The translations under genes were made by a program, and so were the position numbers. This document shows, piece by piece, positions 1 to 64,000 of a stretch of 64,000 bases of DNA. Under the pieces are notes generated by a model. It worked only from the letters and a program-made list of their open reading frames with translations. It made no database searches and had not been told where the DNA came from. The DNA is from Macrostomum lignano (lineage: Eukaryota), in NCBI GenBank assembly GCA_002269645.1, contig NIVC01000550.1, positions 1 to 64,000 on the forward strand, given 5' to 3'. Each line of letters opens with the position of its first letter. The first letter of the stretch is position 1.

Positions 1-149
1 TTTCTCATTGGCTGACAATGAAATGTTGCTGTCTGTGGGGTGCATTCAAATGGAAGACTTACATGCACGAGTATTTATAACAGTTAAGGTGAAAAACAAT
101 TATTACATTTTTCTACAAAAATCTTCTAGAAAGGTATAAGAATTCTAAC

Positions 150-1277
150 TTGAATGGCTACTATATGAAGAAAGCTAGATCTGCTCTATTACAGTACTTC
201 GCAGTGTCTGAGGATAAGTTTAAGGCAAAGTGTAGTAGTTGTAGTGAGGTCCTGTCAAGAGGCACAAACCCGATTGAAAAAGTTAAACGAACAACAGCAA
301 TGAGCAAACATCTTAAAGCCAAGCACCGCAGAATTGGCTAAGAGAGTTCAAGATGGTGCGGCTGCTGATGAGGCAGCTTCCTTCTTCCCTGCCGCCAAGA
401 GGCAGCGCGTGGCAGCAGTATTTTCGCAGCAAACTATCGAAGCATGATGGAGCGCACGACAATGTGGGACATTAACAGCGACAGTGCCATCCAAGTCCTC
501 AACAAGATAGGTAAGAATCAAAGCTTCCTGTTTGTGCTTTTATTGATTCTTTTAATTCTCTTATCTTATCAAATGACCTCATTTAGATGTAGCTTTTTTA
601 GATAACTTACGAAGCTTCATCACATACAATCATATTTTCTTCCTACCAGGCAAAGCCATTGCTACCAATCATCTGCCATTCAGTGCTGTTGAGTGGCCCG
701 GCCTACGCTCGATCCTACCTAGCCGACGCGTATCCTCGCCTGCCACTGCCAAATCGCAAGTATATGGCGAAGTTGTCATGCCTCGCCTATACAACAAAGT
801 TCGGCAAGAAGTTCAATCACTTCTTGAGCAGGTGGTTACAGTCGGAGCAACAAGCGAATACCGAATACAGAATACAGTATTCGGTATATTCATTATTCGG
901 CAAGTTTGTTTCCGAATATTCGGGGCCCAGGCCAGTGGGCCCAGTGTTCAGGCCATTGCCACTTAGACAGTTTAGAGTCTAGACTAGACCCCTTAAGTCT
1001 AGGCCTAGTGACTAGCAGTGCTTGATGCAGTTGCTTGATAGTCCTACTGTCCTTTATTCTATAACTTCATTCTCAGGATGCAAAAATTCTCTCAAAACTG
1101 TTAGGCCTAAGTGCTAGGCTAACTGCAAGACGAAATATATTCACTTCTGCAAAGTGTAAATTTTAATCCCGTGTTTATCGGATCCAGGACCCCTAATCCC
1201 CGGATCCGAACACTAACAAAAAATCAGGATCCCGGGATCCCAGGATCTCGGATCCCGGGCCGGGATTGGGACCCCTA
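150..1277 (+). mobile_element. Degenerate hAT-family DNA transposon (BED zinc finger + N-terminal transposase fragments, GGGATCC-rich right end)
   Basis: ORF 150-341 is a BED finger (LQYF..KAKCSSC..TTAMSKHLKAKH). Frameshifted fragments at 650-830 read AIATNHLPFSAVEW..YLADAYPRLPLPNRKY..MPRLYNKVRQEVQSLL, typical of ZBED1/4-type hAT transposases. GGGATCC(C/G) subterminal repeats at 1180-1277 end in GGGATTGGGACCCCTA. Left end not seen. Confidence 0.7.
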
Positions 1278-2093
1278 ATAAAGCAGAAAACGGCGAAGCG
1301 CGATTGCGGCGAGCGAGAACCTTGCATGGATTCATAAAACTGTTCTGGAACTATAGCCTAAGCTTTAAACATGAGCTTACTTTAAAAGTTTCACAAAAAA
1401 GTCACCTTTTGTATGCTAAAAGGATAACATTGCAGCAGCTTACAGCCATTCTGTTTGTTCAGACTGGGTGCTGACCGTGCTGACCAATGACTATTTCAGC
1501 AAAAACGCCACTTCGGCCAAAGACCATTTCGGAGAAATGTACACTTTGTTGAATGATTTGTGACCACATCGGCGAAGCCTGTGGAATTTAACGAAACAAT
1601 AAATCGAATAAAGCAAATTTTTTAATGTAATACACGTGTATTCTGACAATATTGAATATTTTTAAAGCATACAATATTGTTTTACTAATGCGCATAATTT
1701 CGTGCGGTAAAGTCAGAAAAATACATCACACGACTTCACAAAAAGACATTCGGGCGTTCTTTATTATGTCTCCATTCGGTGTCTATCCCTCTCTCTATCT
1801 ATTGATGCATGTATCTATCACTCTATACATAAGGCGCTATGGCACGTAAATGTGGAAAGTTTTATCTTGCATATTCTGAGCCATTATAGATCGCCTCTGC
1901 TGCAATATCCGAAACATGGTAGAAACTAGAGACCTGATCTTAGTTTGTAGAGTGTCATTCATTCATAAAATACTACTGTAAATAGGATAATGCAAACACG
2001 CGCAGTAAAACTAAAACTTTGAATCATGACTCATATGTTACTACTGTACATGTATAACGAAAAATAGTGTGAATAATGTACATGTACGTCGAT

Positions 2094-2700
2094 TCAAGGG
2101 TCATGGAGATCACTGCAAAGCAACTCATCCATGACCATTTTCCAGAGAACGGGGTGAGGACCCCGCCCTGAGAGCCCCTTTTCTGGACAGGCGCCGTTAG
2201 AGAGCTGCCGTTCAGGTGGGCCACGACAGTGCGCGCGGTTCCGGAAGAACATGCGTCGATCCACCGGACAAGGTGGGGGTGCGTGGCCCTGGATTCCAGG
2301 GCTCTGCAAAAGGCCTCGAAAATGACATTGTCGTCGAAGGCCCCTCAATGTCCAAGAAAAGTGAGAAGGCAAAGCCGCTGCCAAGAACAGCCCTCTCCGG
2401 GAAGTCAATTCAATTCTTAAATGACATGAAGGGCACTCTCAGTAGACCTGCCCGCGCGGAAGGCGTGCTGGTTCTGCGAGAGTGAGAAGCGCCTCAGCTC
2501 GACCGAAAGTAGGCGCCAAAGCACCAGTCTTCGAGAAGCTTAAGTCAGAAAGAGGAGGCTGATAGGCCTGAAGGCCTTCACCGATTGGTAGTCGCTCTTT
2601 CCAGGCTTGTGGGGATGACCACCCGCGGCCTCTCTCCACGCAACGGTACAGCTCCACACAAGCTCGGAGGAGACGGGAAACTATACGTACGTTCTTAGCT
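2094..2700 (-). pseudogene. Inverted fragment of non-LTR retrotransposon reverse transcriptase core
   Basis: The minus strand gives frameshifted RT motifs: RLLRACVEL, KAFRPISL, QHAFRAGRSTESALH, FLDIEGAFD, SQGGVL, WKMVMDELL. Confidence 0.8.
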
Positions 2701-2899
2701 GACACTGTGAACGAGCTAACAAAATGTGTAACTGAAATGATAAGGTAGATTCATAAAACCAATTAGTCGAGCTGTGCCATGCATTTTTATGATTTTTTAG
2801 GTTTTGAAAATCCACGTGGGATGTAAAATTAACATAGAATTCTAATTTTCTGAACGAAAAGCTTTATGAATATAAATAGAGCTATAAGAAAGGCAAAAC

Positions 2900-5054
2900 G
2901 CTATATCACTTGGAGTCGGAACGTCAGGAACACCGATTGGGTCGCCTTTGGCTCGAAGCTGAACCGCGGCCTTCGGGATCTTGACCCCCCCCCCAGTGAC
3001 CTCTCTGACTGCCAGGTGGTGGATGATCTCGCCTCCTCCCTGGGAGGGGCGATCACCACTGCCTTTGAAGCAGCCTGCCCTCTAAAGCCCTACAAAGGCA
3101 AGAAGAAATCTGCTCCCTGGTGGAACCCAGAGCTCGGGGCCCTTCGGCGCCGATCAGCCAGGACCCTCCAAAGGCGAGCGCTCAAAACCAAAGACCCTTC
3201 TGATAGAGAGGCCTATACCCGTGCGATCCACGAGTTTAAGGGCCAAGTCAGAAGGGCCAAGACGGCCAAGTGGCGCCAATATTGCGAAGGGCTTAGCCGA
3301 TGATGTGACCGCGATATGCGCGGCCCCTCGGTTGATACCATCAGAGACCTTCTGCAGGGCTTTCTGGGACGAGCGGAGCGTTGGGCTAACCAATGTGGCC
3401 TTAGACTCTCAGAGTCGAAAACCACAGCGGTCATGTTTACCAACAAACTGCTCTGGACCATTAAGCCCCTCACCCTCTATGGAAAGAATATTTCCATGGA
3501 GAAGCAGGTCCGCTTTCTGGGCCTCACTCTGGACCACAGGCTTAACTAGACTCCGCACATTCAAGCTAAAGCCAAAAAAGCCCTGGCTGTCCTGGCTCAG
3601 ATCAGGCGCGCCGTGGGCACCACCTGGGGGCTCACCCCCAGGAAGCTGTGGTGGATTTACACTGCCATCATCCGCCCCTCGATCAGTTACGCCAGCCTCG
3701 TGTGAGCCTGCCGCATGACTATGGGCGCCCCACCCTCTACTCCTTTTGAAGGCATGAATACCTTCCTCTGTGCCCCTCCTCTGGATATTTATATCAAAGG
3801 AGAGGCGGCGAAGAGCACCCGGCGTCTTCTGGATGCTGGGGTGGCCTTCAAAAAAGTGCGGGCCTTTAAGAAGCGGTCGCTTATCCCGCACTCTGACCTC
3901 TGCCTCAAGGCTCTCGAGGAGTGTGGCGGGCTTAACATCCTCACGGACTCAATCCCAGCCACCCTTCTCCTCAGCCAAAGGTATAAGGTCACTATTCAGC
4001 CTCGACAAGAGGCGAGTGACAGCTGGAGCGATTCTGAAGTCTACTGTTACACTGACGGCTCTATGAGGCATGGTCTTTCAGGCTTCGGAGCTTGCGTCTT
4101 CTTCAAGGGAGAAGTGGTGTGGAGCTACTCCCAGCACACTGGGCTCAACTCCAGTGTTTTTCAGAGCGAGGTGCTTGCCATCAGCTCCTGCGCGGCAGAG
4201 CTGCGCCGAAGGCAGCTTAGCAGTCGGAAATTTATTTTTCACTCTGACAGCCAAGCAGCCCTTCGGGCCCTCTGCCGCAGCACCGCCAGCTCCAGGTCCG
4301 TCCTGGACTGCAACACCCAGCTCAACGGGCTTGCGCTAGGCAACCAGGTGGAGCTCAGATGGATCCCGGGCCACGCCGGCTTCCTCGGCAACGAGCGCGC
4401 TGACCTGCTGGCCAAGGCTGGCTCCGCCGGCGCGCTGCTGGGGCCGGGCCCGGGAGCCCCCATCCCCGCCTCGGTGATCAACTCCCGCGTTAAGCGCTGG
4501 ACTGACTCCGAGCATCTCCGCAGGTGGCACGACACCCGGAATTGTAGGCAATCTCGTGCGACCGTCCCCTGCCCCTCTCCTCTCCTGCGTAGAGCCCTCC
4601 TCAGGCTCAACCGCAGAGACCTCAGAGCAGTTAGCATGGCCCTCTCCGGGCATGGCTGCTTCTCTCGCCACGGCTTCCTCCAGGGCCAAGTACCCGAGGA
4701 GCGGTGCCCCTTCTGCCGCTCAGGCAGTGAGAACGCCGAGCACTTTATCTGCCACTGCCCGGTTTTCACCAGGGACAAGCTCACTCACCTCGGGCCAAAC
4801 CCGGTTCTCTCCGACGTTTGCAGGCCCGAGAGCATCCCGCTGCTCGCCCGGTACCTCAGGGACACGGGACGAGCTGAGCTCTTCCCCACAGCCGGTGAGG
4901 AGGACCGCGCTGCAGGCGAGACCGACGGGTCCCCCTGAGCGACATCACTTCGATGGAAGTCTTTGGTCGCCAGGGGCTAGCGGAATGGGCAGTCTCCTCC
5001 GCCTCCTCGCTGCATCCGCCGGACGCCCCCTGCAGCTAAGTCAAGTAAGTCAAG
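2900..5054 (+). mobile_element. 5'-truncated, internally deleted LINE (I-group, R1/LOA-like) with RT C-terminus and RNase H
   Basis: 2900-3296 is the EN-RT linker (RNTDW, APWWN, WRQYCE). From 3297: ADDVTAIC..GLRLSESKT..VRFLGLTLD. 3715-4938 carries RNase H (YCYTDGS, SVFQSEVLAI, FHSDSQAAL, LRWIPGHAGFLGNERADLLAK) and a C-terminal CPFC..ENAEHFICHC. In-frame stops near 3547 and 3703. The 3' end has an AAGTCAAGTAAGTCAAG tail. Confidence 0.85.
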
Positions 5055-5970
5055 AGAATAACGTCGTGTCTAAACGCACGAACTCGCACTTCCAGACCGC
5101 AAGTCTGGGAACAAATTCAAGTGCTCGCTTACCGTGGCAGTCTCTTATTGTTCGCCAGATTCTTCACTTAGTCTTCTTAGTATTTTCCCCGGGGTTCTCC
5201 TTGTCGATTCTGAAGTCGGCCGTGTACGAGAGCAACGTAACAATTCGATTCGTCGGCGTTAGTGTGTTCCTCGAGCTCGGAAATCAATATCGAAAATGCG
5301 CCCTCCCCAGAAAGGGCGTCTTAATTCTTCTAGAAATAACGGAATCTGAGTCGTGTGCCCCTATCTGTTACTATATAAGGTATCAAAGTCAATCAGAAGT
5401 CAATAATCGGAGTATCACGGAACCGGTTCAAAAGAATCCTATTCAATCCCTTAGGTCGAACTAGTAAGGCCTTTCAAAATTCAATAGAAACCGTTCGACC
5501 AACGACCATCGATAATAATTCAGCTCTCAATAATCAAAGAACAACTGACATCTCAGAAGGCTTACCAAACGGTACGGATTTTTCTCTCAGAGATTAAGAC
5601 TGATTCCGGTTTAGTTTGATGGGGTGAAGAGGTTAAATAAATTTGACCCTTTTGACAGTTTAATAGAATTTTTGTAAATACAATAGGGGATGAAGGACAC
5701 TGTTTACCTTATTTGGGGTCATGATTCATTGTCTACGCTATAAAGGGTAATATCATGGCTATCTCTTGCGTTAAAAAGTAACATGATTCAAAGTTTTATA
5801 GTTTTACTTCGCGTGTTTGGATTACTCTACTTATAGTAGCATGTTGTGAATGAATGAAAGTCTACACTATTTAGGGGCGTCTTGAGGCGTCCGATACTCA
5901 GTAATAATTTTGGTTGGAACTCTGCGCAGGAAGGCCAGGACAGGTCGGCTCAGGCTCGGCCTACATGTAG

Positions 5971-6230
5971 GCTCAGGATTTGGAGGCAGCAACGGCCAGC
6001 CGGGCTCCAATGATCCAAGCGGCACTTTCAGCACCACCAACCATGGCGGCTGCGGCGCTGGCTGGCTCGGCAGGCCCGTCAACCCGAGGCGCAGCTCCAA
6101 CGATGGCGAGTGAGGCGGCGGTCCGGCCGAAGGCTTCGTCGGTGGCAGCGCCGGTGGTGGCAGCGCCTGCCACGGCGGCTTCGGAGGAGGCGGAGGCGGC
6201 TGCGGTGGCTCCTTCTGCTTGGGCGGCTGC
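5971..6230 (+). pseudogene. Orphan exon resembling an ALK/LTK-type glycine-rich domain, with one in-frame stop
   Basis: Reads GSGFGGSNGQPG..HGGCGAGWLGRPVNPRRSSNDGE*GGGPAEGFVGGSAGGGSACHGGFGGGGGGC. Possible TAG acceptor at 5968-5970 and GTAAGT donor at 6231. The family assignment is by motif recall only. Confidence 0.45.
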
Positions 6231-6704
6231 GTAAGTCTCCGGAAACGTCTCGACTAGAGACTGGGGCTTCGCGTCCATCCGGTTGGAGTCCACATCCGGT
6301 AGCTGCGTCTTCCTAAGCTACAGTAGGTAGCTGACAGAGCACAGAGTCAGGGGTGAGGCGCGTTGGTAAGAGCTGAAACCAAGGCAGTCTGTTGCGCAAG
6401 AGCTGCGAACCGACTTAAAAAGCCAAAAACCTAGATTTATACTTTTATCTGTTTAATTAGGGAACCTTATTGATTTCTCTATAGCAATAACAGTTTTTAT
6501 AATTAAAAAAATCTCGTTTTATATTGTATTGGTCGAATGAAAATGCGACCTACACTTTGTCAGGGGTGTTGACATGGATTTTACGCTGGTACATTATGTT
6601 GGGAGGGGGTTGGAAGCCAAGATCGAATTCTACGTGTACATGTACATAACTAAATTTCTACAAGCGCAATATTTTCAGAATCGGTCCTGTCATTTCAGAG
6701 CAGG

Positions 6705-7072
6705 CGCCGCAGCTGCACTCATTTTAGCACCGCAGCAGGCTCTCATTTTAGCACCGCAGCAGGCTCTCATTTTAGCACCGCAGCAGGCTCTCATTTTAGC
6801 ACCGCAGCAGGCTCTCATTTTAGCACCGCAGGCACTCATTTTGGCGCCGTAGGCACTCATTTTAGCGCCGTAGCAGGCACTCATTTTAGCGCCGTAGCAG
6901 GCACTCATTTTAGCGCCGTAGCAGGCACTCATTTTAGCGCCATAGCAGGCACTCATTTTACCACCGCAGCAGGCTCTCATTTTAGCGCCACAGGTACTCA
7001 TTTTGGCGCCGTAGCAGGCACTCATTTTGGCGCCGCAGGCACTCACTTTAGCGCCACAGGCACTCATTTTCA
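6705..7072. repeat. 24-bp minisatellite (CATTTTAGCACCGCAGCAGGCTCT and variants)
   Basis: Directly visible tandem array. Confidence 0.95.
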
Positions 7073-7129
7073 TAACGGGTCACAAGGTTGGGTGGTGGGG
7101 GAAACAAGTATTGGCATGTCCGCGGGGGG

Positions 7130-7385
7130 GCTTGCTTTCTTGGAAATATTTTCTATTTAGGGGGAATGTCTGTTATCTTTTTGAAAGCTATATTTTGTTG
7201 TCTGTTTATAGATTTTAGAAAAAAAGAGATTCATATAGCATATATCATTGTCCGTGACAATTTTACTTGAATAAGGTGATTTTTAAAAGTGAAGAAAGAA
7301 TTGGTTTAAGAAAATGTGTTTTTAATATTTTTTTTCCATTAACTAAATTTTGCTCCTTGCTTATTGGGCGCCCCGAAGGGCGACC
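7130..7385 (+). repeat. Partial copy of dispersed repeat family X (uninterrupted empty site for the piggyBac insertion)
   Basis: Its reverse complement matches 19628-19707 and continues without a gap into 24452-24630. The junction TTAA is at 7306-7309. Confidence 0.8.
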
Positions 7386-8226
7386 TACATGTATACTAAC
7401 GCTCGAAGTAGTCTGTGTGAACCGGTTAGTGGCGAGCAAAGCCACTACATGTAGGACAACTATAGCCAGGAGTAAGATAAGAGCAATAAGATACGAGCAA
7501 CTGTAATTCGCCATCACTTCATTCGCTGGCCACACTACAGCAGTGGACTTTACTAAAAGTGCGCTAGACACCTACTAAAGGCACAGAGTCTACAGTATTG
7601 GCGCACTTGTATGTGTCCAGGAGTCAAACGGAATGGGTAGGAATCGCCGTCAGCGCTGGTTGTGCCCGGATGAAAATAAACAAATTTACAAGGATGTAAC
7701 GTCTTTGAAAATGTACTCCTATCCATATAAAACCCAACGGGATGCAGTGCTCTATTAGCAGTTAGTAGCTTTGAATTGTTATAATTTCGCAAATGCGTTT
7801 TAAATTTGCTTAAAAACGACAAAACTTGTGTATAACCAATTTTCACGGTGAACTTACAAATTTAAACGAGGCCATCCTTGCAGAGCTTGTTGAAGCTTTT
7901 TTCTAGAAAAATAGTTTATTTTTAGTTACTCTTCACTGAACCGAAGTAAATATGCAGTGTCAAAAATAATAAAATGTGAAACCATTTGCCTTTAAATGTA
8001 GCTTTAAGTGTTATAGAAAACAAACAAAACAAAAATTAACAATAATTGCTATAGTTTCAATATACTAGTTTAATAATAAATGTTTCTTTTTAGTTGTGCT
8101 GAGAAGTATTCGATGAGACAGACATCCATTACACATAGTACGCACCAATTTGCGATTAAAAACATTGATTAAATAAACACAATACTTGAACCAATATTGG
8201 GCAATGTTAATAACATACTTTAAATA

Positions 8227-9289
8227 TAGCTTTTTGCAGCCCATTTAAGCTTACGCGCATTGACTGTAATCCAAGACACGTTTGCCAACCAATGTCACGG
8301 AGCTTTTGTCTATGGTAGAAAGGCTGGCACAGCGGCATTTAATTTGGTCCAACAAGCATCATAGCTTGGTACATAGCTTCTTTTGAAATTGCTGCGGAGA
8401 GGAACAAGATCTGCCCCAGAATTGTTAACCATATGCAAGGCTGTCGAACGAATGCCATTGGCTTATAATCGAAGCACTCCACAGAGGTGAACAGCCAAAG
8501 GACATTGCAAGGTTGCTAAATCATCCATCAGCGCGTTGAAACCACGCTGCCTCAAGGGGGGCATTGAAACCACGTTGAACAGAAAAAATCTTTATAAAAT
8601 CCGTCGAAGCAACATGTTTTGTAAGTTGTATCAAAAGAAGAGCTTTGTATCTGCTTCCAATAAAACGTTGTCACCATTTTAAAGTAAAAAGTGAAAAGTT
8701 CCTATCTCGCTAGAGCATTTTTTCGTGAAAATCAGCCTTTAATAAATTTTCCAAGAAACGAAGTGTCCCGTCCTTCTTCTAGTGGTCCTTGGTTGAAACT
8801 CTGCCGGCAGAGATTGCCTGCGAAAGGATGGCAACCGCCTAGGCAAGTTGACTCAAGGTCCTCAAAAAATTACGAACAATTTATGACACACTTCTTACAA
8901 AACGAATGTACGGTACAACACGAAAGTTCTTATAAAAATGCATTTTTAATCATTGATACAAGTTGCATAGCAGGGGGTGACCATCTGCCCTCCCTTCCTA
9001 GGGTCTTTTCGAGGGTCGTGGGGATGATGGGGTGGTCACCCCCTTGAGGCAGTGACCTGTGGTCACCCGGGGGCAGCCCCCCCTGCGCCGCCGCTGGGTA
9101 CACAACCTGCAGACAGTTGCGAGAAGGCAATAATTTGTCGAATGGCTCACGAGCGTTTGGACCAAATTAAATGCCGCTGTGCCAGCCTTGCTACCATAGA
9201 CAAAAGTTCCGTTGCATTGGCAAACTTATCCTAGATTAAGTTCAATGCGCCTAAACCCCAATAGGCTGCAAAAAGCTATGCTGGAAATA
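8227..9289. mobile_element. Relic DNA transposon bounded by diverged ~130-bp inverted repeats
   Basis: The reverse complement of 8227-8362 aligns with 9157-9289 (GGACCAAATTAAATGCCGCTGTGCCAGCCTT..CTACCATAGACAAAAG..GGCTGCAAAAAGCTAT). Inside is an HTH-like fragment LIIEALHRGEQPKDIARLLNHP (~8462-8527). Confidence 0.6.
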
Positions 9290-9899
9290 GCTTTCTAAGC
9301 CATAGAATTTTTGTTTTTTTGAGGTTCCACTTAAGACTACGCGTGCTGAAAGGCTGGGCGGCCCGCACTCTCAGAATGTCTATGGCCAAAATTACTATAG
9401 GCTCAGTACAAAGTCAAGCCAGCTAGCAAGAAATGCGACTGGACCTATGATAAATCCTCACTGGACACTACCAAAGTTTGTATAGAATGTTATTACGGAC
9501 GAAAGTGGAAACACATTGTTTAATCTATCTTATCACATTATTTCGTCTATGGCACAAGTTTTTAATTATATTAGAGTACAAAGCTATTGCTCAGAGATTT
9601 ATTGATTTCTAATTACATGTAGTAGGACAGGGGGGAGAGTTCCACATGACCTATAAATTTCACATCGCCTCAATGTTTCAAGCATCCAATTTCATAGCAC
9701 TCCACTTATATCTTTTGTAGGCGCTATATTACTTTCATTTACCTTCATCAATGGCACTACTAGAATCGAGACAAATTCATAATTCATTTAATAATTATTA
9801 TTAATAGGTTGAGTATTCAATTTAAGACACGACCAGTCATATTCAACCCATGCTTCTACAATTGTCTGGAGACCGAGTTGGATGACGTCATCCCATCAT

Positions 9900-10080
9900 C
9901 CAACCTCTACAATCTTCAAACAGTCTCATCATCCAGCCTACTCAGATTGTCTGGGGACTGTGTATAGGGAGCGCGTTGAATCCAAAATTTACTCAGCAAC
10001 ATTGAAAAGTCGCCACCCTTTACCCAGTGAGCAGTGTCTTTCGACTAGCGTCTATCAACTGCCCAACCATTTTGATATAA
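9900..10080 (+). mobile_element. Possible degenerate 3' fragment of a CR1/Rex1-type LINE
   Basis: TVYRERVESKIYSATLKSRHPLP resembles the C-terminal Y.ER..KK..I..D.SHPL motif. Short and decayed. Confidence 0.3.
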
Positions 10081-11440
10081 AAAAATTCTTTAAAAAACAA
10101 TACAAAACCCGGCGGAAGCTTCAATCCGTCCAATCTTTGCCCTCCGCTTTTCCAAATCTCTTCTCGCCCAGCCCAACTCTGCGTTAGCTCTGACCCCCAG
10201 CTTAAACCCTCTAACCGCGCCTTTCCACAATACCCCCACCCCACCCCATTTTATTGCTTTTCAGCCTATAGCTGCCCATGTACATTTTCGCTGAACCATT
10301 TACATGTAGCAAGTTGTTTACGCCTGCAAGAGCTTGTTTCTAAACTTAAACGTTAGATTTCTGCTTAGTCTCAGTACTTGACTATATGCTTTCTAGTTTT
10401 TGGGTCTTTAAATATGAAAAATATTGAACTTGTCTAAAATCTAGTTTGGTGCCATTTATAAAGGTATTAACAAACCGAAGCAAATTTGATTGAGGCTACA
10501 GATTCTACAATAACTAGATGGGCCTCTCAGGCATACTTAGTAAAGCAGCTTTCTACTTCCAGTTCAGTAGCAAAGAAGAATACATAAGCTATTTTTTTTA
10601 AATAAAGGCAGCTGAAATCACTTTGATAAGTTTAACAGCCAAGCTTGCAGGCGTAAACAACTTGCTAATTGGTTTAGCAATGCCAATAATGTACATTATA
10701 GCCAGTCCACTGAAATGTACGTGGCAGCTCAAGGCTAGAATTCCAAGAATGGCAATAAAAATTGGGGCGGGGGGTTTAGGCTGGGGGTAAGAGCCAATAA
10801 ATAAATGAACTTTGGCTTTCAAAATACAATAAATGCCCTCTATTTAACTTACTACTTAACTGAAAGTAGTTAACACGCAAATGTGCTGAGTGGCCAATAT
10901 TATAGTTATTCTAGTATCTGTGATTGTCGCTTATTCGAAAGAAACAAAAACTCTAATTCCAACGTTTCTTTGCTTGCTTTTTCTACGTTAAACTTAAATT
11001 TTAATAGCTTAGCAGTACGAGTAGTCACCATAGCAACAAAAAAAGACATGCAAGTGAAAACAATAGCAAATAATTATTTACTGTGTAATTTAACGGGAAG
11101 CCATTTGAAAAAAAAAATTGATAATAACAGAAATGAGACAAGGAAGCCAAAAAATAAGAGTGAAAAATAAAGTACACGTATATTTATTTGCAAATAATAC
11201 TACACTCTAGTCTCTGATCGCGCGTCAGAAAAACTCAATTATTGCTCAAAATGAGTAAGTGCCTTTATTAACAGCCGAGAGCTTACTCAAAAAGCGCAGT
11301 AAAGTCTTCTTTTTTTCTACTAAAGGTAGTCGAATTTTGATTAATTATATTATTAAAAAGGAGTAGGCAAGATTAGTTTTAATTAGAGACTGCCATAGCC
11401 TTTCTATCTATCTGCCATAGACACCAGAAGAACAGACAAA

Positions 11441-11633
11441 GGGCCGTATGCAGAAAGCCTAGTCCAGACTAGCTAGTCCGGACTTGGGTAGTTCAGTCTA
11501 TAGTCTATGGTCTAGCTAGCCTAGTTCTGCTATAGTAGACTGGTCTAACTTTGTGTTTCTGCATACCAAATCCAAGTCGAGACTAGCTTTTCAAGACCGG
11601 ACTACCCTAGACAGAGCTTTCTGCATACGGCCC
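11441..11633. mobile_element. 193-bp MITE, PIF/Harbinger-like
   Basis: Perfect 18-bp TIR GGGCCGTATGCAGAAAGC / GCTTTCTGCATACGGCCC. No clean TSD (flanks AAA / AAT). Confidence 0.8.
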
Positions 11634-11820
11634 AATATACAGATATTGGAAGCCCCGATCTATTTACCATCGGCACAAAAACTTTTTCTGTAGATTACTG
11701 GTACTGCTGGGGTAACCACTTGATTAACCATTTATCAGGTTATCTGACAAAAGCAATAAATTAGTAGTATCCAAAAAACAATGAAAACTATTAGTTACGG
11801 GCTCCGACAGTGCATGCCTG

Positions 11821-14800
11821 TCACATACCGTATGGTAGACCAGATGGGGGAGACTCGCTAGAATTAAAGAAACTCGAGCACAACCGGCGATCTCGAAGGT
11901 CACCCCAGCCGCCGTTCGGTTTCAAGGCTCTGGCTCGAATTTTCAGTTTGGCATTGAACATCAGCTGATCGGGATATAGTTTGGCAATATTGTTTGCCAG
12001 CATTCGATCTAGTTTGCTGCTTAACAATGCAGGATTGCAAACTTTGTTTTTGTGATGCACGCCGCATTGGCCAATGTGAAATACTCGAGGACTGATTCGG
12101 ATTACCATGGTTTGAAATGGTCGTTTAGTGCACTTAGTAAGGATGTGGTTCAGCGACCAGTCCCAGTTGTAGTCGTCAAATGAACAGAATGCCTGTATGT
12201 AGAGTGGAAGAGTGAATTTGCACGGACCAATCACAGACATGCAGGTCATTCTCCTACTGACCAATCACAGAGCATCGCAGGCTACTTATTCAGTCACCGA
12301 CCAATCAGAGAGCGCCGCAGGCTGTTTAGTCAGTCACTGACCAATCAGAGAGCGCCAAAGGATACTCAGTCAGTCACTGACCAAACAGAGGCGCAGACTG
12401 TTCAGTCAGTCACTGACCAATCAGAGAGCGCCACAAGCTGCTCAATCAGTCACTGACCAATCAGAGAGCGCCACAAGCTGCTCAATCAGTCACTGACCAA
12501 TCAGAGAGCGCCACAAGCTGCTCAATCAGTCACTGACCAATCAGAGAGCGCCAAAGGATACTCAGTCAGTCACTGACCAATCAGAGAGCGCCACAAGCTG
12601 CTCAATCAGTCACTGACCAATCAGAGAGCGCCACAAGCTGCTCAATCAGTCACTGACCAATCAGAGAGCGCCAAAGGATACTCAGTCAGTCACTGACCAA
12701 TCAGAGAGCACCACAAGCTGCTCAATCAGTCACTGACCAATCAGATAATTAATAACCAAGAGTTAACTCACCGGTAGACAAGGTTTTATCTGGTCCCAAA
12801 TCGCACGCGAAAAGGACATGCCCATATTGTGAAAGCTGGATACCCACTTGTCAACAACAACCTGCAATTTAATCAATAGTTTATCCTAATCAGACTGTTC
12901 ATTTGTACTTGTAGACAAAACTGCCGTTACAATTTTTCTTCATGAAATGATTTTACAAGTTTAGTAAAATTATTATCTATTTAAATAAGAAAATATCCGA
13001 TAAATAGCATTTATTAAGCTGACAATAGTAAACAATACAGGTAAACTTTGCAGTCAGATTTGCAGCATAAACTGTAAGGAAGAATGGAAGATAGACAAAC
13101 ACAAAAAGTTTGTGTGCACTTTTCGTTAGACAAGAAAGCCTTCGCTAGAACTAAAATTACTTAATTATGTAAACAGTCACACAGACTGTAGTTAAATCTA
13201 TTCACAAGCTAAACACAAGCACTATCAGCATTTATTAGGTGCAAGACAGGAAAACAAGCGGGCAACATACCTGCGCTGTGTTGCGAGTAAAGTCCGGCTT
13301 CTTTTCGTAAGTGCCCAGCGTTAGAATTTCCACATTCTGGCTTAGGCTGAAATATTAGTTTAAAATTTAACCTTTTGCTTGTATAAAACAGATTTTAAAA
13401 CCGATCAAGGGTGCCAAAAAGACCTCCAGCTAGAAAACCGAACGGACCTCCAGCCAATCAGGTTAAACAGAGCTCCAACCAATCAGAGAAGATCAAACCG
13501 ACCTCAAGCCAATCAGAGAAGACCAAACCGACCTCCATTCAATCATAGATCAAACCGAAATCCAGCCAATCAGAAAAAACCAAACCGACCTCAAGCCAAT
13601 CAGAGAAGACCAAACCGACCTCCATTCAATCATAGATCAAACCGAAATCCAGCCAATCAGAAAAAACCAAACCGACCTCAAGCCAATCAGAGAAAACCAA
13701 ACCGACCTCAAGCCAATCAGATAAGACCAAACCGACCTCCGTTAATCAGAGAAGATCAAACCGACCTCCTGCCAATCAGAGAAAACCAAACCGACATCAA
13801 TTTAATTAGAGAAGATCAAACCGACCTCCAGCCAATCAGAGAAGACCAAACCGACCTTAAGCCAATCAGAGAAGACCAGAGCTCTAGCCAATGAGAGAAG
13901 CTTAAGCGAATCCCACCAGAGAAATTCAAAAAGATTATCAGCCAATCAGAGAATTCCAAACCACTCATTGAATCAGAGAACTGCAAGCGCCTCAGTCAAT
14001 GAGACAATAATTAACCAATCCTTAATCAATAACAAACGAGTTTATTAATTACTAACAATCAAGTCACTTACTCTTTCCTAGCCGCAACCATGAGCCTTAG
14101 CATGTGCAGCAGATCTTCAACAACATAATGATCCTCTTCCAAAAAGACAAATTGGCCAGTAAAATTAGCTAAGACGGGACTCCGTTCGAATAGTCGATTC
14201 ATTTTATACAACCAGTGATGTTTAGTCTGCGTGTACTTCGACTCCCGGTAGTGCCCGTACTTATCCGGCCATTCGGCATTGTTGCAGCCGAGCTGGCGCG
14301 CTCTGTACAGTCCAGCATCTCGGGGACAATCGCGCGGATCGTTGCCAGGAAAACGGTCAAAATAAATCTGCTTAGTATAGGGATAGAAGATCTGCAACGG
14401 GGAGTTCAAAGTTACCAGACTTTGGAGTTTTGGCAGTTGATCAATTATTAAAATAAAGAGCAATTGCTGAAGTTCTAAATACGCGCCTTAGAGTTCACTT
14501 GGACTATAGGCCTAGCCCAATTCCAGCTGCAATACAGATCACGTGACAGCCATATATTACTACTGACTGCTACTATAACCCTAGCCAATTCCAGCTGCAA
14601 TACAGATCACGTGACAGCCATATATTACTACTGACTGCTACTATAACCCTAGCCAATTCCAGCTGCAATACAGATCACGTGACAGCCATATATTACTACT
14701 GACTGCTACTATAACCCTAGCCAATTCCAGCTGCAATACAGATCACGTGACAGCCATATATTACTACTGACTGCTATTATAATCATAGCCCAATTCCAGC

Positions 14801-17338
14801 TGCAATACAGATCACGTGACAGCCATATATTACTACTGACTGCTATTATAATCATAGCCCAATTCCAGCTGCAATACAGATCACGTGACAGCCATATATT
14901 ACTACTGACTGCTATTATAATCATAGCCCAATTCCAGCTGCAATACAGATCACGTGACAGCCATATATTACTACTGACTGCTACTATAACCCTAGCCCAA
15001 TTCCAGCTGCAAAACAGATCACGTGACAGCCATATATTACTACTGACTGCTACTATAACCCTAGCCCAATTCCAGCTGCAAAACAGATCACGTGACAGCC
15101 ATATATTACTACTACTGACTGCTATTATAACCCTAGCCCAATTCCAGCTGCAATACAGATCACGTGACAGCCATATATTACTACTGACTGAGCCCAATAC
15201 GAAGACAGAAATTCTTACCTGCAGCACCCGAGCAAACCGAATTGATCTGACCAATGCATTGATAGCCGAGCTATAGACATCGTGCGAGAACACTAGCAAA
15301 CAATCTTCCACATCTTTCACCCGCCGTAGAGAATCTATTAATAGATATAGATAGCCAATACGATCGTGAACTTGCACAACGATCACTTCGGTGATAGGTC
15401 CATTATAAAACTGTGCATTGAGTATCTCGTGCTCTGCATTAATAGCTAGCATTGCATCCAGAATTGCTGTTGCATTGGCATTTTGCAGACTGTAGATTAA
15501 TGGCAATGGATCTTCAACTGGCGTGAAGTTGAATGGCGTTCGAGTTAAAAGTAGAGGCTGTTGCAATTGCTGAGTGAGCTGCCGGGTAAGCGGGGGTGCA
15601 CGAAATGAGAACTGTTTAGAATTGAGCGTGTTATTAGCTGACCATAATGAATTTATCAACTCGCAATTTTGAGTGTTTGCGGACCGAATACCGAAACAGG
15701 TTTAACAGAAAAATGAGGTACACCGGATGAGGCACAGAGGACTGGGCACCGAGGATTAGACACAGAGGATGAGGCACAGAGGATCCGGCACAGAGGATGA
15801 GGCACAGAGGATTGGGCACAGAGAATGACACAGAGGATTGGGCACTGAGGATGAGGCACAGAGGATGAGGCACAGATGATCGGGCACAGGATGAGGCACA
15901 GAGGATTGGGCACAGAGGATCGGGCACAGAGGATGAGGCACAGAGGATGAGGCACAGAGGATTGGGCACAGAGGATGAGGCACAGAGGATTGGGCACAGA
16001 GGATGAGGCACAGAGGATTGGGCACAGAGGATCGGGCACAAAGGATCGGGCACAGAGGATTGGGCACAGAGGATCGGGCACAGTGGATTGGGCACAGAGG
16101 ATCGGGCACAGAGGATGAGGCACAGAGGATTGGGCACAGAGGATGAGGCACAGAGGATCGGGCACAGAGGATTGGGCACAGAGGATCGGGCACAGAGGAT
16201 GAGGCACAGAGGATTGGGCACAGAGGATGAGGCACAGAGGATTGGGCACAGAGGATTGGGCACAGAGGATCGGGCACAGAGGATTGGGCACAGAGGATCG
16301 GGCACAGAGGATCGGGCACAGAGGATGAGGCACAGAGGATCGGGCACAGAGGATTGGGCACAGAGGATCGGGCACAGAGGATGAGGCACAGAGGATTGGG
16401 CACAGAGGATGAGGCACAGAGGATTGGGCACAGAGGATCGGGCACAAAGGATCGGGCACAGAGGATTGGGCACAGAGGATCGGGCACAGTGGATTGGGCA
16501 CAGAGGATCGGGCACAGAGGATGAGGCACAGAGGATTGGGCACAGAGGATGGGCACAGAGGATCGGGCACAGAGGATTGGGCACAGAGGATCGGGCACAG
16601 AGGATGAGGCACAGAGGATTGGGCACAGAGGATGAGGCACAGAGGATTGGGCACAGAGGATTGGGCACAGAGGATCGGGCACAGAGGATTGGGCACAGAG
16701 GATCGGGCACAGAGGATCGGGCACAGAGGATGAGGCACAGAGGATCGGGCACAGAGGATTGGGCACAGAGGATCGGGCACAGAGGATGAGGCACAGAGGA
16801 TTGGGCACAGAGGATGAGGCACAGAGGATTGGGCACAGAGGATCGGGCACAGAGGATGAGGCACAGAGGATTGGGCACAGAGGATGAGGCACAGAAGCTG
16901 AATGGGGAAAAGAAGAATAAGATATAAATCGATCACAAACACAATGAGCAGAGCTGTGATTATAGTACAATAAATGTTAAAAACTACATAACCAGATGCA
17001 ATAGAAAGAAAATTCAGACTCACCAGCGGTCGATCAGGCAGTTGAGACTGTACAAACTGATCTGGCAGGTGTTGCGGTACCGGCCTAGCAAATCTTTGCA
17101 ACAGTTCCACCGGTATAGCTTTAATCGAAGCCATCCGCCTTCGACCAGCAATTGAAGTCTCCTCGTCTGGAGGTACAGAATCGACCGGATTAGAACCAAG
17201 GCTGCCAGATGCCAAATAAGATGGGATTGTGTTGCTGAATTTGCTATTATTTAGCATTAAGACAATATGGCACAGCATAAGAGCAGCCAATATGTAAGCA
17301 GTGCCGCGAACCAGCCGCTGAGGAGTCAGACGAGGCAT
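11821..17338 (-). CDS. MGAT2: Alpha-1,6-mannosyl-glycoprotein 2-beta-N-acetylglucosaminyltransferase (GlcNAc-T II); complement(join(11821..12192,12772..12861,13271..13346,14072..14391,15219..15611,17024..17338)), 521 aa
   Basis: All introns are GT-AG with matching phases (0,0,2,0,0), totalling 1566 nt. The N-terminus has a type II TM anchor. Family motifs present: VVQVHDR..YL..LIDSL, LLVFSHD, QIFYPY, FPGNDPRDCPRD, GCNNAEWPDKYGHYRE..TQTKHHW, FLEEDHYV, LTLGTY, W.SSFHNMGM, FCSFDDYNWDWSL, PRVFHIG.CGVHH, NGGWGDLRDRRLC. Confidence 0.93.
12255..12745. repeat. 40-bp minisatellite in MGAT2 intron 5 (CACTGACCAATCAGAGAGCGCCACAAGCTGCTCAATCAGT)
   Basis: About 12 tandem copies are visible. Confidence 0.95.
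13445..13960. repeat. 30-bp minisatellite in MGAT2 intron 3 (GCCAATCAGAGAAGACCAAACCGACCTCAA)
   Basis: Tandem array with a higher-order 90-bp periodicity at 13480-13740. Confidence 0.93.
14516..15190. repeat. 69-bp minisatellite in MGAT2 intron 2
   Basis: About 10 copies of CCAATTCCAGCTGCAATACAGATCACGTGACAGCCATATATTACTACTGACTGCTACTATAACCCTAGC. Confidence 0.95.
15728..16893. repeat. 14-bp minisatellite in MGAT2 intron 1 (GGCACAGAGGAT-TG/CG/GA)
   Basis: About 80 tandem copies are visible. Confidence 0.96.
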
Positions 17339-20002
17339 TTCAATTGCTATATCAGGATTTTCTTGTTTTTCTTTTCAAGCAAAAATACAATTGCTTTTAA
17401 AAGGTGAGAAGAAGTGGCAGGAAATAGTCGAGGCGCGGGGGGTTGGAAACCCCCCTCAGTCTGGCTTTTATCGATCAGAATTTGACATGAAATTGGTAAA
17501 CGCAGGTAGCAAAGTTTGACTCTTGCTCTTTCAATTATTAGCTTCCCTTTACTTCAAAAATCAGGTCACCGGACCTCTTAACAATTTTTTCATAGTCACG
17601 TTTTGTAAGTGTATCCAATACACCCCTCTTAAATAAATAAACTTATCTTAAATAAACTACTTTAGTTTATAATCATACTTTAACATAATTTTAATAGCAA
17701 AGTTCTCATTCAACTAGTTAATAAACATTTATGAATTTGTTTTGATATCTAGAAACAAAATCTAAATATATGCTTGCATTATATATGGAAGGCCTCCTTT
17801 GTCATGCAACTAAGAGATCTATTTTGTTAAAAGTAAAATTTAGAGATAACATAGTCTAAGACATATTGCAGATGTTTATCTAAAGAATTTAGGTTGAAAA
17901 TTAGCAACTAAGTAAGTAAGCCTTCAAATGAGGCTCATCAAACAATATAGCTCCAACTTGCTAGAATACTCTTGAAGACATCTCCAATGCCAAAATGAAG
18001 CCAATGATAGAAACAAATAATAGAAATGTGTCATGTGCAACAAAGTCCTGAAGTGCAATGGCTTGGTCATGCAGTCTTCATGTGGTACTTTCAATATTTG
18101 ATAAGCTTATATATGTCATACTGACAAGGATGCTAGCAATAAACAGTAAACTCTCACAATATGAGATCTGAGAAAATGCAAAGAAGCAAAATTTGATCTA
18201 GTAGCAGAGATTGCAGATGCTACAATTCTTTGTCTAGATGCCACAGTATTTATCAATCCACCTAAAGGGTTGCAGTTTGCTAAAGTTGCTAACTAAACTT
18301 AAGAAGAATGCAACCACAGCATCTCAGAGACCTAAGCTTTGAGCTCAAGCAGGATGCTCTTCCATGTGAGACCTAATCTTTGTTTTTAATAAGCAGTTGT
18401 AGCTTCTGCACATTATTTAAACCATGAAAGAAATAACAGTAATAGACTGCTAATCCAAGCAGAAAGCATATTTTGATGTGAGCTTATACTATGCTAGGAC
18501 ATAACTTTCAGAGGCAGGGGGCAAAAATGAAAATGAGACAAAAATGACTGTCTATGGCAGTCATGAGCCAATCAAATTTCAATTAACAAATTAGAAAATA
18601 ACAAATAGTTAATAAATAAAACAAATATCTGTATATCTTAAAAACTACTTATACTGTAATGAAAATAACAGAATAATTACGTTAAAAGCACCCATAGGTA
18701 AGGACCCATAGTATATATATATACTAACTTTTTGTTTGTAATATGAATTTTGGAGGCTGAATAATTGTTTATAATGAATATGCATCATCATTGGATGGGC
18801 TCATAACAGCCTACTGATTGTATTCAACAGTGAACTCTATCTCTGCCATCAATATTTGTAACTGCAGCTTCTATCTATAAGTTCTTTTTTTCAATGGATG
18901 TTTAAAATTGATATCATGTTTCTTTGAAATATAGCAATAAACAAAATTACACTAAAACTGACATCCCATGTTAACTCTTTTTAACACCTTGCAATATTTA
19001 ATTATGAAAAATTAGCTTTGCTAGCTATGTAGCTATACCTTATCTTTTCTTCTCAAAAAGTTGTTTTGTCTACTAGCAGACAAAAAGGCGGCAGATGAAA
19101 TGACCAAGCACCATTCAAAAAGGAAGATTATTTTTAAATTTATTAGGGGGCCTAATAATACTTCATTACTGCTTTATCGTAAAAAAACAAAAAAACTTGC
19201 AAATAATAGACTTGTTGCAATGTTTTATATACATTTGGCCCCAAAGAAACCTGTCACTAAAATGGATATCATAGAAATGACTATCATAAAACTAATTAGC
19301 AGTCTAGCACCAAATTCCAAAGTTACTAATTTCCATAAATGGGCTTCAACTAGGCCTAAGCCTAGTCTCTTAGTGTTTTTTATTTGTTAGCTGCTATTGC
19401 CACCAAAGTTGTTATAATAGGCTCTAGAACTAAATAGTCCTAAATATTACCAAGTTGTACTAGAGTACTAAACTTAACTATAATTAAGTTAAATTAATCT
19501 GGACCTAAGCCCAAGGAATTTAATTCACTTGGTAATAGCTACTTTAGTAACAAAGTAGATTCATAACTGTCAACACTTATCTCCTTACTTATGATAATTA
19601 AACTTAACAACTACTAGCAATCTAGTGCGGCCTCCCTTTCGGGGCACCCAATAAGCAAGAAGCAAAAATAGTTCATAGAAAAAAATGTAAAAAGCACATT
19701 TTCTTAACCTTTTCAAGCCTGAATTCCTAAATAGAAAGCTCTGTTCCTGCCGGCATGGTCAGCAGAGCTGACCATAGACTATTTCAACTTTTCAGTGAAC
19801 TGAATTGCACTGCCACTTCTGCCGATAAGCCAGCCATCGCTGGTCTAATCTAGGGTTGAAGGAGAATGTACATGTGGAATGGGTTGCACACACGCTTATC
19901 AAAACTGTACAAGACTGGCCATAGACAGTCCAGTTTTAGTATATTAAAGGGCTGTGCCAAATTCTGTACAATTCTATTCATGTAATTCAAATCAATCCAA
20001 AT

Positions 20003-21649
20003 ATGGATATTCTGTTGACTTCCGACTCCGAAAGTGACACTGGAATAGCAGAGAACTCCGAGTCGTCTGAGTCGGTCACTATCAGCGAAGTAGAAGACGA
20101 TTGGCAGTTTGTGGAGCCAGGCGAAGACATTGTTGAAGACGGCCCCAGTTTCACTAGAATTTCGGGTGTAAACCCCAGCATTGTCCTTCCTGAAGACCGT
20201 GAAGACATCCAATATTTTCTACAACTGTTTCTAACCGATGAGCTGCTGGATAAGATCGTGGAGTGGACAAACGCTAAAGCTTGGGCTGAGTATGAGCAGG
20301 CGACACATGATGGAGAAGATGTTTCGAGCTTGCTGAAGTCATGGAAGGACACAAACCGCAGTGAGATATCCAAGCTGTTGGGTATGTACCTGTTCATGGG
20401 CATCTCACGGAAGCTGGAACTGCATGATTACTGGAGCACCAGTGTCATTGACAGTACTCCGTTTTTTCAATCGCCCAATGGCTTGACCCGTGACCGATTC
20501 AAGCAGCTGCTGGCCTTCCTTCATTTCTACGATGCAGGAGCACCCGCCTCGAACAACCCACTGCACAAGATTCGGCCGCTGCTCTGTCTGGCTCAGCAGC
20601 TCTGCGCGAACGTGTACCAGCCGGAGCAGCAGGTCAGCGTCAACAAGTCCCTGATTCTGTACAAGGGGCACCTTCAGTTTAGGCAGTACATCCCATCGAA
20701 GAGAGCCAGAGTTGGAATTAAAATGTACTGCGCCTGTGAGTCTGCATCTGGCTATCTGTATAACTTTCTAGTACATTCGACTGCTGAAGAGAACTCTCAT
20801 TTTGGCGACGACCTCGGTTGTGACCAGCTGTCTCTAAGCGAGAAAATCGTAGTGCACCTTTGCAAGGACCTGCTCGGTTTCGGCTATCACCTTTTCGTCG
20901 ACAAGTGGTTTGCCTCAGTACGGCTTGCGACTTTTCTGTACGAATGCAGCACACTACTGACAGCAACTGTTCGAGCCGACCGTGGAGTGCCGTTGGCATT
21001 GCGCAGTTAGCAGGTGCCGTTGAATGACATAGTTTTCATGAGGAAGCTGCCAGTGCTGGCCATGAAAATCCTGGAGCGCAAGGAAAGCGGCTTGAAAACA
21101 TTCTTCATGATCGACACCCATGGCTCAGCTCAGAAAGTAGCGACGAACCGAATTCGCAAGAATGGTGAAGCTGTGCAAGTGCAGAAAAGCGCCTCGAACC
21201 TGCTGAACAACCGCTGCATGGGAGGCGTTGACCGACTCGATGCCATGCTGAAACCATACGACAGCTGCCGCAAAACCTACAAGTGGTTTCATAAGTTGGG
21301 GTTTCATCTCTGCCTGCTGCTTGTACACAATGCATGGGTTGTATACTCAAAGCACGGTTGCTGGCTGCAGTTCTTCAAATTCCTGGAGAGCTGTATCACC
21401 CTACTGGTTGACTCCACGGGACCAGGAAGACAGCGAACGGCAGCTAGGCAACCAGCGGCGGCCGCAGCTCAGCAGCACTTTCCATCAAAGCTGCCTCCGA
21501 GGGAATTGTACCCGAGGCCGGTGAAGCGATGCCGCGTGTGCTACCGCAACGGCACTGCAAAGTGCACCGTGTTCTGCTGCAGTGCGTGTCTGAATGCACC
21601 TGGACTGTGCCCAAGTCCCTGCTTTGAACGGTGGCATGTGAATCACTGA
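20003..21649 (+). pseudogene. piggyBac (PGBD4-like) transposase, inactivated
   Basis: Acidic N-terminus; LFLTDELLDKIVEWTNA; MGISRKLELHDYWST; GLTRDRFKQLL.FLHF; QYIPSKRARVGIKMY; HLFVDKWF; MGGVDRLD; C-terminal RCRVC..CC..C..LC..CF..WH domain. TAG stop at 21008-21010. The first catalytic DES motif is changed to NKS (20642-20650). Confidence 0.9.
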
Positions 21650-22167
21650 ATTAAAGAACTCCTTTCACCAGCCGTACTATATAATTCGCGTTTGTATTCG
21701 GCATTGACTATTAATTTTTTACCTTTATTTAAGACAAAAAATAATTAAATGTCCAACTGCGGCACTCTACCACAATGTAACGATATGTACCGATTTTTTT
21801 TGGCAGCAATTGCGGCTTCGTGGCTTCAGCTTACGCAATTGCTGCCAAAAAAAATCGGTACATGTCATTATTGTACCCTTTTCATTATTGTACCCCCCTG
21901 TCTATGGCCCAGACATGTATAGTGCGGATGCTGAGTATGAAATGCGATTGTTGCCGGAATGCGCTTTGAAAGGGTTGTAGAGATAATCAATCGTCTATGG
22001 CAAATTTAGTTGCTCTCTAAATGAAAGGGTTGTAGAGATAATTAATCGTTTATGGCAAATTTAAAGGACAGTGAAGACAGCTAGCCTGGCTGCCATGAGT
22101 TAATTCTCAAGTTGATTTTGAGCTTGAATTAATTCTCCTATTCGGAGTGCAAATAGGAAAACTAGCT

Positions 22168-23584
22168 ATGATTCGCTACGCAAACATTCCTGGCGGAGAA
22201 ATATGTGGACTCTCCACGGACGAGTTGGCTTTTGTCACCCGAGAGTCGAGCACGCGCTACGTTCTGGAGATGGACAACCTGGATGCGTCGTCCAGTTCCA
22301 ACGGGCTGCCTGAGCTAGGTAGCGAAGATCTGGAAATGTTGGACCGACTTGAGAGTGACTCAGTGCCGAAATCGACCGAGACGCAACGGAAGCTTCACGT
22401 GGCAAGGTTCCGACAGTTCCTCAACGAGAAGGGGCTCTGCCAGGAGTTTGAGCGTGTTCCGGATCGATTTTTGAACGATTATCTGAGGCTTTTCTATTCA
22501 TCCCTTCGAAAGCAGGATGGAACTTACTATGCGCCAAAGTCTCTCATCTGTTTTCGTGCGGCTATTCAACGCCACCTGCAATCCCCATCCGTTAATCGCC
22601 AGGTGAACATCATTACCGGAGAAGCCTTCAAGCGTTGCAATGGCGTTCTTGTCGCCATGGTGAAAATGTACATGGAAGGACACGTCGAGAAGGTAGACAA
22701 ATACGAAGCTATTTCCGAGGATGACATGCAAACAATTCGCGCATACTTTGATCGAACGTCCCTTTGTAAACTGCAGGACGAAAACATTTTCAACGTTCTG
22801 CTCCATTTCGCACTGCGAGGCCGAGAAAATCTGAGAGAGTTGACACCTGGATGTTTTGAGATAGTGTCAGAAGGAGGTACGGAGTTTGTACGCGTCGCTG
22901 TCGCCATGCTGTCGAAAAATGTTAAAGCGTCGTTGAACGAGAAGGCATTCAAGGATCTCAAGTTAGCTCGGATGTACAGCGTGCAAGACAAAGCTGTTTG
23001 TCCCGTCGAAGCCTTTAAAATGTACGTCTCTCAACTACCGAATGGATGTGAGGTGTTGTTCCCAAGGCTCAATAAGTCTGGCTTCTCAGCCTGCCAACGA
23101 CTCGGTAAAGATTCACTTGGAGACTTCATGAAGAATCTGAGTGCATGTCTGGCTCTGCAGCGGAAGTACACCAACCATTGTGTGCGAGTAACCACGGTGA
23201 GTAAAGATTGCATGGCCTACTCACTTCAGTAAAACTGTAAGAATACTGTCTTACCCAACTGCTGAAACTTAGGTGAACTGTTTGGCCAAGGCCGGTTTCG
23301 ATAATCAAGCGATTACACTAATGACAGGACACAAGAATTCGAGCTCAGTGGATGTATACAAGCGGCGAGACATGGACTGTGTGGCCCGAATGAGCGCTTG
23401 TCTGGCTGCCTATGGGTCCAAAGTCACCAAGATTGACGACGATGCGGAATCCACCATCGAAAGTGTGACAACTGGGTCTGATAGAGGCGAGCTGATGAAA
23501 GCACCCGAGGATGGCCAAGACCTGCCGAGAAGCCTCTGTGGTAGTCAGTTCCACAACTGCACATTCAACTTTTACGGAAAGTAA
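22168..23584 (+). CDS. Crypton-like tyrosine recombinase (DUF3504/KCTD1-ZMYM-QRICH1-type YR domain); join(22168..23196,23273..23584), 446 aa (412 aa if the ATG at 22270 is used)
   Basis: Open frame with a 76-bp GT-AG intron (ACG|GTGAGT..TTAG|GTG, phase 0). Motifs: LRLFYSSLRKQDGTYYAPKSLICFRAAIQRHL, FALRGRENLREL, SKN, CPVEAFKMY, TNHCVRVT, ITLMTGHKNSSSVDVY. This gives a complete R-K-HxxR-H-Y catalytic set. Confidence 0.85.
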
Positions 23585-23833
23585 AACAATTGATTCGATC
23601 AGTTTGTTCTACGAGCGTACATGTAGTTGCGTCTCAAAATCATAAATTTTTTGTTGCTTTTGGACAAATATCTTCTTTTGCTTGAACTTTAACTTTAACT
23701 TTCCCTTTAAGTTTATAGTTCGAAATTAATTCAACAATAAACTGCATCTTTCTTCTGTGCCATTGTTAGTACATGAAAGTTGCTCTAGTGGTCGCTACAG
23801 AGTGCTACAGACTGAGTGAGTGTGCTATTTATT

Positions 23834-24312
23834 CGGCAGGAGTAACTATAACTGTCTTATTAAGTCAAAATGCCTCATCAGCTACTTAGTACTACTACTT
23901 TGGTATTTTTTGGGTGGGCATTTTTGCGACTTCCTTGGTTGGCCACCAAATTGGTCGGCTGGATTGGCCAACTCGGCTGACTGTTGCACATGTATGTGCT
24001 TGCTATTAGAGATTCTTGCTATCTATAGGATGCTTGCTATCTGCAAGATGCTTGCTATTTAGGTGGATGCTTCTACAATATCAGGGGATGCTTGCCATCT
24101 GCAGGATGCTTGCCATCTGGGTGGATGCTTGCTATCTAGGTGGATGCTTCTACAATATTTGGAGGATGCTTGTAAGCTATCTGGGTGGATGTTTGCTATT
24201 TGGGTAGATGCTTGCTATCTGGGTAGATGCTTGCTATCTGGGTGGATGCCTGCTATCTGGGTAGATGCTTGTTATCTGGGTGGATGCTTGCTATCTAGGT
24301 GGATGCTTGCTA
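23834..24312 (+). repeat. Truncated copy of family X (28S-like terminus + 19-bp GATGCTTGCTATCT tandem repeats) inside the piggyBac unit
   Basis: Near-identical inverted counterpart of ~24680-25293. Confidence 0.85.
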
Positions 24313-24451
24313 GCAGCAAGCATGAAATGTTTGGCAGGAAAGGAGCTGCAATTCTGCGCTTCACTGGCCATAGACTACCAATTTTTTTCTCGTCACCTTC
24401 TATTCTATGGCTATGGTCAGCTCTGCTAGCCACCCGGCATCTAAGGGTTAA

Positions 24452-25300
24452 CACCAATTCCTTCTTCCCTTTTAAAAATCACCTTATTCATATAAAATTG
24501 TCACAGACAATTTGTTATGCTATTTGCTATGAATCTCTTTTTTAAATTAACAAAAGACAACAAAATATAGCTTTCACAAAGATAACAGACATTCCCGCTA
24601 AATAGAAAATATTCCCAATACAGCAAGCATCTCTTCAGATAGCAAGCACACCCCTCCAAAAGTAAGCAATCACAGATAGCAAGCATCCCCTAATACTCGT
24701 AGCAAGCATCTACCCAGATAGCAAGCATCCACCCAGATAGCAGGCATCCACCCAGATAGCAAGCATCCACCTAGATAGCAAGCATCCACCCAGATAACAA
24801 GCATCTACCCAGATAGCAGGCATCCACCCAGATAGCAAGCATCTACCCAGATAGCAAGCATCTACTCAAATAGCAAACATCCACCCAGATAGCTTACAAG
24901 CATCCTCCAAATATTATAGAAGCATCCACCTAGATAGCAAGCATCCACCTAGATAGCAAGCATCCACCTAGATAGCAAGCATCCACCTAGATAGCAAGCA
25001 TCCACCCAGATGGCAAGCATCGTGCAGATGGCAAGCATCCCCAGATATTGTAGAAGCATCCACCTAAATAGCAAGCATCTTGCAGATAGCAAGCATCCTA
25101 CAGATAGCAAGAATCTCTAATAGCAAGCACATACATGTGCAACAGTCAGCCAAGTCGGCCAATCCAGCCGACCAATTTGGTGGCCAACCAAGGAAGTCGC
25201 AAAAATGCCCACCCAAAAAAATACCAAAGTAGTAGTACTAAGTAGCTGATGAGGCATTTTGACTTAATAAGACAGTTATAGTTACTCCTGCCGTTTACCC
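24452..25300 (-). mobile_element. Non-autonomous repeat family X, 5' part (its 3' part is 19622-19703, split off by the piggyBac insertion)
   Basis: Read on the minus strand: 28S-like terminus, 19-bp tandem repeats, an AT-rich body shared with 7130-7310, then after the insertion a hairpin GGGTGCCCCGAAAGGGAGGCC followed by GCACTAG. This resembles a Helitron-type 3' end, but the class is uncertain. Confidence 0.6.
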
Positions 25301-25479
25301 AAAGTTGCGTTAATTTTGCGTTAGGGTTTTTTACATGTAAGTCGCTTTTTTTGGCCAAAAACTACGTCACATTTTTGTTAAAACTAAGTCGCATGGCCAA
25401 CCGAATTTTGGAGGTTGCGCATGTATGAGCAAGCATCCCTGGATAGAAAAAATCCCATACATATAGCCAAGCTTATCAA

Positions 25480-26280
25480 GTGTAGTGCAATAATCCTTTG
25501 TTTGCCATGTGCAGTAATCCTTGGTTTATCAAGTGCAGTAATCCCTGGTTTATCAAGCGCAGTAATCCTTAGCTTATCAAGTGTAGTAATCCTTGGTTTA
25601 TCAAGTGCAGTAATCCTTGGTCTATCAAGTGCAGTAATCTGTGGCTTATCAAGTGCAATAATCCTTGGCTTATCAAGTGCAGTAATCCTTGGTTTATCAA
25701 GTACAATAATCTATGGCTTATCAAGTGCAATAATCCTTGGCTTATCAAGTGCAGTAATCCCTGGTTTATCAAGCGCAGTAATCCTTAGCTTATCAAGTGT
25801 AGTAATCCTTGGTTTATCAAGTGCAGTAATCCTTGGTCTATCAAGTGCAGTAATCCCTGGTTTATCAAGTACAATAATCTATGGCTTATCAAGTGCAATA
25901 ATCCTTGGCTTATTAAGTGCAATAATCATTGGCTTATCAAGTGCAGTAATCCTTGGTTTATCAAGTGCAATAATCTGTGGCTTATCAAGTGCAATAATCC
26001 TTGGCTTATCAAGTGCAATAATCCTTGGCTTATCAAGTGCAATAATCCTTCGTTTATCAAGTGCAATAATCTGTGGCTTATTAAGTGCAATAATCCTTGG
26101 CTTATCAAGTACAATAATCCTTGACTTATCAAGTGCAATAATCCTTGGTTTATCAAGTGCAGTAATCCTTGGTTTATTAAGTATAGTAATCATTGGCTTA
26201 TTAAGTACAGTAATCCTTAGTTTATCAAGTGCAATAATCTTTGGCTTATCAAGTGCAATAATCCTTGGTTTATCAAGTAA
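25480..26280. repeat. 24-bp minisatellite (TTATCAAGTGCAGTAATCCTTGGT)
   Basis: About 33 tandem copies are visible. Confidence 0.95.
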
Positions 26281-27880
26281 TAATCCAGTCTTTTTAATTA
26301 GTCTTTCAATAAAAGCTTTCAATAAAAAATTATTTTTTTTTATTTCACACTACTAATTTTATGCTACTAATATTTATAAATTAATTTGTAGCACTTATAA
26401 TTCAATACTCACACTAAGTCAATTGAGTAAAAGTCACACAAAGTAGTTATGACATTATCAATTTCTTAGGCAAGTCAGTACCAGTGTCTATTAAAGTTAG
26501 CAATATGGTTACATAATATAAATTAAGAATATATTGCACTATGCTTCCACACTATGCTTTTGATACTGTGATGCAATTCAATTCAGTGTCAAAATTTAGC
26601 TAGTATACAGACAATAAATAAAAAGCCTATTGCGATGCAATCTATTTTAGTATCAAAATTCAACTAATGAGTTTTTTTCTAGCATTTTTATAATACATTT
26701 AAAGTCAAAAGAGCTGCTTCAACTTTGCAAAAAAGCATGTTTTTTGAATATTTAATCCCTTTAGCATTGAGAAATTTCTTAGCCACAATGCATGTACCAT
26801 CATGGAAAAATTTCTAATTGAATGGTGCAAGTTCAAACAAAATTGGCTGAGCCATTTTTGCTAAAATTGTTTATGCACAAACATACATACATAGCAGATT
26901 TTCATTTTTGGATTTTTTTGGATATGGATTTTAGTTCAATAGGCTAATTAACAATTCAAATACTTTTTCAAATTATGGTTTCTTTTTTGTTAAACTAAAA
27001 TGAAATTTAAAGTAAAAAAATTAAAAACAATGTGTATTAGGAATTAAAAATTTAAAGCAATTAGGTCTCCGGAAAAAATAGATTTTGTAGGCCTAATATC
27101 TAATTGCTGACTCAGAGATTCTAATGTATACAATATTTGGTCTATTATAGCATAGGCCTGGAATTTCTACATATATTTGATGCACTTAGATTGGTAAAAC
27201 ACTTTTAAACAAGTTAAACATATGCATATACACTGTACTGTACACATTTGTCTACCACTAACTTAAATCAAATCATTACTGGACATTAGGTCTATAGGCC
27301 TAAGCCTTAGCAATCCTTATATTATAATTATATTACAATTATATAAAAAATAATTAGGCCAATTGTTAATATTTTCAAAAAATAACTTAATGTGCGAAAC
27401 TACAGGATAGCTGCAAAAAATGGCTTATTGTCAACAGAAAAAGCATTCTGCTAGGTTATATGAGAAAGGCTGATTGAGTGGTCACTGGTCAGATTGTCAT
27501 ATTCCACTTCGTCATATCGGATGACAAAGTGACTAGAAGATTGTGTTATGGTAGAGATGGAGTTCCACTTAAATCCTGAAACTATCCCAAGGACATGGTT
27601 TTGTATGTCAGCTAGTAACTTTTGTAGCTAGTAGTAGTAGTAGTAGTAGTAAGTTGGCTCAGGCAAGAAGCCTGTTTGGCCAATATATTTCTGTGTATTT
27701 AAGATTACTTCAGGAATAGGAGACAAAATTTTAGCACTAGTTATTTAATTACGATTAGTACGAGTTTTGCAATATGGTATTTGAAAGAATGCGGAAATGT
27801 TATTGACAAAACTTGGACAACTAACGAAGCGAAAGAAAAAGCAAGGAGTTAAAAAAAGTATTGCGTGAAATTTATGTATG

Positions 27881-29136
27881 TGAAGTGAGCACTAGTTTAG
27901 TGTTAGGTGCCCCCTTTGTCAGCTGTGCCCTGCGCCCTTCTGAGCTGTTGGCTGCCGCTGGCCGCAGCTCTCCCTCTCGCTCTCCCTCTCTCCCTCCCCC
28001 TCTCTCCCTCTCCTGCTCCCTTCTCTCCCTTTCCCTCCCTCGTTGTCCTTTTGTCTGCCTGCGCTCCCTTTTGTCCCCCTTTTTCCGGTTCGTTTGCGTT
28101 CCCATCGTCTGAGCTTCTCCGCTCAGCCTGTCCTTGATTCTTTGTCTGTCTCCATCCCTCCCCCTTTCTGTATGGCTGTGTTCTCTTGGCTCGAGTCCAG
28201 CCAGTTCTGGCTGTACTCTCTCTGTCCGGCCTGTACGGTAGCGGATCACGTGCCCCGGCACTCTGTCCTTTTCTTGCGCAGCCTTGTGCAATCCTGAGTG
28301 TCAGTCTCTAAATTAGGAATAGCATCCTTGCCTCTCTGGCGGGGGCTCCAAACTTGTTTCTAAAAATAGAACAGAATCATGCCAGATTGGGGACAGTGAG
28401 AGCGGCCTTGCGCACTCTGCCGCAATGGGGTGTTGCACTGTATGGTGAAATCGATCCGCTACCCTATATGTACGGGCTTCTCGTGCCTATGTTTGGCAAC
28501 CTGCCTTTTTTCGATTCAACCCGTCTACCCATCTCTTAACTTTCTGCAACTTTGCTAAGTTGTAAGTCCAACGCACCTTGCGCTAGTCCTTCGCCAACTT
28601 GTCTGTCTTCTGATCTATCTTCGACTATCAAAAGTCGGACTGCGTGTCTGAGTGAGTGCGGAACTCCCGACAGAACTAACCGATAACTAGCACAGTTCCT
28701 CATCCCCGCACTTGAGCCCGGCAGGAACTGCTGACAAGGTGTGCACTGGTGTGAGCTGTCAAATCTGCACAGCGTGCTGAGTTCTCGTGTCTCGTTTTTT
28801 CGCTAAGCCCGGAGTCTTCCTCATCGAAGGACAAGATCCGAGCGAGCTGGTGGCAGCACTACCAACGCTACTAAGAATTGCTAGAAGGCTTCCTGGGAGA
28901 GTCTACCAAGAGCTCAAAGTAGGCAGCTCATGTGACTAACAGGGAAGTAGCCGGAACCAAATACTTCATTGGTGGCAGCGGTGGGATTCAAAGACCTACC
29001 CGGCCACCTCAAGGCAACCCCGAGAGACCAACAAATACTTCATTAGTGGCAGCGGTAGGATTCCAAGACCTATGGCTATAAGAAATAAGAATAAGAATAA
29101 GAATAAGAATAAGAAACCACCAACAACAATACATCA
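27881..29136 (+). repeat. 5' LTR (1256 bp)
   Basis: Homologous to 37182-38311 up to CAATACATCA and followed by the PBS. Confidence 0.9.
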
Positions 29137-29137
29137 T

Positions 29138-29155
29138 TGGTGGCAGCGGTGGGAT
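29138..29155 (+). promoter_or_regulatory. Primer-binding site complementary to the tRNA-Leu 3' end
   Basis: TGGTGGCAGCGGTGGGAT is the reverse complement of ATCCCACCGCTGCCACCA, the known 3' end of tRNA-Leu(AAG/UAG) with CCA. Confidence 0.8.
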
Positions 29156-29219
29156 CCGACTTCGAAACACCCAAGCCAACCGCCCTTTTTCGAGAACGAC
29201 TCTTCAGTCAGCTACGAGA

Positions 29220-30296
29220 TCAGCATGTTTAACGAGCGAGACGAGAGCCGGAGTAGCAGCCGGCTGGATCAGTACATCAGCAGTTCGAGGCCTACGGCAG
29301 CAGACGAAGCCGCGGCAGCAGGAATGACCGGTGACTTCTGTCAGAGGCCCGCACCGAGGCGAAGCGTACGAAGCAAGGTGTCCGAGGACCTGCCCGATGA
29401 GCTTCTGCGAGGCTTGGATGACCTTGGCCAGACTGTCAGACCATTGGACCTGAGGACCATGATGGCAGCTCTGCAGCAGCAAATAGAGCGACCGGTGAGT
29501 AAACAGATTAGGATTGTTAAATTTACTCCAAGTCAGGACATTCATGTCTGGCTTGCCGCGTTTGAGCAGCGTTGCGAGATGGAGTGAGTCGTCAACCAAT
29601 TCAAGATGAAGCAGCACCTCATTGCGAGTCTAGATCTGTCTACTGCATATCCAGCCCTGCTCAGCATGCATCTGCCAAGGTTCGCCAGCTACGAGGAGGT
29701 TAAGCAGCATTTAATCGAGTGATTTGCGTGCCACGGTGGCGCTGATGAGTATCAAGAGCTTCTAAGGAGGCATCAGCAAGGCAAGAATGAGACCATAGAA
29801 GAGTATGCTGACTCGCTGCGCACACTAGGGGAGCGTGCATACCCGAGGATGCACCCCGAGGACCGCGAGAAGGAGCTGGCTGATCAGTTCCTTGCCAGCC
29901 TACGAACAACCCCAGATTTGTGAGAACGACTGTATTGGGTGCGCCCAAACAACTTGCTGGCTGCAATTCGAGAGCTGCACCGTCTAGAAGGTGCCAGAGA
30001 GCTGGCTCAGCACTCCGCTCAACCCCCCGGTTAGGATGTTGGACGGGGAGCAGGACGCTCGCCCGATACCAGACGCCACTGCCCAAGCCCTATTGGCTTT
30101 GACTGAAGTACTCGAGAAGCAGCAGAATCTGCTCAGCGACTTGGCTCAGCGTGATCAGCAGCAGCAGACGAGCCCGCCGACGAAGGCTATGATCTGCTAT
30201 GGCTGTGGTCAACCCGGCCATCGTAACGCCCAATGCCCGCTCTGCCAGAACCAGGGAAATGGCCAGCCGGAGAGCGCCCACGGCACCGCCCTCTGA
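29220..30296 (+). pseudogene. Gypsy gag with zinc knuckle, disrupted
   Basis: DIHVWLAAFEQRC, QGKNETIEEYADSLRTLGERAYP, and CYGCGQPGHRNAQCP (CX2CX4HX4C, ~30194-30238). Several TGA stops and a frameshift. Confidence 0.8.
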
Positions 30297-30439
30297 AGAG
30301 CCCAAGCGCCGGCTACTTGGCAGACTCCGAGAGGTCACGAGAAGAAGAGGATGTTGGCTGCGCAGGCGCAAATGCCCAGTCCGACAGTCGCTCGTCAGTA
30401 AGTGGCGCGGAGCCCGGAGGTTTCGTGGACACCTCCGAT

Positions 30440-33400
30440 GATCAAAAAATCCATGTGCGTGAGGCCGATCCGTACGTCACAGGTCGAGTTGCGAGTCGAG
30501 AGGTCGCTTTCCTGCTAGACAGCGGCAGTAGGAAAAACTTTCTTGGTTCGTCAACCTGGGCCACTATTAGACGCCGGATGCCTTGGTGTATCATATCGCA
30601 TGCTATCCCAGATCGTGTTACCATGTACGACGGTACACAACTACCCCTTGCTTGCAAGGTGATCATCCCGGTGGAGTTTGGTGATGTCGTCGTGGACACC
30701 GAATTTTTCGTCATGGTCACTTGGTTGTAAATTTACTTGGTGTATCTTTCATGCGTGAACATTGCCAAAACTTGGACTTCGCTCAAGGAATGCTAAAGTT
30801 CAACAATGGCGCGTGCATTCTCATTCGCTATCCGCGCCGTGAGCTTCAATCATGCTGGGTGTACACCTCCGAGAAGTGCACTCCGCCGCCGAGAAGCTCA
30901 GCGCTACTGGCTGTCCAGTTGGATGTCGGCCACCCCAAGAATTGAGGATTGCCATCAATTGTTGAGCTGGTGAAGTTGAGACTGCACCCCAGCTGCAACA
31001 CTCTGGAAGCAGCTCCAGCTCTGATGACTATGCCTGAAGGTCGAGGCTACATTGAGGTCGTCAACACTGCTGACTGTGAGGTGTTCCTGCAGTCGGGCAT
31101 CCGCGTTGGTGTTGCAACACCACTTATAACTGCCAACCTGATGTACCTAGAAGAGATGCCGGAACCTGAAGTTCGACATTTGCCAAGGAGCCCTGCAGAG
31201 CCCAGCACAGCTTGGCTAGAGGAAGTCAAGATTAACAGCAAACTGTCCAAAGATCAACGACAGAGAGTGCGAAATCTACTAGTTGAGTGTCAAGCAGCCT
31301 TCTCGAAGCATCTGCTAGACACTGGCCTGACACACCTGGTGACCCACAAGATCATCCTGAAGGATCGGATACCAGTCGCGTTACCACCATGCAGAATCCC
31401 GCCTCATCTGAAGGACAAGTTAGACGCCCTGCTAGACGAGATGCTGGCGAAGCACATCATTCGCCCAGCATATTCTAGTTACAACTCGCCAATGCTGATA
31501 GTGCCCAAGAAGGACGGCAACATCTGGCTGGTGCACGACTTCAGGCTCTCAATGACAAATGCGTATACCACCCGTACCCGCTGCCGCACATTCAGCAGAC
31601 CTTCGCGAAGATGCGTGGTGCTCAGTGGTACTCTAGCTTGGATCTTGCTCAAGGATTCTGGCAGATCCCGCTGCGCGACTGCGATTAGCACCTGACGGCA
31701 TTCTCTGTGATTGACCGCGGACAATTCTGTTTTAATGTTCTACTGATGGGTCTCCACGATAGTCCAGGGAGCTTTCAGCGTTGCATCAATAAGCTCCTGG
31801 ACGGCCTGATGCCAAAGACTGCGCTTGGCTACATGGATGACATTGTGGTGCACTCCGTGACCTTCGAGGAGCAGCTGGACAACCTGCAGACTGTACTCCA
31901 GTGGATTATCGCAGCCAACCTCAAAATCAAGACGAAAAAGTGCCATTTGTTCCTCAAGGAGCTGCATTATCTAGGTCACGTCGTGACTCCCGACAGCCTG
32001 AAGACCTGTGAGGACAAGATTGCGCAGATCCGTGATTGGCCCGTGCCGCAGTCTGTTACTCAACTGAGACAATTCCTAGGCCTCGCCAATTACTACCACA
32101 AGTTTGTCAACGGCTACGCTGGATATGCTGCGCCGCTGCTTGCCCTGACTCGAAAGGACATCGGCAGCCTGCGGCAGCATTGGACTGATGAGCACCAGGT
32201 AGCATTCGACACGTTGAAGAAGAAGTTGTGTTCGACTGAAGTTCTTGCTCTGCCTGAGTTTAACTCAGATCCTGATGTGAAATTTGTCCTAGACACTGAT
32301 GCCTCAGACATTCGCATAGGCGCTTGTCTTGGACAACGGCAATCCGACGGCGTCGAGCGCCCAATTGCATTCTTTAGCCAGAAACTTCGTGATCCTGAAA
32401 AGCGCTACATGGTTACGAAGAAAGAGCTGCTTGCAATCGTGGACGCTATGCGACATTTCCGTCATTATTTAATTGGCAAGAAGTTTGAAGTTCATTCTGA
32501 CCATTGAGCCTAGCTGTGGCTGCTGAACCAGATGCAGGTCACAGGCATCTTGGGCCGTTGGATTGAGCGACTGAGCGAGTTCTGCTTCCAGCTTCACCAT
32601 TGCAAAGGCAAGGACCATGCCAACACTGACGCCCTGTCAAGATGCCCGGAGACACCACTGGTCGACTTTGAGCACGGCCGACTGCTTGAGCATCCCGATT
32701 CTGCAGCCCGACACGATGATGACACCAGCTTGGAGCCGGACTTGGACACCACTTGGAAGGCCACTGCAAGACCAGCCCTTTCGAAGAAGGTCCGCACTCG
32801 CAACAAGGAGGCCAAGACTGCCCTGGCCGAAGCCCTGAAGGCCACCGCGCCAGCAGCCCTTCAGCACGACGACCATCGCCGCAGTCAACGCCAAGAGACC
32901 GGTCTGGACAGGAACCCGGAGGCCACTGACACCTCAGCCCTCCGCAGCGACGCCCATGCTAACTGCCGATACTTGGAGATTCGCCCAGATGAAGCCTTGG
33001 AGGCCCCTGCTGACGTAGACCTCCTTGACAATGTCCAAGACTGCAGATCTCGGGACATGGAGACGCCCATGGACCACGACTCAGAGGCCACTGAACAAGC
33101 AGCCCTCCTGATGATGGCCCACAGTGCAGATCCAGATCAGCAATGTAACTGCAAACCCCCGAAGTTTTGCGCTGAGAGTTCTCGCCGTGTTGACAGAGGC
33201 CAGACTCTCGCGACGGCAGCAAGGTCAATGCTCTGTCCCCCGAGCCAACAGACAGCTGCTCATCGCCTGTGTGGATAGTCGAGTCCCCCATTGCGACACC
33301 GCCCAATGCAGGAGAAAACTCACCCAATGTTGACGATTTTGGAGCCGACAGCTACGGCTGCCTGCGACGGGGCGTGCTTCGTGTTGCGTCTCGCCCTACA

Positions 33401-35470
33401 GCCAAGAGTTGCCTGGGCTGTGCAGCGGAGGCAAGTGCACTGCTCCAGCTGCAGAAATTCCTGTCAAGAGACCGACGATGAGAACTTCAAAACGAGATCA
33501 GCGATTGTACGCCGACGTTGTGAGACAAAGTCCCTCGGAGCGACCTAATCCTGACGCCGACAAGACGGAGTCGCGTGATCAACTGCAAGCGACCGAAGCG
33601 GAGACTGCGGGAGTCATGACCCCTCAGCCATGCCGCGCTGTGCTCATGGATTTTCTGAGGTTGCTGATGACGCGGCAACAGTTTGTCGATGCGCAGCATG
33701 CCGACCGAGCTATCAGCTACGTGTTCAACTTGGTCGAGAACAAAGCCCCGAAGCCCGAGTTTGACGCCCGGTTGCGGCTGACGAAGGAGCAGCGGAACCT
33801 GCTCCGATATTACGAGAATCTGCGAGAGGACGATGGCCTGCTGATGATTGACCTGACTGATGGCCAGCAGTCCCCAAAGGTTGTCCTGCCCGAAGCCCTC
33901 GATGCCCAGGTGCTCCAGGAGCTCCACAGTTCGCCACTGTGTGGACACCTAGGCCAGACAAAAACGCTGAAATGACTGCGAGAACGATTCTGGCGGCCCG
34001 GATTAGCCCGTGTCACCGAGAATTTTATCAGCAGATGCCGGGCCTGTCTCGAAAGCAAATCGCGAAGGCGAGACAAAGTTCCAGTTCAAAGCTTCCCAGT
34101 CTGCGAAGTGCTAGGAAGAGTACATTGCGATGTAGTAGGCCCTATTGCCCAGAAGAGCAAGAGCGGGAACCGCTACATATTGACCTTGTGCGACGCGACG
34201 TTGAAGTACCCGTTCGCCTATCCTATGAGGAACCAGAAAGCCAAGACTGTCATCAAGATCCTGTAGGAGCGCTTGATCCCTGACTTTGGTGTACCCTGCT
34301 GGATACACACTGATCAAGGCACCAACTTTACCGGCTCCGCCTTCAAGAAGTTCTGCAACCTGTTTGGCATTCAACATACTACAACAACACTGTACAACCC
34401 AGCTTCCAATGGTCAAGTCGAGAACCTCAACAAGCAGCTGAAGAGCGTTCTCACCTGCCTCCTCGAGCGAAACCACAATGACTGGGACACCTTCCTTCCA
34501 GCCTGCCTGATGGCTCTCTGCTCCAGTGTACACCCGGTGACAGGATTCATGCCCCACTACCTGGTGTTCGGCCGTGACTTCCGACTGCCGATCGACAACG
34601 CGCTGAAGAAGCTGCCCAAGTATGTCAAGGACTTCCAACGCCGTCTCGACAATGCCACCGAGCTAGCCAAGGATCGTCTGCATCTCCATCAGCAACTGCG
34701 AGACGAGCACTACTCTAACCTGCCGAAGGCCAAGAAGCTCAAGCCCAGTGATTTGGTTTTCCTCAACAACCCGGTGCTCAAACTGGACGAGGCGGCGAAG
34801 TTTCATTGACCCCACAAAGCACTCTACAAAGTCGTAGAACCCAAAGGCGAGGTGGTCTACAAAATTCGCCGTAGACTACCCAATCCGCAAGCCCGATGGG
34901 ATGAACTTGTTGTTCATCGCCGCAACCTGCTCCACGTTCCTGACGCTGACTACACGATGATTTCAGATCCCAAAGTCGAGAAGGCGAAGAAGCGCAGACG
35001 GCAGCCAGATGATCCTGACGGTGCAGGACCTGCGACCCTGCCACCGGTTCCTGAAGACGAGCTCGAAGATCCCGATGACGATGAGGATGATGACGTGAGG
35101 CTGGCTCTTTGGTGGTATTTCCGGTCTCTGGCGATCCCGGAGGTGCAGCCAGGAGGTGGACTGATCACGACACCAGCGAACCAGGCAAGTGCACTTCGGC
35201 GTGAGCCAGTGCCATATGGTGAATGCCACTTGCATGAGCCTGTTTCAAATGCATCTGTGCCTGCTGCTTCTTTTTGCCCGTCCATGTCACTACTCCCCCC
35301 GAACCTTTTCCTGTGGTACAGTCTCGTGTACCATCGCCATGCACCATTCCGGTGGAAGTGCTTGTAGAGCCTGCAGATTTAGGTAGGCCAGCTAGGGACC
35401 GTAGGCCTCCAGAGAGGCTTCTTATTAGCGATACTAGGCCGCAAACGTATGCTAGTCGCACCGCCCGCAT
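30440..35470 (+). pseudogene. Gypsy pol (protease, RT, RNase H, integrase), multiple stops and frameshifts
   Basis: PR: FLLDSGS. RT: PPCRIP, SSYNSPMLIVPKKDG, GYMDDIVV. RH: VLDTDASDIRIGACLGQ, KELLAIV, HSDH. IN: HSSPLCGHLG, HCDVVGP, HTDQGTNF, GQVENLNKQLK. C-terminal RPARDRRPPERL. Confidence 0.9.
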
Positions 35471-36570
35471 GCGCGCACAAAATTTAAATCATTTTAGCGC
35501 AGCAATGCATACGTCGCGAGCCGCCAAGCGCACTGAGCGCTCCGGGTCGAGTGGAGATGATCGCGACTTGGGATCAGAGCGGTACTGCTCGGCGCGAGAC
35601 GCACCCCCAATCGGCGCCGCAGCAGGCCAATTTGAGCGGCCAGCCGAGTCACATACGGTCCGCCGCATTCATCCTCGCCTGCGGTTAGGACAGCGGCCAA
35701 GGTCGCCCTCGCTGATGCACCTGCGGCGCTCAACACCACCTGAGAGAGGGCCGCCCGCTGCTCCACGCCGCCGCGCCTCCCCACGACGCAGAGGACAAAG
35801 GCGCCCACCCCCACCTCTAGTAGAGGTTATTGATCTGACGGCAGAGGATTCATCGCCCGTGGTGCGACGCCTCCAGACAGCAGGCCCTCTTGAGCAAACC
35901 CGCCGAGAGGACCGCGCAGTTGCCAGCCCAAGGCGCCATCACAGCCCGGCTTGAGCAACCGAAGTGTCGGAAGCTGGCCCAAACCCCAGCGGTGCCCTGG
36001 CTGCAGCGGCGACTGCTAGTTCGACGCCTACGCCAGACCTCCATCCCTGGCCCACCACGACCCGCATCAGCTGAGTGAACTTTGGGCTGGTGCCCGCGTC
36101 TCCTGGCCGCGACAGCCCGCCCTGGCTTCTGCCAATCCTGCGGCCTGGTGAGGCTCCCACTCGCGATGTTGGAGTCCAAACTGAGGAGGAGCCCCCAGAC
36201 ACGCCGTCGACATACACCTGGGCCGACCTGGCGGAGGAGCTCTGCGGCGCCTTCCCCATGGCACCCCCGAATTCTCCCGCAGGTACGGCCATGGCAGCAG
36301 CTGAGCAGGAGCCTGTCCCGGAGGACCCAATCGAGGCCGGCGCAGCTTTCCTAGCCTGATCTCATGAAGCCGACATGGGCCCGGCTGAGGGCTCTCGATG
36401 ACCAAGACCGGCAAGAGGCCGTTGACCAAGGTGCCGCCCTCGCCGCTGACGCTATCCAGAATCCGGAATTCCTGGTGATCCTGTGGAATGCGGCCTGGCT
36501 CGCCGTTTGGCGAATCTCCGGTCGAACCCCAGTGCTGCCCGAGAAGCTGGCCAGGTCCCGGAATTGCTGA
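35469..36570 (+). pseudogene. Extra (ORF3-like) Pro/Arg-rich reading frame between pol and the 3' LTR, disrupted
   Basis: ORFs 35274-35954, 35955-36074 and 36075-36359 share one frame, separated only by TGA stops. A frameshifted continuation runs 36364-36570. It has no env-like TM or Cys pattern. Confidence 0.45.
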
Positions 36571-37181
36571 ACGGCAAGTGCAACGCTATTGACTGCCCAA
36601 GCCGGACGGACTCTGATCTAATCACTTACTTCGTCTCATTTCAGGTGTGCTCGCCATTGGGTCGCCCGTCGCTAGGACGTGCCCACCCCCTTTATTTGAG
36701 GCTGCGCTGAACTTGGCCCTTATGTTGAACTGAAGCGCCAGTCGTGCGCAATTATCTTCTTTCCATTCTCCCTTTTGCATGCGTCATCCCCCGGGCTCTG
36801 CCAACTGACTCCCGGCATCCCACCAACATATTTAGGTGCCTTCGCTTATTTCAATAGTTGGGCCGGCGCCCCCGTCACTATTTCAGGAACTTATTATGGG
36901 GTCATCGCATTTAAAGGTTAAACCAATTTAAGATCCTTTACTTAACCTTACGACATTTCTTTCAGTCAATCCGGTCAAACGTTTATTAAGCCAACACCAC
37001 TTCATTCTTTACTACATTAATTCATTATTATTCATTCAATTATAGGTACAATCTTTGTTATTTTTTTGCCCTTTTAATAACGCCAAATATTTTACCGCGT
37101 GTCTTAAGTACAAATTTAACTTGTTCGTTTTAAATAAAGTGGCTACGCTTGCACTCCGCCTCATCATTTGAACAAAAAGAG

Positions 37182-38311
37182 TGAAGTGAGCACTAGTTTA
37201 GTGTTAGGTGCCCCCTTTGTCAGCTGTGCCCTGCGCCCTTCTGAGCTGTTGGCTGCCGCTGGCCACAGCTCTCCCTCTTGCTCTCCCTCTCTCCCTCCCC
37301 CTCTCTCCCTCTCCCGCTCCCTTCTCTCCCTTTCCTTCCCTCGTTGTCCTTTTGTCTGCCTGCGCTCCCTTTTGTCCCCCTTTTTCCGGTTCGTTTGCAT
37401 TCCCAGCGTCTGAGCTTCTCCGCTCAGCCTGTCCTTGATTCTTTGTCTGTCTGCGGATCACGTGCCCCGGCACTCTGTCCTTTTCTTGCGCAGCCTTGTG
37501 CAATCCTGGGTGTCAGTCTCTAAATTAGGAATAGCATCCTTGCCTCTCTGGCGGGGGCTCCAAACTTGTTTCTAAAAATAGAACTGAATCATGCCAGGCA
37601 GTGAGAGCGGCCTTGCGCACTCTGGCACAATGGGGTGTTGCACTGTATGGTGAAATCGGTCTGCTACCCTATATGTACGGGCTTCTTGTGCCTATGTTTG
37701 GCAACCTGCCTTTTTTCAATTCAACCCGTCTACCCGTCTCTTAGCTTTCTGCAACTTTGCTAAGTTGTAAGTCCAACGCACCTTGCGTTAGTCCTTCGCC
37801 AACTTGTCTGTCTTCTGATCTATCTTCAACTGTGTGTCTAAGTGAGTGCGGAACTCCCGACAGAACTAACCGATAACTAGCACAGTTCCTCATCCCTGCA
37901 CTTGAGCCTGGCAGGAACCGCTGACGAGTTGTGCACCAGTGTGAGCTGTCAAATCTGCATGGCGTGCTGAGTTCTCGTGTCTCGTTTTTTCGCTAAGCCC
38001 AGAGTCTTCCTCATCGAAGGACAAGATCCGAGCGAGCTGGTGGCAGCACTACCAACGCTACTAAGAATTGCTAGAAGGCTTCCTGGGAGAGTCTACCAAG
38101 AGCTCAAAGTAGGCAGCTCACGTGACTAACAGGGAAGTAGCTGGAACCAAATACTTCATTGGTGGCAGCAGTGGGATTCAAAGACCTACCTGGCCACCTC
38201 GAGGCAACCCCGAGAGACCAACAAATACTTCATTAGTGGCAGCGGTAGGATTCCAAGACCTATGGCTAGGCCACCTGAGACAAATAAGAAACCACCAACA
38301 ACAATACATCA
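37182..38311 (+). repeat. 3' LTR (1130 bp; lacks ~95 bp present in the 5' LTR)
   Basis: Aligns to 27881-29136 and is followed by the TSD TATG. Confidence 0.9.
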
Positions 38312-38315
38312 TATG

Positions 38316-39536
38316 TAGTTGGCGGTATTACACAAAACAGCTTAGTCCTTACGTTATAAATGTAAATTATATAGATATTAATTAAATGACAACAAAATTG
38401 TATAAAATATAAAATTTGAAAGAGCGCATAGGGTTTTTTTGCAGTTTCTATGTATGGACTAAAAACAGGTACCGTATGGCTAGATCTTATGGTAGGGCAC
38501 ACTACCATGTTTGGAACAGGTGACCTCACCATAATGACTCTCGCGTTCTATGTCACCCGATGCGCCGTCCCATGTCCCATCCCTCGCCCCATCTTTTGCC
38601 ATCGCGCGTAACTTTTTGTTATTTTCATTCCCGGCTTTGTTGTTGTCCGATGCCCCATCTTTCGTCCCATCTCCTGCCCCATCTTTCGCCTTCTTGCCCC
38701 GTCTGCTGCCCCATCCCCGTCCGGACGACATTGCTCCACTATTTATTAAAGCCATTTCGGGCTGCAAGTTTTTATTTCCCTTTCCCCTGCCTCCTACTTG
38801 TTCGTTTGTCCATTTTCCATTTCCATTCCACTTTGTGTACCCTCGTGTACTCGTCTGTTTAGTGTTTAGTTTCTTTTGTGCTTAAAGTTAAATTAGTACT
38901 TATTTAATCTCAATCTACTAGTTTGTTTAGTTAGTCGTTCGCACCCGGCACCAGCCGAAGATCAATCGTCTAAATTCAACTTTATTTTGCCAATTTACGT
39001 CTGCTAATACAACATCAATAAATAATATTAATTAAGTCTGTCCCGTTAACGAAGCCCATAGTAGTTTATCTTGAGTTATTTGCCCGTGGGGCGTTAAACA
39101 ACCAAATCGATCTCAACTCTAAGCGAGCTCTGAGATCCCAACGTTCCGTAATACGGATTAAATTACGGTGGTGGCAGCGCTACTCTATTGACAGTAATCA
39201 GCACGACAATTCAAAAGCAGATTTACGGTGTCTAGACCAATTGAGTCTACGGATCTGAATGACCGGCCCGCTATACGACCACTCCACTACGATTACAACT
39301 ACCCTCCCCTTAGACTTGAGGACCCGGCAGTCGGAGTATTTGGAGAAAACTTCGTTGAGTTTTGTCTGCGCAACATTTCCAGATTTAACTCGTGCAAACT
39401 CAACATCGGCGGAAATTCAAACGTGGAATCTGCCCAACTCATTGGTGACAACGAATCAAGTTCAAACCAAGTAAGCAACCAAATTACTTTCTCCCCCCTA
39501 CCTCAATCTCTGCTGCCACAAATTTTACAAATTTAA
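38316..39536 (+). mobile_element. Possible relic of a second LTR element (LTR 3' part, PBS, start of gag)
   Basis: AATAAA near 39018, then TTACG-G-TGGTGGCAGCG (39169-39179, tRNA-Leu-type PBS), then a short ORF 39228-39536. No pol or second LTR was found. Confidence 0.35.
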
Positions 39537-41278
39537 AAAATTGTTAGTACACATAAGCAAAACTTATTTGAGAAAGTTAGGCTTTTGATCCCAAAGTGTT
39601 GTAAAAGCAAATAAACTGTTTTAAAGTGTTAAGTTACACTTTTAAATGTCTTATAAGATATACATCTATATACCTAGAAAAAATTTTCTACGTGGTTTTA
39701 ATAGTTTTCTTCAAAAGAGTACTTTTGAAGAGTATTTTTTTGATCTGACATCATTCGTGGGCCTTTATATATTACCAATTCCAGAACCAGAATTGGGTCG
39801 GAATTCCAAGAAAAACAGCAGTATAACTATTAAACTCTGTTAATATTTGACTGCCTTAACAACCTAACTTAGCACAATTTTTCACTTTCTTCTTGGCGAT
39901 TGTCATTCAATAATAAAAACTTTATAGCACGTATCTCCTTCTAGTTATGGAGACAAAAAGTTATACTTCACAAATTGGTTCTGGTTCTGGAACCAGAGCA
40001 AGCAATATGAAAAGGCCCCGTATCTAATCTCGTAAGCAAAGCAATACTTAGTAATTTACCTTGACTAGGCTTAATTTAACAATTATTTCTAGCAACTAAA
40101 AATTAAATTATAAATACAAAGCCCATACTGGCTAAACAGGCTGCTTGCCTAAGCCAAATTACACTACACTGCACTACACTACTTACCTACCTTACCTACT
40201 CAGTCAAAAAATGTTTGGACAGACCTATTGTTGGTTATCAAGTCTTGCTTAGGCTTAGTAATCCTTATCAAACTAGTTTTCTTACTTCTTATCCGAGCCA
40301 TTCAAGGTACTAATAAGAACTTTTAAGGCTAAGTTTGAATTCCATGTCAATCTCCTAATAGTTGGAAATTGTAGGCCTAGGCCTAATACATTCCTTACTA
40401 GTTTTAGTGATAAGAGTAGACCTAGGCCATACCTTAAGCCATAAAAGAGAAAGTACATGAAAATTTTGGCTGACTAAATTGAAAGGGCAGTCTTGAATAT
40501 GAAAGATTCAACAAATTAACAAAAAAGGGCACAAATTAACAGTATAGCTTGCATATATAAATATAACATAAGTAACGTATATATGTGCCTTGTTCAAAGT
40601 CTGCAACAACAAGAGTTGGACAGTAATAGAAACAGCACTTGATAAAGCATTCAAAGACTAAAATAAACAAAAATTTTGGACAAAATGTTGTGCCCATTAG
40701 ATAAAATGTTGTACCTTTTGAACAAAATGTTGTGCCCCAAAAATTTTGGATAAAGTGTCCTAGATAAAATGTCTTTTGGACAAAATTTCATAGATTCTGG
40801 TCAAAATAGGCAATAAAATGGTGTAATTACCATTGGGAGTACGTTTAACTATTTGAAAACTAATTTTTATGCTTTCACTGTTAAATTTTTAATTTGATGC
40901 TTATTAGGCCTATAGATTTTTAAATGATAAAAAAATTGATTTGGAAATGCATGATTCTAATATTCAAATTGAGAGGGCTTAAGGCACTAATAATGAAAAT
41001 ATAAGCATTTTTTGTCTTCCCAAATACTATAGTTCTAAATATACATTATGCATAAAATATAAGAGATATTTTGTCTTGCATGGATATAGGTAGGCCTAGG
41101 TCAATTCAAACCACAATTTGTTACTTTTAGCAGTAGATGAGCATGAATAATGCTTTTGAGAGCAAAAGCTTGAGTAATTAGATTTAACATCACTTTCAAA
41201 AAAGCGCCTCTCAAAATGCAATTGCAGGTTGCTATAATTTTGAAAAGTTTTTTTACGAGCTCGCACATTCGTATTCGG

Positions 41279-41657
41279 GGGTCTCCCTAAAACACGCCCC
41301 GCACCGCCCTGCAGTGCTACACATTAAAACAAATTGGACTATAACTAAAGACACTTCAAAATGCGTTTTCTGTTAAGCTTCAAAGTTTTATTAAATTAAG
41401 TTTGTTTACTATGAAATATGAAATTCGGTGAATAATAAGTGATATTATTAATAATTTTAATAAAAAATTAATAATATAATTTTATAATGAAAACGAGAAT
41501 ATAAAAAATAATAACAATATTTATAATAATAATTAAAGATATTTATTCCATTACTCGTACAACAAATAGTTTTCTTTGCAATCAAATACTGCATTGACAA
41601 AAAATGTTATAATGTGTAGCGGTTCGGGGCGGTGCGGTGCGTGTTTTAGGGAGACCC
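41279..41657. mobile_element. Mutator-like MITE (379 bp)
   Basis: About 55-bp imperfect TIR GGGTCTCCCTAAAACACGC(C/A)CCGCACCGCCC..GCTACACATTA. The 9-bp flanks CGTATTCGG / TATATTCGG match at 7/9. Confidence 0.75.
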
Positions 41658-42009
41658 TATATTCGGCGTCTGGGTGCGTAGTGCATTACGGACAAACAAA
41701 TCTAAGCGTCTTGATATGTGCTATGGTATGTGGATTTAGAGGTGCCATTCATTTTGACGAAGGTTTACATGTATTTTGACGAAAGCAAGTTAACAACTAT
41801 CGTTCACTCACTAACAGAAAAAGCGCATCTTAGGCCCAATGCATATGATATGTTACATGTCTGGAAATGTACGAGCACGAGCACTTGTGTGCATTTTATT
41901 GTGTACTCAAAGCCGGGAATTTCGGAGAAAGCAAAGGGAGGGGGTGAGAGTAAATTTACATGCACATGTAATGAGAGAATATATGGAGAGGGGTTAGGAG
42001 ATCTCGATC

Positions 42010-42125
42010 TCTCTCACTCTCACTCTCTCTGTCTCACTCATTTCACACCCACTCCCACACTGACACACTCACTCTCACTCTTACTCACTCACTCACTCAC
42101 TCACTCACTCACTCACTCACTCTCT
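42010..42125. repeat. (CACT)n microsatellite
   Basis: Directly visible. Confidence 0.9.
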
Positions 42126-44409
42126 CGCTTTTAATTCATTTCTGAATTTCAGGCACTATAATAAATTATAGCATTTTTCACACATTTGATCTTTTGCCTC
42201 CGATTTTTAAATGCAAATATCCTTTACTCTCGCGCACTGCGGCAACTTTGCACAGGTACAGTGTGAGCTACATGTACATGCATTTTTTCGAAGGGTACTG
42301 ATCGATAAATACTGATTTTGACAATTCTGACATCTCTTCAAAATATACCAAACTTCTTGATACATTTAATGTAATAAATGTAATACAGAGATGCACGTAT
42401 GTGCATATAAGTGCAAGGTACATGTACATGTACACGTTATCCAATCTATCTGTGACATTTTTTCTAGCCGATCAGGAATTATCAATAGCAGTCAAATTTT
42501 TTCAGCTGAAATCACATTCAGCGTTATGCAAAAAGGAAGTATTTGCGAAATCAAAAAGCCGTTTTTAAAGCACAAACTGTGGTCTTAGCTTTGCCGCTCG
42601 CAAATAAGTATTGCGGTGTGATGTGCTCCGTTTATATTTCGGGAGTCCATGCGGTGGAGATGCTTGAATTAGGTGAAAAATCTGCAAACTTGAAGATATC
42701 AGTGGATAGGGCAGATCGAAGGGAGATTTGCGAACAAATTGTTAGAAAACAATGGTTGCATACTTTTGCAAAATGCTTGCATTCATCTGTTAGTACAGTT
42801 GTAGCTAGTATCGGACATGCGAAATATGCAAAATACCATAAGATCGGACCAATGGCACAATCATTTTTTTATTTTAGATAGACTTCTTTTAGTCCCATCA
42901 AAGTTTGCATGTACTTCTGAGGTCATGACCTCATGCTCATGCTGTACTTGGCAGATCCAGGTTTTCGCTCCGGGGACCTCGCTTGGTTGCACTATTACAC
43001 ATGGGAACACCAACTGCAATGTAGATGCCACGCCCACATACGCTCGTACGTTGCTCAGAATTTAATTGAATTCAATCTGATCACACTATATTGAATACCC
43101 GCAGCTATTTTGGAATCATTTGATAGCTATATCTCTAACGCCGGCCCCTCGTAAAAAATCCGTTACTATCCAAATATTTTTTGTACCCTCCTTTTGAATT
43201 CAGTACATTAATTGGAACTCACAGTTATATATACAAACAGTTTTTTTAAGCTCGACTCGAGTCCATGCAGTTCAGGGGTTGCACCCAGAGGGGGAGGGGT
43301 CAAGGGAGGAAAATTCCGGGGTCTGCCCCCTCTTGCCAGTGCCACCTCTCTCCGTAACAACCCCCGCCTAAAATTTTTTGAGTGCGCCCCTCGTTCCGTT
43401 CAAGATTTATGGTTTGGTATTTTAAAAATGCACGGCCGTTGCATGTAGCCTATAAGCGATGAATTTCAGAACCTATAAGAGATAACAAGTTAAGTACAGC
43501 TGTTTTTGTTACCATACGATCTATTCGTGGTAACTGGGTGGAGAGTATTTGCTTCCTGTCTTGATTTAATAAGAACCCTGAGACAGTTGGCTAACCAAGC
43601 CAGCTGTCAATGCATTCATTCTAAAAAAGTGATAAATTTTTGTTACCTTGCCTGACAATATGCTATTGCTGGAGTAGCTAATTTATGATAGTGTTATGCA
43701 AAGCTGGAAAAGAAGTCGCTTTGATTTAAACTATCAGAAGTATATCGATGCAGGAGAGACAAAGATGTAGTAGAGACTCGTAGAGAGGGATCACAAACAG
43801 AGATGGGGTCGTGTATTGAAATTAAATTTGAACTTTTTTGCGCAAGCTATTCTGTGTGCAGTTTTAAACAGTGATTATGCAATCTAGTAGTTCTACCTCA
43901 TTAGTACATGCAGATAATAGTAATTTTAGCATATTATTAGAGATTTAGTATATTTAGACTAGAGCGCTATGGACAAGCAAACATGCAAATCTTAGAGATT
44001 TAGTATATTTAGATTGTGAAGTTTGAAAAAAATCGGTTCAGGCATTCAGGCTGTGGACTGGAATACCGGTCAGACAGACCTTAGAGATTTTAAGAAAATC
44101 GGTCAAGGACAGTGAGCTCTAGAGCTTTATGGACAAGCAAGCAAGCAAGCAAACAAACCTTAGAGATTTAGCATATTTGGATTAGAGATTACGTATAAAT
44201 AAGTGCCACATTGAGTTCGGGCTCGAGATGACCTATGGAGCTGGCAGCACATTTCGCTTTAAGCACGGTGTAAAAGTTTAAGATCTTGTTATTCGCGCTC
44301 ACAAGCCAAATGTGCCCCCGCCTCCACAATCCAGCAAGGGGTGCAGTAAAATAAAACTGGAGGGGCAGTAGATAAGATGCAAGCAAATTTAGCGAATACG
44401 CAGATTTTT

Positions 44410-44870
44410 TCTTTTTTACCTGTGGGCCGCATATGGACTGAAATAAAAGTGCAGAATGTAATGGCATGCGAAAAATGATGGCATTTAGAAGGTAATAATT
44501 AATAGCTTTACCTGTGCGCCGCATATGGACTGAAATAAAAGTGCAGAATGTAATGGCATGCGAAAAATGATGGCATTTAGAAGGTAATAATTAATAGCTT
44601 TAGCTACCTGTGCACCGCATATGGACTGAAATAAAAGTGCAGAATGTAATGGCATGCGAAAAATGATGGCATTTACCAGTAGAAGGTAATAATTAATAGC
44701 TTTAGCTACCTGTGCACCGCATATGGACTGAAATAAAAGTGCAGAATGTAATGGCATGCGAAAAATGATGGCATTTACCAGTAGAAGGTAATAATTAATA
44801 GCTTTAGCTACCTGTGCACCGCATATGGACTGAAATAAAAGTGCAGAGTATAATGGCATGCGAAAAATGA
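44410..44870. repeat. ~96-102-bp tandem repeat, about 4.5 copies
   Basis: Repeated CCGCATATGGACTGAAATAAAAGTGCAGAATGTAATGGCATGCGAAAAATGATGGCATTT. Confidence 0.93.
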
Positions 44871-44986
44871 TAATGAGGGAGCTATTTGCTAAGCAAGCAA
44901 TGAATTGAGATTTATAACTCGATTTAAGTAAAATGGTTAATTATTAAAAGTTGCCACTTGAATCAGGCAAAACGGAGAGATCGCGA

Positions 44987-46719
44987 TCAATTCTGCTGCG
45001 CATCATCCTCGCCCTCTTGCTGCCATCCAGGTTGCGCATGAATATGGCTGCAGGCCCGGAGAAATGCAGCAATCGACATAGTGCCCTCTCTCAGGTGTCG
45101 GCAGAATGTCTCAAAGCAGACATTCACTCGCGCGTACCTAGCATGTACTTGCTGGTGGTGCGTGACAGCTTGGCCTTGATGAACTTGCTGCAGCAGACGT
45201 TGCACCCGCTCTGCATCACGCTGAAGCAGGGTCAGCAGAAGATAGAAATTAAGCGCTTTCTCTCCACGCTTGTTGAGCTGCGCGTGCCAAGCCTCCACGG
45301 CATTGTTCGTCCTTGTGAACCGCTCAAAGACGCAAATGGCATCCCGGTCCCACACAGGGTGCTGTAGCCATGCAGGTTGCACGCACGTATTCCGTTAGCT
45401 CTAGAAGGCGCTGATTCTCTCCTGCCATTGCAGTGCAGGCTGCAAGGCCATCTAGCATGCAAGGAGCCGGCAGACAAGGAATCGAAAGCAGCATGCGTAC
45501 TAATAACTTTACCGCAGGGGAAGTCGCATACTGCACCTGCAATCCAAGAGACTGGACTCGCCTGAAAACAGCCTGGCAGTAATGAAAAAAGCAGCCACGA
45601 ACTTGGGCTGCTGGATAAACTAGCCGAATGGCTTGCCAGGCGGCCGACTCAAAGTCGCAGATAAATTGGACAGGTGCATTACCAGTCAACTCCCATACCT
45701 GCCGGAAGCAGGCTTGGTAGTCAGCCTGAGCCTTACCTGACATCAGAAAGAATGCCAGTGGTACCAGACGCTCTTGATTGTCGCAGCGAATGGCTCCATG
45801 AAGGCTGTACAGCTGCATGAAAGGCGCCTTGACAATGCCGAATGTGCCATCGCAGTGCAGAATGCGTCGTGTGGACAGGATCTCCCGTTGTGTCGCAGAC
45901 ATGAAGACAAAGTGCCGTCCATTTGTCTCTGGCACAGTAACGGCACAGTTCTTGGGGGAGCTCTCTTACTTTCTCCTCAGTGATGATGCGAGCAGATTTG
46001 AATGGCGCTCGCTTTGCTTCCGTTTTTACCTGAGCTGCAATACGTCGTTTTTTAACTGGCTGATCGACTGGATCGCAGGTGTGCTCTTTCAAGGCTTCAA
46101 TGGTTCCGTCTTGTCGCTTGACGGCTGAGCCCAGGCATTTCGGTGCAGTTTTGTTGCAACGGTAGTAAGTGTTGCCGTTTCACCGGCTCTTGACATGCAT
46201 CAAGCGGCCAAGATCACGCCTGACGTACTGCACCAGCAAGTCTTTGCCGTGGCTGAATCCAGCACCTGGAAAATGCTCAAAAGCCTGCGGAGGTGGGCTA
46301 CGAGGCGGCGCCAACTCTGCTGGAGGCTTGTGAATTGATTCTTCGAGCACAGGTTCAGCGTCAGCGAAATCGGGATACTGAAATAAAAACCTCTCTTCCA
46401 CTTCTACATGAGGGACTGGAAGCAATGGCTCCTCTTGATCAATAGGCTCACCACCTGGTCCTGATCCTGGAAAGGTTGGCGGCACAGTAGCTGCTGGGGC
46501 AGCTGAGGGTGCAGATGAAGGCACACCTGTAGTTGGCCTAAGGCATCGGTTGCACAGCCAGAAAAACTCGCGTACACGTTTCATCGCAGCGTACTGCTCC
46601 GGTGTAACGCGACTGTTACACGCACGATGCTGCCATTCGCTACACTGCGAGCATTCAATAGCTTCCTCTCCATTGACAACAGGCTGTACACACACTACAC
46701 ATGGGTATGCACCTGCCAT
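44987..46719 (-). pseudogene. MULE (Mutator) transposase with N-terminal PHD finger and FLYWCH zinc finger; 1 stop + 2 frameshifts
   Basis: PHD: CVVC..AIECSQCSEWQHRAC..WLCNRC. FLYWCH: TYYRCNK..KC..KEHTC (after the TGA at 46180-46182). MULE: LHCDGTF..QLYSLH..VPLAFFLM..FICDFE..RGCFFHYCQAV. Catalytic E region: RTNNAVEAWH. TIRs were not identified. Confidence 0.88.
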
Positions 46720-46979
46720 TTTAATGATATTTCTTGATCAAAAACTATTTAAGCTCCGATATCAGAAAACCAGTTTTTATTATATAGATATGCTAATCTA
46801 ATACAGTTATACATAAACAGAAAATTCAAAATTCGGGGCCCGTATCAGTGGGGGGGGGATAACTGCTATTTGATGAGCGCCCAGCCAATGAGAGTTCTGG
46901 AATTTTTGGAAGAGCGATCAATCCACTGCCAAAAATTTATTTCCACTGCCAAAAATTTTATGGTAAAAATCACTGTTTC

Positions 46980-47960
46980 TTACCCACTGTTTCACCCACT
47001 GTTTCACCCACTGTTTCACCCACTGTTTCACCCACTGTTTCACCCACTGTTTCACCCACTGTTCCACCCACTATTTCTCACCCATTGTTTCTCGGAGAGT
47101 GGATAGAGAGTGAGAGTGGAGAGAGGGTGAGAGTTGAAAGAGAGGCTGAAAGTGGAGAGAGGGTGAGAGTTGAAAGAGACTGAGAGTAGAGGCTGAGAGT
47201 AAAGAGAGGCTGAAAGTGGAGAGAGGGTGAGAGTGGAGGGAGGGTGAGAGTGGAGAGAGGGTGAGAGTGGAGAGAGGGTGAGAGTGGAGAGAGGGTGAGA
47301 GTGGAGGGAGGGTGAGAGTGGAGGGAGGGTGAGAGTGGAGGGAGGGTGAGAGTGGAGAGAGGGTGAGAGTGGAGAGAGTGTGAGAGAATTAAAGAGAGAC
47401 CTCGAGCAGCGGTGTCGGAAAATATTTCAAAGTGGGGGGGGGCTGTTGTTGGGAGGGCACATTGCACATAATTTCTTTTAATCTAAGGGCACCCAAACTC
47501 CTGATGTTAGCTATATCAGTTTGTGAAATTGTCCTCTCCTCTCCTCTCCTCACCTATCTCCTCTCCTCTCCTCTCCTCTCCTCTCCTCTCCTCTCCTCTC
47601 CTCTCCTCTCCTCTCCTCTCCTCTCCTCACCTATCTCCTCTCCTCTCCTCTCCTCTCCTCTCTCCTCTCCTCTCCACTCTTCTCTGTTCACTCCTCTCCT
47701 CTCTCTTCTCTTATCATCTCTCCTCTCTTATCATCTCCTCTCCTCTCTTAGCTCGTATCAGCTCTCATCTCCCTTTTCCTCTCCATTCTCTTCTCCCTTC
47801 CCTCGTTCTCTCCTCTCTCTTATATCTCGACTCTCCTTATTCATCTCCCCTCTCCTATTTTATCTCTTTTCTCGTCTACTCTCTTCTCCTTTATTCCTTA
47901 GCCTCTCCTCTCTCCTACGCTCGTACTCGTATAGTTCTCTTCTCTATTCCCTATCCTCTC
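46980..47960. repeat. Cluster of simple repeats: 12-bp CCCACTGTTTCA (46980-47075), AG-rich GGGTGAGAGTGGAGAGA (47095-47385), (CTCTC)n (47530-47960)
   Basis: Directly visible. Confidence 0.9.
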
Positions 47961-50600
47961 CCTTCTCTTGCCTGCAATCATCAGGGACTCCTGGGCACGT
48001 TTCGTATAGGGGCCCACGGAAGCAGACCCAGAAGGGCAGTCATTGCGCCACGCTAGGTTCTTAATCTGGCCCTTGAGGTAAAAAGTTTGCTGACCCCTGC
48101 ACTAAAAGCACTAGGCTTAGGCACATTAAGATAAAACTGTAGTGAATAGGATTGAGAACAACATTAACTATTATATCGGCCCTTAGCTTCCAAGACTCAG
48201 AAAAGCCAAAGCCGAAAACCGGCCGACACTTGCTTAAAATTCAAAAAGGGCACTTGATGGATCATGCTAAAAAGTGGGGGGGGGCTCCAGCCCCCCGTGA
48301 CCCCCGATTCCGACCACCCCTGACCTCGAGAGATGATTTCCTGATCTAATTTAGCTGTACAGAGCATGGATCAGGTAGATCTATCACACAATGCGCATAC
48401 TGTGTACCAGGTCGATCATTGCCAATTGATTGCATGGTAAATTAAAAGCAAGTGTAGCGATATACTGTCCGTCTGTTGTATGGTAGGGATCAGAACTGCA
48501 TGTTACATGCACGAGTTGGGGTAGCCAATGTGATGTACAGTACAAATGTACAATTGTAGCTATTATTCGTTCAACTAGTTTTAGAACGTATTTTTTAATA
48601 AACAGCTGGGAGAACATCCGAAATCAAAGTAAACGATTACATGTACATGTGATGTGCATGCATTTTCGTGCCATACATTTTGATTGTATTAAGCACGATC
48701 AGAGTAACTTTTGAGTGAGTGATCAGTGTGCAAGTGAGTGAGTGAGTGAGGGAGTGAGATACATGTAGAGGGTGAGAGAGTGAGTGAGTTAGTGATTGAG
48801 TGATTTGAAGTGAGCATGAAAGCTGCTTAACAGGCCTCGTACAACTCGATCGAGGCCCAGCTCGTACAAATCACGTCACGGACTACTTTAGTGTCGTTTT
48901 TATAGGAAGCCTGTACATGTACACGTATAATAAAAACGGTATGGCTGCACGACTCACCATCCCGTAACCTCTAAATACAAGTGCATGTTAGCCTGCCTGC
49001 CTGCGATCGAATTGGCAAATTTGCATTGGCAATCGGACATGCTCGAATCACATATGAAAACTCACATTATAACAAATTATAACAATGATAACCAACTCAA
49101 GGACCACATTCGAAACTGCGAATTAAGAATGCAGTTAAGTCAAGAGCCTTTTTTCACAGCTTTCTACTAATAGTAGCTGTTTATTTTGGATTGATAGTTC
49201 CTTTCCAATTCAAATTGAATGAAAAAACGAGGAGGGCGCTCACTCACTCACTCACCCACCCGGCCCGCTCACCGGTTCCTCTCTCGCGGCCTTGTCGTCC
49301 CCATCTCACCCCTCCCCCAGCACCATCCAATAACATGGCGAGCCAAATTCCTCCCCCTAGCTCCCCCAAGTGTGGCGGTCTTGGTGTGTGGCGGTCTTGG
49401 TCCTACACCAATTCTTGTATGCAATAAGGTCCTAAAAACTCCTAAGCAGTCTATTGTCTATAATATATAGTGTATCAAGGAATAAGCAAAGTTTTTTAAT
49501 GTTTTGCAGTGGTAGATTTAGAGTTTCATATTGGAGGGGTAGTAGTCTAAGTTTGGGGTGCCAATGCAAATATAAAGGGCATCAATTTTTAAGCTAAGGA
49601 GTGCAAAAATGTGTGTAGGGCCTAGAGAGTAAAAAATCAAGCTTAAGGGTGCAAAAAATACATGTAAGGGGTAAAAAATAAAGTTTAGGGGCACTAAAAA
49701 GGCATTTGGAGGCAAAAAAATCAATCAAATTTAGTAGGTGCAAATTTAGGTTTTTAGGGGGTGCAATATGTTCTATCAAGCTATTTTGGGAAGGGAGTGT
49801 TTGCCTCCCTGCCCCCCCCCTTATATCTGCCCTTGATGCTTTGTAGCTTGCAGGATGCTGACCAATTTAGTAATACAAACAAATTTAGCAACAAATATTC
49901 ACTGTAAACAAAATTGGCAAAGAAAAATTTAGCAACAATCTAGACAAAGAGCAATTGAGTATAATTCGATTAATTCATTTATAATGATATTGATCAATGA
50001 ATATTAGCTTTTCCTTTTAATTAAATTTGTTTTATCTATTATTATTTTTTATGCTTTCTAAATGTGCTTTTATTAGGCATTGCTACCACTACGAGTATTA
50101 AGGTATATATGCATTATGCCAAATAGTAATTTTTGGGTTTGATTTTTTATTAAATTATTATTTATTTTTGAAAAGAGTAGGTCTATTTTACAATAACAAA
50201 AAATATTTATGGTATTTCTAATTAACATATAGTTAACAAATCATTACTTACTATATTAGCATTTCAATTAATATAAAAATTGAGAAGTATGTGATTTTTT
50301 GTTTGTCTATTTTTTTCCATAGCTTGTCTATTGAATTATTCAAACTTTTAAACAAAAAAAGCAGATAAACAAAAAAGGATATATTTGCTTGATTATTATA
50401 TTTATCAAAATGCTAAGGCCTAGTAAAACCTAAAACACCTAGTTTTTTAGGTTTTAAGTTAAAATGATTTTAAATGATTTTACACAAAGTTATAGGTTTA
50501 AATAAAAGAATAATAAATAGTTTCAAAAAAAATTTATTCTTGTTTGTTTTGATTTTTTATCTATCTATAATCTTATTCCCTAACTAAAGTCACTAAAGTC

Positions 50601-51016
50601 TAGAAGTTAGATGGGATCCCAATCTCAAGCTTTTAGGATCCCAAAGAAAATTGGATTTTTGCAAGATCACAATCCTAGCCCTAAAAATGGGAATTGGGAA
50701 CATGTCTTTTGAATTAAAATTTATAGAATTCTCAAGTGATTACTTGAATACATTTTGTTTTAACTTATACTTGTCACATAATTACTTTGTTGGTTACAAA
50801 ATTTGCATCTATTCTATTGTGTTTTACCTTATGATCTTAGTATTGTTTGTTCAGCTTTGTTCAACTCTATATAGACCTATAAACTATAGTACAGTAATGA
50901 AAGACCTAATCCTATTTCCCAAATCTCAATCCTGATTCTTGAATCCTAATCCTGATTCTAAGAAAAAATTCCTAATCCTAATCCCACTTAACTATTTCAA
51001 TCCCGTCCAATCTCTA
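50601..51016. mobile_element. hAT-like MITE (416 bp) upstream of the SWEET gene
   Basis: Imperfect TIR: TAGAAGTTAGATGGGAT vs reverse complement TAGAGATTGGACGGGAT (13/17). GGATCCC/AATCC subterminal repeats. The 8-bp flanks CTAAAGTC / CTAAGTCC are similar but not identical. Confidence 0.55.
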
Positions 51017-51391
51017 CTAAGTCCTTAGCTCTTGTTAAGATTTTCTATACTTATGCTGTTTAAGTATACTATAATAACAAAGTTTAATCTGCAATAGTTA
51101 GTTTAATATACTGGAATTATTTAAAGTATTTCTGCAAGTCTATTTCTTAGTAATTCTCAATGAAGCATATTTTTTAATTCTTTATCTATAATATATTTAT
51201 CCCTACTGATAGTTTGAACAATTTCATTGCTTTATATCTAGTCTAGAGTTGTATTAAAGCTGCCACTTGTTAGCCATTGGTTTTGGGTTAGAAACTAATA
51301 TGTTGCTAAGGTATATATAGGCTATATTTAAAAATTACAAGTAGAATAACTTCATTAAAATGTCATTTTCTGCTCTATTAAGCAATCACAT

Positions 51392-54237
51392 ATGACTTAT
51401 GGCACAATACATTTGGTTGGAAACTTGGCCTCCATATTCTCAATTTTTTCTTACCTTCCTGGACTGTAAGTTAAAATGTCTGTCTACTGTCTACTTTGAA
51501 TCTATTTAAGAAATGCACTTTGTTGTGTTTACATATTCTTTTTAAATTGTAATAATAAATAATACAATACTAACAATCATTTTAGTAAGATAATGCGAGA
51601 TATAATTCTAAGCAAGTCTTCTGAGTCCTACTCACTGTTTCCTTATGTTGCAATGCTGGCTAGGTGAGTTTTTTAGTTTTTTTCTTCAAACTTTTACCCG
51701 ATCGCATCACTCGAAAGTGCTGCTTATATTTTTTTAGTTCCTCTGTTTGGCTAAAGTATGGTCTAGTCAGAGAGGACTTCCCACTGATCACTGTCAGTTG
51801 CTTCAGTTTGTCAATTCAGACTACTATTGTGTTTGTGTTCTACTTGTTTGCAAGGCATCGGGTAAGTCACTGGCTTGCTTGCTTGTGTAACTCTCACCTG
51901 CTACATCCTCCGTTTCTAAGCCAGCCTCCCAGAGTGTCAGTTGCTGGGCCAGCCTCCCAGATCCCCAGTTTCTGGGCCTACCTCCCAGATCCCCAGTTTC
52001 TGGGCCAGCCTCCCAGATCCTCAGTTGCTGGCCCAGCCTCCCAGATTCTCAGTTGCTGGGCCAGCCTCCCATAGTGTCAGTTGCTGGGCCAGCCTCTCAG
52101 ATCCCCAGTTGCTGGGCCAGCCGCCCAGATCCTCAGTTGCTGGGCCAGCCGCCCAGATCCCCAGTTGCTGGGCCAGCCTCCTAGATCCCCAGTTGCTGGG
52201 CCAGCCTCCCAGATCCTCAGTTGCTGGCCCAGCCTCCCAGATTCTCAGTTGCTGGGCCAGCCTCCCATAGTGTCAGTTGCTGGGCCAGCCTCTCAGATCC
52301 CCAGTTGCTGGGCCAGCCGCCCAGATCCTCAGTTGCTGGGCCAGCCGCCCAGATCCCCAGTTGCTGGGCCAGCCTCCTAGATCCCCAGTTGCTGGGCCAG
52401 CCTCCCAGATCCTCAGTTGCTGGCCCAGCCTCCCAGATTCTCAGTTGCTGGGCCAGCCTCCCATAGTGTCAGTTGCTGGGCCAGCCTCTCAGATCCCCAG
52501 TTGCTGGGCCAGGCTCCCAGATCCTCAGTTGCTGGCCCAGCCTCCCAGATTCTCAGTTGCTGGGCCAGCCTCCCATAGTGTCAGTTGCTGGGCCAGCCTC
52601 TCAGATCCCCAGTTGCTGGGCCAGGCTCCCAGATCCTCAGTTTCTGGCCCAGCCTCCCAGATTCTCAGTTGCTGGGCCAGCCTCCCATAGTGTCAGTTGC
52701 TGGGCCAGCCTCCCAGATCCTCAGTTGCTGGGCCAGCCGCCCAGATGTACAGTTATTGGACTTTGAGTAATCCTTAGTCCTTGAATAATGATAGTAATAA
52801 TCCGTTTATTGTGAGCGTTCAAGAGTATTGCCCCGTTGCCCATTCTCTTTTCCCAGGGTGCAATTCATTTTCAGCTGCTTCTCTGCATGCTGATGGTGTT
52901 CCCCGTGTTATCCTATGTTCGCTATTCGCCAAATCTCGATTTAGCCATCGAACATTTGGGTGTTTATTGCACGGCCGTGTCAATCGTCTCCTACGGCTCA
53001 CCACTCTCTGCTATGGTAAGAATTTTATTTATGATGCATGTATGCACACACACTTAATGTGACCTCGTTCGAAATGGAACCCTGGGTACTGTGACGCTGG
53101 GTTCTTGGCGTCACAATCACGCTGCTATTTCAGTCAGCTAATGCCAGCTGGATTACTCAATTTCGGACAATTTATAGTAGTAATAAAACAGGACTTTGTT
53201 ACAAGTAACCGGCGAGAGGCATTGCTGCACATCCTTTCGACTCCCCTGAGTGAGTTAGGCACACAAGCGCGTGATTACGTACGCAGTCATACTCATGCGC
53301 ACAGGCACACAGTCACGCAGGAGTGTACAGCGGCCCTAACTTTTATATATCACTCGTAAGGCTTGTACACTTCACTGCGCATTGTTGGGGGGTTGCCGTT
53401 TTTCTGTCTTATCGTAATGTGCACGCCTACGGCCTGTTGTCGCGACTTTGTTAGTCATATTTTTAGTACATCTGCTTTCGTCTCTGTTCACGCTTCTGTT
53501 TTCTCTCCCTCTGCCTACTTCAGTCTTGTTATTCTTACTCGTATCTCTGTCCCTCTCTGCCCACTTCAGTCTTGTTATTCTTATCTCTGTCCCTCTCTGC
53601 CCACTTCAGTCTTGTTATTCTTATCTCTGTCCCTCTCTGCCCACTTCAGTCTTGTTATTCTTATCTCTGTCCCTCTCTGCCCACTTCAGTCTTGTTATTC
53701 TTATCTCTGTCCCTCTCTGCCCACTTCAGTCTTGTTATTCCTATCCCTTTCCCTTGCCGCCTTCTGGTTGGCTCTTCAATCTCGCCTCTTTCCTCAGTTG
53801 CGCAGCCCAACCCCTTCTTTTCTTATCTACAGTCAACCCCACCCCCTAATTTAATGCGTCATAAGTACACTCGTTTGGGCCCTGTGCCCCGCTTACTGTT
53901 TCTTTTGAATGCCAAATAATTTGTTCTTTATTGAATTGTCTTGTTTTTTTAACAGAACACCGATTGCCTTCTATTTCAGTCGGAAGTGCTCCGCACCAAA
54001 TCGTCAGAAAGCATGTCCCTTAGCCTAATTATGCTAAACTTTATCACGGCCTGTTTGTGGCTAACCTACGGCACCCTTGTTCACGACAGTAATTTAACTG
54101 TGCCCAATTTCGTTGGCGCCTGTCTCAGCTGTTTCCAGTTGGGCTTAATCTGCGTGTTTCCCTCTACGAAGAGTGCCGGGTCAGCTGGGGCCGCGGATGC
54201 CTCTAAAAAATCAGTTGGATCTTTGGCAACTGTTTGA
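51392..54237 (+). CDS. SLC50A1: Sugar transporter SWEET1-like; join(51392..51465,51586..51663,51738..51861,52857..53015,53980..54237), 230 aa
   Basis: GT-AG introns with matching phases (2,2,0,0), 693 nt. Two MtN3 repeats: LPGL..I..SKSSESYSLFPY..WLKYGL, and YGSPLSAM.EVLRTKSSESMS..LWLTYGTLVHD..VPNFVG..FQLGL. Confidence 0.92.
51920..52745. repeat. 28-bp minisatellite in SWEET intron 3 (CAGTTGCTGGGCCAGCCTCCCAGATCCC)
   Basis: About 29 tandem copies, with a ~196-bp higher-order repeat. Confidence 0.95.
53510..53745. repeat. 40-bp minisatellite in SWEET intron 4
   Basis: CTCTCTGCCCACTTCAGTCTTGTTATTCTTATCTCTGTCC, about 5 copies. Confidence 0.93.
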
Positions 54238-54544
54238 CACTTTAACAAATAATAAAAAATCAATGATTGTCATTCATTCTAAACTGCTTCCAGAATCAAT
54301 AGCCCTACTGTCCTACTGAGAAAAATTATGTAAATGATTTTGAGATTTACTAGTAGTAGTACGGACGAATTTGAATGCAATATTAACATTTTCCATTTGC
54401 GAAAAGGCCATACTTTTTGAGTTAATTGATTTACTTATTGCGGAGGCCTTAAAGAGATTTCTTGTTACCCCGATATTATCCATTAATTCATTTACGTTTT
54501 TAGTAGTTCACTTGGTTAACGTTTATTTTATGGATTCACTGTCT

Positions 54545-56250
54545 TCATTATCTTTTATTTCATCATGGGTTCACTCTCTGTTCTTCATTATCTTTTATTT
54601 CATCATGGGTTCACTCTCTGTTCTTCATTATCTTTGATCTCATGGGTTCACTCTCTGTTCTTCATTATCTTTGATTTCATCATGGGTTCACTCTCTGTTC
54701 TTCATTATCTTTGATTTCATCATGGGTTCACTCTCTGTTCTTCATTATCTTTGATCTCATGGGTTCACTCTCTGTTCTTCATTATCTTTGATTTCATCAT
54801 GGGTTCACTCTCTGTTCTTCATTATCTTTGATCTCATGGGTTCACTCTCTGTTCTTCATTATCTTTGATTTCATCATGGGTTCACTCTCTGTTCTTCATT
54901 ATCTTTGATTTCATCATGAGTTCACTCTCTGTTCTTCATTATCTTTGATCTCATGGGTTCACTCTCTGTTCTTCATTATCTTTGATTTCATCATGGGTTC
55001 ACTCTCTGTTCTTCATTATCTTTGATCTCATGGGTTCACTCTCTGTTCTTCATTATCTTTGATTTCATCATGGGTTCACTCTCTGTTCTTCATTATCTTT
55101 GATCTCATGGGTTCACTCTCTGTTCTTCATTATCTTTGATTTCATCATGGGTTCACTCTCTGTTCTTCATTATCTTTGATCTCATGGGTTCACTCTCTGT
55201 TCTTCATTATCATTGATTTCATCATGGGTTCACTCTCTGTTCTTCATTATCTTTGATCTCATGGGTTCACTCTCTGTTCTTCATTATCTTTGATCTCATG
55301 GGTTCACTCTCTGTTCTTCATTATCTTTGATTTCATCATGAGTTCACTCTCTGTTCTTCATTATCTTTGATCTCATGGGTTCACTCTCTGTTCTTCATTA
55401 TCTTTGATCTCATCAGGAGTTCACTCTCTGTTCTTCATTATCTTTGATCTCATCAGGAGTTCACTCTCTGTTCTTCATTATCTTTGATTTCATCATGAGT
55501 TCACTCTCTGTTCTTCATTATCTTTGATTTCATGGGTTCACTCTCTGTTCTTCATTATCTTTGATTTCATCATGGGTTCACTCTCTGTTCTTCATTATCT
55601 TTGATTTCATCATGAGTTCACTCTCTGTTCTTCATTATCTTTGATTTCATGGGTTCACTCTCTGTTCTTCATTATCTTTGATTTCATCATGGGTTCACTC
55701 TCTGTTCTTCATTATCTTTGATCTCATGGGTTCACTCTCTGTTCTTCATTATCATTGATTTCATCATGGGTTCACTCTCTGTTCTTCATTATCTTTGATC
55801 TCATGGGTTCACTCTCTGTTCTTCATTATCTTTGATCTCATGGGTTCACTCTCTGTTCTTCATTATCTTTGATTTCATCATGAGTTCACTCTCTGTTCTT
55901 CATTATCTTTGATCTCATGGGTTCACTCTCTGTTCTTCATTATCTTTGATTTCATCATGAGTTCACTCTCTGTTCTTCATTATCTTTGATCTCATGGGTT
56001 CACTCTCTGTTCTTCATTATCTTTGATTTCATCATGAGTTCACTCTCTGTTCTTCATTATCTTTGATCTCATGGGTTCACTCTCTGTTCTTCATTATCTT
56101 TGATCTCATGGGTTCACTCTCTGTTCTTCATTATCTTTGATCTCATGGGTTCACTCTCTGTTCTTCATTAGCTTTGATCTCATGGGTTCACTCTCTGTTC
56201 TTCATTATCTTTGATCTCATAGGTTCACTCTCTTCATTATCTTTCATTTC
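54545..56250. repeat. 37/40-bp minisatellite (CATGGGTTCACTCTCTGTTCTTCATTATCTTTGAT-CT/TTCAT)
   Basis: About 44 tandem copies are visible. Confidence 0.96.
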
Positions 56251-57567
56251 TTTAATTAACTCTCTTCGCTCTCTATATTACTTGTGAATAGCCATGGCGC
56301 ACAAAACTAACATTCCCTTTCGTTGGAAATTAAATTAATACCTTTACATTGTTGTGTTTGTAAACTCCACAATTTGTTTGTATATTAAAAGTTGGTTTCA
56401 AATTTCTATATAAAAAAAACAGATTCAAACTCTTTTGAAGATGCTTTTTATGTTGTATTCTGTCTGCAATCACTGCCTTGTCATCTTGGGAGCGGTTTTT
56501 CAATTATTTAATTTCTCGATTGATGCTCCAGTAACTAAGGCGCCAAAACCATTTTTAATTGTTGTTTCTCATTTCGTAAATCTAAACTTTCTTTAACCTT
56601 AACAACTTAACATCGTGTTGATATATCTATAAATGCTTAGTATCAAATAGTTGACAGAACTTTACTCGAATGAATATTTTGGAAAATAAAATCCTATATT
56701 TCTACTTAAAGTAGACTAACTGAAAACGGTGTAAGCGGTAAATGTTAGTTAGCTTTAAGAAATGCTTAAGTTTGAGAATGATTTCTGTGTTGGGTTTTCA
56801 TTTTTAGTAGAATTGTATAATTTGTGTTGATAGTACAGCTAACTGCTTTTATGTAATTAATTTTATTTATTTCGCAAAATCAGTGTTTCATCATCAATAT
56901 TTTAAATAAGATGAGGTGAATTGTATTAATAGAGTCTCATTCTATTTTCTGAACTATTTTATTATCATCATTGCTTAGTGTTCAGAAAACAAATTGTCTC
57001 CTAAATTCAACATCCTTTAAAAATTAGCTTGTCATGTCTGTTGGTGGTTGTCTTTCAATTTTATTTATTTATGCTTATTTGTGTGTAGCGATAGTGGGAT
57101 GTAAGTTGGTGTTAAAATGTGTGCTTTGTGCAAATCTAAACCAAATTATTTACAGACACATAACTCGTGTTTTGCAGTTATCTATTCTTAACAATTGGTT
57201 GATTTTATTGATTAATCTTTTCTGTATGTTTCATTTAAAATTTGCGTTGCTAATTATTGTTTGGTTGAGGGTCTGGCAGCGGGACCGATTAGTGACAAAT
57301 CTATCAAAGTTAAGAGTGTCATGAAAGACATTGAAAATTATAATTGTAAATAAAATAAGCATAGCAACTCTTGCTTTGTTTTGTTTGGTTTTTGTTCTGT
57401 TCAAATTTCATCCATATATTTTCAGTAGGCTACTAATAGTAATGTTAAGGGTATGGTGCGATTAAGGTTATTAGTAGTATCATGCGATTCACAACTGATT
57501 AGAAACTCAAAAAGCTGTGTGAACGATAATTTCAGAGTCTCAGCTCTCTGGCGCGACTGGCTCCAAA

Positions 57568-58444
57568 ATGCCGCCGCCAACACCTGATCCGTCCAGTCGG
57601 TTAACCGATCATCGGCGCTGCATAGTTTTATTAAAATTTGCTAATAATACTACCACTGATAGTAACAAGCTAGAAATATTACGATCAATAATTGAACGTA
57701 AACGTATAGTAGATTCCACTTCTGAAGCTTCTATATGGCCTAAATTAGTGTTTGACATTGATTTCGACTCCCTAGATTGGTCCACTTTTCATTGTCACCG
57801 GCGTATAAGATTGGCATTATTTATTGGCTTCTCCGCTCAGAATGCTCCTGCGGTGCTTTCTAAGAAAGACTTGGCGGTTCTTTCCGACGTTCTAACGGCC
57901 ACTTTGCCAGCCGATTGGTCAGAGAATGCTTTGGAAAGTATCATGAACGATTTAACTACTAAGCTAGCTAGTCAACTGACTGCCGAGCTAACTTTAGAAA
58001 CTTCTCAATTGTCGTCTCCGTCTCAGTCGCCGGCGTCCACTCCTTCGACTCCGCCAGCCGAACTGTCGTCGAATTCTTCGCTGAGTTCTGTCCAGTCTGG
58101 GCAGGCTCAGCAGCAGATTCCAATGACCCCAATTGAAGCCTCAACATCTGTGGGCTGGTCGGAGGGGAAACGGTCGAAGCGGGGCAGCTCCAGACGAGAG
58201 AAACAGAGAGCCGATTTGAGATTGTTGTTGGGCGATTTTAAATCTGCCAGGTGAGTGGCTTGATCCATGGCTCAATGGGCGCTTCATTAGAATTAGGAAC
58301 CGCCTCTGAACTAGTCTGAAGAATTAACCCTGAACCACTTGATAAACACCCTAAATCACTCTTGTCTGTCTTATTGTCTGTCTGTCTGTTTCTCTTGGTC
58401 TGTCTGTCTGTATGTCTGTCTGTCTGTCTGTCTGTCTGTTTTAG

Positions 58445-58501
<57 letters not shown>

Positions 58502-58503
58502 TG

Positions 58504-58567
<64 letters not shown>

Positions 58568-58884
58568 TCGTGTCTGTCTGTCTTCGTGTCTGTCTGTCTG
58601 TCTGTTTTAGTGTCTGCCTGTCTGTCTGTTTTAGTGTCTGTCTGTTTTAGTGTCTGTCTGCCTGTCTGTTTTAGTGTCTGCCTGTCTGTCTGTTTTAGTG
58701 TCTGTCTGTTTTAGTGTCTGCCTGTCTGTCTGTTTTAGTGTCTGCCTGTCTGTCTGTTTTAGTGTCTGTCTGTTTTAGTGTCTGTCTGCCTGTCTGTTTT
58801 AGTGTGTGTCTGCCTGTTTGTTTTAGTGTCTGTCTGCCTGTCTGTTTTACTGTATGCCTGTCTGTCCGTCTGTTTTTTTGTCTT

Positions 58885-58915
<31 letters not shown>

Positions 58916-61900
58916 ACAGTCGTTCCTGCATCATTCTTAAGAGAATTAATGCTTCAGCACGGATAAGAATTTGTCTCTAACGAACTACTCTTTATAACCG
59001 GTTTTTCTAAATCGTAAACAATCCCAAGAAACACATATTTGACCTTTTAACGGAAAAAATTAAATGATAACAATGCATTCATAGAAATTTGCAATCAGCT
59101 TCATCAACCCGACAACCCCGTCAGATCCGGTTACAAAACATCAATAGAAACATTGCGCGCGCTAAACGATTGGCTCTGGTACGCTTCCGCACTGGAAGGT
59201 CTCAGCGCCGTAGCCGACGCGGAAGCCGAATCGACCACCGACGAGCTGGACAGTACTAACGAATCAGAAACGGACCTAGAAGCACCAGAAGCCACCGCGG
59301 CTCGCTGTCGCGAAGCTGTGTCGGAGTATCAGAAATTCTCGGCAGCCGCTTGGCTTGCCGCTGAAGCAACGCTGAAAGCTGCTAGAGCGATGCGCGGCTA
59401 TCAGCAGCATTGGCGCAGTCGACGATGGCCGGCGGTAGAGGCTGTGCAGTTTCTTGAATTGCCGGCTACAGAACGCCTGCTAGACAGTGTTGGCAACAGT
59501 AGCAACACTTGGTGCATTGGAGACTTGATGGCCGAATTAGGATTAACACGTCGAGCTGTGCTGCACCGTTGGCTAGCCGCTAATAAGCATCTTGATGATG
59601 TCGGAGCATCTGGCGTAGATTTAGATTCTTCCGTTGCTCTGTTGACGCGTTGTCTTGACAATGACAGAGAAATTGACGATGGTACGAGTTTGTCTGCGCC
59701 GCGATTAAAAGTCACCCTTGCCTGTCGGCTGGTTGCCTTGCTTAGACAGAGACAAAATACTGCTACTACCAGTAGTAGCACTGCAACAAATGATAAAGCT
59801 TGGGAAAGAGCGCTCAGCACTTTGGGTAGTTTGGGACCGTGGCTGACGCCGAATGAATGCAATGAACTATTTGACTGTCTATCCGATGCAACCAATTCGT
59901 TTTCTTATCCGATTAGAGCTCCATCTCGGCTGCCCGAATGGTTGCTAGCCAAACCGGAATCTATGCCTGATTCGCCCGTCATAATGACTTCCGCCACTTC
60001 TAAAGCTTCATCTAGTGGCGAAGAAAATCAAGGAACCAATGTTAAGCCTCTGTTTATCTACACTCCGTTAACGCTAGATGGCAATGCTGACAGTGCTAAG
60101 AAGTCCGCACCTGTCTATTGGTCTATTGAAGAGCCTAACCGGCTCTGTCTAACTCTTAGGCATAATTTGCCTGTGCCTCTGCAGCTTAACCAATTGAGCT
60201 TGCGAGTTCGAAGGCGCGCAACAGAATCTGCTAGCGATAATAGTGATGATGATGATATTACTGAATCTGTTTGGCCAGCAACAGTCACAGAGTCGAAGTG
60301 TGATTTTATCGAACTGAATCCTGTAACATCCTCCAACAGCTCCGATTCGATAACTCTGCTAGTGAAGCCGACAGAATTAGGCCAATTCGATCTAATTGGC
60401 ATCGATTACTATCTAATGCCGTCGAGTCTACCTTTGCGCTCCGACTTGCCTTCCATTGCTAGCGTTAAAGTTGTTCCTATATTGCCAAAGCTGCGAGTGG
60501 AATGGCTGGACGGTGGCAGTGTTAAATTAGCCATCGATCCGATGCTTCTGTCTGGCCATCAGATCGATTCAGATCGATCAGTGGCAGCCGGCTCGTCTGC
60601 TTCTATGCAACTGAGACTCACTAACGTTGGCAATTTGCCAATTAGTCAGGCTAGTTTAGATCTAATGCCATTAGGCTTAGCATCTTGGTCGGAGGGTAAT
60701 TTAGTTAGGCAGCTGCCTATCGCTCCGGGCGATGTGGCGGCTGTGACTCTCTACGTCGGCATGGGTTCGGGCCGCCAGATGCCAGACTTTGGTCGGCACC
60801 GATTGCGCGTTCGAGTCTGCTACTCAGCTGGTAATAGCGTTGCTGGCGCTCAAACTGCCGAAGTTAATAGCGATGATTGCGCTAAAACTACGCTAGGTAG
60901 AGCGGCTGTTCTGTACGGTCACGTGAGTGTTGATCGGATAGCGCCCGGACAGCCGACTGATGATGCCGAAGATGATGAATCTGCGGTGCCTTCCACAGTT
61001 GCCGATGATGAAGCTTGCGAGGATGCTGTGGCCACTGCCGAGTGGCTGGCTGGACAGCTTCTCTGGAAGTGCAACTGCGACGGTGGCAATAATAATGCCA
61101 ATGATAAGCCTGGCCTGCGGCTCTTGATTGGACAGGTGCGTTGTTGCTACTACTGTTAGTAGCTGAAGTGTACATAAATCAATCCTTATGAACTTGTTTG
61201 CCTGCATAGAGCGATTATATGACCCAGTTTTGTTCAGTATGACTTGAGTTTATTCAGCATGACCCAGTTTTGTTCAGTATGACTTGAGTTCATTCTGCAT
61301 GACCCTGTTTTGTTTAGTATGACTTGAGTTCATTCAGCATGACCCTGTTTTGTTTAGTATGACTTGAGTTCATTCAGCATGACCCAGTTTTGTTCAGTAT
61401 GACCTAGTTTTGTTCAGTATGACTTGAGTTCATTCAGTATGACCCAGTTTTGTTCAGTATGACTTGAGTTCATTCTGCATGACCCTGTTTTGTTTAGTAT
61501 GACTTGAGTTCATTCAGCATGACCCTGTTTTGTTTAGTATGACTTGAGTTCATTCAGCATGACCCAGTTTTGTTCAGTATGACCTAGTTTTGTTCAGTAT
61601 GACTTGAGTTCATTCAGTATGACCCAGTTTTGTTCAGTATGACCCAGTTTTGTTCAGTATGACCCAGTTTTGTTCAGTATGACCCAGTTTTGTTCAGTAT
61701 GACCCAGTTTTGTTCAGTATGACCCAGTTTTGTTCAGTATGACCCAGTTTTGTTCAGTATGACCCAGTTTTGTTCAGTATGACCCAGTTTTGTTCAGTAT
61801 GACCCAGTTTTGTTCAGTATGACTCAGTTTTGTTCAGTATGACTCAGTTTTGTTCAGTATGACTTCAGTTAATTCTTTATGACCCAGTTTTGTTCAGTAT

Positions 61901-63388
61901 GACCCAGTTTTGTTCAGTATGACCCTGTTTTGTTTAGTATGACTTGAGTTCATTCAGCATGACCCAGTTTTGTTCAGTATGACCCTGTTTTGTTCAGTAT
62001 GACCCTGTTTTGTTCAGTATGACCTAGTTTTGTTCAGTATGACTCAGTTTTGTTCAGTATGACTTCAGTTCATTCAGTATGACCCTGTTTTGTTCAGTAT
62101 GACCCTGTTTTGTTTAGTATGACCTAGTTTTGTTCAGTATGACTTGCGTTCATTCAGTATGGCCTAGTTTTTTCAGTATGACGTGTTCATTCTGTATGAC
62201 CTAGTTTTGTTCAGTATGACCTAGTTTTGTTCAGTATGACTTGCGTTCATTCAGTATGACCCAATTTTCTTCAGTATGACCCAGTTTTGTTCAGTATGAC
62301 TTGCGTTCATTCTGTATGACCTAGTTTTGTTCAGTATGACTTGCGTTCTTCAGTATGACCCAGTTTTGTTCAGTATGACCCTGTTTTGTTCAGTATGACC
62401 TAGTTTTGTTCTGTATGACTCAGTTTTGTTCAGTATGACTTCAGTTCATTCAGTATGACCTAGTTTTTTTCAGTATGATCCAGTTTCGTTCAGTATGACC
62501 CAGTTTTGTTCAGTATGACCCAGTTTTGTTCAGTATGACCCAGTTTTGTTCAGTATGACTTGCGTTCATTCAGTATGACCCAGTTTTCTTCAGTATGACT
62601 TGTGTTCACTCAGTATGACCCAGTTTTCTTCAGTATGACTTGCGTTCATTAAGTATAATCTAGTTTTGTTCAGTATGACGTGTTCATTCTGTATGACCAA
62701 CCATGTAGTTTTGTTCAGTAAGACTTGCGTTCATTCTGTATGACCTAGTTTTGTTCAGTATGACTTGCGTTCATTCAGTATGACCAAGTTTGTTCAATAT
62801 TACTTAATTTCATTCAGTATGACCCAGTTTTCTTCAGTATGACCCAGTTTTGTTCAGTATGACTTGAGTTCATTCAGTATGACCCAGTTTTCTTCAGTAT
62901 GATTTCAGTTCATTTAGTATGACCAAAAATCATTTAGCATGATCCATTTTTCAGTATAACTAAATTAATTTAATATGACCCAGTTTTGTTCAATATGACC
63001 AAATTATTTAGTATGACTAAGTTTTATTCAGTATTACTAAATTCATTTAGGCTAACCCAGTTTTTACCCAGGCCGAGGTTTGACCTCTTCAAATTGAACC
63101 CTAATTTGACCTCATCAGGTTCGCTCGGTGAGCGTCGAAGTTCGGTACCGAGGCCATCGCCTGTTGCCAGGGCCGGCCCTGCTGGTGTGGCCGGAGCAGG
63201 CCGGCCTGCTAGTGACCGGACAGACGGCCACTCAACTGCCGGAATTGTCGCGCAAGCATCGCCTGGCGCGTCTGTCCTCCGGCGTACTGTTGCTAGGCAA
63301 CGGTTGCGCGAGCCAATTAATGGCTACGCTATTCTTTCCTAGCACTAACGTTAAGGTTACTAAGGCGTGGCCGATTCAGGCTGTTTAG
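57568..63388 (+). CDS. TRAPPC9: Trafficking protein particle complex subunit 9 (TRAPPC9/NIBP/Trs120)-like; join(57568..58250,59125..61135,63119..63388), ~987 aa
   Basis: GT-AG introns with phases 2 and 0. Motifs matching TRAPPC9: [86 protein letters not shown]. The last exon is inferred from splice signals and phase only. Confidence 0.75.
58365..58915. repeat. (TCTG)n microsatellite with TTTTAGTG variants in TRAPPC9 intron 1
   Basis: Directly visible. Confidence 0.95.
61215..63000. repeat. 20-bp minisatellite in TRAPPC9 intron 2 (ATGACCCAGTTTTGTTCAGT / ATGACTTGAGTTCATTCAGC)
   Basis: About 88 tandem copies of two alternating variants. Confidence 0.95.
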
Positions 63389-63467
63389 TTTTTTGTTGTG
63401 CGTCGTTTCCATTCTGTTTTCTGTTTTTTTTAAAACGAGCTTAAAATTCCGGGTTGGGCTGTTGCTG

Positions 63468-64000
63468 AAGTCTCACCAGTAGATTTCCAACCGGAAGTCT
63501 CACCAGTAGTAGGTTTGTAACCGGAAGTCTCACCAGTAGTAGGTTTGTAACCGGAAGTCTCACCAGTAGTAGCTTTCCAACCGGAAGTCTCACCAGTAGT
63601 AGCTTTCCAACCGGAAGTCTCACCAGTAGGTTTCCAACCGGAAGTCTCACCAGTAGTAGGTTTGTAACCGGAAGTCTCACCAGTAGTAGGTTTGTAACCG
63701 GAAGTCTCACCAGTAGTAGCTTTCCAACCGGAAGTCTCACCAGTAGTAGCTTTCCAACCGGAAGTCTCACCAGTAGGTTTCCAACCGGAAGTCTCACCAG
63801 TAGTAGGTTTGTAACCGGAAGTCTCACCAGTAGTAGGTTTGTAACCGGAAGTCTCACCAGTAGTAGCTTTCTAACCGGAAGTCTCACCAGTAGTAGCTTT
63901 CCAACCGGAAGTCTCACCAGTAGTAGGTTTCCAACCGGAAGTCTCACCAGTAGTAGGTTTGTAACCGGAAGTCTCACCAGTAGTAGCTTTCTAACCGGAA
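63468..64000. repeat. 30-bp minisatellite (CCGGAAGTCTCACCAGTAGTAGCTTTCCAA), runs off the window
   Basis: Directly visible. Confidence 0.95.

What the first reader, a model, noticed from the sequence alone, without database searches (positions are those of the whole stretch)
19704..24451. piggyBac-bounded composite unit carrying an intact Crypton-like tyrosine recombinase
Seen: a 4.74-kb segment is flanked by TTAA on both sides. Its ends share a ~29-bp subterminal inverted repeat at asymmetric distances from the termini, as piggyBac ends do. The flanks (..CACATTTTCTTAA | TTAACACCAATTCC..) rejoin to match an uninterrupted paralog at 7260-7380 (reverse complement ..CACATTTTCTTAAACCAATTCTTTC..). 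Inside are a dead piggyBac transposase and a fully open YR gene. Inference: either a piggyBac that mobilises a second, unrelated recombinase as cargo (a DDE + YR hybrid element), or a later Crypton insertion into a resident piggyBac. I know of no described DDE/YR hybrid of this type, but I could not search.
Basis: partly seen in the sequence, partly recalled or inferred. Interest (0 to 1): 0.8.

Follow-up and report, generated by a model that had tools for sequence, protein, structure and literature searches.

The report
PiggyBac transposon carrying a Crypton recombinase
A 4.7-kb piggyBac-type jumping gene in a flatworm (Macrostomum) genome carries its own broken transposase gene plus an intact-looking gene for a Cre-like tyrosine recombinase of the Crypton kind. 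Such composites are rare but already described (MarCry in Fusarium), and it cannot yet be shown that this pair has spread as one unit.

Summary
Positions 19708-24447 are one insertion at a TTAA. TTAA flanks both sides, and a paralogous empty site lies at 7130-7380. The ends match those of three related plain piggyBac elements. Inside is a piggyBac transposase pseudogene with one stop and the first catalytic Asp changed to Asn. There is also a two-exon gene (76-nt intron) for a 446-aa Cre-fold tyrosine recombinase (YR) that keeps every conserved residue.

The YR is an addition. The three closest piggyBac relatives (50-57% identity) are plain 2.3-3.1 kb elements. YR relatives elsewhere sit alone or beside other YR genes, never beside piggyBac.

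A Macrostomum lignano gene model (A0A1I8JK10) shows a second copy with the same gene order. Its roughly 97% identity is what that genome's triplicated paralogous blocks predict, so independent transposition is unproven.

The novelty claim is too strong. MarCry-1_FO (Mariner+Crypton) and Tec1/Tec2 are described DDE+YR elements. This would be the first piggyBac/animal version.

A 480-bp inverted copy of the flank sits inside the element, which points to local remodelling. The decisive test is a genome-wide copy census, which these tools cannot run.

The parts
19704..19707 (.). Left TTAA target-site duplication
   Evidence: The paralogous empty site has a single TTAA at 7306-7309.
19708..20002 (+). 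piggyBac left end and 5' region. Tip is CCTTTTCAAGCC. After a ~40-nt spacer comes the subterminal repeat 19748-19777, which ends in CCATAGAC. A second CCATAGAC lies at 19919.
   Evidence: The architecture matches the left ends of L001 (9534-), L013 (129-) and L012 (184-).
20003..21649 (+). piggyBac transposase pseudogene (548 codons). In-frame TAG at 21008-21010. First catalytic Asp is Asn (codon 214, 20642-20644) and the adjacent Glu is Lys. Conserved Tyr402 is Asn. The second and third Asp (D300, D410) and the Cys-rich C-terminal domain are kept.
   Evidence: Pfam. PDB piggyBat 9c0f at 1.2e-39 and T. ni piggyBac 6x67 at 5.2e-24. Alignment A2.
21772..21873 (.). Long imperfect palindrome in the spacer between the two genes: 28-nt perfect arms around a 19-nt centre. 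Role unknown.
   Evidence: DNA fold -39.9 kcal/mol, z = -12.
21967..22063 (+). Two 42-nt direct repeats with a 55-nt period. Each contains an end-like GAAAGGGTT and a C/TTATGG motif. This is probably native piggyBac 3' sequence. The inserted block most likely starts just downstream.
   Evidence: L013 has its right end 373 nt after the stop codon.
22168..23196 (+). YR gene, exon 1 (codons 1-343). It holds the N-terminal core-binding-like domain, Arg217 (RGRE), Lys250 (KNVK) and His337-x-x-Arg340.
23197..23272 (+). 76-nt intron (GTGAGT...TTAG). Removing it restores the frame. The alignment to intronless homologues is gapless across the junction.
   Evidence: The same acceptor is used by gene model A0A1I8JK10.
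23273..23584 (+). YR gene, exon 2 (codons 344-446 plus the stop at 23582-23584). It holds His363 and the nucleophile Tyr372. An AATAAA lies at 23736-23741.
23834..24312 (+). 'X-in': a unique segment plus a 19-nt minisatellite. It is an inverted partial duplicate of the flank segment 24757-25293. It ends at the near-palindrome ATGCTTGCTAGCAGCAAGCAT (24304-24324).
   Evidence: An X-like copy in L001 (14611-14761) extends 43 nt beyond X-in's left boundary.
24313..24447 (+). piggyBac right end. GGCAGGAAAGGA lies 107 nt before the TTAA (104 nt in L013). Then come CCATAGAC (24368), the subterminal repeat 24411-24440 and the tip GGCATCTAAGGG.
24448..24451 (.). Right TTAA target-site duplication
24452..25336 (.). 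Flank, not part of the element. Host repeat H2 (to 24628) runs into a 19-nt minisatellite and the X unique segment ('X-out'), which is the probable template of X-in.
7130..7380 (-). Paralogous empty site of the host repeat (85% identical), uninterrupted across one TTAA.

Best explanation
This is a decayed copy of a piggyBac-superfamily transposon of Macrostomum lignano or a very close relative. Between its transposase gene and its right end it has acquired a roughly 1.7-kb gene unit for a catalytically complete, Cre-fold tyrosine recombinase of the Crypton-A/DUF3504 kind.

Shown: the whole 4,740-bp unit lies between one pair of family-typical piggyBac ends and one TTAA duplication.

Inferred: a piggyBac transposase cut and pasted the unit, with the YR gene already on board as a passenger, into a TTAA of an older repeat. 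This is the same logic as MarCry-1_FO, where a Mariner moves a Crypton.

Inferred: the YR plays no part in that movement. It has its own start codon, intron and poly(A) signal.

Shown: this copy can no longer move itself, because the transposase has D214N and a stop.

Inferred: it could still be moved in trans.

Inferred: after arrival, a break near the right end was filled by copying about 480 bp of the neighbouring flank in inverted orientation.
For: Ends, TSD and empty site.

End architecture is shared with three plain relatives: L001 (M. lignano, 3.1 kb), L013 (2.3 kb) and L012 (~2.5 kb). So the ends are real piggyBac ends and the extra 2.2-2.4 kb is an addition.

YR is a genuine recombinase. 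All 26 invariant and 35 nearly invariant family columns are kept, including R217, K250, H337, R340, H363 and Y372. The profile aligns HxxR and GH..Y to XerA. The AlphaFold model matches Cre over 342-368 columns at E 5.6e-9.

Second copy: UniProt A0A1I8JK10 (P0102) joins the transposase C-terminus to YR exon 2 in the same order and orientation, from an independent assembly.
- It has Gln where the window has the stop.
- At 9 of 10 transposase differences it keeps the family-consensus residue while the window is derived.
- That pattern fits a younger copy of a lineage whose transposase was still under selection.

No stand-alone YR homologue from M. lignano appeared among 120 hits, whereas a plain piggyBac of that species did.

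Precedent: MarCry-1_FO has multiple copies with TIRs and TA duplications, and made 22 new insertions in an evolution experiment (PMC3212892, PMC12310939).
Against: Only one full copy could be examined.

The second copy is about 97% identical in protein. That is what M. lignano's three paralogous genome blocks predict (SNP rate 2.2% overall, 1.1% in coding sequence; PMC10733133). It may be the same insertion duplicated with the genome.

The 9:0 asymmetry has other possible causes: a collapsed, consensus-like older assembly, or locus-specific C>T decay.

In this copy the YR shows no hit at conserved sites, while the transposase shows three or four plus a stop. That would also fit a YR that arrived later. 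The difference is not significant (my rough estimate, p about 0.1).

Only one partial gene model of this family exists in the searched proteomes, which suggests very low copy number.

The inverted copy of the flank inside the element shows the locus was remodelled in place.
Confidence: 0.45

Rival explanations
1. One-off nesting. A plain piggyBac (about 2.4 kb) inserted at this TTAA. Later a Crypton integrated, or a YR gene was copied in during break repair, into its 3' region at this locus. The inverted flank copy may have come in the same event. The second copy (A0A1I8JK10) is then the same locus duplicated by the recent whole-genome duplication. The composite never transposed.
For: The closest piggyBac relatives are all plain.

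YR relatives elsewhere live without piggyBac, alone or in YR-YR pairs.

The divergence of the second copy equals the genome-wide paralogue divergence (PMC10733133).

The YR looks less decayed than the transposase.

X-in is a 98%-identical inverted copy of sequence only 445 bp away, so at least one templated insertion happened at this very locus.

Only one gene model of the family was found.
Against: 9 of 10 transposase differences are derived in the window and none in the other copy. Two relics decaying equally since duplication should not show this (binomial about 0.002), unless an assembly or mutational bias explains it.

No stand-alone Crypton/YR source copy from M. lignano was seen among the homologues.
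Confidence: 0.4
2. Domesticated locus. The transposase-YR pair, or one of the two genes, is a host-co-opted gene. After genome duplication one paralogue (the window) is pseudogenising while the other (A0A1I8JK10) stays under purifying selection.
For: The decay is asymmetric between the two copies. The YR is intact, with an intron and a poly(A) signal. The gene model splices the transposase to YR exon 2.
Against: The ends and TTAA duplication are still recognisable, and the unit is embedded in repeat-rich DNA.

Known Crypton-derived host genes have lost the catalytic residues (PMC3212892), whereas this YR keeps all of them.

No orthologues were detected in other animals at high identity.
Confidence: 0.05
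3. Assembly artefact. The transposase part and the YR part come from different loci and were joined in a repeat-rich, triplicated genome assembly.
For: The inverted 480-bp repeats and minisatellites around 23.8-25.3 kb are hard to assemble. The M. lignano assembly is known to be error-prone (PMC10733133).
Against: An independent assembly's gene model (A0A1I8JK10) also links the transposase C-terminus to YR exon 2.

The inverted repeat has a 445-bp non-palindromic spacer, unlike fold-back read chimeras.

The flanks rejoin precisely on one TTAA.
Confidence: 0.03

Closest known systems
MarCry-1_FO (Fusarium oxysporum; Kojima & Jurka 2011, PMC3212892; active in PMC12310939)
   Same: A DDE-transposase DNA transposon that contains a Crypton-type tyrosine recombinase gene inside one pair of terminal inverted repeats. 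The target-site duplication is that of the DDE partner, so the DDE enzyme does the moving.
   Different: MarCry's partner is Tc1/Mariner (TA duplication, 16-bp TIRs). Its YR is of the fungal CryptonF group. It is proven multi-copy (46 copies) and active. Here the partner is piggyBac (TTAA), the YR is of the animal DUF3504/QRICH1-related kind, the host is a flatworm, and only one copy plus one gene model are known.
Tec1/Tec2 transposons of Euplotes crassus (as summarised in PMC3212892)
   Same: They encode both a DDE transposase and a tyrosine recombinase in one element.
   Different: They are ciliate elements with a Tc1/IS630-type transposase. The YR is thought to resolve transposition intermediates. 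They are not related in sequence, as far as tested here, and have no TTAA specificity.
Plain piggyBac-like elements of the same clade (L013, L012 from a JGI metagenome; L001 = M. lignano NIVC01001014.1, protein BOX15_Mlig019614g1)
   Same: Transposase is 50-57% identical. TTAA duplications are present (seen on both sides in L001 and L013, on the left only in L012). Tips are CCTYTTC... in L001 and L013 (CCCCTAC in L012). The palindromic subterminal motif ATGGTMAGCAnTGCTKACCAT(AGAC) has a long spacer on the left and a short one on the right.
   Different: They are 2.3-3.1 kb with only 290-960 bp after the transposase stop and no second gene.
Animal Cryptons (CryptonA) and Crypton-derived genes (QRICH1, ZMYM2-4; DUF3504)
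   Same: The YR has a Cre-like two-domain fold. Many homologues carry PF12012 (DUF3504) and PF25561 (QRICH1). The solved QRICH1 structure appears among the fold matches.
   Different: Cryptons move by their own YR and have no TIRs. Domesticated genes have lost the catalytic residues. Here the residues are intact, but the unit is bounded by piggyBac ends and no Crypton termini can be defined.
Tn3-family transposons with a tyrosine resolvase (e.g. Tn4430 TnpI; from my own knowledge)
   Same: A DDE transposase plus a YR in one element, with repeats next to the YR gene.
   Different: These are bacterial and replicative, and the YR resolves cointegrates. piggyBac is cut-and-paste and makes no cointegrate, so that role is not expected.

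Membership tests
piggyBac superfamily transposon | TTAA target-site duplication with precise insertion | tested here: met
   TTAA lies on both sides. The paralogous empty site has one TTAA.
piggyBac superfamily transposon | Transposase with a DDE_Tnp_1_7 core and a C-terminal Cys-rich domain | tested here: met
   Pfam 6.6e-65 and 1.9e-7. piggyBat 9c0f at 1.2e-39. Cys/His columns are invariant.
piggyBac superfamily transposon | Intact DDD catalytic triad and open reading frame (autonomy) | tested here: not met
   The first Asp is Asn214 (all 8 homologues have S-x-D-E). There is a TAG at codon 336. D300 and D410 are kept. This copy is a family member but not autonomous.
piggyBac superfamily transposon | Terminal plus asymmetrically spaced subterminal inverted repeats | tested here: met
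   The layout matches three related elements.
Tyrosine recombinase (Cre/Xer/integrase fold) | Catalytic R..K..HxxR..H/W..Y and a two-domain fold | tested here: met
   R217, K250, H337, R340, H363 and Y372 are invariant in A3. XerA alignment. Foldseek to Cre at 5.6e-9 with TM (target) 0.63-0.68. Catalysis itself was not tested.
Crypton (CryptonA / DUF3504 group) | YR belongs to the DUF3504/QRICH1-related clade | tested here: inconclusive
   About half of the 120 homologues carry PF12012 and/or PF25561. The window protein itself hits QRICH1 at 24.8 bits, below the 30.8 cut-off, and has no DUF3504 hit at E<=0.01. No reference Crypton sequences were available for a tree.
Crypton (CryptonA / DUF3504 group) | Repeated mobile unit with its own termini, without TIRs, moved by the YR | not testable with these tools
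   No other copy of the YR unit could be retrieved, so its boundaries inside the piggyBac (about 22.06-22.15 kb to 23833) cannot be defined.
MarCry-type DDE/Crypton composite | DDE transposase gene and Crypton-type YR gene inside one pair of TIRs | tested here: met
MarCry-type DDE/Crypton composite | Several copies at independent sites, each with the DDE partner's target duplication | tested here: inconclusive
   One extra copy is inferred from A0A1I8JK10, but its flanks are unknown. Its divergence equals that of whole-genome-duplication paralogues (PMC10733133).
MarCry-type DDE/Crypton composite | Mariner-type transposase, TA duplication, CryptonF YR | tested here: not met
   The partner is piggyBac with TTAA. 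It is an analogue of MarCry, not a member.

The most novel reading that the evidence does not exclude
An active piggyBac-Crypton hybrid family exists in Macrostomum. In it the tyrosine recombinase is not mere cargo but part of the life cycle. It might act on the long palindrome and repeats between the two genes, or on excised copies, giving the element a second mode of integration or copy-number gain. That would make it the first animal DDE+YR dual-recombinase transposon.
Probability: 0.1. Interest if true: 0.75.

Novelty: new variant of a known kind. Interest (0 to 1): 0.4.

Why it matters
If the unit proves to be multi-copy, it would be the second known DDE-transposon/Crypton composite. It would be the first with a piggyBac partner and the first in an animal. 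That would show that DDE transposons have captured tyrosine recombinases more than once. It would also offer a tractable system: M. lignano is transgenic-ready and piggyBac works in it (PMC8717057). That system could be used to ask what a second recombinase does for a cut-and-paste element.

If it is a one-off nesting, it is an ordinary nested repeat. It would still be useful as a dated marker of local rearrangement in a triplicated genome.

Tried and rejected
1. Exact-protein look-ups of A0A1I8JK10 and of the YR exon-1 ORF found nothing on record. No flanks of a second copy could be obtained.

2. I looked for piggyBac+YR co-occurrence elsewhere.
- Four piggyBac relatives (L001, L002-L005, L012, L013) have no YR.
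- Five YR relatives with up to 10 kb of flank (L006-L011, L014-L022) have no piggyBac.
- So there is no independent support for a conserved pairing.

3. I considered a relic piggyBac right end inside the element, which would imply capture by end-bypass.
- The pattern CTATGG-N20-30-AAGGGTT occurs only at 21995-22031 and at the true right end.
- However, the internal match is created by the 55-nt tandem duplication, the pattern was chosen after seeing the data, and the region may simply be native 3' sequence. I left it as a lead, not a claim.

4. I considered X (23834-24312) as an independent transposon insertion and rejected it as the simplest reading.
- It is a partial copy that stops inside the family's conserved part (L001 homology runs 43 nt further).
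- It is 98% identical to a copy 445 bp away in inverted orientation.

5. I considered a fold-back sequencing artefact and rejected it, because the spacer is 445 bp and not palindromic.

6. The script machine was lost. Shuffle statistics for the internal end-like motifs, CpG counts and dN/dS-type comparisons could not be run.

7. A window-versus-L001 megablast found nothing. It therefore gives no information on species identity.


Full report
**1. What is in the sequence**

The window is repeat-rich eukaryotic DNA. It holds many minisatellites, LTR-retroelement RT/RNase H ORFs and a MULE transposase.

The segment 19708-24447 is bounded by TTAA at 19704-19707 and 24448-24451. Its tips are CCTTTTCAAGCC and, on the other strand, CCCTTAGATGCC.

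A 29-30-nt subterminal inverted repeat lies 40 nt inside the left tip and 7 nt inside the right tip.
- It spans 19748-19777 and pairs with the reverse complement of 24411-24440, about 26 of 29 identical positions with one 1-nt gap.
- Its local alignment scores 38, against 13.4 +/- 2.1 (maximum 22) for shuffled ends.
- Its 21-nt core occurs nowhere else in the 64 kb, with zero expected.

The two flanks match one continuous paralogue on the other strand.
- 19634-19707 matches 7380-7306, and 24448-24628 matches 7309-7130, both at 85%.
- The two matches overlap on a single TTAA.

**2. The ends are genuine piggyBac ends**

The transposase search led to three related elements that I could read in full or nearly so.
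- L001 is from the M. lignano assembly GCA_002269645.1. Its element spans 9534-12636, 3.1 kb, with the transposase 50% identical.
- L013 is from a metagenome. Its element spans 129-2473, 2.3 kb, 55% identical, with TTAA on both sides.
- L012 spans about 188-2733 and is 57% identical.

All three share the window's layout. The layout is TTAA, a CCTYTTC-type tip in L001 and L013 (CCCCTAC in L012), a ~40-nt spacer, then a palindromic motif ending in CCATAGAC on the left. The same motif sits a few bases from the tip on the right. The window's last 135 bp are colinear with L013's last 134 bp: GGCAGGAAAGGA lies 107 and 104 nt before the TTAA respectively.

None of the three has a second gene. They have only 290-960 bp after the transposase stop, against 2.8 kb here. 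The YR is therefore an addition to this lineage, inserted between about 22.06-22.15 kb and 24312.

**3. The transposase is dead, and more so than noted**

The ORF 20003-21649 has Pfam DDE_Tnp_1_7 (6.6e-65) and the Cys-rich zf-Tnp_2. It matches the solved piggyBat and T. ni piggyBac transposases.

Besides the TAG at 21008-21010, the first catalytic Asp is Asn. The window reads S-V-N-K-S where all eight homologues read S-x-D-E-S. The invariant Tyr402 is Asn. D300, D410 and the Cys/His ligands remain.

From the codons, 11 of 13 inferred changes are C>T or G>A, several of them at CpG.

**4. The second gene**

The gene consists of 22168-23196 plus 23273-23584, joined across a 76-nt GT..AG intron. 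It encodes 446 aa. Unspliced, the frame stops at 23230-23232.

About 120 homologues (28-52% identical) were found, mostly on 2-kb marine metagenome or run assemblies. Many carry DUF3504, QRICH1 or Phage_integrase domains.

In a 27-sequence alignment the window protein keeps all 26 invariant and all 35 nearly invariant positions. These include R217 (RGRE), K250, H337-x-x-R340, H363 and Y372. The alignment is gapless across the exon junction. A profile of the alignment aligns the HxxR and GH...Y boxes to XerA (E 0.002). An AlphaFold model (mean pLDDT 76) matches Cre over both domains (E 5.6e-9, 342-368 columns). It then matches XerA, IntI, XerH, Tn1549 Int and the Crypton-derived QRICH1.

It is a sequence-complete Cre-like tyrosine recombinase of the Crypton-A/DUF3504 neighbourhood. 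Formal Crypton membership could not be tested, because no copies or termini are available.

An open frame is weak evidence of selection. At about 2% divergence, roughly one stop per 450 codons is expected by my estimate.

**5. Where relatives of each part live**

piggyBac relatives have no YR nearby (section 2; also L002-L005). YR relatives on the longer contigs sit alone or next to another YR/DUF3504 gene (L006, L014, L018, L019). A 20-kb genomic neighbourhood (L017) has none of either. The pairing is therefore not a conserved architecture.

**6. A second copy, and why it does not settle the matter**

The YR search returned UniProt A0A1I8JK10 of Macrostomum lignano. This 360-aa gene model runs from the transposase (from residue 289) to ...ERWH and then directly into YR exon 2 (VNCLAKAG...FNFYGK). 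It uses a GT after the His codon and the same acceptor at 23272/23273.

This shows three things.
- The window comes from M. lignano or a very close relative.
- In an independently assembled copy the two genes have the same order and orientation, which argues against a misassembly.
- That copy has Gln where the window has the stop.

Of 10 transposase differences, the window is derived in 9 and the other copy in none, polarised by eight homologues. This is the pattern of an old copy versus a young copy of a lineage whose transposase was still selected, and it favours transposition of the composite.

However, about 85% of the M. lignano genome exists as three paralogous blocks, with a 2.2% SNP rate (1.1% in coding sequence) (PMC10733133; hidden tetraploidy, PMC5704211). 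A second copy at about 97% protein identity is exactly what a duplicated single insertion would look like. The asymmetry could also arise from a collapsed, consensus-like older assembly or from locus-specific C>T decay. I could not obtain its flanks.

**7. The inverted flank copy**

Positions 23834-24312 consist of a unique stretch followed by a 19-nt minisatellite. They are the inverted duplicate of 24757-25293, which lies 445 bp away outside the element. Identity is 98% in ungapped blocks of 244 and 209 nt and 91% gapped.

A 78%-identical relative in L001 shows that X is a dispersed repeat. X-in stops 43 nt short of that family's homology. X-in ends at a near-palindrome, ATGCTTGCTAGCAGCAAGCAT, at its junction with the piggyBac right end.

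The simplest reading is inferred, not shown: a templated, strand-switching repair that copied the neighbouring flank into a break near the right end after the element had arrived here. It means the element in its present form has probably not moved since.

**8. Mechanism**

Shown:
- TTAA-specific insertion of one block with family-typical piggyBac ends.
- Two genes inside it.
- A dead transposase and a sequence-intact YR.

Inferred (0.45): the YR unit was already inside when a piggyBac transposase pasted the block here, as in MarCry. The YR is a passenger with its own intron and poly(A) signal (AATAAA at 23736-23741).

Main rival (0.40): the YR entered a resident piggyBac at this locus, and genome duplication made the second copy.

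Minor rivals: domestication (0.05) and assembly artefact (0.03).

The long palindrome at 21772-21873 (DNA fold -39.9 kcal/mol, z = -12) and the 42-nt repeats between the genes have no assigned role.

**9. Comparison with what is known**

DDE+YR elements are described.
- MarCry-1_FO is a Mariner-Crypton composite. Four copies more than 97% identical have 16-bp TIRs and TA duplications (PMC3212892).
- It has 46 copies and made 22 new insertions in an evolution experiment (PMC12310939).
- Tec1/Tec2 of Euplotes also encode both enzymes (PMC3212892).

A piggyBac/animal version is therefore a new variant of a known kind if it is a family, and an ordinary nested repeat if it is not.

**10. Verdict**

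Interest is 0.4. The decisive step is a genome-wide copy census, which these tools do not allow.

Noticed in passing
window 20003-21649: Of 13 amino-acid changes inferred on the window's transposase lineage, 11 correspond to C>T or G>A transitions, several at CpG (for example CGC>TGC, CGG>TGG, CCG>CTG, CAG>TAG). This suggests deamination-type decay of this copy.
   Followed up: partly
window 21641-21646 and 23272/23273 (gene model A0A1I8JK10): The M. lignano gene model splices the transposase, after ...ERWH at a GTGAAT donor, to YR exon 2. This gives a transposase-YR C-terminal fusion. It could be an annotation artefact or a real read-through transcript.
   Followed up: no
window 8270-9225: An element of about 0.95 kb with inverted termini of about 65-75 nt (8291-8352 versus 9157-9221) that also contain CCATAGAC. 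That 8-mer occurs 12 times in the window against 1.6 expected, clustering at 8308-9552 and 11415-11510 as well as in the piggyBac.
   Followed up: partly
L006 444-3781; L014 286-3595; L018 466-3457; L019 554-3817: In marine metagenome contigs the YR homologues often sit in pairs (tandem or convergent), 400-900 bp apart and 30-40% identical to each other. This is an unexplained recurrent YR-YR arrangement.
   Followed up: no
L002 228-6431 and L003 143-6346: A piggyBac transposase gene (42% identical to the window's) lies 600 bp downstream of, and in the same orientation as, an LTR-retroelement pol (RT-RNase H-integrase). The arrangement is identical in two independent metagenome assemblies.
   Followed up: no
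window 24614-26360 and 6707-7070: Paralogous copies of the host repeat H are followed by different minisatellites: 19-nt and 24-nt units here, and a different 24-nt unit at the paralogue. The 19-nt array seems to grow out of an AGCAAGC motif present in the paralogue.
   Followed up: partly
window 21772-21873: A 102-nt palindrome (28-nt perfect arms, 19-nt centre) lies between the two genes. It is unique in the window, and no function or relative was found.
   Followed up: partly
window 28000-36000, 45324-46719, 3221-5464: Other mobile-element remains: LTR-retroelement RT/RNase H ORFs, a MULE transposase fragment and an RNase H ORF. Large minisatellite arrays lie at 12.2-16.9, 51.9-56.3 and 61.2-64 kb.
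   Followed up: partly
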